From: a virus
Lineage: Duplodnaviria; Caudoviricetes
IMG/VR virus record: IMGVR_UViG_3300027956_000015
Location: 1 to 45,243 of that record
DNA: 45,243 nucleotides
Strand: one strand, 5' to 3'
How positions within the stretch are numbered: the stretch's first letter is position 1; every line of letters starts with the position of its first letter. Positions 1-45,243 of the stretch are shown one piece after another. The notes beneath the pieces were generated by a model. The model was not told where the DNA came from. It saw only the letters and a list, made by a program, of their open reading frames with translations, and ran no database searches. The translations under genes and the position numbers were made by a program.

Positions 1-158
1 AGATAGCAATGGGGTTATCTATGCACCGTATTAATACAAATATGCAAACCTATGAAGAGGGCGAAAAATTATATTTTTATGCGAATACTATTTTACCCGA
101 GCATCAAGCTATATTTGACGCTTATCCACAATTAGAAATTAGTATAAATGAAAAGTAA
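1..158 (+). CDS. 3' fragment of the tail-module protein encoded in full at 44118-44558
   Basis: Same frame and stop codon as the 44118 ORF (…ILPEHQAIFDAYPQLEISINEK*). Confidence 0.85.
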   Translation, partial: IAMGLSMHRINTNMQTYEEGEKLYFYANTILPEHQAIFDAYPQLEISINEK

Positions 159-279
159 ATCTAACTTAGAGCGCGTTGCATTTATTGTATTGTTAGGCAT
201 CTTAATGTATTTAATGGGTACTAGTTGCACAACCTCAAGAATTAAAGATAAACCGCGTTATCCGTATTATTATGAATAA
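148..279 (+). CDS. Small 43-aa putative lipoprotein (not in ORF track)
   Basis: MKSKSNLERVAFIVLLGILMYLMGTSCTTSRIKDKPRYPYYYE: basic N-terminus, hydrophobic core, lipobox-like GTS-C27. Overlaps both neighbours; frame and Cys preserved in the divergent copy at 44548. Confidence 0.75.
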   Translation: MKSKSNLERVAFIVLLGILMYLMGTSCTTSRIKDKPRYPYYYE

Positions 280-682
280 AGAGGAATTAATACAAAATAC
301 TTTAGAATATGCTAAATTAATTAAGCTTAACAGCGTGTTAATGGACTGTTTAAAGGAAGCTTTATACTCTAAGGAATGGGATTTTACAAATCCAGACCAT
401 TTCGATGGATGTACTGGTGTTGATGAATTACATTACAACGCTTACCCTCCTGATTGTTTAGTGCATGATTTTCATTGGAAAACAGGAAGAGGGGGAATAG
501 TTGCCGATAGTATTTTTAAGGATATTATGAAAGCTATGGGGCGTTCAAAAAAGATAATTAAAAAAAGATATAAAGGCGTTCGAATTGGTTGGATGTTTTG
601 GTACAAATGGAAACATAAACTAAATGGCAACGTTCAAGAGTTAACAAACGCAATGAAAGTTTATAAAATATTAAATTTTTAG
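272..682 (+). CDS. DUF1353-like / phospholipase A2-like helical protein
   Basis: FDGCT…CLVHDFHW…ADSIF…GVRIG pattern (C-x-x-H-D core followed by AD-x-x-F). Confidence 0.55.
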   Translation: MNKEELIQNTLEYAKLIKLNSVLMDCLKEALYSKEWDFTNPDHFDGCTGVDELHYNAYPPDCLVHDFHWKTGRGGIVADSIFKDIMKAMGRSKKIIKKRYKGVRIGWMFWYKWKHKLNGNVQELTNAMKVYKILNF

Positions 683-696
683 ATTAATTTTGAGGA

Positions 697-1878
697 ATGA
701 TAAATATACCAACAACCCAACAATTATTTAATTCGATTAAATTAAATATTGAAGCCGAATTAAATATACAAATTCCTACTTTTGGAAAAACTTTTCTATT
801 TGCCTTTTGTTCAGTTTTAGCAGGAACTTTAAAATTATTTTACCTTACTATTGGTAAAGTTCAAAAAAATATTTTCGTAGATACAGCAGATAGCGAATTA
901 AAGGGAGGAACTTTGGAACGTTGGGGGCGCGTAAAATTAGGCAGAAATCCATTTCCTGCAAGAGCCGGACAATATGAAGTTGAAATAAATGGGGAAATTG
1001 GATTTACAATTCCTGCAAATACTACATTTAAATCGGATGATACATCATTTAATCCGGGTATTTTATTTGTTTTAGACGCACCTTTTACTTTTGCAACATC
1101 AACAGAAACTATTACTTTACGATCATTAACAGCAGGGTTAACAAGTAAATTACAAATTAACGATACATTAACAGCAACAGCCCCATTAGCAGGGGCGAAT
1201 GAAAATGTAATTGTAACATCTGAAACAGTACAACCATTAGAAGCTGAAACATTAGAAAGATACAGAGAATTAACCATTGAAGCGTTCCAATTAGAACCAC
1301 AAGGCGGAGCCGGTACAGATTACAGATTATGGGCTAGTGATGCTGAGGGTGTTGCACAAACTTATCCATACGCAAAAAGTGGAGAAAGTGGAGTTGTTGA
1401 AGTATTTGTTGAAGCGGTTTTAAGTGCATCTACGGATGGAAAAGGAACGCCAACAACAGGGATTTTAGATGATGTAAGGGATGTAATTGAGTTTAATCCA
1501 AATACTGATTTACCAATACACGAAAGAGGGCGTAGACCTTTAGGAGTTAAAGATGTTGAAGTTAAAGCAGTAAATATAAGCGATGTTACAGTTACAATTA
1601 ACGATAGCGAATTTACAACGGAACAAGAGAATTTAATTAAAAATTCAATTCAATCTTATATCCAATCGGTACGCCCGAAAGTTGATAGTATTAAAATTGA
1701 TACAAACGATGTAATTCGATTAAATTCTATTATTTTTGCAATAGAGAACGCAGTTACTGGAGTTAATTACGGAGCAGTTGAATTTACTGTAAATACAGTT
1801 AACATTCCTGTTTTATACACTCTAGATAAAGGCGAAATTCCATTCATTGATTTATCGGATATAACATTTGTGCCATAA
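697..1878 (+). CDS. Baseplate J-like wedge protein (Mu gp47 family)
   Basis: IFVDTAD…LERWG, ETLERYRE…PQGGAGTDYRLWA…GVAQTYPY motifs; 393 aa. Confidence 0.9.
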   Translation: MINIPTTQQLFNSIKLNIEAELNIQIPTFGKTFLFAFCSVLAGTLKLFYLTIGKVQKNIFVDTADSELKGGTLERWGRVKLGRNPFPARAGQYEVEINGEIGFTIPANTTFKSDDTSFNPGILFVLDAPFTFATSTETITLRSLTAGLTSKLQINDTLTATAPLAGANENVIVTSETVQPLEAETLERYRELTIEAFQLEPQGGAGTDYRLWASDAEGVAQTYPYAKSGESGVVEVFVEAVLSASTDGKGTPTTGILDDVRDVIEFNPNTDLPIHERGRRPLGVKDVEVKAVNISDVTVTINDSEFTTEQENLIKNSIQSYIQSVRPKVDSIKIDTNDVIRLNSIIFAIENAVTGVNYGAVEFTVNTVNIPVLYTLDKGEIPFIDLSDITFVP

Positions 1879-2621
1879 TGATTTTTAACATAGATAAAAT
1901 AATCAAATTAAAACAGCAACTTTACCCTAAGGGTAGGGCTTTTGTTTTTGATGAAAAATCATATTTATATGCATTTCATAAAGCAATTGCCGAGGTTTTA
2001 AAAAATGGTTATAACGATGCAAAATCAATATTAGATAGTATTTTACCTGATAACGATAGATTTTCGGAGTTAGATGCAAGTCAATGGGAACGTAGATTGG
2101 GTTTAATTTCAAACTCAAATGTAAGTTTATCGGATAGAAAAAAAGCTATTTTAAGAAAGTGGCAGCATCCGGGACAAATTGCACCGCGCCAACATAGATT
2201 ATTTATAGAAAATCAATTACAATTAGCAGGGTTTAACGTACGTGTTTTTGAAAATAGGTTTTATGATGGTTTGGGTAATATTGTTAGTTTAAATCCTGAT
2301 TATTTTGTAGGTACAATGCATGGTGATTTTGAGCATGGAGAAGAAGAGCATGGAGATTATGGATTTAGTTTTTTAGCAAATTATATTGATGAAATTAGGG
2401 ATAGTAATTTTATTGCTACGGATAATAATTTCAGTTTTTTTATTGCATCTAGTGATTTTGGCACGGTGGATAATTTCGGGGTTACAATTCCTAGTGTTGG
2501 GGTTACGATTAACGATATCAGGGCAGATGTTTTAGATGTAAGAAAAAAGGAATTTAGGCAATTAATTTTAAAGTTAAAACCAAACCAAACAATTGGATAT
2601 TTATTAGTAAATTATATATAA
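1878..2621 (+). CDS. Baseplate protein, Mu gp48/YmfQ (DUF2313)-like
   Basis: LYPKGRAF…ILPD…QWERRLGL…LSDRKKAI motif; follows baseplate J. Confidence 0.8.
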   Translation: MIFNIDKIIKLKQQLYPKGRAFVFDEKSYLYAFHKAIAEVLKNGYNDAKSILDSILPDNDRFSELDASQWERRLGLISNSNVSLSDRKKAILRKWQHPGQIAPRQHRLFIENQLQLAGFNVRVFENRFYDGLGNIVSLNPDYFVGTMHGDFEHGEEEHGDYGFSFLANYIDEIRDSNFIATDNNFSFFIASSDFGTVDNFGVTIPSVGVTINDIRADVLDVRKKEFRQLILKLKPNQTIGYLLVNYI

Positions 2622-2622
2622 G

Positions 2623-3861
2623 ATGAAAAAGATAACAGACAAAGCAAATACAAATAATCCTAGCGATGGTTTACCATTTGGAACAATTAGAGATAGGATT
2701 GACAATGTACAAAGTGGCACGCCAGTTAACACAGATGTTTATTCCGATATGCACCAATTTTTTCAACAGTTGGCTAGTGTTGGTAGAGTTCATCCAAATG
2801 GGCAATTAGAAAACGCAAATGGTGGTTTTCAGTTAATGGATGCTTTATTTTCGGCAATTACATCTGTAATTAATCCCAATGTATCAAACGATTTTTTAAC
2901 GGATGATCATCCTGCTGAATACAATGGAGCATCACTTAGAATTTGCTATGGTGGTGGTTATTTTTTTAGATGCCATAATACAGGCGCAAAATCTTCAATC
3001 ATGCGTTCAGTTGATTGTGTTAAATGGGAAATTGTATTTGAAATAATTACTATTGGAAATTATGTAATTTGGGATATCGATGCTGATAATAATGGAAATG
3101 TAATGGCAATTACAAGCATTAATAAAGTTTTGTATTCCGATGATTACGGTGCTAATTTTAGCGAAGTTGTAATTGATGCAACTTTTAATGCAGTTGGAAA
3201 ACAAAAAAGAAGAATTAAAGTTTTACCAAATAACAGATATATTTTAACTCAAGCAACAGAATTAAGAAATTCATCATCCGAAAGTAATATTTTATTTATT
3301 AATTCAAGTGGTACTACTTTAACTGGTGCACTAACACAACCGTCTTTTGAAATTAATGATATTCAAGTAAATTTGGATTTAGAAATTATAATGATTTGTG
3401 GATTTAACACTCTAAACTTTTCAAAAGCATATTATTCCAATAATTTAAGCGGTACATTTTCAAACACAATTACACATTCTGCAATAGGCAATGATTTTGT
3501 ATCAATTGCACCATTTACAATTAATCAAAATTACGGTGATAACTCAATCAGTAGAAGCGGTTTTATATTGGTTACAAATAATGCAATTAATAGTACAACT
3601 TTAGGTTTAGTAATTGATTTTGTAGGTGGCTCGCGTGTTGTTACAGAAAGAAGTTTAGCCGATAAAAATTATTTCGGTGTTAAGTATGGAAATGGTAGAA
3701 CAGTTTTAGCTGCAGGTACTGGATTAGAACAATCGTTTAATTTTTTAGAAAGCGTAGCAGCTTACGACAATAAACTACCTGCATCAACATCCGATTTAGC
3801 GTTTGGGATGAATACTTTTGCATTTTGTGGGGTTTACGCATCTACTCCAAAATTCGTGTAA
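2623..3861 (+). CDS. Tail fibre / receptor-binding protein
   Basis: N-terminal baseplate anchor (GTPVNTDVYSD…QLMDAL) and a beta-rich C-terminus with Asp-box-like repeats (RSVDCVKW, YSDDYGANF); follows gp48. Confidence 0.75.
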   Translation: MKKITDKANTNNPSDGLPFGTIRDRIDNVQSGTPVNTDVYSDMHQFFQQLASVGRVHPNGQLENANGGFQLMDALFSAITSVINPNVSNDFLTDDHPAEYNGASLRICYGGGYFFRCHNTGAKSSIMRSVDCVKWEIVFEIITIGNYVIWDIDADNNGNVMAITSINKVLYSDDYGANFSEVVIDATFNAVGKQKRRIKVLPNNRYILTQATELRNSSSESNILFINSSGTTLTGALTQPSFEINDIQVNLDLEIIMICGFNTLNFSKAYYSNNLSGTFSNTITHSAIGNDFVSIAPFTINQNYGDNSISRSGFILVTNNAINSTTLGLVIDFVGGSRVVTERSLADKNYFGVKYGNGRTVLAAGTGLEQSFNFLESVAAYDNKLPASTSDLAFGMNTFAFCGVYASTPKFV

Positions 3862-4610
3862 TGAATTTTAATATAAATAATATTGATGTTGTGCAACTTA
3901 CCAATAAATTGGAAAAGATGCACAAATCAGTATTACCACGTACAGTAAGAGATACTTTAAACTATGCTGCATTGCAAGATACAAAGCAAGATACAATGCT
4001 AAAATCTGCAAAGAAAAATTTTAAAGATGAACGAACAAATTTAAATTTTTTTAAAGCTAATTCAAAAGTAAACTTTGCGAAAGGGTGGAATGTTAAAGGA
4101 ATGAAATCCGAAATAGGATTTAAAGCTACAAAAACCAAAACAGATGGAGCAGTTGAAAACCTAGAAAAGCAAGAGTTTGGAGGAACAATAAAGGGCAAAG
4201 CATACATTCCATTAAGACAAGCAAGAATTGGAGGTAAATGGGGTAAAACCGTTAAACAACAGTATAGAATATCCGAAATAAAAGATAAAATTGTAGATAG
4301 TAACGATAATAAAAAAGGCAAAAATAGAGGGCAAAAATTTATTTTATCATCTATAAAAGCAGGTATAGGCGGTTTTGTTATTGGAGGTGAAAAAGGAAGA
4401 AGATTTTTATTTGAAGTTAAAAATATATCCAAATTAAAAGGACAAACAAAAGTTAAAACAACAGCTTTATATTCTGTTAAAGGTGGGCGAAAAGTGAAAG
4501 CTAATCCAACTAATTTTATGAGTGAAGCACAACATCAATCGGTTACTAGAATTGAGAAAAATTTTATTAAATTTGCAAATATTAATATTCAAAAATACAA
4601 ATTTAGATGA
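3861..4610 (+). CDS. Basic neck/tail-completion-like morphogenesis protein
   Basis: Start moved to ATG 3861 (TAATG overlap); Lys-rich; …LEKQEFGGTI… motif typical of virion morphogenesis proteins. Confidence 0.5.
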   Translation: MNFNINNIDVVQLTNKLEKMHKSVLPRTVRDTLNYAALQDTKQDTMLKSAKKNFKDERTNLNFFKANSKVNFAKGWNVKGMKSEIGFKATKTKTDGAVENLEKQEFGGTIKGKAYIPLRQARIGGKWGKTVKQQYRISEIKDKIVDSNDNKKGKNRGQKFILSSIKAGIGGFVIGGEKGRRFLFEVKNISKLKGQTKVKTTALYSVKGGRKVKANPTNFMSEAQHQSVTRIEKNFIKFANINIQKYKFR

Positions 4611-5830
4611 GTTGGTTAGAACGGATTAATTCGGAGTTTATAATTAAATGTGGAGATGGTAGAGAATACCGCCCATTATGGATGAACGCGGTTAAATCCT
4701 ATGAATTTAATGTAAGTGAATTTGAATTTATTAATCAAAGGGGGGCAAAAGTAGTACGTGAAGAAGTTAAAGCAAGGAGGCTTAATTTAACTTTACATTT
4801 TGAGGGCGAAAACGTACTAGATATTTCGGATAATTTCGAGCGTTCAACATTCGATAAACGACCGTGGACAATTACCCATCCAATGTACGGACAATTAACC
4901 GTACAACCATTGGGTTTAAATTTCGATAATACTAAATTTAATATAACTACAATTACGTGTACCGTAGTTGAAACTTTATTAGACAATTTCCCACAAACAA
5001 ATGATGATTTTGTAGATATAATTGAGCAACGCGCAAATGTTACTAATGAAGCTTTAGCAAGTGCTTTAGAAAGTGAAGAATTAAGCGCATCCGATTTGCA
5101 AGAAGTTCAACAGCAACAAAGAAGTTTATATAATCAGGGCAAAAATATAGCTACTGGATTGGATGCCGAAACTTATTTCAATTTGTTTAATGATGCGAAT
5201 AATTTTTTATTTGTAGCACAAGACAATCCCATTCAATCTATTATTGCAACTCAAAGATTTATTTTAGCACCTGCTAATTTTATTTCGTCAACTAGAACCA
5301 GGCAAAATATTTTAACAAAGCAATTTTTTGAGTTATTAAATTTTTTACCTAGGGCTTTAAATCGTTCCAAAAAAATGATATTCCAATCTAATGGAGGTAC
5401 TTTAATTAGTGCAAAGGCCTTAACATTATCAACACCCGATTTGAATGTAGATTTTAAAACAGGTGTTGAAGTATTAAATTACGCTCAATCATTACATACT
5501 GATTTAAATACCTACCTAACATCAATCGAAAGCCTACAAACTGATAACGGTGGCGAATTAGATAGTTATATACCTAATTACGAACCAATAAAAGAATTAA
5601 TTGATTTGGTTAATTATACGGTTGTTAATTTGATTAACATTGCTGTAAATTCAAAAACTGAAAGAAGTATCATTTTAAATTACGATACTAATGCAATTGA
5701 ATTAACACACCGATTATATGGTTTGGATGCCAACGATAATAATTTAAATGATTTGATTAATCAAAATGATTTAAGTTTTGATGAATTATTGATTATCCCA
5801 CAAAATAAAAAAATAGTTTATTACGTGTAA
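4607..5830 (+). CDS. Mu gpN-like DNA circularisation / tail protein
   Basis: WLERI…HPMYG N-terminal domain and LysM-like C-terminus (AIELTHRLYG…LINQN…IPQNKKI). Confidence 0.75.
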   Translation: MSWLERINSEFIIKCGDGREYRPLWMNAVKSYEFNVSEFEFINQRGAKVVREEVKARRLNLTLHFEGENVLDISDNFERSTFDKRPWTITHPMYGQLTVQPLGLNFDNTKFNITTITCTVVETLLDNFPQTNDDFVDIIEQRANVTNEALASALESEELSASDLQEVQQQQRSLYNQGKNIATGLDAETYFNLFNDANNFLFVAQDNPIQSIIATQRFILAPANFISSTRTRQNILTKQFFELLNFLPRALNRSKKMIFQSNGGTLISAKALTLSTPDLNVDFKTGVEVLNYAQSLHTDLNTYLTSIESLQTDNGGELDSYIPNYEPIKELIDLVNYTVVNLINIAVNSKTERSIILNYDTNAIELTHRLYGLDANDNNLNDLINQNDLSFDELLIIPQNKKIVYYV

Positions 5831-5831
5831 C

Positions 5832-6839
5832 ATGGAATTACTTTTAAATGGATCAAGATACGATTTTTTTAATGATATTGATGTAACATTATCTTTTGAT
5901 AGTGTAGCATCAACTTTTGGGTTTAGTTTTTTACCAAATGATTTTAAGGATTTAAAATCCGTTTTAAAATATCCAAGTGTAAAAGTAATTGAGGGTAGAG
6001 AAACTTTAATTTTTGGAACGATAATCAATAATACTTTTAACTCAAAACCTACAAAATCACTTACAGCAATATCGGGATATTCTAATACTGGAATTTTGCA
6101 GGATTGTACAACCCCTGTAAATATTTATCCTTTACAATCGGACAATTTAACTTTACTGCAAATTGCAAGAAAATTAACACAACCGTTTAATGTTGGAGTT
6201 GTTGTGGATAGTTTGGTGCAATCCGAGGTTAATCAAGTATTCGAAAAATCGGAATTAAATGCAACAGAAACAATAGCATCTTATTTATCAAGTTTAGCAA
6301 CGCAAAAAAACATAGTTTTAAGCCACGATAATAAAGGGAATATTGTATTTACCAAAGCGAAAACAAATCAAAAGCCAGTTGAAACATTAACTACTGCTTT
6401 ATCCATGCAATTATCTATAAATGGGCAACAGTTACACCGCACAATAACAGTAGTAAAACAACCTGATACAGATGGGGGAAATGCAGGACAATCAACTATC
6501 ACAAACCCTTACTGCTCAATTAATCGTACAAAAACAGTTACCCAAAATAAAGGCGATGATAATGATACAAATCTAGTTGCTAGGGCAGTTTTAGGGGCTG
6601 AATTAAAGAATATAAAACTTACCATATCATTGGATAGATGGGTAGATATTAACGGTAATTTATTTAAACCTAACACATTGATAAGTATAATTAATCAAGA
6701 TTTACTTATATTTGACAAAACAAACTTTTTTATTGAAAGCGTAAATTTTGTAAGAAATTCAAATGGCAAAAGTTGTACGTTAAATTGTGTATTACCTGCT
6801 GTTTATGATAATACTAAGGTTGTAAATATTTTTGAATGA
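5832..6839 (+). CDS. Baseplate hub, Mu gpP (gp44)-like
   Basis: VTLSFDSVASTFGF…ILQDC…ETIASYLSSLA…GNIVF…FKPNTLISI pattern; synteny N-P-gp45. Confidence 0.85.
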   Translation: MELLLNGSRYDFFNDIDVTLSFDSVASTFGFSFLPNDFKDLKSVLKYPSVKVIEGRETLIFGTIINNTFNSKPTKSLTAISGYSNTGILQDCTTPVNIYPLQSDNLTLLQIARKLTQPFNVGVVVDSLVQSEVNQVFEKSELNATETIASYLSSLATQKNIVLSHDNKGNIVFTKAKTNQKPVETLTTALSMQLSINGQQLHRTITVVKQPDTDGGNAGQSTITNPYCSINRTKTVTQNKGDDNDTNLVARAVLGAELKNIKLTISLDRWVDINGNLFKPNTLISIINQDLLIFDKTNFFIESVNFVRNSNGKSCTLNCVLPAVYDNTKVVNIFE

Positions 6840-7321
6840 TTAATTTAGTTAAAATAATAAGTAATAGTGTTGTAAATGGTAAACGTATTTTAAAGTTTTT
6901 AAAGTATGGTTTATCCGATGTTAGAACCGCGCCCGAAAGTGCACCGTGGGGAATTGATTGTAACGCGCCAAAAGATGCTATTGCGGTTTATGTTAAAACT
7001 GAACATAATGGGGACGATGTAATTATAGGGTATATAAATAGAAATCAATTATCTGAAATTGGAGGTTTGAGGTTATATTCCGAAAATGGATATATATATT
7101 TGCGCCAAAATGGAGATTTAGAGTTATTAGGAAATAGTAATTTTGCTGTAAAATATAATGAATTAGAAACTGCTTTTAATGATTTAAAACAACAATGGAA
7201 TACTTTTGCTACAACTTATGTTCCGGGTGGTCCTGCTAACGTAGGTTTACCACCAACAGCAAATTTATGTACGGAGCAAATTGAATTAAGTAAAAACGAT
7301 AAAATTAAAACTAATGGTTAA
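6836..7321 (+). CDS. Baseplate spike, Mu gp45-like
   Basis: APWGIDCNAP…GGLRLYSENG-YIYLRQNGDLEL beta-repeat pattern; follows the hub gene. Confidence 0.7.
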   Translation: MINLVKIISNSVVNGKRILKFLKYGLSDVRTAPESAPWGIDCNAPKDAIAVYVKTEHNGDDVIIGYINRNQLSEIGGLRLYSENGYIYLRQNGDLELLGNSNFAVKYNELETAFNDLKQQWNTFATTYVPGGPANVGLPPTANLCTEQIELSKNDKIKTNG

Positions 7322-7625
7322 ATCTGTTACATTCAATAGCGCAGGTATTTATGTCGAAAGTGCAACATCTATTCACGATAAATTAACAAGGGTAAACGCT
7401 ATTATTACCGCTTTGTTAGAGGTGGCAATTAAAGCCGCTGAAACTGGTAATATTAATGAATACCAATTGGATAGTGGGCAAACAAAAATACGAACTAATT
7501 ATACAGGACCAGAACAAGTTTTTAAATCGATTGAACATTTTGAAAGATTAAAAACATATTACGAAAATAAATTAAATGGGCACTCATTTAGATTAATGGA
7601 TGCGAAAAACTTTATTCCAAGATAA
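7314..7625 (+). CDS. Head-tail joining protein, lambda gpW-like
   Basis: Helix / EYQLDSGQTKIRTNY hairpin / helix; immediately upstream of portal. Confidence 0.65.
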   Translation: MVKSVTFNSAGIYVESATSIHDKLTRVNAIITALLEVAIKAAETGNINEYQLDSGQTKIRTNYTGPEQVFKSIEHFERLKTYYENKLNGHSFRLMDAKNFIPR

Positions 7626-9214
7626 TGAAAATACTAGGTATAGAAATTCCGTTTACGGAAAAAGCAAAAGAGGTTAAGCAAATTACAAAAATTGAAGAAC
7701 CCAACGCACGTGTTTTTAATGGTGGGCGTGTAATCAATAATATTGTTTTTGATGGCGAAAAGAACTTAGGCGAAATTGGACAATTGACAAATTACCATGT
7801 TGATTATTACGGTTTGCGCACACGTTCATGGAAAGCTTATTTAGATAGTGATATTGCCCAAACGGTAATTAAAAAATATACTAAATGGGTAGTTGGTGCA
7901 GGTTTAAAATTACAAGCCGAGCCCAACAAAATGGTATTAATCCAAGAGGGTTACGATGTAACAAACGAAGCTTTAAATAATAATATTGAGGCGCGTTTTA
8001 AGGTTTGGGCGAAAAGTAAAATGGCTTGTATTAACAACGAAAATACATTCCACCGTATAATGAATACAGCGTATATTAATGCGGTTGTTGGTGGCGATGT
8101 TTTAGTAGTTTTACGCGTAATCAAACAAAACTTAAAAATTGAATTAATTGATGGTGCAAATTTACGTACTCCAGTAAGTTCAATTTTAGATCCAAACTTT
8201 AAAAATGGAGTACAAACAGATGAAAACGGTAAAGTAATTGCATACCATGTAAGCAAAAGGAATAATTTACTTGAAACAACAGAAATTAAAGCATATAACA
8301 ATGGCTTTAGAGTTGCATTTTTATTTAAAGGTTTGCATTATCGTTTATCCGATAATAGAGGTTTACCGATTATTTCGGCTGTATTAGAGAGTATTGTAAA
8401 ACTTGATAGATACAAAGATGCAACGGTATCAAGCGCGGAGGAAGTAAGCAAAATAGCTTATCAAGTCGTTCATCAAGCTTATTCAAGTGGCGAAAACCCA
8501 GCATCTAAATTATTATCAAAAGCCTATGATATTGGAGGGGGCGAGGGTGGAAATATACCAACTACGGATGATGGCACTCAATTAGCTACAAATATTGCAG
8601 CAACAACTCAAAGACAAGCATTTAACAATCCAGTTGGTGCAGAAATTAAACCGATTAGTTCCACTACAAGGGAACTTTATTTTAAAGATTTTTTTAGTGT
8701 AAATGTTAATTTAATTTGCGCCGCTTTAGCTGCACCCCCTGAGGTAATGTTATCAAAATACGATAGTAATTTTTCGGCATCAAGAGCCGCGCTAAAAGAT
8801 TGGGAACATACATTGAATGTTGAGCGTTCATTTTTCCAAGAGGAATTTCTGCAGTATGTTTATGATTTTTGGTTGTACATTGAAGTATTAAAAAACAAAT
8901 TAAATGTAAATGGAATTTTAAAAGCAGTTGCAGTAAAAAACGAATACGCATTTAATGCATTTACACAATGTAGATTTGTTGGCGCAAACGTTCCACACAT
9001 CGACCCTTTAAAAGAAGTGAAAGCAGAAAGAGAAAAATTAGGAACATCAGGGCAACATATACCATTAACCACGGTGGAACAAGCAACCGAAAGTTTAAAC
9101 GGTGGTGATAGCATGGCAAATATGGAGCAATACTCAGAGGAATATAAAAAATCAGTTGATTTAAATATACCAACTGGCAAAGAAAATTTAACTGAAACTA
9201 TAATCGAGGAATAG
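7625..9214 (+). CDS. Portal protein, lambda gpB family
   Basis: RGLPIISAVL, SNFSASRAAL and HIDPLKEVKA motifs; 529 aa. Confidence 0.93.
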   Translation: MKILGIEIPFTEKAKEVKQITKIEEPNARVFNGGRVINNIVFDGEKNLGEIGQLTNYHVDYYGLRTRSWKAYLDSDIAQTVIKKYTKWVVGAGLKLQAEPNKMVLIQEGYDVTNEALNNNIEARFKVWAKSKMACINNENTFHRIMNTAYINAVVGGDVLVVLRVIKQNLKIELIDGANLRTPVSSILDPNFKNGVQTDENGKVIAYHVSKRNNLLETTEIKAYNNGFRVAFLFKGLHYRLSDNRGLPIISAVLESIVKLDRYKDATVSSAEEVSKIAYQVVHQAYSSGENPASKLLSKAYDIGGGEGGNIPTTDDGTQLATNIAATTQRQAFNNPVGAEIKPISSTTRELYFKDFFSVNVNLICAALAAPPEVMLSKYDSNFSASRAALKDWEHTLNVERSFFQEEFLQYVYDFWLYIEVLKNKLNVNGILKAVAVKNEYAFNAFTQCRFVGANVPHIDPLKEVKAEREKLGTSGQHIPLTTVEQATESLNGGDSMANMEQYSEEYKKSVDLNIPTGKENLTETIIEE

Positions 9215-9386
9215 GAGGGCGTTTATTTTTCGCCTTTTCCTCCTCATGAAATTCTCTCATTTTCTGTTTAACAAATTGGGATAGAGTTATCCCACGTTTG
9301 TGTAAAATAGCCATTACATCATTTTTTAAATCAGTAGGTATGTTTGTAACATCTATCCTACTGAACATCTTATTTTGTTTATCCAT
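9198..9386 (-). CDS. Ribbon-helix-helix (Arc/CopG-like) regulator
   Basis: RIDVTNIPTDLKNDVMAILHKRGITLSQFVKQKMREF: strand-helix-G-x-T/S-helix pattern; own TAAATTTG box at 9398-9391. Confidence 0.7.
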   Translation of the reverse strand: MDKQNKMFSRIDVTNIPTDLKNDVMAILHKRGITLSQFVKQKMREFHEEEKAKNKRPPIPRL

Positions 9387-9468
9387 ATTGCAAATTTAAT
9401 TAAAAACATAAAATAAACACATAATTTATTTTAATTTTTTTCTTGTTTTTATATTTGTTGCAATATGG
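9383..9468. promoter_or_regulatory. Divergent Bacteroidota-type promoters (RHH leftward, head operon rightward) with 19-bp late motif
   Basis: TATATTTG at 9450-9457 (+), TAAATTTG at 9398-9391 (-), TAAAAACATAAAATAAACA at 9401-9419. Confidence 0.75.
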
Positions 9469-10400
9469 CAAAAGAATTATATTTATATAACCCTATTTAC
9501 AGCTTTGTAGCCGAGGAGGTAATCAAAGAGTTAAACGCATCTATGGATGATAACGTTACTTTAAGGTTAAACACTCCGGGCGGTTCGGTATTTGCAGGAT
9601 GGGGAATTATTGCCAAAATGAAAGAACATGGCAAAGTAACCATTAAAGTAGATGGTTATGCTGCAAGTATGGGCGCGTTCATGTTGTTGTTTGCTGATAA
9701 AGTAGAGGTAAACGATATTACTAAAATAATGTTGCACCGTGCAGATGCTTATGCTGAAAATGAAGAACAAAAATCTTTTTTACGTTCAGTAAATAAAGAT
9801 TTACGCGCTAAATTGGAACAAAAAGTTGATAGCGAAGCATTTAAAACTGTTACTGGTTATAGCTTTGATGATATGTTTGCAGAAGATAAACGCATAGATG
9901 TTTGGTTGGATGCAAAACAAGCGAAAAAAATAGGCTTAGTTGACAAAATAAACAAGTTAGATGCAAAAGAATTAGAAGCATTTAGCACCGAAATGTTTAA
10001 TATAGCAGCAAAATTAAACAGTAAAGAAGTAGTAAATCCAGAAAAACCAATAAATATGAATATCGAAAAATTAAAAGCTGAACATCCTGATGTTTACGCT
10101 CAAATTTTTGCTTTAGGACAAAAGGCAGAAAACGACCGCGTACAAGCGTGGTTAACTTATGTGGATGCAGATGCAAAAACAGTTACAGAGGGTATTAAAG
10201 GTAATAAAGCACCTAGTTTAGCTATCCAAGCTGAATTAAACCGTAAAGCATTTTCTATTGAAGCTTTAAAAAACTTAGAAAATCAAAACCCTGTAAACGT
10301 TCAAACTCCTGATGCTAGTACAACAGAAAAAACAGCTGAGGAATTGAAAGCTGAAAGCATTAAAAATGATTTGTACAAACAATTAAATTTATCTAAATAA
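9465..10400 (+). CDS. ClpP-type head maturation protease with C-terminal scaffold
   Basis: LRLNTPGGSVFAG, VDGYAASMG, IMLH, WLDAKQAKKIGLVD; scaffold start MNIEKLKAEHPDVY. Confidence 0.92.
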   Translation: MAKELYLYNPIYSFVAEEVIKELNASMDDNVTLRLNTPGGSVFAGWGIIAKMKEHGKVTIKVDGYAASMGAFMLLFADKVEVNDITKIMLHRADAYAENEEQKSFLRSVNKDLRAKLEQKVDSEAFKTVTGYSFDDMFAEDKRIDVWLDAKQAKKIGLVDKINKLDAKELEAFSTEMFNIAAKLNSKEVVNPEKPINMNIEKLKAEHPDVYAQIFALGQKAENDRVQAWLTYVDADAKTVTEGIKGNKAPSLAIQAELNRKAFSIEALKNLENQNPVNVQTPDASTTEKTAEELKAESIKNDLYKQLNLSK

Positions 10401-10843
10401 TGAGTACAGCTAATCAAGTATTATTAACTGGTAGCCAGTCAATAATTAACTACGATACAACTAAATTGTTTTTGTTTGGTAACAGATACAAAGAAGTTGT
10501 TTATACTAATTCTACAGGTTCGGAAGTTACTTTACCAGTAGGTTTAGTAATGGGTAGAATTGCAGCAACTGAAAAAGTTGTGCCAATTGCTAAAGCCGCA
10601 TCGGATGGCTCACAATTCCCAGTAGGTATTAATGTTAAAGCAGTTACGGTTGCAAATGGTACTACTGTAAATTTAACAATTTGCGTTGCAGGTGATGTTG
10701 AAAAATCATTAGTATTATTTCCTGTAGGAACTGATTTTGATGATGTTGTATCATTAAGAACAATCGAGGATAGAATTATGAGCGATACAGCAGGTATTTT
10801 CTTAATCGAAACAACTCAATTAACTGGATTTGATAATCAATAA
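10400..10843 (+). CDS. Head decoration protein (lambda gpD-like)
   Basis: GLVMGRI…SDGSQFPVGI motif; lies between protease and capsid genes. Confidence 0.85.
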   Translation: MSTANQVLLTGSQSIINYDTTKLFLFGNRYKEVVYTNSTGSEVTLPVGLVMGRIAATEKVVPIAKAASDGSQFPVGINVKAVTVANGTTVNLTICVAGDVEKSLVLFPVGTDFDDVVSLRTIEDRIMSDTAGIFLIETTQLTGFDNQ

Positions 10844-10858
10844 TTTTAAAAAAAGGAT

Positions 10859-11917
10859 ATGAATTTCACACAAGCAAGAGCATTATTCACACAAGCATTA
10901 GTGGATGTGTACAGAGATATTACCCCAGTTAAAGGTTTTGGGCGTTCATTCTTTAGGGATGAATTAAATTTAACCAAATTGGCTAAAATTGAAGTTGAAA
11001 GAGGTTTTGAATTTGTTGCAGTTGATGTTTTAAGAAACAGCGATGGTAACGCAAATCAAGCAAGTCGCTCAACTGAAAAAATTATCGAGCCGCCTTTTTA
11101 TTCCGAGTGGTTACCGTTAAATAGTTTGGATGCGTACGATAGAGTTTTAGCTAATCCTAGCGAAACTTTTGAATTAGCAGCTTTAACACGTGAAGCAGGA
11201 CAAAAAACTGCTAAATTACGTGATAAAATTGAAAGAGCGTACGAATTACAAACATGGCAAGTATTTAAAAACGGTATTGTCAGCTTATCTAAAGTGGCTC
11301 AAATTGATTACAAGCGTAAAGCTTTATCAATGGTTGATTTAGGTGGTTCGGATTACTGGACACAATCAGGATCTAATCCAATTGCAGATTTAGAAAAAGG
11401 TTGTAATTTTTTACGTACAGTAGGTAAATCAAATGGCGGTGTAGTTAATGCAATTATGGGTTCTAAAGCTTTAGATGCGTTTTTAAACAACGCACAAGTT
11501 AAAGCAATTGGCGAATTAAGAAGAATTGATTTAATTACAATTAAATTAGAGCAAAGAAATGCATTAGGCGCATCTTTATACGGTGCAGTTACTGTTGGTG
11601 CATATACTGTAATGATTTGGACTTACCCAGAGTTTTACGATGTAATCGAGGGTGGTGATGTTGTGAGTAAACCTTATGTTGATATTAACGATGTAATCAT
11701 GTTACCAGAAGCACCTAGATTTGTAATGAGTTACAATCAAGTACCGCAATTATTAGGTGATACATACGTACCGCAAACAGGGGCTTATTTATTACGTGAA
11801 GAAATTGACGTACAAAAGAAAGCTCACAAAATGTATGTTGAAAGCGCAGGTATAGCAATACCAACAGCAGTTGACCAGATTTACACAATCAAAGCAACTA
11901 ACGTAACAAATTCATAA
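10859..11917 (+). CDS. Major capsid protein (lambda gpE family)
   Basis: 352 aa; LRDKIERAYE, W…SNPIADL, MYVESAGIAIP; followed by a strong terminator. Confidence 0.9.
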   Translation: MNFTQARALFTQALVDVYRDITPVKGFGRSFFRDELNLTKLAKIEVERGFEFVAVDVLRNSDGNANQASRSTEKIIEPPFYSEWLPLNSLDAYDRVLANPSETFELAALTREAGQKTAKLRDKIERAYELQTWQVFKNGIVSLSKVAQIDYKRKALSMVDLGGSDYWTQSGSNPIADLEKGCNFLRTVGKSNGGVVNAIMGSKALDAFLNNAQVKAIGELRRIDLITIKLEQRNALGASLYGAVTVGAYTVMIWTYPEFYDVIEGGDVVSKPYVDINDVIMLPEAPRFVMSYNQVPQLLGDTYVPQTGAYLLREEIDVQKKAHKMYVESAGIAIPTAVDQIYTIKATNVTNS

Positions 11918-11921
11918 ATTT

Positions 11922-11952
11922 AAAAGCCCTACTAGATTAGTAGGGCTTTTTT
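11922..11952 (+). terminator. Intrinsic terminator after major capsid gene
   Basis: AAAAGCCCTACTA-GAT-TAGTAGGGCTTTT-TT. Confidence 0.9.
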
Positions 11953-11964
11953 AAAAATCATATT

Positions 11965-12174
11965 ATGAAAAAGTTTAAAGTTTTAGCGGATAGTATTTCG
12001 TGGATTGGTACAAAAGCATTTAAAAAAAATGATATTGTAACCGAAAATGATTATCCAAATCATGAGGAATTAGTTAGAAGAGGTTTTTTACAGGAGGTTA
12101 AAGAAGTTGAAGAAACTGAAAAACCTATTGAAATACCTAAAAAAACTACTCCTAAAAGAAAAACAACAAAGTAG
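11965..12174 (+). CDS. Small head-module protein (position of lambda FI)
   Basis: 69 aa, LVRRGFLQEV followed by a charged tail; directly after capsid gene. Confidence 0.55.
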   Translation: MKKFKVLADSISWIGTKAFKKNDIVTENDYPNHEELVRRGFLQEVKEVEETEKPIEIPKKTTPKRKTTK

Positions 12175-12195
12175 CTTTCCATGATGCTTTAGTTT

Positions 12196-12228
12196 AAAAT
12201 AGGGGTGTAAAAACTCCTATTTTTTTTT
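12196..12228 (+). terminator. Intrinsic terminator
   Basis: AAAATAGGGGT-GTAAAA-ACTCCTATTTT plus T run. Confidence 0.8.
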
Positions 12229-12244
12229 ATTAAAAATCTACTCC

Positions 12245-12616
12245 ATGAATTTACTAGATGCCATAAAAAGAGATATTGCCCAAATCCAAAATAATGGTAA
12301 TGAATATGCAGTTGTTTGTACGTTTACGCGTCCTAATAATTCCGTTTTTACTATTAAAGGGGTGCACACAAAACATCATTTAGGCGTTGATACCGATGGT
12401 TTGCCGATTAATTCAAAAACAGCATCAATATCGTTTTCCGAGGTAAATTTGCCTACTGGAATAAGTGTAAGGAATAGTGCAAATGAAGTTCGAATGATAA
12501 ACTGGAGGGTATCGGTTAAAGATAGCACTGGGGCAAATGCACAATATATAGTTAGGGAGGTTTTTCCTGATGAAATGTTAGGCACAATAGTTTGTATTTT
12601 GGGTGATTATGCTTAA
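12245..12616 (+). CDS. Head-tail joining / head closure protein (lambda FII-like)
   Basis: 123-aa beta-rich protein ending YIVREVFPDEMLGTIVCIL; synteny. Confidence 0.65.
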   Translation: MNLLDAIKRDIAQIQNNGNEYAVVCTFTRPNNSVFTIKGVHTKHHLGVDTDGLPINSKTASISFSEVNLPTGISVRNSANEVRMINWRVSVKDSTGANAQYIVREVFPDEMLGTIVCILGDYA

Positions 12617-12625
12617 TTTTGAACT

Positions 12626-13210
12626 ATGGGACAATTAGCAATAGCACCACTACAATCATTTGAATTAATAAGGGATAGGATTGGTTTAATTTTAGCAGAT
12701 GAATTTGCTGACCAGACTATTACTCCATTAATCTATAAGGAGCGAATGATACCCTTTGATAAAACGGATTTAGAAGCTATTAATATTAGCTTAGATATGG
12801 CAGATTACCAAGATAAAAGCGCAGTTCATTACGTTGGTAATTATACTTTTCACATTGATGTTTACGCCAGTTCCAAAACAACCTCACAAAGCGCAGCAGA
12901 TACCGCATCTAAATTAAAAATGCAAAAAATTATAGGAATTGCAATGTATATTTTACGTGCAACACCGTACATAAATTTATTATTTACACCTCCTTTTATT
13001 GTAAAAACAATGATTACAAGGGTGCAAATAGCAGATAATAATAACAATCAAGATGCTATCACCGTATCAATGGGGCGGATAGTTTTCGAAGTACACGCGA
13101 ACGAAAATAACGCAATCGTACAAGGCACAAATTTAGTTTCATCAATTACAAATGTAAAACTACATGAAACAGATAAAGGATTTATTTACATTAATACGCA
13201 ATCAACTTAA
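12626..13210 (+). CDS. Tail terminator / neck protein
   Basis: FELIRDRIGLIL…ERMIPFD…AINISL…FHIDVYA; synteny. Confidence 0.55.
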   Translation: MGQLAIAPLQSFELIRDRIGLILADEFADQTITPLIYKERMIPFDKTDLEAINISLDMADYQDKSAVHYVGNYTFHIDVYASSKTTSQSAADTASKLKMQKIIGIAMYILRATPYINLLFTPPFIVKTMITRVQIADNNNNQDAITVSMGRIVFEVHANENNAIVQGTNLVSSITNVKLHETDKGFIYINTQST

Positions 13211-13211
13211 A

Positions 13212-13397
13212 ATGAAAGACCATTTACTAACTAAAATTACTGGGAGCGGTACTTTTTTGGGTATAATTTTGGGCGAAATTACCCAAGAAACAACATTAAA
13301 ACTTAGCGCAATATCCTATATCGTAGGTATTACTTTAGGTGTAATTACGATAATTATTAAACTTTGTGAGTTGTACAAATCATTTAAAAATAAATAA
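13212..13397 (+). CDS. Putative holin / small membrane protein
   Basis: Start moved to ATG 13212; hydrophobic segments and a basic C-terminus; upstream of endolysin. Confidence 0.6.
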   Translation: MKDHLLTKITGSGTFLGIILGEITQETTLKLSAISYIVGITLGVITIIIKLCELYKSFKNK

Positions 13398-13398
13398 T

Positions 13399-13671
13399 AT
13401 GTTTAAAAAATTATTCTTAAAAATTAACCCAATCGAGGTTATTAAGGCATTAAAAAAAACTGATACGAAAGTAAAAGTTGAAGGAATTACCCAAATGGGG
13501 GGCGGTGGTGTATTAATTACATCGGGAATTACTTTAGTTATTGATGGTGCAACTGCAAAAAGTTGGTATGAAATTGTTGCAGGTTGTATTTTATTAATTG
13601 TTGGCTTTTTCGTGGCAAAAAACTTAACAGATAAAATCGAAAAAATTAAAGACAATGAAGAAAGTTGTTAG
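13399..13671 (+). CDS. Putative holin-like two-TM protein
   Basis: Start moved to ATG 13399; GGGGVLITSGITLVI and WYEIVAGCILLIVGFFVA segments. Confidence 0.55.
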   Translation: MFKKLFLKINPIEVIKALKKTDTKVKVEGITQMGGGGVLITSGITLVIDGATAKSWYEIVAGCILLIVGFFVAKNLTDKIEKIKDNEESC

Positions 13672-14077
13672 TATTGTAAGGGTAAAGGGCAATAAAGATG
13701 CTACTTACGGACTGCTTAAAGTAGTTGAAAACGATAAAATTTTATTCCAATGCAAAACAATCGAGCGCGGTTGGTTGGATAATCAATCCCGAATTAGTTG
13801 TATTCCTCCAGGAAAATATAATGTGGTTAAAACATATTCACCAAGGTTTAAAGTAAATTTATACTTAGTGGAAAATGTGCCTAATCGTAGTGGCATCCGT
13901 TTACATTCTGCAAATTTTGCATCCCAATTAAATGGGTGTATTTCTTTGGGTTCAGATTGGAGGGATATTAACAAAGATGGGCAATTGGATTTAATTAATT
14001 CAAAAGCAACTCACAAAGCTTTTGATGAAATCATGGAAAATAATCCATTTGCTTTACAAATTGAACATTGGAAATAA
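13655..14077 (+). CDS. Putative endolysin, DUF5675 family
   Basis: TIERGW…SCIPPGKY…VPNRSGIRLHSAN…NGCISLG signature. Confidence 0.8.
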   Translation: MKKVVSIVRVKGNKDATYGLLKVVENDKILFQCKTIERGWLDNQSRISCIPPGKYNVVKTYSPRFKVNLYLVENVPNRSGIRLHSANFASQLNGCISLGSDWRDINKDGQLDLINSKATHKAFDEIMENNPFALQIEHWK

Positions 14078-15261
14078 AGAAAGCAATATATACCGTATTA
14101 ATCGGTAATTATGATAATATTAATCCTGCCCCTAATTTCGTTGGGTGGGATTGTTTTCTATTTACAGATTTAGATATTACAGAGCCAAAAGGTTGGAATG
14201 TAATTAAGGTAAATGAAAAATTAGACAATAAAAAATTAAGTAGAAAAATTAAAATTTTAGGGCATGAATATTTGCCTGATTACAATTTACTTTGTTACAT
14301 TGATGCAAATATTACTCTAGGTAAAAAACCGCCCTCACATCCTTTGTATGTTAAGCACCCTAATAGAAATACAGTAACTGCTGAATGCGAAAAAGTTATT
14401 TTATTGGGTAAGGATGAAAAATCAATAGTTTTAAAACAGTTAGACAATTATACATCCGATGGTTTTCCTGATAATTTTGGTTTATATCAAAATGGTTTTT
14501 TTGTTCGGGAAAATAATGCAGAAACTAATTTAATTTACAATGCGTGGTGGAACGAAGTTAAAAAACATTCTTACCGAGACCAGATAAGTTTTCCGTATGT
14601 ACTTTGGAAATTAGGCGTACAGTTATATAATACTTATTTGGATCAAGATGTAAAAAAATATTACAAAATACATCCACACATTGCAAAGCCTGTAAATAAT
14701 AAATCAATTACAGTGCACCACATTACGCCCGGACATTCGAACAAGAATATAGGCAAAGCAATTAACGATTTAATTCGTGGCTTACCATTAACCGATTGGG
14801 TTTGTTTACGTGATATTGATACTTTACCAATGAGCCATAAAACTTTTTTTGCGCAATGTGAAAAAATAGCCATGAATGGAAAAGCAGATTTAGTGAGTTG
14901 TGTAACTAATCGACTGGGTTTAAAATATCAATTGTATAAAGGCGAATTTTCGGAAAATGCAGATATTAATTATCATGTTGAAATTGGGGAAAAATTAGCA
15001 AATCAGTATGATAGTGAGGTGGAAATAATAAACGATACAATAGGCGGTTTAATGATGCTTTTTTCAGTACGTTTATGGCGCGATTTGGGAGGTTTTCCAG
15101 AGGGTGCAATTTCGATTGATGGCAAATTTTTTGATTGGCACTTTTCAAATGCGGTTTTACAAAAAGGATATAAAATCGGAATTGCTAAGGGAATATACTT
15201 ATTGCATTTATACCGTTGGGGGACTGAAAACCCTAAACATTCAACAATCCATCTTTACTAA
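14068..15261 (+). CDS. Two-domain glycosyltransferase (DUF616-like plus GT-A/GT2-like)
   Basis: N-domain AIYTVLIGNYD…YIDAN…RDQISFPYVLW; C-domain NIGKAIN…WVCLRDID…WRDLGGF…HLY. TTG start overlaps endolysin, so the exact start is uncertain. Confidence 0.8.
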   Translation: MEIKKAIYTVLIGNYDNINPAPNFVGWDCFLFTDLDITEPKGWNVIKVNEKLDNKKLSRKIKILGHEYLPDYNLLCYIDANITLGKKPPSHPLYVKHPNRNTVTAECEKVILLGKDEKSIVLKQLDNYTSDGFPDNFGLYQNGFFVRENNAETNLIYNAWWNEVKKHSYRDQISFPYVLWKLGVQLYNTYLDQDVKKYYKIHPHIAKPVNNKSITVHHITPGHSNKNIGKAINDLIRGLPLTDWVCLRDIDTLPMSHKTFFAQCEKIAMNGKADLVSCVTNRLGLKYQLYKGEFSENADINYHVEIGEKLANQYDSEVEIINDTIGGLMMLFSVRLWRDLGGFPEGAISIDGKFFDWHFSNAVLQKGYKIGIAKGIYLLHLYRWGTENPKHSTIHLY

Positions 15262-15284
15262 GCGAAAAAAAATCTAAATTTTTA

Positions 15285-15314
15285 TTTGTATTATTGTTTA
15301 TTTTATTATATTTG
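15285..15314 (+). promoter_or_regulatory. Early promoter (Bacteroidota -33/-7)
   Basis: TTTG 15285-15288, 18-bp spacer, TATATTTG 15307-15314. Confidence 0.7.
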
Positions 15315-15337
15315 TGTTTGAATTTAAAAACGTAAAT

Positions 15338-15649
15338 ATGAATAAAACAACTCACCGGTTCCAGATAAGTAAAAATTTTAAGGAACAAATCGAAAATTTT
15401 TCAAAAGAAAAAGGCAAATCAATATCCGATATTACAGACTGTTTACTGTATGATTATTGGAAAGAAAAAGTAAAATTAGACTGGGAAAAAGTAGATAATA
15501 CAATCGAAGTTGATGTATGTATTACTTTGCATCCTGTTAACTGGAATAATGCAGTAGAATACAGAAAAAGCCAAGCTACTCACACATCAATGAAATGGGT
15601 ATTTATTGTATTATGGCAAAAATTACTAAAAGGAGAAATTAAACTTTAA
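15338..15649 (+). CDS. Putative RHH-type regulator (possibly tandem RHH)
   Basis: THRFQISKNFKEQIENFSKEKGKSISDIT pattern; second strand-helix-helix unit VDVCITLHP…; first gene after the promoter. Confidence 0.5.
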   Translation: MNKTTHRFQISKNFKEQIENFSKEKGKSISDITDCLLYDYWKEKVKLDWEKVDNTIEVDVCITLHPVNWNNAVEYRKSQATHTSMKWVFIVLWQKLLKGEIKL

Positions 15650-15680
15650 ACGCTAATTGGTTAAGCGTGTAATTAACCAA
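15650..15680 (+). promoter_or_regulatory. Predicted H-type RNA pseudoknot upstream of recombinase
   Basis: S1 ACGCT/AGCGT, L1 AA, S2 TTGGTTA/TAACCAA, L3 GTAAT. Confidence 0.45.
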
Positions 15681-15701
15681 AAAATAAATAAATAAAGCAT
15701 C

Positions 15702-16499
15702 ATGGCAAATTTACAATTAATTAATCAAAGCACCGCAACACTTATTAAAGTTGCACAAGTGGTAAATCCTCAATGGGATGATACCGCAGCAGAAAGGTAT
15801 GTATTATCCGAATTATCATTTTTAAAAGAAAGGATTTTAAATGATTTTGGATTAAGTGAATGTACGGATGAAAGTTTAATCCAATGTGTACGAAAAGCAT
15901 TAAGGGATAATGTAAGCTTAAATAAATCGGCTAATTTGGTTTACGTGCAACCCCAAAATTTAAAACAATCCGATGGCACTTATGTTAAGGTTGCAAGTTA
16001 TTCGTTAACCGTAGAGGGTAAAATTAGCGTTGCTAAACAATCGGGCGAATTATTGGATATTACGCGCCCAAAATTGTATAAAAATTCCGATGGGCGTATT
16101 ATTGGGGGCGAAGTTGAAGTATTAAAACCATCATATCCAAAACCAAGATGGGAAACTATTGATTTTGAAGAAACAGACATTAAACGTTGGCAAGATGCAT
16201 CGGCTAAAAAAAATAATGGAAAAACCAATCCTTTATATGTTACTGGTCCCGGTGGTGGAATTGATACGGAATTTATGAGAGCGAAAATAATCAAACACGC
16301 TTTATCTAAAGGTTTTGGAATTAATTTTAATAAAATCGGTTTACAAAAATCAAATCCTATTTTAGAAATTGAAGAAGTGCAACAAGAACCCGAAAACGAT
16401 AATTTATTTTTGGATGCACCCGAAAACAACAATATTGATTTAGTGGAAAATCCTACAAATCAAATTGAGGAAAACGATAATTTTTTAAATGAATTGTAA
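15702..16499 (+). CDS. RecT/Redbeta-like single-strand annealing protein
   Basis: ESLIQCVRKALRDNVSLN…VYVQP…SLTVEGKISVAKQSG…FMRAKIIKHAL; acidic tail. Confidence 0.75.
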   Translation: MANLQLINQSTATLIKVAQVVNPQWDDTAAERYVLSELSFLKERILNDFGLSECTDESLIQCVRKALRDNVSLNKSANLVYVQPQNLKQSDGTYVKVASYSLTVEGKISVAKQSGELLDITRPKLYKNSDGRIIGGEVEVLKPSYPKPRWETIDFEETDIKRWQDASAKKNNGKTNPLYVTGPGGGIDTEFMRAKIIKHALSKGFGINFNKIGLQKSNPILEIEEVQQEPENDNLFLDAPENNNIDLVENPTNQIEENDNFLNEL

Positions 16500-16516
16500 A
16501 AACTAAACTAAACAAC

Positions 16517-17605
16517 ATGGAAAATAACTTAGTAGCTATAAAGCAACAAAAACAAACTGTATGGGGAAAATTTGGTATTGCATTAGTGGATGCCGAAAAT
16601 GATTTACAGACTAAAAAAATGGTGATCTTAAACGGATTACCAGAGCCAAAAAAAGAGGGTTTAAAAGAAAGTGAAGCGCATTTAAAAAATGCAAAATCAC
16701 TAGAAAAAGAATTAGTGAACGAACGTAAAAAAATTACCGACCCTTTGGATAATGTAAAATCCAGATTAATGGAGGTGGAAAAATCTGTGAGTTTACAAAT
16801 TAAGGAATATGAGCACAAAATAATCAAAATTAAATCCGAAATTGAAGCAGAGGAAAAACAAAAAAATGCAAAATCTGAGGAAATTAAAACTTTTATTTCA
16901 AAACTTAATTCTGCTTACATTGATTTAGAGGATTGGATGTTGAAGTTTGCAAATAAGCATACCAATGAAATTTATTTTAAAATTTTGGATGCCGATATTC
17001 CTTATGATGATTTTGATTTAAACTGTGAAATTGCTATTACTCAATTAACGGAAAACAATGTTTTACCAACGATTAAAGAAGCTTTTGCAAAACAAAATTA
17101 TAAGCCTTTATTGATTACTATGGATGAAATTAAAAATTTATCCATTGAAAATAAAAAGGAAGTAACCAACCCTTATTTGTTAATTTCGGAAAATTTAAAG
17201 TCAAAAAAAATCGGTTATAAATCGGAATTAGCGAATAAAGAAATGGCTAAGGAATTAGCTATGAAAGAGCAAAAAGAAGCCGAAAAGAAAAGGGAGGAGG
17301 AAAAACAAAGAGCAGAATTAGAAGCTAAAATCGAACAAGCTACTGAAATGCAATTAACGGAAAAATCGGATATTAAAGCCCTTAAAAAATGCTATGAAGT
17401 TGAAATGCCTGATACCTACCAAACCGCTTTACAACTGTTTGCTACATTTAGCAGTAATTTAGATTTGGTTTTACCAAAATTAAAAGTTAATAAATGGTTC
17501 GCATTCACACCTCAACAAATAGCTAATGTACTAGGAAGATTAAAAACCGAAAACAATAGTTTAGAATTTTCGGGAATTACATTTAAGGAAGTTTCAAAAC
17601 TTTAA
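16517..17605 (+). CDS. Coiled-coil recombination-module protein
   Basis: ERKKITDPLD motif and long charged helices; lies between annealase and exonuclease. Confidence 0.55.
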   Translation: MENNLVAIKQQKQTVWGKFGIALVDAENDLQTKKMVILNGLPEPKKEGLKESEAHLKNAKSLEKELVNERKKITDPLDNVKSRLMEVEKSVSLQIKEYEHKIIKIKSEIEAEEKQKNAKSEEIKTFISKLNSAYIDLEDWMLKFANKHTNEIYFKILDADIPYDDFDLNCEIAITQLTENNVLPTIKEAFAKQNYKPLLITMDEIKNLSIENKKEVTNPYLLISENLKSKKIGYKSELANKEMAKELAMKEQKEAEKKREEEKQRAELEAKIEQATEMQLTEKSDIKALKKCYEVEMPDTYQTALQLFATFSSNLDLVLPKLKVNKWFAFTPQQIANVLGRLKTENNSLEFSGITFKEVSKL

Positions 17606-17607
17606 AA

Positions 17608-18201
17608 ATGATTACGTTTGAAAATACAAAAAAATATTCCTCAATTGATTTTGAGGAATATTTAAAATTCAAAGGCTATTCGCATAGTTTTTTGAAACGT
17701 GAACAAAACGGAGTTAGTCCTGAATTTGTGCCAACTAATGCAGTTAAATTTGGTAGTTTAGTTGATGAATTATTAACTGAACCCGAAAAAGTGGATATTT
17801 CAAACCCTATGTACGGATATGCTAAAGAAGTTGGATTTGCTGTAATGCAATTTTTTGGCAATGAAATTTGGAACGCTATGGAAAGTCAATTATGTTTTAC
17901 AACAGAAATGCGAATGAACGGTTTAATCATGCCATTTAAGGGGCGTTTAGATAAGTTTGATACACGAGGTAAAATGGTAGTGGATTTGAAGATTACGCAA
18001 AGCCCAATTAAGCAAATACCAACATTGATAGATTACATGGGATATAAAAACCAACTTTGGGGTTATGGTAAACCACTAGGAGCTGAAAGAGGGCTTTTAA
18101 TTTTTTATAGTACCAAGGATAAAAAACCGTTTATGTACCCTTTTAAATTTGAGGAACGCAACGCATTTTTTGAGGAAAAAGTTTTAAATTTTGGAGTTTA
18201 A
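17608..18201 (+). CDS. PD-(D/E)XK exonuclease (RecE-like)
   Basis: SHSFLK…FGSLVDELL…FKGRLD…VVDLK…YKNQLWGY. Confidence 0.8.
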   Translation: MITFENTKKYSSIDFEEYLKFKGYSHSFLKREQNGVSPEFVPTNAVKFGSLVDELLTEPEKVDISNPMYGYAKEVGFAVMQFFGNEIWNAMESQLCFTTEMRMNGLIMPFKGRLDKFDTRGKMVVDLKITQSPIKQIPTLIDYMGYKNQLWGYGKPLGAERGLLIFYSTKDKKPFMYPFKFEERNAFFEEKVLNFGV

Positions 18202-18219
18202 TTTTAATAAATAAAAATC

Positions 18220-18672
18220 ATGAAAAATCAAGTATCATTAATTGGAAGAGTAGGACAGAAACCCGAAAACCGCCAAGCAGGGCAATCAACAGTCTGCAAT
18301 TTTTCTTTAGCAACAACTGAAAAATACAAAACAAAAGAGGGCGAAACTAAAGAAATTACCCAATGGCACAATGTAGAAGCATGGGGCAAACAAGCCGAAA
18401 TTTTAACCCAATACTTAGATAAAGGCAGTTTAGTTAGTATTGATGGCTCGATTGTTTATGAGCAATACGAAAAAGACGGAATTAAAAAAGTATCTACAAA
18501 AATAAGGGTTAAAGAATTTTGTTTTTTAGGTGGTAATAAGCCAAATAATCAAGAGGGGCAAAATCAAAGTGCACCAGTTAATAATGTTAGTGCACCAGTT
18601 AATAATGTTAGTGCACCAGTTAATAATGTTAGTGCACCAGTTGACAATGGGGATGATGATTTGCCTTTTTAA
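18220..18672 (+). CDS. ssb: Single-stranded DNA-binding protein
   Basis: NQVSLIGRVGQKPE, FSLAT, TQWHNVEAWGKQAE, C-terminal DDDLPF. Confidence 0.97.
   Translation: MKNQVSLIGRVGQKPENRQAGQSTVCNFSLATTEKYKTKEGETKEITQWHNVEAWGKQAEILTQYLDKGSLVSIDGSIVYEQYEKDGIKKVSTKIRVKEFCFLGGNKPNNQEGQNQSAPVNNVSAPVNNVSAPVNNVSAPVDNGDDDLPF
18568..18642 (+). repeat. In-frame 21-bp tandem repeat (3 full copies plus 12 bp)
   Basis: AGTGCACCAGTTAATAATGTT x3 + AGTGCACCAGTT; encodes SAPVNNV. Confidence 0.95.
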
Positions 18673-18736
18673 TGTTAACAAATATTAATTATTATATAAA
18701 TTATTATTTTTATTATTGTTAATTGATTTTTAATAT

Positions 18737-18744
18737 TAACTTTG
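18737..18744 (+). promoter_or_regulatory. Promoter -7 box
   Basis: TAACTTTG followed by AAATAATTTAAA leader, resembling the 23931/27765 promoters. Confidence 0.65.
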
Positions 18745-18768
18745 ATGAAATAATTTAAACTAAAGCAC

Positions 18769-20976
18769 ATGGAATATTCGGAATTTTTAAAAACAAAAAC
18801 AAAATCATTTATTGAAAGTGGTTTTACACCTGATAAATTGAATAAAAATTTATTCGATTTTCAACAATACGCAGTTAAAACAGCATTGCAAAAGGGTAGA
18901 TTTGCCCTTTTTTTTGACTGTGGATTGGGTAAAACATTAATGCAGTTAAGTTGGGCAGAGGCTGTTTATAATCACACTAAAAAAAAGGTTTTAATTTTAG
19001 CACCTTTAGCAGTTGTTGAACAATCAAAAGATGAGGCGGTAAAGTTTGGAATATCTTTAAAATGTTTTGATATTACCAACTACGACCAGTTAAAAAATAT
19101 TGAAAATGTAAATCAATATTCAGGCGTTGTATTAGATGAAAGTTCAATATTAAAGGGGCGCGATGGTAAGTTATCCAGTTTAATTATTGATACGTTTAAA
19201 CAAACTCCATATAAATTAGCGTGTACAGCAACACCAAGCCCAAACGACCATATGGAATTGGGGCAACATGTTGATTTTTTAGGTATTGATAGTTACGAAA
19301 ATATGAAGTCTTTATATTTCGTTCAAGATGTTAAACTAAAAACATCAAATAAATGGAGGTTAAAAGAACACGCAAAAAATGATTTTTGGAAGTATGTTTG
19401 TACATGGAGTATGGCGTGTAGCAATCCAAGTGATTTAGGATTTACTCATTGTGGTTATGATTTGCCCGAAATTGAATTTATCGAGCATTTAATTCCAGTT
19501 GAAAATAAAAGCAATAATTTATTTGGCGATGTTGCTGTATCGGCTACTGATTTGCACCAAGATTTAAAACGTTCTTTTGATTTAAGGATTGAAAAAACAA
19601 AAGAGTTAGTTAACAATTCGGATGAACAATGGCTTATTTGGACTTTAAAAAATGATGAAGCCGATATTTTGAACAAAGAAATAAAAAACAGTATAAATGT
19701 ACAAGGTTCGGATAACCCTGAATACAAAGCCAAACATTTAAACGGATTTGCTAAGAATGAATTTCAAAATTTAATCACTAAAACAAGTATTGCAAGTTTT
19801 GGTATGAACTATCAAAACTGTTGTAACATGGTTTTTACATCATACGATTTTAAGTTTGAAGCATTTTATCAAGCTGTTAGGCGTTCATATCGATTTGGGC
19901 AAAAGAATAAAGTAAAAGTTCATATTTTAGTTCCCGAAAGTCAATCAAATGTTAGGGCTACTATTTTGGAAAAACAAAGAAAACACGTAAAAAAATCTAA
20001 AGAAATGGCTAAATATAGTGGGTTACAAGATTACAAAAAAGAAATTGATTTAATAAAAGAAAAAAAACAAATCATTACTGAAGAATATCAAATATACTTA
20101 GACGATACTTTTGTAAAAGTAAAAGATTTAAAAGATGAAAGCGTTGATTATTCCTTATTTTCACCGCCTTTTAAAGATTTATATACTTATTCAGACGACC
20201 CAAGTGATTTAAGTAATGTAGGAAGTGATAAAGAGTTTTATAATCATTTTTCTTATTTAGTTCCTGAATTACTAAGGATAACTAAACCAGGAAGATTATT
20301 ATCCATGCATATAATGCAAGGCACTACATCAATAGGTAAAGATGGATTTTATTCTATTGTTGATTTTAGAGGGGAATTAATACGATTATTTCAATCTTTT
20401 GGTTGGATTTTTCATGCTGAAAAAATGATAAGAAAAAGCCCACAACTTGCAGCAGTAAGGACAAAAAACCATCAATTATTACATAAATCCACAAAAAAAG
20501 ATAGTACAATTTCTAGACCGGGACTAGCCGATTATATTATTACTTTTAGGAAGCCCGGAATAAATAAAGTTCCAGTTGTTAACGACATAAATTTTGATGA
20601 CTGGTGCAAGATAGCCGAGCCATGCGAATTTGATGACAGTATTAATATTGAAGTGTTAAGAAAAATAAGTGACCCATTATGGGTGGACATTGAAGAGGGG
20701 GATACTATAAGTAATTTTAGAAAGGGAAAATCGGAAAAGGATGAAAAACACATGACCCCAACACAATTAAGCGTTATTAGAAATTGTATTTTACTTTGGA
20801 GTAATAAAAACGATGTAGTTTTTGACCCTTTTGGCGGAGTTGGTTCAATAGGCTATCAAGCTTTAACAATGGGTAGAAAATCAATATCTATTGAATTAAA
20901 AGAAAGTTACGTTAAAATAAATGAACAAAATCACAGAAACGCATTAATTAAAAACAGTCAATTAACATTATTTTAA
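18769..20976 (+). CDS. SNF2-like helicase fused to amino (N4/N6) DNA methyltransferase
   Basis: DCGLGKT, LDESS, TATPSPND, QAVRRSYRFGQ; then FSPPF…KHMTP…VFDPFGGVGS (beta-class motif order). Confidence 0.88.
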   Translation: MEYSEFLKTKTKSFIESGFTPDKLNKNLFDFQQYAVKTALQKGRFALFFDCGLGKTLMQLSWAEAVYNHTKKKVLILAPLAVVEQSKDEAVKFGISLKCFDITNYDQLKNIENVNQYSGVVLDESSILKGRDGKLSSLIIDTFKQTPYKLACTATPSPNDHMELGQHVDFLGIDSYENMKSLYFVQDVKLKTSNKWRLKEHAKNDFWKYVCTWSMACSNPSDLGFTHCGYDLPEIEFIEHLIPVENKSNNLFGDVAVSATDLHQDLKRSFDLRIEKTKELVNNSDEQWLIWTLKNDEADILNKEIKNSINVQGSDNPEYKAKHLNGFAKNEFQNLITKTSIASFGMNYQNCCNMVFTSYDFKFEAFYQAVRRSYRFGQKNKVKVHILVPESQSNVRATILEKQRKHVKKSKEMAKYSGLQDYKKEIDLIKEKKQIITEEYQIYLDDTFVKVKDLKDESVDYSLFSPPFKDLYTYSDDPSDLSNVGSDKEFYNHFSYLVPELLRITKPGRLLSMHIMQGTTSIGKDGFYSIVDFRGELIRLFQSFGWIFHAEKMIRKSPQLAAVRTKNHQLLHKSTKKDSTISRPGLADYIITFRKPGINKVPVVNDINFDDWCKIAEPCEFDDSINIEVLRKISDPLWVDIEEGDTISNFRKGKSEKDEKHMTPTQLSVIRNCILLWSNKNDVVFDPFGGVGSIGYQALTMGRKSISIELKESYVKINEQNHRNALIKNSQLTLF

Positions 20977-21209
20977 TGGCTAAAAAATCAAAGAAAAACC
21001 CCACAGACCCGCACCAACAAATGATAATCAACACGTCATTTGTTAGCCCAAAGGGGGCAAAGTGTAGGTTTATGGGGTATATTGAAAATACAAACTGTAA
21101 AAAGTGCCATGTATTGAATTTAGAAACAAACGAAATGGCAATAGTAGATTATGCTTTAATTAAGGATTTATTACCGAAATGGAATGTAAATAAACAGGAG
21201 AATTATTAG
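20976..21209 (+). CDS. Hypothetical protein
   Basis: TAATG-coupled 77-aa ORF. Confidence 0.6.
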   Translation: MAKKSKKNPTDPHQQMIINTSFVSPKGAKCRFMGYIENTNCKKCHVLNLETNEMAIVDYALIKDLLPKWNVNKQENY

Positions 21210-21217
21210 AAAAAAAC

Positions 21218-22405
21218 ATGGAAAAAATAAACGTACTAAGCCTATTTAACGGAATGAATTGCGGGTACTTAGCTTTGCACAATTTAGGAATAAAAGTAAA
21301 TAAATACTATTCTGCTGAAATTGATACACACGCTATTAAAGTAGCACAAACTTTATTTCCTGATACAATCCAATTAGGGGATGTAACTAAATGGAGGGAA
21401 TGGGATATTGAATGGGATAAAATTGATATTTTAATTGGTGGTTCGCCTTGCCAGGGATTTAGTTTTGCAGGTAAACAATTAGCGTTTGACGATCCTAGAA
21501 GTGCTTTGTTTTTTGTATTTGTAGAAATATGGGAACACATAAAAAAGGTAAACCCAAAGGCTTATTTTTTATTGGAAAATGTACGCATGAAAGAGGAACA
21601 CGAAAACGTAATTAGTAATTACATGGATGTAAAACCTATACTTATTAATTCGGCTTTATTATCCGCTCAAAATAGGAATAGATTGTATTGGACAAATTTG
21701 TCCAATGAGCCATACGGTTTATTTGGCTATAATCATTGCACAATTCCACAACCAAAAGATAAAGGAATATTATTAAAGGATGTTTTAGAAAAAGAAGTGG
21801 ATGAAAAGTATTTTTTGAGTGATAAGATGTTGAAGTTTCTGTTGGTAAATTCAACAGGAATAAATGGATGTTTTAAACCAACCGAACCAAAAGATATAAA
21901 TGGAAAATCAAATTGTATGACTTCGCGACAGCATAAAATGGGCAAACAAGATAATTATATTTGCGTTGCAATGCGTGGAAGAAATCCCGAAAATCCTAAA
22001 AGTAGAAAATCGGGCCTACCTACTGAACAACAAATAGAACCGAGAATTGATGGAAAAACTAATTGCTTAACTACGGTGCAAAAAGATAATTTAGTTTACA
22101 CTAAAAACTACCTACAATTTGATGTATCAGGTAAAGGGCATAAATCACAACAAGATAGAGCGTTTTATTTAGATGGTAAACATGGATGTTTAGCTACTGC
22201 TAGGGCAGATACAAAAACAGGAGTATTATTAGAAAATAGAATTAGAAGATTAACACCTAAAGAATGTATGCGTTTACAAACTATTCCGGAATGGGCAATT
22301 GAAAAAATGCTTACTTGTGGAGTAAGTGATACACAATTATACAGAATGCTAGGCAACGGATGGACCGTTGATGTAATTAGTTATATTTTAAGTTTTATAA
22401 AATGA
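21218..22405 (+). CDS. C5-cytosine DNA methyltransferase
   Basis: LSLFNG, GGSPCQGFS, LLENV, QNRNRLYW, RRLTPKECMRLQ, LGNGW. Confidence 0.95.
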   Translation: MEKINVLSLFNGMNCGYLALHNLGIKVNKYYSAEIDTHAIKVAQTLFPDTIQLGDVTKWREWDIEWDKIDILIGGSPCQGFSFAGKQLAFDDPRSALFFVFVEIWEHIKKVNPKAYFLLENVRMKEEHENVISNYMDVKPILINSALLSAQNRNRLYWTNLSNEPYGLFGYNHCTIPQPKDKGILLKDVLEKEVDEKYFLSDKMLKFLLVNSTGINGCFKPTEPKDINGKSNCMTSRQHKMGKQDNYICVAMRGRNPENPKSRKSGLPTEQQIEPRIDGKTNCLTTVQKDNLVYTKNYLQFDVSGKGHKSQQDRAFYLDGKHGCLATARADTKTGVLLENRIRRLTPKECMRLQTIPEWAIEKMLTCGVSDTQLYRMLGNGWTVDVISYILSFIK

Positions 22406-23862
22406 ATTTCGAACTAAGACAATACCAGAAAGATTTTTTAAACGATATTTTAAAAGGTTTAAAATTTAATCAAAAAATAATAGCTTGTAGTGCTACTGGG
22501 AGCGGTAAAACTAAAACATTTGTTGCATTAACTCATAAGGCAATTTCCAACGGTAAAACGGTTTTAATTTTAACTGAAAGTAAGAAAATATTTACCCAAA
22601 TATGTAGTGAGTTTACAAATGTTGAAAGTATTAGTTCATCTGTTACGGATTTGATTGTAATTAAAAATCAAATTTATATCGGTATGGCTCAAACTTTGGC
22701 TAATCGTGGGGCAATAATTAATCAATTTGCCCGATTAGGTAAAGAATTGATTATAATTAATGATGAAGCCCACATCGGTACTGCAACGAAATTATTAATT
22801 CAGTTTAAAAATTCGTACATAATTGGGTTTACTGCAACACCTAGATGGAAAGAAGCCCCACATTTAACCGAAATTTATAGAGGTATTGCAATGGGTAAAC
22901 AACCACAATGGTTAATTGAAAATGGATATTTAGCACCGTATTATCATTTGGCACGTACTCCAGTAGATTTAAGCCAATTACAAATTAAAAATGGCGAATT
23001 TACAGGACAATCACAAAATAAAGCATTTGACAAAACAGAGGTTTACCAAGGGTTATTAAATGATTTGACAAAATTAAAGTATTATAAATGCATGATATTT
23101 TGCGCAAATAAAGCCCATGCAGACAAAACAAGCAATACTCTTAGATTAATGGGAGTGGATAATGTTGTAGTACATACCAGTAATGATTTGGCAGATGAAG
23201 ATTTAAAACGATTTGAGCAAACAAATGATGTAAATGTATGTGTATCTGTTGGTATGTTAACTAAAGGATATGATTTTCCGCCAGTTGATTTAGTAATATT
23301 GAATAGAGCTACAACATCATTGCCTTTATATTTACAAATGATTGGTAGAGGATCTAGAATTTGTAAAGGTAAAACTAAATTTACCGTAGTTGATTACGGT
23401 AATAATTTTAAGCGTTTTGGTTTGTGGAATATTGAACGCGCATGGGATAAGCTTTGGAACGATATAAAATTGAAAGGCGAAAAAGATGAGTTTCAAACTT
23501 TTGATACTTGTGAGGGCTGCGGTTTTATATTGCTAGAAAAAGAGCCTGTTTGTCCTAATTGTGGAATGGAACAAGACCAGAATAAAGGACAAAAACCAAC
23601 TAAAGAAAAAGAAATTGAAGGCGAATTAATAGATATTACTGGAGGTTACAACGAAATAAGGGGCAAAATGATTAGTTCATTAAGTCCTAATGGGTTAAAA
23701 TTGTATATCGATTATACAGGGCAAATAAATACAGCTATTCGATTAGCGCGAACTAAATGCCCTACTTTTTTTAATCATTTTTGCAATGCTACTGGTTTAC
23801 AAGAAATTAAGCCTTTAGGAATTGATAAAAGCCTAATTTTTGAAGATTTTGAAATTAAGTAA
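22402..23862 (+). CDS. SF2 DEAH helicase with Zn finger (RadD/UvsW-like)
   Basis: LRQYQ, ATGSGKT, DEAH, GFTATP, QMIGRGSR, CEGC…CPNC. Confidence 0.92.
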   Translation: MNFELRQYQKDFLNDILKGLKFNQKIIACSATGSGKTKTFVALTHKAISNGKTVLILTESKKIFTQICSEFTNVESISSSVTDLIVIKNQIYIGMAQTLANRGAIINQFARLGKELIIINDEAHIGTATKLLIQFKNSYIIGFTATPRWKEAPHLTEIYRGIAMGKQPQWLIENGYLAPYYHLARTPVDLSQLQIKNGEFTGQSQNKAFDKTEVYQGLLNDLTKLKYYKCMIFCANKAHADKTSNTLRLMGVDNVVVHTSNDLADEDLKRFEQTNDVNVCVSVGMLTKGYDFPPVDLVILNRATTSLPLYLQMIGRGSRICKGKTKFTVVDYGNNFKRFGLWNIERAWDKLWNDIKLKGEKDEFQTFDTCEGCGFILLEKEPVCPNCGMEQDQNKGQKPTKEKEIEGELIDITGGYNEIRGKMISSLSPNGLKLYIDYTGQINTAIRLARTKCPTFFNHFCNATGLQEIKPLGIDKSLIFEDFEIK

Positions 23863-23930
23863 AAGTGTTAAAATATCTTAATAAATTAAATTTATTGTAT
23901 AAATTATTGTTTTTATTATTGTTTTTATGG

Positions 23931-23990
23931 AAAAGATTATTATCTTTGAATAAATAATTTAAAAACATATAAGACATGGAAAATTTAAAA
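23931..23990 (+). repeat. Repeated promoter + leader + first five codons, copy 1
   Basis: 60-bp exact match to 27765-27824; contains TATCTTTG (23941-23948) and ATG 23976. Confidence 0.95.
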
Positions 23991-24167
23991 ATTACCTCAA
24001 ACAAATCTGCAAGAACTTTCACTATTAGAAAATTGGAAAATAACAAAGTTTATGCAAAATTTAGGACTTATCAATTTGACAAAGAGGAGTTTAATAATGC
24101 TATATTTTGGACTGAAAACGATTGGAGAAATTGGCTAAAAACAAACGCTTACAAAAGAATAAAATAA
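23976..24167 (+). CDS. Small early cassette protein 1
   Basis: 63 aa, starts MENLK; own promoter and 3' hairpin. Confidence 0.75.
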   Translation: MENLKITSNKSARTFTIRKLENNKVYAKFRTYQFDKEEFNNAIFWTENDWRNWLKTNAYKRIK

Positions 24168-24176
24168 TAAAACAAC

Positions 24177-24200
24177 GGGGCTTAACCGCCCCTAAATTTT
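24177..24200 (+). repeat. Repeated stem-loop, copy 1
   Basis: GGGGC-TTAACC-GCCCC-TAAATTTT, identical to 28056-28079. Confidence 0.92.
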
Positions 24201-24335
24201 GTAAATCAAAATTTTTATTTAACTTTACCACCGCACAAATCTAAAAGTTACAAAAATGAAAATATTATAAAAGGCATTTCTATTAATGATGGTTGTAACT
24301 TACCTGTGCAACATTAATAGTTTTGCCTTTTTTTT
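24198..24335 (+). promoter_or_regulatory. Promoter plus structured attenuator-like leader
   Basis: TTTG 24198, TAACTTTA 24220; long hairpin 24269-24331 ending in a T run; 5' leader complementary to the hairpin loop. Confidence 0.6.
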
Positions 24336-24348
24336 ATTTTATACTCCA

Positions 24349-24612
24349 ATGAAAAAAATATTATCCAAAATAATAGCTAAAACAGATAAAGCAGTTTGTT
24401 TAGATGTTGCTTTTTTTCATCCAAATAAAACTATTGCGTATCATAAAATTTGGATACCAAATTACAAAATTTTGTATATCAATCCTGATTTAGTTTTAAC
24501 AGTTATAATTATTGACACAAGTATTTTTGACCATATAAATTCAATGATTTATAAATCTTTGGGTAAGGATATTAATTTTGATAAAGTTGAAAATTATATT
24601 TTTTCGGTATGA
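24349..24612 (+). CDS. Hypothetical protein
   Basis: Start moved to ATG 24349 (MKKILSKIIAKTDKAV…KIWIP), since the upstream extension runs through the leader hairpin. Confidence 0.6.
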   Translation: MKKILSKIIAKTDKAVCLDVAFFHPNKTIAYHKIWIPNYKILYINPDLVLTVIIIDTSIFDHINSMIYKSLGKDINFDKVENYIFSV

Positions 24613-25184
24613 AAAATAATAAATTAAATTTAGGTGTGTTTGATTGTAGCACAGGATTAATAAATATATTATACAATGATACGGTTAATAACATAAGTGT
24701 TCGCAATAGCACAATAAAAGATATGTTGTTAGTGGATAAGCTACAAAAAGAAAATAGTAATGCTGTTGGATTTATACAAAAAACAATATGGGAAGATTAT
24801 GTATGGGGAGGTAAAAGAAATTTTATTGTTTTAATATGTGAAGCTAATAATGATGCTGTTGGTTATGTGCTCATAACTCCTGCAAGAGGTTCGTATAAAT
24901 ACGCTAAAATACAACAAATAGCAGTAAGGAATGATGCTAGAAGATTGCAATACGGAACTGCATTAATAGATGTTTGTAGGCAATTTTGCGAAAAATTCGG
25001 GAGAATAGGTTTTACTTTAAGGTGTAGAGTTGATTTAGATAGTAATAACTTTTGGAAAGCGCTAGGATTTGAAAAATATGATGTTTGGGAAAAAGGTAAA
25101 ATAAATCACGTAGGCTTTAAGGCTAGTAACGATATTAATTTATGGAAGATAGAATTAAATAAAAATATTCCAACACTTTTTTAA
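24609..25184 (+). CDS. GNAT-family acetyltransferase
   Basis: IQQIAVRNDARRLQYGTALI (acetyl-CoA motif A) and SNNFWKALGF. Confidence 0.85.
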   Translation: MKNNKLNLGVFDCSTGLINILYNDTVNNISVRNSTIKDMLLVDKLQKENSNAVGFIQKTIWEDYVWGGKRNFIVLICEANNDAVGYVLITPARGSYKYAKIQQIAVRNDARRLQYGTALIDVCRQFCEKFGRIGFTLRCRVDLDSNNFWKALGFEKYDVWEKGKINHVGFKASNDINLWKIELNKNIPTLF

Positions 25185-25191
25185 ATTTGTA

Positions 25192-26085
25192 ATGAAAAAT
25201 ATTTATTTTAATTATTATAATTCCGACATCAAACAAGTTAAACCTATGGGTTTAGTTTCTTTGGAAAAATTTATTAATTCTATAAAAAATCCAAAGCCTA
25301 AAATGATTGAAATTTTGGAAAAAATAGAGTTTTACTCTAAAATCAAAGATGAAACTAACAGATCAAAATATAAACAAATGCTTTATTTTTTCACCCCATC
25401 AATTATTTGTGATTATAGAAATTATAAAGGAATTAAACAATTTACAGGACTTGCTACTTTAGATTTCGATAAATTAGAAAGTTACGAATATGCACAAGAA
25501 TTAAAGGAACATTTATTTAATGAATTTGATTTTATTATTTGCGCATGGTTAAGCAGTAGTAAATTAGGGGTTAGATGTTTGGTTCATATTCCGGCCGCTA
25601 GTTCAGTAGATGAATTTAAGCAGTATTACGGTTCATTAATTCAAGATTTTGGGATTTATAACGGTTTTGATACCGCCCCGAAAAATTGCGTTTTACCTCT
25701 TTTTTATTCTAGAGATAGTAATATTTTATTTCGTGAAAATTATAGTTTGTACGATAAAAAATTTATCCCGGAGCCAGTAGCACCGAAAACACAACCTATA
25801 CGGATTTATAAAAATAAGAAAGTTGAAATAATAAAAAAGATGGTCTATACTGCATTATCCAAAGTTAATAATTACGGACACCCACCACTAAGGGCAATTA
25901 GTTACGCGGTTGGGGGGTATGTTGCAAGTGATTATTTAACAATTGATGAAGCTGTTGATATTTTAAATGATGCAATTGATGGTAATAGTTATTTAAGCCA
26001 AAAGGCATCCATTTATAAAACTACTGCCAAAACAATGATTAACAAAGGACAAAGTGAGCCTTTAATTTTAGATTTTAATAATTAA
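25192..26085 (+). CDS. Primase-polymerase-like protein (VirE N-terminal / BT4734-like)
   Basis: YFFTPS…FTGLATLDFD…WLSSSKLGVRCLV; helical PriCT-like C-terminus. Confidence 0.7.
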   Translation: MKNIYFNYYNSDIKQVKPMGLVSLEKFINSIKNPKPKMIEILEKIEFYSKIKDETNRSKYKQMLYFFTPSIICDYRNYKGIKQFTGLATLDFDKLESYEYAQELKEHLFNEFDFIICAWLSSSKLGVRCLVHIPAASSVDEFKQYYGSLIQDFGIYNGFDTAPKNCVLPLFYSRDSNILFRENYSLYDKKFIPEPVAPKTQPIRIYKNKKVEIIKKMVYTALSKVNNYGHPPLRAISYAVGGYVASDYLTIDEAVDILNDAIDGNSYLSQKASIYKTTAKTMINKGQSEPLILDFNN

Positions 26086-26088
26086 TTT

Positions 26089-27708
26089 ATGAAAGAAAAA
26101 TTTTTTAAAAAGGAGGTTTTAGATTTATTAAAGCCATTTCATAATCCAGTTGATTTTTTTAATGAACATTTTGATTTCATCCAAATTTTTGATAGTTCAA
26201 AAGATAGATTTCACGCGATAGATACTCATAATGTGAGTGATAATTTATGCGTAAAAACCAACAATGAAGCTGTAAGGAATGAAAGCTGTTACCAATTGAA
26301 TGATAAAGGGACTGTTAACGTGCTATTCGATTGCCCTAAGATGAATTTAAGCCGAAATACAATTGTAACTAAGTTTGAACTATTTACATTGATTAGATTT
26401 AAAGGATTTGCGCAGGATGCTATGAACTTTGTAATGTATAGGGTAATGAAAAAACAAGTTCCTTATATGCGTGTTGGCTGTGATTATTTTAAGATTTTAA
26501 ATGATGTAAACCGTTATGGGGTTGAGGTTAAAAAAATTACTGGTTGGAAAAAACAAGAGATTACAGATGATCATGGAAAAACAATTTTAAAAGATTTGCC
26601 GAAATTTGATGGATTTACTTTGTACCCTAACAATAAAAACCACAAGGAATTTATCGGAGGTTATTATAATTTATATAATCAATTCCCACACAAAGCAGCG
26701 GACAAAAAAGATGTTACAAAAGAGGATTTTCCAAATATTGCCCGAATGATGACGCATATTTTCGGGGAAAATGAATATAATCCAGATCAAGAATGGCTGG
26801 GATATATTTATTTGCAAATTTTGTATTTATATCCGCGTAATCATTTTTATATTTTGTGTTTGGTATCAACTGAACGCCAAACAGGTAAAACTACTTTTAT
26901 GAATTTCCTGGAGATTATGCTAGGGGGAAATTATATAAGTATTAAACCCGATGATTTAACTAGTGATTTTAATGAGTTTTACGCAATTAAAAATTTAATT
27001 TCAGTAGATGAGGCTGTAATGGAAAAATCAAATGCAGTTGAAAGATTAAAAGCTTTGGTAACTGCAAAAACTCAATCAGTAAACCGTAAACACGTAGCAC
27101 AATATCAATTACCTTTTTACGGAAAAATTATAATGAACTCCAATAAAGAGCATGATTTTATGAAGATTGAACATGATGAGATTAGATTTTGGGTTCGCAA
27201 AGTTCCACCAGTAATAGGAAAAAGGGATGCATTAATTGAAGATAAATTAAAAGATGAAATACCTTTTTTATTAGCGTATTTAGAAACTTTGCCTTTACTT
27301 GATTTAACTAAGGATAGGTTTATTATTGAGCCACATCAAATCATTACAAATCAATTAAAAAAGGTACAAAAAGAGAGCGAAACATGGCTTAAAAAGGAAT
27401 TAGATGAATATTTAACCGATTTAATGATTAGTTGTGGTGGTTCGTTTTTTAATATTACTCCAAAAATTTTAAAAGAAAGGTTTTTCGCTAATAATAATCA
27501 AGTTAATATTTCGTACATAATTAAAGTTTTACGTGATGAATACAAAGCAAATCAAACAAAGGATATTGAAACTTTTTACCCCTTAGATAAGCATTGGGAA
27601 ACTCCGCAGTTAGGTGCAATTAGAGGTAGATATTACACCATAACCGCTAAAATGTTAGGGATTGAGAATGTAGAATTGAAAGATAAGCCAGATGAATTGC
27701 CTTTTTAG
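26089..27708 (+). CDS. Primase-associated SF3-like helicase (D5/DUF5906-like)
   Basis: STERQTGKTTF Walker A, ISVDE Walker B, IMNSN, IRFWV; ends DELPF. Confidence 0.85.
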   Translation: MKEKFFKKEVLDLLKPFHNPVDFFNEHFDFIQIFDSSKDRFHAIDTHNVSDNLCVKTNNEAVRNESCYQLNDKGTVNVLFDCPKMNLSRNTIVTKFELFTLIRFKGFAQDAMNFVMYRVMKKQVPYMRVGCDYFKILNDVNRYGVEVKKITGWKKQEITDDHGKTILKDLPKFDGFTLYPNNKNHKEFIGGYYNLYNQFPHKAADKKDVTKEDFPNIARMMTHIFGENEYNPDQEWLGYIYLQILYLYPRNHFYILCLVSTERQTGKTTFMNFLEIMLGGNYISIKPDDLTSDFNEFYAIKNLISVDEAVMEKSNAVERLKALVTAKTQSVNRKHVAQYQLPFYGKIIMNSNKEHDFMKIEHDEIRFWVRKVPPVIGKRDALIEDKLKDEIPFLLAYLETLPLLDLTKDRFIIEPHQIITNQLKKVQKESETWLKKELDEYLTDLMISCGGSFFNITPKILKERFFANNNQVNISYIIKVLRDEYKANQTKDIETFYPLDKHWETPQLGAIRGRYYTITAKMLGIENVELKDKPDELPF

Positions 27709-27764
27709 ATGTTAATATATGTTAATGAATATAAATATTATTATATTTCTTATTGTAAATATGA

Positions 27765-27824
27765 AAAAGATTATTATCTTTGAATAAATAATTTAAAAAC
27801 ATATAAGACATGGAAAATTTAAAA
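27765..27824 (+). repeat. Repeated promoter + leader + first five codons, copy 2
   Basis: Exact match to 23931-23990. Confidence 0.95.
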
Positions 27825-28046
27825 TTTATAACTGGAAAAACTTATTTTGAAAAATTTATCGGTGATGCTGATTTAAAAGTTGAATGGTTATGTATTAGCA
27901 GAACTGATAAAACAGTTAAGTTTTTAAATAAACAACGTGATGAAATTATTAAAAGGAAAATTAATGAATATCAAGGTACTGAGTATATAAGATATGGTAA
28001 TTATTCAATGAGTTCATCAATTTACGCAGATAGTTTGAAAAAATAA
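27810..28046 (+). CDS. Small early cassette protein 2
   Basis: 78 aa, MENLKFITGKTY…ISRTDKTVKF. Confidence 0.75.
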   Translation: MENLKFITGKTYFEKFIGDADLKVEWLCISRTDKTVKFLNKQRDEIIKRKINEYQGTEYIRYGNYSMSSSIYADSLKK

Positions 28047-28055
28047 TTAACAAAT

Positions 28056-28079
28056 GGGGCTTAACCGCCCCTAAATTTT
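28056..28079 (+). repeat. Repeated stem-loop, copy 2
   Basis: Identical to 24177-24200. Confidence 0.92.
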
Positions 28080-28086
28080 AAATCCC

Positions 28087-28296
28087 ATGAAAAAATTAAT
28101 TTATATCGTATTCCTCCCCCTCCTATCCTTTGCCCCGCCCAACAAGGTCGAAATAAAGCAAGAGTTTGATTATTCCGAACACATAAGGCAAAAATTAAAC
28201 TGCATTTTGGAAATTGATGATGGCTCGAATTATTGGGATGCAAAAAATAAGATTGAAAGTAAAGAATTATTAATTATTAAATATTTGAAAAGATGA
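28087..28296 (+). CDS. Small protein with signal peptide / membrane anchor
   Basis: MKKLIYIVFLPLLSFA N-terminus. Confidence 0.6.
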   Translation: MKKLIYIVFLPLLSFAPPNKVEIKQEFDYSEHIRQKLNCILEIDDGSNYWDAKNKIESKELLIIKYLKR

Positions 28297-28607
28297 TACA
28301 AATTAGGTTAGATTTAGGAATTGATGCACGTAGAATGATGCAACAAGTACAATTAGAAAACAAACATTTAGAGGAAAAAATTTCAAAAGGAATTGAATTG
28401 GCTTTAAATGATTTAGCTGAGGGCGATAATTTTATTGAACACGTTAGGGAGCAAACAAAATTAGAATTAGCTAATATTGTAAATAGGGCAATTATGAGTT
28501 TTGATGTTAGACAAGCTGTAACTAAAGCTATTAACGAAAAAATGGCTAAAAAAATAGAGGAATACGCAGAACAAATTTCGGAACAAATGATTAAAAAGTT
28601 AATTTAA
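28293..28607 (+). CDS. Hypothetical helical protein (array unit 1)
   Basis: Start and stop codons both lie inside junction repeats. Confidence 0.75.
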   Translation: MIQIRLDLGIDARRMMQQVQLENKHLEEKISKGIELALNDLAEGDNFIEHVREQTKLELANIVNRAIMSFDVRQAVTKAINEKMAKKIEEYAEQISEQMIKKLI

Positions 28608-28626
28608 TTATTAAATATTTAGAGAG

Positions 28627-28881
28627 ATGATAGAGTATTACAACAACGAAAAAAAACCAACACCACTTTATGCAGGGAGTAGTTTTAGTGAGGATGTCTT
28701 AATTTTTACAGAAACTAAAAATATTTATAAAGGTTATTATTGCTTTGACAGTAAAGAATGGTTTTATTACGTTGAAAATGGACATGAAGCTTTTGAGTTA
28801 TTTAACGTTAATTTTGTTTGGTTTTACATACCTTACTTATCACTAGATATTAATTTTGAACATGGAGGTTTTTTTGTATAA
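28627..28881 (+). CDS. Hypothetical protein, DUF551-like (array unit 2)
   Basis: EKKP…SEDVLIF…GYY…W…WFYIP pattern; bounded by repeats. Confidence 0.65.
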   Translation: MIEYYNNEKKPTPLYAGSSFSEDVLIFTETKNIYKGYYCFDSKEWFYYVENGHEAFELFNVNFVWFYIPYLSLDINFEHGGFFV

Positions 28882-28900
28882 TTATTAAATATTTGAAAAG

Positions 28901-29044
28901 ATGATAGGAAATTTAATATTATGGCTTAAAGAAATAATAAAACAAGAATTTTTTTGCGTACATAGGTATGAAAATATAAACCGCAAAGATTTACAAGGTG
29001 GAAGTTTTTTACAATGTAATAAATGTGGTAAAATTATTAATTAA
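28901..29044 (+). CDS. 47-aa Cys/His Zn-ribbon-like protein (array unit 3; not in ORF track)
   Basis: MIGNLILWLKEIIKQEFFCVHRYENINRKDLQGGSFLQCNKCGKIIN; CxH…CxxC; exactly fills the gap between two repeats. Confidence 0.75.
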   Translation: MIGNLILWLKEIIKQEFFCVHRYENINRKDLQGGSFLQCNKCGKIIN

Positions 29045-29056
29045 ATATTTAGAGAG

Positions 29057-29386
29057 ATGAAAATAAAAGACTTACCACAGCCATACAGAGAAATGGCTTT
29101 GATTGAACAGGAAGCACAAGGGAATAAGAGGAATGAGGAATTAAAATTAATTGCAGATATTGAAGATGGTAATTTTTGCTGGGAAGACAGTTTGTGTGGC
29201 GATGAGTTTTGGATATATGTGGATGATGAAAACTACCCCGAAATAACCCCCGAAATAAAAGCAAAGTTTCCGAGTGTTTTTAAGGATGAAATTGAAGAAT
29301 GCAAATGTAAGGTAAATCGAATGATAGTAAGGCATGAAGATAAAGATTGGTGTAATATCTGCGATAAACTTGTAAAGGCAAACTAA
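29057..29386 (+). CDS. Hypothetical protein (array unit 4)
   Basis: MKIKDLPQPYREMAL…FCWEDS…FW; C-terminal CxC…CxxC. Confidence 0.7.
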   Translation: MKIKDLPQPYREMALIEQEAQGNKRNEELKLIADIEDGNFCWEDSLCGDEFWIYVDDENYPEITPEIKAKFPSVFKDEIEECKCKVNRMIVRHEDKDWCNICDKLVKAN

Positions 29387-29435
29387 CTACTAACACCTTT
29401 ATTAACACAATTATAAACCTTAAAAAATAGAAAAA

Positions 29436-29825
29436 ATGAAAACACCACATTTAGATGAAAAAATAAACCTATTAACAGGGGTTGAGCTTAGCGAATATGG
29501 CAAAAGTTTATTAACCGAATGCAAAGCTATAAAACAACTAATCGAAAACACCCCCATTGTTTCAACACCCGAAAAACCTGTTTGGGTGTTGGATGAAACT
29601 GGTGATAAGCGCATATTGTTGGCTGATTTAGGCAGTAGAGTTTTAAACAGCAGATTTATATTGGTAGGTTTTAACTATTTCAAAGAATACATGAATGGAG
29701 AAGAATTTGACTATTATTTTTCGGATTTTATCACCCCCTACACCCCAAAAGTAAACATTGAGGTAACGGAAGATGAAGCTATCAAAGTTGAGGAATTTTT
29801 AAAAACACTAAGAAATGAAAAATAA
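29436..29825 (+). CDS. Hypothetical protein
   Basis: 129-aa ORF within a tightly packed operon. Confidence 0.65.
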   Translation: MKTPHLDEKINLLTGVELSEYGKSLLTECKAIKQLIENTPIVSTPEKPVWVLDETGDKRILLADLGSRVLNSRFILVGFNYFKEYMNGEEFDYYFSDFITPYTPKVNIEVTEDEAIKVEEFLKTLRNEK

Positions 29826-30033
29826 AAAAGATTGCTACTCTTGTAAATTTAGAGAAAAAATAATAGGAGATGCACATTCAAAATGCAATAATGAATGGAA
29901 TAAAGAAGATTTTAAAGGAAAAACAAAGAAAATAACACCAACTTGGAACCAATGGTCTGTTGGTTTTCCAAATAATTTCGACCCTCATTGGTTTAAAAAC
30001 TGTAAAAAGCATCAAGAAAATGAAACTAACTAA
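29815..30033 (+). CDS. Small Cys-containing hypothetical protein
   Basis: CYSC…HSKC…FPNNFDPHW…C. Confidence 0.65.
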   Translation: MKNKKDCYSCKFREKIIGDAHSKCNNEWNKEDFKGKTKKITPTWNQWSVGFPNNFDPHWFKNCKKHQENETN

Positions 30034-30373
30034 AACAGAACAGGACAACATAACGCAACTAAGCGCGATTTGTGCAACTCAAACAAGTATGTTAAGCGGT
30101 TGTAAATCTATTATTATAGCGATGAACACGCACCAGTTAAAGCAAATGTATAGATATGATACAGCTAGTCCAGCCAATAAAAAAGTAGTGGATAAAAAGA
30201 TTAATGAAGCTGTTAAAAATCTTAAACTTACTTTTGATTTGGTGATTAAAATCAACACCCGAATTGAAAACTCAATGCGCGATACTTTGGGGGATGAGGT
30301 TGTGGATGCTTTGATTGATGAAATATCTTTAGCTATGGATAAAGTTGAACTTGATAAATATTTGAAAAAATAA
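30020..30373 (+). CDS. Hypothetical helical protein
   Basis: Start moved to ATG 30020 (MKLTKTEQ). Confidence 0.6.
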   Translation: MKLTKTEQDNITQLSAICATQTSMLSGCKSIIIAMNTHQLKQMYRYDTASPANKKVVDKKINEAVKNLKLTFDLVIKINTRIENSMRDTLGDEVVDALIDEISLAMDKVELDKYLKK

Positions 30374-30378
30374 ATAAA

Positions 30379-31125
30379 ATGAAAGATAAAAAAGAAACAA
30401 TAGCAGTTTGGTTTAGTTGTGGAGTTGCATCGGCAATTGCAACACAAAAAACCATAGAGAAATATGGGGAAACTCATAATATACTAGTCGTAAATAACCC
30501 AGTAAAAGAAGAGCACGAAGATAACATAAGATTTAAAAATGATGTTTCTAAATGGTTAAATATAAATATTATTGAAGCCAAATCTAAAGAGTTTCCAAAC
30601 GCTAGTATTATTGATGTTTTTGAAAAACGAAAATATATTAGCGGTGTTGCTGGTGCTCCATGCACTAAATATTTAAAAAAACAAGCCAGATATGAGTTTG
30701 AAAGTGAAAATAATATTGACTTTCATGTTTTAGGCTTTACTTTAGAAGAAAAAACAAGATACGAGAGGTTTATTAAGTTTGAACGAGAAAACACTATCGG
30801 TATTTTAATTGATGAAAAGTTAACTAAATTTGACTGTTTTGATATTTTACATAAAGCTGGAATACAAAGACCTAAAATTTACGATTTAGGTTTTCCAAAT
30901 GCAAACTGTATAGGTTGTGTTAAAAGCCAAAGTCCTACTTATTGGAATTTAGTTAGACAAAAATTTCCAGATGTTTTTAACCAAAGAGCGGAACAAAGTA
31001 GAAGAATTGGAGTAAAATTAGTTAAATACAAAGGAGAACGTATTTTTTTAGATGAACTTCCTTTAAATGCGAAAGGGGGAAAAATAAAATCTTGGGAGTG
31101 TGGTATTTTTTGTGATACCGAATAA
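30379..31125 (+). CDS. PAPS-reductase-like adenine nucleotide alpha-hydrolase family protein
   Basis: VWFSCGVASA PP-loop variant, APCTKYLK, NANCIGCVK, terminal ECGIFC. Confidence 0.75.
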   Translation: MKDKKETIAVWFSCGVASAIATQKTIEKYGETHNILVVNNPVKEEHEDNIRFKNDVSKWLNINIIEAKSKEFPNASIIDVFEKRKYISGVAGAPCTKYLKKQARYEFESENNIDFHVLGFTLEEKTRYERFIKFERENTIGILIDEKLTKFDCFDILHKAGIQRPKIYDLGFPNANCIGCVKSQSPTYWNLVRQKFPDVFNQRAEQSRRIGVKLVKYKGERIFLDELPLNAKGGKIKSWECGIFCDTE

Positions 31126-31137
31126 ATATTTGAAGCG

Positions 31138-31329
31138 ATGAAAGAACAATACTACAAAATCTACGACCAGCGCGGACGGTTAGCCTTAGTAACACCAACA
31201 CAAATAAGAGTTAACGAATGGTTAAGGGAACAAGGATTTATAACGGAAGATATAAATGTTGCATCGATACCAGTTGATGCCTCTAGGTGGGTGCCGAATG
31301 GGTGGAGAGTTACAAAAGTTAAAATTTAA
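31138..31329 (+). CDS. Hypothetical protein
   Basis: 63-aa ORF after a degenerate junction repeat. Confidence 0.6.
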   Translation: MKEQYYKIYDQRGRLALVTPTQIRVNEWLREQGFITEDINVASIPVDASRWVPNGWRVTKVKI

Positions 31330-31333
31330 TATT

Positions 31334-31573
31334 ATGGAGGAAAAACAACAAATTTATGTCACAATGGGTTGGGATGGTATGCCAATTACAACTAAGGGCG
31401 ATGGTTATATTTTACCTCGAAAAGCCGAAATGATAATCAATAAAAAATATTACCCAAAGGGGGAATTAATGGAATGGCCGGTTGACCCTGATACGAGCGA
31501 AAAATTACCAATAGAGCCAATGAAGATAAAGCCAACTTTTTTTCATAAAATATCAAAATTTTTTAAGAAATGA
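31334..31573 (+). CDS. Hypothetical protein
   Basis: Start moved to ATG 31334. Confidence 0.55.
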   Translation: MEEKQQIYVTMGWDGMPITTKGDGYILPRKAEMIINKKYYPKGELMEWPVDPDTSEKLPIEPMKIKPTFFHKISKFFKK

Positions 31574-31875
31574 AAATCTACATTATAAAACACAAGGGCG
31601 CTAATACTTTTGGGAATTTTTGCTCATTTTTTACAAAGAAAAAAGATGCTAAACTTTGTTTAAGCCATTCAGTTGAATTCCCTAAAAACTACGAAATAGT
31701 ACCTTTGGAAATATCAAAACCTAAATACGCAAAATGTATCAGGACTTTATCCCCTCAATTATTGCAAATAGGTAAAAAATACAAAATCCTAGCGGAACAT
31801 GACGACACTATTTGTATCATTGATGAGGCAGATAATTTATCCACTTTTAATAAATGTTATTTTGAGATAAAATAA
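31570..31875 (+). CDS. Hypothetical protein with C-terminal SH3-like segment
   Basis: AKCI…LQIGKKYKIL…IIDE…CYFE; ATGA overlap. Confidence 0.55.
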   Translation: MKIYIIKHKGANTFGNFCSFFTKKKDAKLCLSHSVEFPKNYEIVPLEISKPKYAKCIRTLSPQLLQIGKKYKILAEHDDTICIIDEADNLSTFNKCYFEIK

Positions 31876-31879
31876 AATT

Positions 31880-32155
31880 ATGAAAAATACATATTCAATA
31901 GAGAATTTAGATTTAGATAATTTAAATTGCGAAGTTAAAGCAGTTGTAACTGATGAAATTAATCAAGAAGTAAATGTTTATTTTATGGATTGTGATTTTA
32001 ATTTTAACACAAAATATAACAACGGTAAACCCGAATGCATTATTACAAATTTTGATTTGTCTATTGAAAGCGAAATTATTAAAATGAAGCATTTGGATCA
32101 AAAGGAAATAAAAAGTTTATTGATTAACGAAATAAATAATAATTTAAATGAATAA
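31880..32155 (+). CDS. Hypothetical acidic protein
   Basis: 91-aa ORF in operon. Confidence 0.55.
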   Translation: MKNTYSIENLDLDNLNCEVKAVVTDEINQEVNVYFMDCDFNFNTKYNNGKPECIITNFDLSIESEIIKMKHLDQKEIKSLLINEINNNLNE

Positions 32156-32468
32156 TTATAAAATCCACCCATATTATTATCCAGGATTAGATTATAAGGA
32201 TTTTAAATCAATTAATGAGATTGTAACACATATTTGTTTTAAATTGAAGATTGATGTTAAAGATTTTATATCATCCAACAGAAAGGATATTTTAGTGTAT
32301 TCTAGGATAATTTTTGCAAACCTTTGTAAAAAAAATGGATTTACACATGTTCAAATCGGTAATTTTATCAATCGGGACCATTCAACAATCACTCATTACA
32401 TTAAAGAATTTGAAAAAATTGAATACAATCCAAAGCTAAAAAAGTTCATGCAGTTGGTATTGAACTAG
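32148..32468 (+). CDS. Stand-alone DnaA domain IV (Bac_DnaA_C / TrpR-like HTH) protein
   Basis: SSNRK…YSRIIFANL…THVQIGNFINRDHSTITHYIK matches the DnaA C-terminal signature IG…RDHST; no AAA+ domain. Confidence 0.8.
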   Translation: MNNYKIHPYYYPGLDYKDFKSINEIVTHICFKLKIDVKDFISSNRKDILVYSRIIFANLCKKNGFTHVQIGNFINRDHSTITHYIKEFEKIEYNPKLKKFMQLVLN

Positions 32469-32494
32469 ATTTTTTACTAAATAAAAGTTAAATT

Positions 32495-32526
32495 AAGCCC
32501 TAAAATTAAGTTTTTAGGGCTTTTTT
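32495..32526 (+). terminator. Intrinsic terminator ending the early operon
   Basis: AAGCCCTAAAA…TTTTAGGGCTT-TTTT. Confidence 0.85.
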
Positions 32527-32529
32527 GTG

Positions 32530-32964
32530 CTTACTGCAAACACTTAAACATTTATAAATCAGTATTTTAACCCAATTTTGCAAACACTGTAAACACTCTG
32601 TAAACAGTGTTTACGCGCTTAACTGTTTATATTTCAGTAAGTTAAAGCCACTGCAAACACTATTCACTATTTTAGCCAACTTTATCGTACAACTTTTTCG
32701 GGATAAAAGGTTCGCAAAAAACTTTGCCATTTTTCAAAAAGTGTTTACGGAAACGTTTTAATACATTGATAATCAACTTGTAAACGGTGTAAACACTATG
32801 GAAAGAGTGTTTGCAGAGTGTTTACAGAGTTATCCACATTTATATATTATTTATATATATATTTATATATAATATATTAATATATAGTAAGTTATACAAG
32901 CAGTACCAATGTTGATAACTCTGTAAACACTCCATAAATTAGTGTTTACAGTGTTTGCAGTAAG
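32530..32964. other. Putative replication origin (iterons, DnaA boxes, AT-rich unwinding element)
   Basis: 10 exact and 4 near-exact TGYAAACACT copies in both orientations; TTATCCACA at 32830-32838; inverted TTATCAACA at 32910-32918; pure-AT run 32839-32886. Confidence 0.8.
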
Positions 32965-33037
32965 GTTTTTTGCTCAAAAAACGTTTCCTATTGGTTTTAT
33001 TATTGGTTGATTGATTGGTTTAGGATTGATACACAAT

Positions 33038-33067
33038 AAAAAAAACCTTACCGATTAGATAAGGTTT
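33038..33067 (-). terminator. Intrinsic terminator for the leftward nuclease gene
   Basis: AAACCTTA/TAAGGTTT stem with an A run on + (U tract on -). Confidence 0.65.
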
Positions 33068-33158
33068 GATTGATTGATTTAATTTAATTTATTTAACCGA
33101 TTGTATATAATGTATGGTTTTAGGTTTTAAATTGATTAGATGCAAAATAAATCATTTT

Positions 33159-33536
33159 TTAACTATTCCAATTCGTACCGTATAGATATGCCATAATACT
33201 ATTCACTATTTCATCTATATTCTCATCCCCATTGAACAGCATATACACCATGCCATTAGCCTTTACTTTCTGCTCAAATACTATCTGCATATCCGATTGA
33301 TCCTCTTTACTGTTTTTCTTCAATTCAACAAACATTATTTTCCCACCACCTAAGATATGTAAATCACTTACCCCAGCACGTAAACCGATTAACTGCATTA
33401 TCTTTGCTGTAATTTTATCCCTATATCCACCGTTTGGAACATGATACACAAACAAATCTTTATACTGTAACTCATACTTTACAAGGCTTGTAAACAATCT
33501 GTTTTGGAATTCGTTTTCGCTATTATATTTTTTCAT
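33159..33536 (-). CDS. VRR-NUC family nuclease
   Basis: SENEFQ…YHVPNGG…GLRAGVSDL…FVELK…QSDMQIVF. Confidence 0.92.
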   Translation of the reverse strand: MKKYNSENEFQNRLFTSLVKYELQYKDLFVYHVPNGGYRDKITAKIMQLIGLRAGVSDLHILGGGKIMFVELKKNSKEDQSDMQIVFEQKVKANGMVYMLFNGDENIDEIVNSIMAYLYGTNWNS

Positions 33537-33619
33537 ATACTTAAAACTAATTAGTTAACACCGTCTTATTTTCTGTAAAGATAAAAAAAATCACTGTATT
33601 AAGCAAGAAAAATCAAAAA

Positions 33620-33661
33620 AGGTACTCCGCTGATTACCTGTGAGTTACGCAATGAATGGCA
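33620..33661 (+). other. Candidate cos site (cosQ-cosN-like)
   Basis: AGGTACT + 23 nt ending GTTACG, about 100 bp upstream of terS; same spacing as lambda GGGTCCT + 23 nt ending GTTACG (lambda sequence recalled from memory). Confidence 0.5.
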
Positions 33662-33726
33662 CACTCCATTTTTTTCTATGTTCCGCAGTATTTCAGTTCA
33701 TGTTATTGATTATGAGAGATTTTTGT

Positions 33727-33734
33727 TATATTTG
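33727..33734 (+). promoter_or_regulatory. Promoter -7 box for the terminase operon
   Basis: TATATTTG, 31 bp before ATG 33766. Confidence 0.6.
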
Positions 33735-33765
33735 CATTATAAATCATGGAAAACTAAATAACAAA

Positions 33766-34449
33766 ATGGCATTTTATACGCGTCAAGAATTTGCGAAACT
33801 TTGTGGTATCAACGATTGCGCGATTATCAATGTAAATATTGCACGTGGTAAAGTTGTGTTATCTGGCAACTTAATTGATACCAACGTAGAGGAAAACCAA
33901 TCATTTTTATTAAAGTATAGGGATAAAAAAGGTATTACAGGTGATACAATACCGTTGCAAGAGCCGAAAATAAAGAAAGAAGTTAAACCAATTAAGGAAG
34001 AAAAGCCAAAAACTAGAACGGTTTTACCACCTCCGCCAATTACAGATGAATATTTACCACCACAATCTAAACATAATTTATCAAAAAATGATTTAGATAT
34101 TAAAATCAAAAAAGCCGATTTAGAAAAAAAGTTGGAGGAGATCGAGATTTTAAAGGTAAAGAAAATGAAATTGCATGGGGAATTGATACCAACTGAATTA
34201 GTTAAATCTTTGGTTCGGGAAATTGCAGAGGGGGTTAAGTTGGCGTATATCGATGCAATAGAAAACTATACGGTAGTAATTGCAAATCAAAAAAAACTAA
34301 CTGAAACAGAAAAAGGAAAGATTAAAGACCACTTTACACCGATAATTAACAAAGCAGTTGAAAAACAATATTACATAGCGCAAAAAGGACTAAAAGCTAT
34401 TATTGCAGAATACAGCGAGAAAAAGGATGTGGGGGAAAGGGAGTTGTAA
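33766..34449 (+). CDS. Terminase small subunit (lambda Nu1-like)
   Basis: Start moved to ATG 33766; N-terminal wHTH (TRQEFAKLCG), coiled coil, LHGELIPTELV motif. Confidence 0.75.
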   Translation: MAFYTRQEFAKLCGINDCAIINVNIARGKVVLSGNLIDTNVEENQSFLLKYRDKKGITGDTIPLQEPKIKKEVKPIKEEKPKTRTVLPPPPITDEYLPPQSKHNLSKNDLDIKIKKADLEKKLEEIEILKVKKMKLHGELIPTELVKSLVREIAEGVKLAYIDAIENYTVVIANQKKLTETEKGKIKDHFTPIINKAVEKQYYIAQKGLKAIIAEYSEKKDVGEREL

Positions 34450-34500
34450 TGGTTACAATATTTATTTAATTACGGATTAAAATATTTAAAAATATACAAA

Positions 34501-34776
34501 ATGATGAAAAAGCAGTTAAACTTAAAAAATAGCAACAAACTTATTATAGGTAAACGTATCTCGCCTAGTGAATTACAAGTAAATGACTTATTTTATATGA
34601 AATATGGATTTCATAAATTAAAGTTTAGAGTTAAAGTAATTCTTGAAGATGGTGGATTATTGGCTCATCCTCTTAATTGGCTAAAATCAAGTTCAGTATT
34701 TATTCCTTTTTCGGAAAAAGAGGAAATACATTATGCTGGTAGAATAAGTAAATTAAGGAGTTGGTTTTTACTTTAA
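34501..34776 (+). CDS. Hypothetical protein inserted between terS and terL
   Basis: 91-aa ORF. Confidence 0.55.
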   Translation: MMKKQLNLKNSNKLIIGKRISPSELQVNDLFYMKYGFHKLKFRVKVILEDGGLLAHPLNWLKSSSVFIPFSEKEEIHYAGRISKLRSWFLL

Positions 34777-34938
34777 TATGCTTACCAACACCTTAATTTA
34801 GCATATTTTAATGGCGTAAAAATAATGTTATAAATTTTAAATATGGGAATTTGGCTAACATGAACCGTTTTTCTTTGGCAAATACAACAGCCCATATTTA
34901 TTTAAAAAAAAATATTAACAATTAAACAATTATAAACT

Positions 34939-35163
34939 ATGAACATTTTTAATTTATTTAGAAAAAAGAAATCAAAACAAAACCAAAAAGGATTTAAAAG
35001 ATTTGGTTTTGGAAAAAAAATATGGATTGGTAAATTACCACTTAGATATATTCATTCTCAAAAGGATGTTGATTTATTTTTACGCGAAGATACTAACACG
35101 CTAATTAGTTTCAGTAGTGAATACATTGATAAAATTGTAACTTTAGAAATGATTAAAAAATAA
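34939..35163 (+). CDS. Hypothetical basic protein upstream of terL
   Basis: 74 aa; TAATG-coupled to terL. Confidence 0.55.
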   Translation: MNIFNLFRKKKSKQNQKGFKRFGFGKKIWIGKLPLRYIHSQKDVDLFLREDTNTLISFSSEYIDKIVTLEMIKK

Positions 35164-37154
35164 TGTACTTAGAAGTTTTACAAGATATTTTATCGGAAAC
35201 TAAAGTGCTGTTATCCGATATTAAGCCATCGGAATGGTATGAGCAAAATATGATTATGCCAAGGGGTTCGGCTTTTCCTGGTCCTTTCAAATTTGATTTA
35301 ACACCATACTGGCGCGAACCTTTAGATTGTGCACATAAAAACCACCCTGCAAAAGAAATTTCAATTATAAAAGGCGCTCAATTAGGTGGTACTGCTGCGG
35401 TATTAAACCCAGTTGTTTTATACACCATTGCACAAAATCCGGGTAATATAATGTTTTTAACCGGGCATAGTGATTTATCCGATGCGGCAATTAAAAAATT
35501 AGATCAGGCCATTGATGCTTGTGGAATTAGAAAATTAATTCGCCCAAATGTATTAAAAGCAAAAAATAATGCTACTGGTGACACCAACAAAGGAAAAGAA
35601 TTTCCGGGAGGTGATTTAAAAGCAGGTTCAGTTACAAATCATAATCTATTAAGGCAGCATGATGTAATGATTATGATAGTGGATGATTACGATGCTGCAA
35701 AAGGAAGTTCAAAAGATGCAGGAGCAACAAGGGAATTAGTACAAAAACGTACATCTGCATTTGCTCATAAACGTAAAATTTACTGGGTATCAAGTCCACA
35801 ATTAAAAGGAGCATCAAATATTGAAGAATGTTTTTTATTGGGTGATCAAAGGCATTGGTATGTTCCATGCCCATGTTGTAACACTCCAATCACACTACAA
35901 TGGACTGTACCAGTTAAAAATTCCGATAAAATTGGCGGTATCACATGGAAATTAGATGAAAATAATAAACTGATTGAAGATAGTGTTGGATATGTTTGTC
36001 AAGAATGTGGCGGTTTTTTTGATAGTTCACATAAATACGAAATGAATTTAAAAGGGGAATGGATAGCGCATGAGCCTAATCCAGTAGAACCAAACCATTA
36101 CAGTTATTATATTTCATCATTATATGCACCTCCGGGAATGGATGATTGGGGGCATTATGTAAAACAATGGTTAAACGCAAATCCACCCAACGGAAATAGG
36201 GATGAAAAAAAGCATCAAACATTTTTAAATGTAGTTTTAGGGCAAACTTATGAGCCAACAGGAAAAGAATTAAAAGCAACAGATATACAAAGAAACATTC
36301 AAAACTACGAAATTATGAGTATTCCAGAGAAATTATCAATTGAACACGGAAATGGAAAAATAGTATTACTAACTTGTGGAATAGATTTAAATGGTAGGGA
36401 GGATGATGCAAGGTTGGATTATGAAATTGTTGCATGGAGCGAAAGCATGGCAACTTATTCGATTAACCACGGTAGTATAGGTACATTTATACCAAGGGAG
36501 GGCAAAATAAAAGCCGACAGGGAAAAATGGAGTTATGAACATGGCGTACCAAATTCAGTATGGAGGGAATTGGATAAAATATTATCAAATATTTTTATAA
36601 CCGATACAGGGCGGAGAATGAAAGTTCAAATTACAGGTTTGGATAGTGGATATTTAACACAGCACGTTTATAACTATATAGACAATTCAAATTTAGCTGT
36701 AGTTGGTATCAAAGGTAAAGATTTTGATAAATACATTCCAATCGGTAAAGATGTTAAATCATACCATCAAGCCAAAGAAAAATCTAATTTATATTTAGCT
36801 GAGGTAAACATAGTTAAATCGGAACTAGAAAGGCTTTTATCTTTAAAATACGATAACCGATACCATGAAACCCAACCAAGTGGATTTTGTAATTTTCCAA
36901 TTCCTAGCGGTGGTAAATACTTATATCAAAACTATTTTTCACATTTTGAAGCAGAACATAAAATAGTTGATGCTGAACAAAGATTTAAATGGCAAAAAAA
37001 ATCCGATGTTGCACAAAACCACTTATTTGACTGTAGGATTTATAACATGGTTGTTAAAGATATTTTTGTGGATGAAATTGGTAAAGCATTTAAGGTAAAA
37101 AATATAAGTTGGGGCGAATTTGTATCGATTATTGTTAGTCAAATAAAAACATAA
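35163..37154 (+). CDS. Terminase large subunit, lambda gpA family
   Basis: LTPYWREP, KGAQLGGT, VSSP, GDQRHWYVPCPCC, FLNVVLG, LDSG, NHLFDCRIY. Confidence 0.95.
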   Translation: MYLEVLQDILSETKVLLSDIKPSEWYEQNMIMPRGSAFPGPFKFDLTPYWREPLDCAHKNHPAKEISIIKGAQLGGTAAVLNPVVLYTIAQNPGNIMFLTGHSDLSDAAIKKLDQAIDACGIRKLIRPNVLKAKNNATGDTNKGKEFPGGDLKAGSVTNHNLLRQHDVMIMIVDDYDAAKGSSKDAGATRELVQKRTSAFAHKRKIYWVSSPQLKGASNIEECFLLGDQRHWYVPCPCCNTPITLQWTVPVKNSDKIGGITWKLDENNKLIEDSVGYVCQECGGFFDSSHKYEMNLKGEWIAHEPNPVEPNHYSYYISSLYAPPGMDDWGHYVKQWLNANPPNGNRDEKKHQTFLNVVLGQTYEPTGKELKATDIQRNIQNYEIMSIPEKLSIEHGNGKIVLLTCGIDLNGREDDARLDYEIVAWSESMATYSINHGSIGTFIPREGKIKADREKWSYEHGVPNSVWRELDKILSNIFITDTGRRMKVQITGLDSGYLTQHVYNYIDNSNLAVVGIKGKDFDKYIPIGKDVKSYHQAKEKSNLYLAEVNIVKSELERLLSLKYDNRYHETQPSGFCNFPIPSGGKYLYQNYFSHFEAEHKIVDAEQRFKWQKKSDVAQNHLFDCRIYNMVVKDIFVDEIGKAFKVKNISWGEFVSIIVSQIKT

Positions 37155-37200
37155 AATAAACATATATTCAAGAATTTAACACCTAAAAAATTTATTTTTG
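37144..37200 (+). promoter_or_regulatory. Late promoter for the tail operon
   Basis: TAAAAACATAAAATAAACA 37144-37162 and TATTTTTG 37193-37200; same offset as at 9401/9450. Confidence 0.75.
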
Positions 37201-37218
37201 GCTTAAAATATTTCTAAA

Positions 37219-38745
37219 ATGAGCGATGCAGTTACATTAGATAGAATTTCCAAAATAGTAGGTTATAAGCTTACAAAAGGAGATTTTAGGGTATCAAGCC
37301 CCAATTTACCACAACGAATAGCAATTTTAGCAGAGGCTAATACCGCAAATCAAACCCAAGCTTTAGCAGATGAAGCAGGAAGAGAATTAACCACAAGCCA
37401 ACAGGCAGGTGAGTTATATGGTTACGGTTCGCCAATGCACCAAATCATGCGTATTTTACGCCCTATTAATGGTGGTGGATTACAAATTCCTATTATAGCT
37501 TACCCACAAGAAGAAGCAGATAGCGCAACAGCTAAAACCATTACAATTACTCCAAGTGGTACAGCTACGCAATCAGGAACACATCAAATCGTTATCAATG
37601 GTAGAAATGGTATTGATGGTGGTAGCTACGAATTAAACATCGTATCAGGAGAAACCGCAGCGCAAATAGCAGTTAAGATTGAAGATATCGTAAACAATGT
37701 TTTAGGCGCACCAGTTACAGCAAGTGAAGATACAGGAGTAGTAACCTTAACATCTAAATGGGCAGGTTTAACATCTAACTTAATAAACGCATCTATTAAT
37801 ACAGGCGAGGTTAGTTTAGGAATTACTTATGCTATTGCAAATGGAACAGCAGGAGCAGGAACTCCAAGCGTAGTACCTGCATTAAGTTCGTTCAATGAAA
37901 ATTGGAATACAATCGTAATTAATTCATACGGATTTGTTTCTGCAACATTAAATGAATTAGAAGCTTACAACGGTAAAGCGGATAATACTAATCCAACAGG
38001 AAGATGGCAAGGTGAGGTTTTTAAACCGTTTATTGCAATTTCGGGTACTGTTTTATCGGATGAAACAGCTTTAAAAGCTTTAACATCTGGCAGAAAAAAT
38101 GAAATGACTATTGCTGCTGCAGTTGCGCCAAATTCAAAAGGTTTACCACTTGAAGCTGCTACAAACGTTGCGTTTTTGTTTGCTCAAAAAGCACAAAATA
38201 CACCGCATTTAGATATTCAATCGGATATTTATCCCGATATGCCAACTCCAGAAATAATTGGAGATTTATCGGATAAAGATGTTCGTGATAGAGTAGTTAA
38301 ATCAGGATGTTCAACAGTTGAATTATCAGGAGGTAAATATAAAGTTGTTGATTTTGTTACAACTTACCATCCAGTTGGCGAAATACCACCACAATTCAGA
38401 TATCCAAGAAATATTAATATTGATTGGAATATCCGATATGGTTATTTGTTGAAAGAAGCTACAAATGTAATGGATCATGTAATTGCAAATGATACGGATA
38501 TAGTTACTGCAAGTAAAGTTGTAAAACCTAAACAATGGGTACAAATTTTACAAAATTACGCAGAAGATTTATCACGTAGGGCTTTAATTACAGATGTTGC
38601 ATTTATGCAAAATTCGATAACAGTTGGTATATCTAGTGTTAATCCTGATAGATTGGAAACTTTTTTCCGATACAAACGAACAGGAACAGCAAGAATTTCA
38701 TCAACAACAGCAGAGGCAGGATTTAATTTTGGTACAAATAATTAA
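37219..38745 (+). CDS. Tail sheath protein (Mu gpL-like)
   Basis: LPQRIAIL…AGELYGYGSPMH…PVTA…VTLTSKWAG…VTTYH…NPDRL; 508 aa. Confidence 0.9.
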   Translation: MSDAVTLDRISKIVGYKLTKGDFRVSSPNLPQRIAILAEANTANQTQALADEAGRELTTSQQAGELYGYGSPMHQIMRILRPINGGGLQIPIIAYPQEEADSATAKTITITPSGTATQSGTHQIVINGRNGIDGGSYELNIVSGETAAQIAVKIEDIVNNVLGAPVTASEDTGVVTLTSKWAGLTSNLINASINTGEVSLGITYAIANGTAGAGTPSVVPALSSFNENWNTIVINSYGFVSATLNELEAYNGKADNTNPTGRWQGEVFKPFIAISGTVLSDETALKALTSGRKNEMTIAAAVAPNSKGLPLEAATNVAFLFAQKAQNTPHLDIQSDIYPDMPTPEIIGDLSDKDVRDRVVKSGCSTVELSGGKYKVVDFVTTYHPVGEIPPQFRYPRNINIDWNIRYGYLLKEATNVMDHVIANDTDIVTASKVVKPKQWVQILQNYAEDLSRRALITDVAFMQNSITVGISSVNPDRLETFFRYKRTGTARISSTTAEAGFNFGTNN

Positions 38746-38756
38746 TAAATAAAGAT

Positions 38757-39164
38757 ATGGCAATCGGAGGATTTTTAACCGAAGTAACAGCAAACCACCC
38801 TACACTAGGGGGGTTTACTTTTTACCCAATGGCAAATGAAGATGTTTCATTTGATCCAATTACTATCATGACTGAAGATGATGAAGAAAGCGTTGATGGT
38901 TCAGGTAATCCAGTAAGAAAAATGAAACGTAAATTACCAAAAATTGAATTTACATTGGCGAATGATGTTAATAATCGTGAAGATTGGAACGGAATTAAGC
39001 AGTTAATGGAAAATCCAGTTGAAGCGGATTGGACTTTTTCACACTCAAACGGTAGTGTTTTTGGTGGAAATGGTAAGCCAGTAGGTAATTTAGAGGGTAA
39101 TTTAACCGCGGCAACTTTTCCTGTAATTATATCATGCCGAGATATTAAAAAAATTGCAGGGTAA
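38757..39164 (+). CDS. Tail tube protein
   Basis: 135-aa beta-rich protein directly after sheath. Confidence 0.8.
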   Translation: MAIGGFLTEVTANHPTLGGFTFYPMANEDVSFDPITIMTEDDEESVDGSGNPVRKMKRKLPKIEFTLANDVNNREDWNGIKQLMENPVEADWTFSHSNGSVFGGNGKPVGNLEGNLTAATFPVIISCRDIKKIAG

Positions 39165-39189
39165 TTTATAAATTAAAAGCTTTAAAATC

Positions 39190-39597
39190 ATGGAAAATTT
39201 AGTAAATGAAGAAGTATCACAACAAGAAATAACCAACTGGTTAGATTTTAAACGTGTAAAACCATCAAGCAGGGAAAATTACAAAGGTGCAATTGATGAA
39301 TTAGCAAATGCAATTGCCGAGGGTTATTTATCATTGGATGAAAATTTTAATTTAACATTAAAATTAATTTTTCCAATTACAAACGAAATTTCAACAACGG
39401 AATTAGTTTTTAAACCTAGGGTAAAAATTGGAGAAATCCAAAAAGCAATGCAGGGCACAAAATCGGATGATGCGCAAGGTATGATTTTGGCAATCGTTTC
39501 ATGCTTAACCAACAAACCAAAACAATTAATTAAAGAGTTGGATGTTGAAGATTATGGAATTTGCCAAAATATAGCCCTTTTTTTCATTCCGAAGTAG
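39190..39597 (+). CDS. Tail assembly chaperone
   Basis: LKLIFPI…IKELDVEDY…FF pattern; lies between tube and tape measure. Confidence 0.8.
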   Translation: MENLVNEEVSQQEITNWLDFKRVKPSSRENYKGAIDELANAIAEGYLSLDENFNLTLKLIFPITNEISTTELVFKPRVKIGEIQKAMQGTKSDDAQGMILAIVSCLTNKPKQLIKELDVEDYGICQNIALFFIPK

Positions 39598-39761
39598 GCA
39601 ATTATGATGCAGCAATTCATTCTGTTATAGGCACATATAATTGGACGCCAAAAACTATAAATAGTCTGTATTGTGATGATACAGACTATTTTGGTATATG
39701 GTACTATTATTTTGAAATAAAAAGGCAACAAGAAGAGTTAAAAAAAGATACTAAACAATAA
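39579..39761 (+). CDS. -1 frameshift extension of tail assembly chaperone
   Basis: T-TTT-TTC slippery site at 39579-39585; -1 frame open to TAA at 39759-39761 with NWTPKTINSL motif; no ATG of its own. Confidence 0.8.
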   Translation, partial: FFHSEVGNYDAAIHSVIGTYNWTPKTINSLYCDDTDYFGIWYYYFEIKRQQEELKKDTKQ

Positions 39762-41755
39762 TGAGCCAACTTACAGTTAATACAGTATTTACAGCAGTTG
39801 ATAAGTTCACAAAAATAGTGAAAGCTATGGAACAATCAACTATTAAGTTTGCCGAAAAAGCAACTGCTGCTACTGCTATGGCTGAAAGGGGGTTTAGGAA
39901 GTTGACAAGTCCTCTACAAAAATTAAACTCAATGTTAGGGGGTTTTGGTTTAGCTTTGGGGGGCGCATTAATTATAGGAAATATTACCACATCATTAAAA
40001 GATTATGAAAATGCTATTGCATCTGCAATGGCAATTACTGGTAAAATGACTAAAGAGGAATTTAAGCCATACCAAAAAGAAATTGAATTAACTGCAAAAA
40101 TCACAAGAAAATCAACAACCGATATTGCAAAAGCTTTTGAGATTATAGGTAGTGCTAAACCAGAATTATTAGCAAACGCAGAAGCATTAGGATTAACCAC
40201 TAAAGCCGCAATCACATTATCTAAAGCATCTGGAGATGATTTGCAATCAAGCGCACTATCGTTAACTGGAGTAATGAACCAGTTTTCTTTGGGTGCTGAA
40301 AATGCCGAAAGAGTAATGAACGTATTAGCAGCAGGTTCAGTAGCAGGTTCGGCAAACATTACAAATGTAGCAGAGTCAATGAAGAATTTTGGTTCAGTTG
40401 CAGCATCAGCAAATTTAAGCGTAGAAGAGAGTGTTGCATTAGTTGAGGTATTGGGTAAATTTGGATTATTTGGAGCGGAAGCAGGTACAAAATTAAGAGG
40501 TTCAATTTTACAATTACAAAAAGCTAATTTAGGTTATGCTAGTGGGCAATTTAATACGAATGATGCTTTAAATGAAGCACAAAAACAAATGAATAAATTA
40601 TCTACAGCAGCGCAAAAAGATGCTTATTTAATTAAATTATTTGGAGCTGAAAATGTATCTAGTGGTAAAATATTATTAAACAACATAGGTTTATTTAATG
40701 AGTACACTAAAGCAGTTACAGGAACTAATACAGCAGTTGAACAAGCAAATGTTAAAAGTAATACATTTAGTGTTAGATTGGAAGAATTACAAAATAAATG
40801 GATTAGTTTAATTACTACTAATAATGAAGCTAACCAGGGTATTGGATTAGTTACGAGCGCAATAGTTTTTTTAACTGATAATTTAGAAACTATAATTGCA
40901 ACAACATTAGTTTTTTTAGGAGTTTTAGCAGCTTATAAAGTAGCTTTAATTGGAGCAAAAATAGCTTTATTTGCGGTTAAAATTGCAACTATTGCTTATA
41001 ACGTAGTTTTAGGGATATCAAACGCTTTACAAGGTAAATCGGCTTTATATCTTGTTGGTAATACTGTAGCTTACAAAGCGTATAGAGCAACAATATTATT
41101 AACCACCGCAGCAACAAGCGCATGGAACGCAGTTGTTAAATCTTTAATTTTTGTAACTAAATTATGGACTACTGCCCAATACGCTATAAATGTAGCATTA
41201 ACAGCAAACCCAATCGGAGCAATAATAATGTTAGTAGTAGCATTAATTGCCGCAATCATATCAATCATTTACTATTGGGATGAATGGGGCAGGGCTTTTG
41301 TAGCTTTCTCTGGTCCTGTAGGTATGATAATAAATTTGTTCCAGGAGTTATACGAAAATTGGGATATGATAAAAAAAGCTTTTGAAATGGATGGAATTTT
41401 GGGAGGTTTTAAAGCTTTGGGGCAAGTAATTTTATCGGGATTACTTTATCCGTTACAAAAAGTTTTAGAAATAGTTGGTTATTTGCCTGATTGGTTGGGT
41501 GGTGGATTAGCTACGGATGGGGCAAAAGCAATAGCCGATTTTAGAGCCGATTTAACATCATTTGAACAGTATCAACCAAAACCCGAAGTAATTAATATGA
41601 ACAATGAAAGAACACGTAATTTTGTTGAAACTATAAATAATAATGAACGACAACAGCTAGATGTTAATTTTAATAATATGCCAAATGGTGCAACTGTTCA
41701 AAGTAGTGGGGCAAACTTTGTAATGCCTAAATTAACCCCATCATTTAATTTCTAA
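39761..41755 (+). CDS. Tape measure protein
   Basis: Ala-rich TP901-type core (AEAGTKLR), hydrophobic repeats, ANPIG, YYWDE. Confidence 0.93.
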   Translation: MSQLTVNTVFTAVDKFTKIVKAMEQSTIKFAEKATAATAMAERGFRKLTSPLQKLNSMLGGFGLALGGALIIGNITTSLKDYENAIASAMAITGKMTKEEFKPYQKEIELTAKITRKSTTDIAKAFEIIGSAKPELLANAEALGLTTKAAITLSKASGDDLQSSALSLTGVMNQFSLGAENAERVMNVLAAGSVAGSANITNVAESMKNFGSVAASANLSVEESVALVEVLGKFGLFGAEAGTKLRGSILQLQKANLGYASGQFNTNDALNEAQKQMNKLSTAAQKDAYLIKLFGAENVSSGKILLNNIGLFNEYTKAVTGTNTAVEQANVKSNTFSVRLEELQNKWISLITTNNEANQGIGLVTSAIVFLTDNLETIIATTLVFLGVLAAYKVALIGAKIALFAVKIATIAYNVVLGISNALQGKSALYLVGNTVAYKAYRATILLTTAATSAWNAVVKSLIFVTKLWTTAQYAINVALTANPIGAIIMLVVALIAAIISIIYYWDEWGRAFVAFSGPVGMIINLFQELYENWDMIKKAFEMDGILGGFKALGQVILSGLLYPLQKVLEIVGYLPDWLGGGLATDGAKAIADFRADLTSFEQYQPKPEVINMNNERTRNFVETINNNERQQLDVNFNNMPNGATVQSSGANFVMPKLTPSFNF

Positions 41756-41758
41756 GCT

Positions 41759-42265
41759 ATGGATTTGAGATTAATAGAAACAGGAAAAGGAGGGGATTTA
41801 TTATTAAATGGTAATGATTTTTTGTGGGCTTTTAGTTTTGAAAATTTTCCATATATCGGAATGTTTGGAGGAAATCCACAACAATCCACCCCACCAATTA
41901 GGATTGAAAGTGAACAAAATTTTGATTTTTGGGGCAATGAATTACTAGGTTTAAACTATAATTCACAAACTGAAAATTTAATAAATTCAGTTGGATTAAA
42001 TTCATCAACAAGGATATTAATTGAAAATGCAGTTAAAGAAGATTTAAAATTCATGTTAGAATTTGCAGAAATATCTGTAACTGTTAGATTAGTTGGATTG
42101 GATGTAATAGAATTAAACATAACTATTGTGCAACCTGATAATGGAGTTGAACGAAAATATATATATTTGTGGGATGGGTTACAGTTGGTGGAAAATTCTG
42201 GAACAGGCGGACAAAACGCGCCAAATTTAGAGGGATTACAAGAAGTTTTACAAATTAATTTATAA
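41759..42265 (+). CDS. Baseplate protein, Mu gp46-like
   Basis: GGDLLL…GMFGGN…FWGN…AVKEDLKFM…ITI pattern. Confidence 0.75.
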   Translation: MDLRLIETGKGGDLLLNGNDFLWAFSFENFPYIGMFGGNPQQSTPPIRIESEQNFDFWGNELLGLNYNSQTENLINSVGLNSSTRILIENAVKEDLKFMLEFAEISVTVRLVGLDVIELNITIVQPDNGVERKYIYLWDGLQLVENSGTGGQNAPNLEGLQEVLQINL

Positions 42266-42270
42266 CCGAA

Positions 42271-43290
42271 ATGGCAAAAATAAATTTTGAAAATAAAGAG
42301 GATGTTAAATTATCAAGTTTACCGCGTAAAAACAAGGTAATAGCAACAGATATTAACGAAATCAAACAATCGGTAAATGATTTGTATGATGAAGTTGAAG
42401 ATATTGAAACTACATTAAACGCAGTTGTTGAAGATATTGAAGATGCACAAACTGAATTAGAAAGATTAGAAAACGAAAAACAAAACACTTTAGTATCAGG
42501 CACGAATATAAAAACCTTAAATGGAGATAGTTTATTAGGTTCGGGAGATGTTTCTTTACCTCCACCAGTATGGGGTGCAATTACAGGTACTTTATCTGCA
42601 CAGACAGATTTACAAACTGCTTTAGACAACGCAGGACAAAATATTTACAACGGTACGGATGTAACACCGTTAACAAAACGCTCAAAAATCCGATTTACCG
42701 ATTTTTTAGGGGCGGTTGATGATGCAATTAACAGCGAAACAGTTGTAAGTTTAGATACCAATATTACTAAGGACGTAAATACTAGCCGATTTGGTTTAAA
42801 TTTATCGGATGAGGTGGATTTAAAAATACCTCACGAACGTTTAACCGTTGGAGATAGTAACGGAAATGCTACTAACTTAACGGGTACGGAGGGGAATTTA
42901 ATAGGTTTTAAAGAAGATAATAAGATAACTGAATTTGAGGGTGTTGAAGCTTTTAATATTTTAAAGGAAACAGGAATAACCGCGAACAAACAACTTGCTT
43001 TAATTGGTATTGACGGTATAGCTAGTAATCTAAAGGCTACGTTTATAATTGATGAAATATTGGTAATTAATACGACCGCAAATAGTGTAGTTGTAAGCGT
43101 TGGTTCAACTGCTGGGGGTACTGATATTGCCAACGCAATAACTATTGGTGCTAGTGCTACGGTTGTTTTAACTTTAGGCACTAGATATTTCAGTAGTACA
43201 TTGGGACAAAACTTATTTATTAGTTCGGCCTTATGGAATAGTGCGAATGTAACTATTAGTGTAACCGTTAAAAAAATTCATTATGTCTAG
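42271..43290 (+). CDS. Tail fibre / virion appendage protein
   Basis: ATDINEIK anchor, coiled coil, KQNTLVSGTNIKTLNGDSLLGSGD and WGAITGTLSAQTDL fibre motifs. Confidence 0.7.
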   Translation: MAKINFENKEDVKLSSLPRKNKVIATDINEIKQSVNDLYDEVEDIETTLNAVVEDIEDAQTELERLENEKQNTLVSGTNIKTLNGDSLLGSGDVSLPPPVWGAITGTLSAQTDLQTALDNAGQNIYNGTDVTPLTKRSKIRFTDFLGAVDDAINSETVVSLDTNITKDVNTSRFGLNLSDEVDLKIPHERLTVGDSNGNATNLTGTEGNLIGFKEDNKITEFEGVEAFNILKETGITANKQLALIGIDGIASNLKATFIIDEILVINTTANSVVVSVGSTAGGTDIANAITIGASATVVLTLGTRYFSSTLGQNLFISSALWNSANVTISVTVKKIHYV

Positions 43291-44131
43291 TAAAATATTA
43301 AAATTGGGAACTTTTGCTATTCCGAAAATAGGGAGTAGCAATTTAATGGGGTTTAAACCACCTTTAATTTTAGACACTTATAGCGCAGATTTATATGCGG
43401 CTTATTCTTTGCGAAAATTAAGGAACGGTTACTCAGGTAATTGCGTTCGTGTTCGTAGAAGTTCGGACAATGCGGAACAAGATTTTGGTTTTGTAAACGA
43501 TGTTGTAGATATGGATAGTATCATTACATTTTGTGGGGCTGGTAATGGTTTTGTAACCACATGGTACGACCAAAGCGGGTTAAGTAAAGATGTTATACAA
43601 GCAACCGCTGGTAATCAACCGCAAATTATAACAAGTGGTGCGCCTTACTTGGTGGGTGGAAAAGCATATTTGAATTTCGCTAATTCTCATTTACGAAAAG
43701 CATCCGAAACAGGAATAAATATAAATAACATTTGTAGTATTGCATTAGTGAGCTTAGATAGTGCTGGCAGTTACGGTTTTGGGTTAAATACTACTCCTAG
43801 ATATTATTTTCCAAATGTATCAGGGTCATGGCAAGCTGTTTCATATAATAGCAGTAATACATTTGCTAATACAGGTATTTTAGCGACTGGTGTACGAGCG
43901 TTATTAACAGGAAATGCAAATTTAACAAATTATAATTTACGCATAAATGCTAGTTATATTGGCTCAACTGCTGTATTTAGTGGTAATATTAATAACATTG
44001 GTATAGGTACGCCAAACGCATCCTTATATTCAACAGGTAAATTTTTTGAATTTATATTGTATTCTGCTAGTCAATCGGCAAATTTAACGGATTTAGAAAC
44101 GAATATAAACGATTATTATGCAGTATATTAA
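43283..44131 (+). CDS. Concanavalin A/LamG-like (arabinofuranosidase-B-catalytic-like) virion protein
   Basis: AAYSLRKL…VRVRRSSDNAEQDFGF…GFVTTWYDQSG…QPQI…EFILY…LETNINDYY. Confidence 0.7.
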   Translation: MSSKILKLGTFAIPKIGSSNLMGFKPPLILDTYSADLYAAYSLRKLRNGYSGNCVRVRRSSDNAEQDFGFVNDVVDMDSIITFCGAGNGFVTTWYDQSGLSKDVIQATAGNQPQIITSGAPYLVGGKAYLNFANSHLRKASETGININNICSIALVSLDSAGSYGFGLNTTPRYYFPNVSGSWQAVSYNSSNTFANTGILATGVRALLTGNANLTNYNLRINASYIGSTAVFSGNINNIGIGTPNASLYSTGKFFEFILYSASQSANLTDLETNINDYYAVY

Positions 44132-44558
44132 AGTTGATTTAAGCGTTTACGAAACGCAATTAAATGCTTTAAATGAGCATTACATAAGCAATTTAGTGGA
44201 GGGTAGTACTACTACCAATTTCGCTAATCCTGTTATTTTTATGGGTTTTGGCTACGTGCTAAAGAGCGAATATACTTTGCCCTTTTTCCCTGATTATTTG
44301 GAAATTGTGGATAGCATACCGCAATGGCACGAAGAGGATAAAGCAATACAAATAGTGCAAAATAAAAGCGGTGTTGTATGGGGCGCAATGAATGAGCCAC
44401 AGATAGCAATGGGGTTATCTATGCACCGTATTAATACAAATATGCAAACCTATGAAGAGGGCGAAAAATTATATTTTTATGCGAATACTATTATACCCGA
44501 GCATCAAGCTATATTTAATGCTTATCCACAATTAGAAATTATTATTAATGAAAAGTAA
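44118..44558 (+). CDS. Hypothetical tail-module protein (possible fibre chaperone)
   Basis: 146 aa; overlaps the lectin-like gene. Confidence 0.6.
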   Translation: MQYIKVDLSVYETQLNALNEHYISNLVEGSTTTNFANPVIFMGFGYVLKSEYTLPFFPDYLEIVDSIPQWHEEDKAIQIVQNKSGVVWGAMNEPQIAMGLSMHRINTNMQTYEEGEKLYFYANTIIPEHQAIFNAYPQLEIIINEK

Positions 44559-44679
44559 ATCTAACTTAGAGCGCGTTGCATTTATAGTTTTAATGGGTAT
44601 TTTTATGTATTTATTTGCTACAAGTTGCACAACCTCAAGAATTAAATATAAACCGCATTATCCGTATTATTATGAATAA
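44548..44679 (+). CDS. Small putative lipoprotein, second allele
   Basis: MKSKSNLERVAFIVLMGIFMYLFATSCTTSRIKYKPHYPYYYE. Confidence 0.75.
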   Translation: MKSKSNLERVAFIVLMGIFMYLFATSCTTSRIKYKPHYPYYYE

Positions 44680-45082
44680 AGAGGAATTAATACAAAATAC
44701 TTTAGAATACGCTAAATTAATTAAACTTAACAGCGTATTAATGGACTGTTTAAAGGAAGCTTTATATTCTAATGAATGGGATTTTACAAATCCTGAGCAT
44801 TACGATGGATGCACTGGTGTTGATGAATTACATTACAACGCATACCCCCCTGATTGTTTAGTGCATGATTTTCACTGGAAAACAGGAAGAGGGGGAATAG
44901 TTGCCGATAGTATTTTTAGGGATATTATGAGAGCGATGGGGCGTTCAAATAGAATTATTAAAAAAAGATATAAAGGCGTTCGGATTGGTTGGATGTTTTG
45001 GTATAAATGGAAACATAAGCTAAATGGCAACGTTCAAGAATTAACAAACGCAATGAAAGTTTATAAAATATTAAATTTTTAG
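44672..45082 (+). CDS. DUF1353/phospholipase A2-like protein, second allele
   Basis: Near-identical to 272-682; start moved to ATG 44672. Confidence 0.55.
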   Translation: MNKEELIQNTLEYAKLIKLNSVLMDCLKEALYSNEWDFTNPEHYDGCTGVDELHYNAYPPDCLVHDFHWKTGRGGIVADSIFRDIMRAMGRSNRIIKKRYKGVRIGWMFWYKWKHKLNGNVQELTNAMKVYKILNF

Positions 45083-45096
45083 ATTAATTTTGAGGA

Positions 45097-45243
45097 ATGA
45101 TAAATATACCAACAACCCAACAATTATTTAATTCGATTAAATTAAACATCGAAGCAGAATTAAATATACAAATTCCTACTTTTGGAAAAACTTTTCTTTT
45201 TGCCTTTTGTTCAGTTTTAGCAGGAACTTTAAAATTATTTTAC
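45097..45243 (+). CDS. Baseplate J-like, 5' fragment (truncated by window end)
   Basis: Repeats 697-843. Confidence 0.85.
   Translation, partial: MINIPTTQQLFNSIKLNIEAELNIQIPTFGKTFLFAFCSVLAGTLKLFY

Follow-up and report, generated by a model that had tools for sequence, protein, structure and literature searches.

SaPI origins carry 6–12 short iterons that lie just 3′ of rep and are opposed around an AT centre; a C-terminal winged helix recognises these iterons, and no separate loader is needed (PMC9371898). The iteron plasmids P1, F, RK2 and pSC101 combine iterons with DnaA boxes, an AT-rich unwinding element and an IHF site (PMC4980987), and arrays of DnaA boxes have been reported for phage T5 (10.1101/866236). 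A stand-alone homologue of DnaA domain IV is known from Caulobacter crescentus as GafY or HdaB (CCNA_01111; PMC9632790, PMC11150451). HdaB was first proposed to be an inhibitor of DnaA inactivation via HdaA (10.1101/712307); GafY was later shown to turn on the promoters of a gene transfer agent together with IHF and sigma 70 (PMC9632790, PMC11150451). In the literature that we searched, with most subscription papers outside the search, no study placed a stand-alone domain IV encoded by a phage at an SF3 origin.

Here we analysed one virus record of 45,243 bp (the window, that is, the whole stretch of DNA), in which a gene for a stand-alone DnaA domain IV (mini-DnaA) lies beside a predicted iteron origin. 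As in SaPI, opposed short iterons surround a central AT-rich core; as in SaPI1, a separate primase gene lies upstream of the helicase gene; and the modelled helicase has the same SF3 fold, including the C-terminal domain, as SaPI Rep/PriRep (7ola, 7pds) and NrS-1 (6k9c). Unlike SaPI, however, this is a lytic-type tailed phage genome and not a satellite, and its origin, 4.8 kb away from the helicase gene, has two DnaA-type boxes flanking the core. The iteron plasmids differ in using a winged-helix Rep together with host DnaA and DnaB on mostly direct iterons, and P1, F, RK2 and pSC101 carry no gene for a helicase or for a fragment of DnaA. With GafY the phage protein shares the character of a small stand-alone domain IV homologue tied to a phage-derived system, a likeness drawn from published descriptions. 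GafY binds a non-box element with IHF, recruits sigma 70 and partners with GafZ, whereas the phage mini-DnaA retains most of the presumed box-reading residues.

Results

The ends of the window (1–843 and 44401–45243) overlap by 843 bp at 94.5% identity, so that the record probably represents a complete circular genome of some 44.4 kb. The imperfect identity fits a circular genome in a mixed-strain assembly, and features at the ends are counted twice: perfect boxes at 122 and 44522 are one coding site doubled by the overlap and were rejected as sites. The genome encodes lambda-like head and contractile-tail proteins (Pfam, PHROG), and its nearest cultured-phage terminases are those of Flavobacterium and Cellulophaga phages at 36% identity, which suggests a Bacteroidota host, an assignment that stops short of the genus level. 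Two genes appear to be on the minus strand in an otherwise plus-strand genome. One (9198–9386, 62 aa) has a faint RelB-like match (E 0.054); the other is an endonuclease/resolvase-like gene (33159–33536; PHROG 93, PHROG 5702) that lies beyond the origin, ahead of the terminase genes, and is oriented towards the origin, and most relatives differ in this orientation. An SNF2 helicase-DNA methylase fusion, a C5 methylase, a GNAT acetyltransferase and a PAPS-reductase-like gene (18769–22405, 24609–25184 and 30379–31125) form a possible DNA-modification or anti-restriction set, judged from sequence.

The sequence-only reading had named a phage helicase at 26089 after citing P4 alpha-type primase-helicases. 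This ORF (26089–27708, plus strand) does encode an SF3 helicase of the DUF5906 family (Pfam, model and structural alignment), predicted to be the iteron reader and initiator, but it has no primase domain; a primase-like protein with a BT4734-like N domain is encoded by a separate gene directly upstream (25192–26085, plus strand; Pfam, PHROG). The helicase model (pLDDT 84) aligned with the helicase region of NrS-1 with a Z of 24.5 and an rmsd of 4.3 (359 aligned, residues 111–519) and with SaPI5 PriRep with a Z of 18.2 and an rmsd of 6.3 (374 aligned, residues 14–504), at 11–17% identity to the solved proteins. The C-terminal domain was included in the alignments with NrS-1 and the SaPI Reps and, from the whole-protein structural alignment and secondary structure, is predicted to be a winged helix. 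No match to this helicase was found among cultured phages. A winged-helix, DnaB-loading Rep was not seen among the proteins scanned, which included part of the small ORFs, and the phage has its own helicase.

The predicted replication origin occupies 32533–32964. Ten exact copies of the iteron TGYAAACAC (six plus, four minus) lie in 32535–32959, with none elsewhere in the 45,243 bp, and they stand in both orientations on both sides of the core, in a layout as in the relatives described below. The first iteron begins 65–67 bp past the mini-DnaA stop codon (about 60 bp in the sequence-only reading), and a terminator-like hairpin, found on both strands (32495–32522; 11 pairs and a T tail), lies in this gap. 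The left arm of a 25-bp inverted repeat (32816–32840, plus strand) consists of an iteron followed by the perfect box TTATCCACA (32830–32838), and the right arm (32908–32932, minus strand) places TTATCAACA (32910–32918, minus strand) beside an iteron. The arms match at 24 of 25 positions, both boxes sit exactly between the innermost iterons and the AT core, and the two boxes and the repeat are all where the sequence-only reading had put them. The pure AT core that it had given as 48 bp is also present, with a full run of 49 bp (32838–32886) of which 48 follow the box. This is the longest A/T run in the window, it begins the least stable 50-bp duplex of the genome (−39.0 against a mean of −59.3, sd 4.0 kcal/mol), and by composition and duplex stability it is the predicted unwinding element. 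A strict match to the IHF consensus WATCAAnnnnTTR (PMC10380432) lies at 32759–32771 on the minus strand, about 60 bp from the left box, and a relaxed second match at 32557–32569; a strict match in this single origin has a 5% probability by chance. DnaA boxes, iterons, an AT-rich element and an IHF site are all present in this one origin.

A scan with a 54-sequence alignment of the helicase gave 177 confirmed viral loci, of which the best 80 were kept. Among these best 80 of 177, an AT-core/iteron element was found within 1.2 kb of the helicase stop codon in 69 of the 73 loci with at least 500 bp of room, that is, directly downstream and not 4.8 kb away as here. The detector used looks for an AT core with opposed short repeats and recovers the origins of the window and of Flavobacterium phage mumin6-1; it requires an A/T run of 16 or more and is thus blind in GC-rich phages. 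The relatives with an origin are 37–45% identical in helicase and include many near-duplicates, leaving 35 distinct origins. The iteron words vary from one helicase clade to another; among the clades whose origin is visible, the nearest (L007, L010, L011 and L012) has a TGTAAA(C) core too (SH-aLRT 99, in a quick tree with 45 rows). The repeat region is likely a phage replication origin of the SaPI-type iteron kind, and the SF3 helicase, as modelled, is likely its iteron reader. It had first been proposed that either the helicase or the mini-DnaA binds the iterons; the family-wide link between helicase and origin and the helicase C-terminal domain speak for the helicase, and the mini-DnaA half of that proposal found no support. 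A recurring IHF-consensus site was observed in the origins of DUF5906 helicases (for example L013, L027, L028 and L084, as well as the window), with a strict match in 14 of the 35 distinct related origins against 2.2 expected, a count that relatedness inflates.

We then considered what reads the two boxes. One answer would be host DnaA, perhaps with IHF, assisting the helicase as in the iteron plasmids, with the mini-DnaA acting elsewhere, for example on host boxes. Boxes, iterons and an unwinding element are the standard layout of those plasmids (PMC4980987), and the IHF-consensus site lies close to the left box. TTATCAACA forms intergenic clusters in one Myroides genome, and GTTATCAACA is above control in three of five Bacteroidota genomes, but not in the other two, Flavobacterium among them, so that the host box preference gave a mixed outcome. 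Moreover, the origin here has two boxes only, facing each other across the core, and TTATCMACA was absent within 500 bp 3′ of the helicase gene in all 72 relatives examined (from the best 80 of 177 loci), which suggests that a replicon of this type does not need host DnaA. A role for host DnaA at these boxes is thus, in our view, unlikely. Prophage-type loci of the helicase in bacterial genomes (45 loci) likewise had no box in the 39 with room and no mini-DnaA nearby. Copies of TTATCCACA near the helicases of L056, L061 and L075 were rejected as origin boxes because they lie inside the helicase gene. In the Myroides genome, at least six TGTTGATAA words lie in one intergenic cluster (L269:1500–1900), not beside dnaA, and this is possibly a DnaA-box cluster.

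The mini-DnaA gene (32148–32468, plus strand) encodes 106 aa that match Bac_DnaA_C (PF08299) over residues 22–86 with 41.2 bits (cut-off 31.5) and no other domain. This is the single PF08299 match in the whole record and, with a frame of 106 aa, the protein has neither the AAA+ domain III nor domain I. Its predicted model (pLDDT 88) has the helix-turn-helix fold with a basic loop as in 1J1V, and its top structure matches (TM about 0.7, rmsd 1.8–2.2) are 3pvp and 1j1v, the domain IV–DNA complexes of M. tuberculosis and E. coli DnaA, which bears out the first description of the protein as essentially DnaA domain IV. In the alignment to 1J1V the equivalents of E. coli R399 (R45 of mini-DnaA), D433, H434, T436 and H439 are retained, the last four of which we take to be box-reading residues. 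The equivalent of P423 is V and that of T435 is S; most host DnaAs from the likely phylum also differ at these two positions, and the T435 position is A in four of five Bacteroidota host DnaAs. A role of R399 in box reading is described in 10.1101/712307, and its equivalent is kept in 84 of 89 aligned domain IV homologues. With most of the presumed box-reading residues retained, binding of both DnaA-type boxes by mini-DnaA is likely. No direct relatives of mini-DnaA were found in viral contigs by protein patterns, a word-indexed search gave its own cluster only, and a tree of 35 domain IV sequences gave no resolution.

The mini-DnaA might instead be a GafY-like transcription regulator unrelated to the origin, in which case the boxes would be a chance variant that was copied a single time when the innermost iteron was duplicated in inverted orientation. 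Transcription is indeed where the one characterised stand-alone domain IV acts (PMC9632790, PMC11150451). The mini-DnaA gene closes the early block right before the packaging genes, and runs of small genes surround most of the viral homologues (downstream gap below 200 bp for 63 of 74). Both boxes are halves of one 25-bp repeat, and in L402, a relative with a terminase 71% identical, the iteron GGTTGCCACA resembles a DnaA box. Set against this, GafY/HdaB has no R399 equivalent (10.1101/712307), which the phage protein and most aligned homologues do have. Allowing one mismatch, we found no box ahead of the terminase genes or in the leader of the accessory block. When 32523–32964 was shuffled 20,000 times with dinucleotides preserved, at least one perfect box arose in just 0.46% (p about 0.005) and at least two TTATCMACA in 0.025%, figures that overstate the case because the two boxes belong to a single inverted repeat, one in each half, and the coincidence was itself the reason for choosing the locus. 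We therefore hold a purely transcriptional role to be doubtful. As for a GafZ-like partner, no neighbour has a matching Pfam or PHROG family, and there is no gene between mini-DnaA and the terminator.

To see how the gene is distributed, we searched for stand-alone domain IV genes across phages. A full HMMER search gave 513 domain IV clusters (E up to 0.001), and the best 150 of these are 75–373 aa long and include no full-length DnaA; tblastn gave 26 records from cultured phages, in several of which the protein already bore a DnaA helix-turn-helix annotation. The same domain, at 30–41% identity, occurs in Olleya phage Harreka_1 (gp24), Flavobacterium phage mumin6-1 (gp028) and Pelagibacter phage HTVC204P (gp23), in small early genes as here, but none of these adjoins an origin, and the GGTAACC iteron element of mumin6-1 lies 7.3 kb from the domain IV gene and has no box. 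A motif scan gave 121 viral mini-DnaA loci, all profile-confirmed, of about 1,800 estimated. Of 80 taken with flanks, one duplicate and one short locus were dropped to leave 78, and 63 of these had 1 kb on both sides. None of the 63 genes had an origin-like element within 1 kb, a count that is weakened because none of these loci held a DUF5906 helicase of this kind and because the detector is blind in GC-rich phages; it also says little about phages with other replicons. Within 600 bp of the 78 genes there were three strict boxes against 2.0 expected. Two side observations concern the domain itself. Phage PJN03 (L005:19986–20606) has, by alignment, a DnaA domain IV-like N terminus fused to another C-terminal domain, which from its motif we presume to be nuclease-like, and some phages have two or three domain IV-like genes (L283, with three in tandem at 9842–11333, L306, L312 and L327).

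Among the helicase relatives, mini-DnaA was found in four of the best 80 of 177 records, which are mostly fragments (two of the four being near-identical), and in two of 12 complete relatives (terminal repeats or CheckV); a more sensitive profile applied to 26 long helicase records gave the same three distinct carriers. Stand-alone domain IV genes are thus common and optional in phages. The distance between gene and origin is 3.9 kb in G079, 5.5 kb in G069, 7.3 kb in mumin6-1 and 9.4 kb in G104, and in G027 the gene lies 5 kb upstream of the helicase, with the origin lost at the contig end. These placements contradict the coupling of gene and origin that had been proposed, since in four phages the gene stands independently, 3.9–9.4 kb away. 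A conserved adjacency likewise fell, the gene being absent in 10 of 12 complete relatives and no box being found at any of the 72 related origins (best 80 of 177 loci). In G027, G069 and G079 the gene is present with no origin box and no genome-wide box excess (the origin of G027 being cut). Together with the near-expected number of boxes around viral mini-DnaA genes, this indicates that most mini-DnaAs may read something else.

We also searched for origin boxes elsewhere. The exact iteron-box fusion was found in no viral stretch. For inverted box pairs 55–85 bp apart, 120 of about 250 loci were examined and yielded one AT-rich spacer (L176), rejected as not being a similar origin. For a box beside TATATATATA (a TATA run), 120 of about 180 loci were examined; the detector flagged 11, and among these G104 alone has a clear iteron origin and L479 a possible one (with no mini-DnaA in a record 63% complete). 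G104 is an unrelated, GC-rich phage of 59.5 kb with a different primase-helicase (G104:C1:31307 and 40401; L436, L533). One perfect box stands at the core of its iteron origin, where the scan selected for it, and a second precedes its domain IV gene by 330 bp; in this single case there are three perfect boxes against 0.35 expected. G104 offers a good second case for testing.

G104 bears on a stronger role for the protein, that of a lineage-specific and required specificity factor that would sit on the boxes at either edge of the core and bring in or place the helicase. G104 provides one independent pairing of origin box and mini-DnaA, and in the window three rare features coincide: the gene is 65 bp away from the first iteron, each innermost iteron is fused to a box, and the origin has moved 4.8 kb from the helicase gene. 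Yet the helicase retains its C-terminal domain and the origin has 10 exact iterons, the block that carries the gene is mosaic, and no second genome with the layout of the window was found among the 80 helicase, 18 terminase, 121 mini-DnaA and 240 box-pattern loci examined. We consider a required factor of this sort highly improbable.

The neighbourhood offers a simple account of why gene and origin adjoin. An AT-rich, promoter-like element of about 110 bp occurs in three copies (18655–18790, 23866–23994 and 27710–27828; 74–82% alike), each of which precedes a gene block, and it contains a TAnnTTTG-type word, a motif of Bacteroidota. The copy at 27710 begins at the helicase stop codon and opens a run of small accessory genes between helicase and origin (27709–32468, plus strand), which terminates with the mini-DnaA gene and the hairpin at 32495–32522. 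Contigs from four other runs, compared over 30900–32800 and covering to about 32560, reveal a mosaic block in which joints pass over single ORFs, and in one of these contigs ORF 31880 is joined to the mini-DnaA gene. In one run most of the mini-DnaA gene had no cover, an absence that carries no weight. In the two closest helicase relatives (73–74%), small genes and not an origin occupy the 3.0 and 5.5 kb sequenced after the helicase; there is no mini-DnaA in this sequence, and both records end short of their origin. L402 has an iteron/AT element in the corresponding place, ahead of its nuclease and small terminase genes, with a different flanking gene and no box. A mini-DnaA profile gave no match in 18 terminase relatives, a search run without a positive control and repeated with controls for four of them. 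Our reading is that an accessory operon came to lie between helicase gene and origin, which left its closing gene, that of the mini-DnaA, next to the origin.

Discussion

The reading that we prefer, with a probability of roughly one half, is that of a helicase-driven origin at which mini-DnaA is an optional accessory modulator that likely binds both boxes and only tunes origin use. By analogy with SaPI Rep, helicase hexamers would load through their C-terminal domain onto the opposed iterons flanking the core, and the loaded helicase would melt the AT core without DnaA. The separate primase would then prime, and host IHF may bend the origin. Because it has no AAA+ domain, mini-DnaA could not melt DNA itself; bound to the boxes, it would adjust helicase loading or exclude host DnaA, and it may also compete for host boxes. 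A more elaborate arrangement would be a rebuilt two-protein initiator, in which a captured DnaA domain clamps the boxes at the core edges as a matchmaker or switch for a self-loading SF3 helicase and also competes for host boxes. Papillomavirus E2 with E1 offers an analogy; we regard this arrangement as distinctly unlikely.

The bipartite initiation system proposed in the sequence-only reading therefore survives in part: an origin, a helicase as its probable reader and a mini-DnaA that may occupy the boxes remain, and a conserved coupled system does not. The statement that no characterised example has this layout also needs qualifying, since iteron plasmids share it and GafY/HdaB is a stand-alone domain IV that has been characterised, although not at an origin. 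A lineage-specific coupling of gene and origin may exist, and among the relatives found none is close enough to share the exact origin. What is unusual is that the boxes are above chance, that most of the presumed box-reading residues are kept and that one unrelated phage pairs an origin box with a mini-DnaA. With an origin of known type and an optional gene, the locus is a good test case and not a new system.

Although phages very commonly carry stand-alone domain IV genes, in the literature searched, with most subscription papers outside the search, we found no functional study of any phage-encoded one, including those of Harreka_1, mumin6-1 and HTVC204P. In the locus described here, the mini-DnaA gene adjoins a compact and probably autonomous origin that contains two candidate targets for the protein. 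At stake for phage mini-DnaAs is whether they read boxes and tune replication, or have a GafY-like role in transcription.
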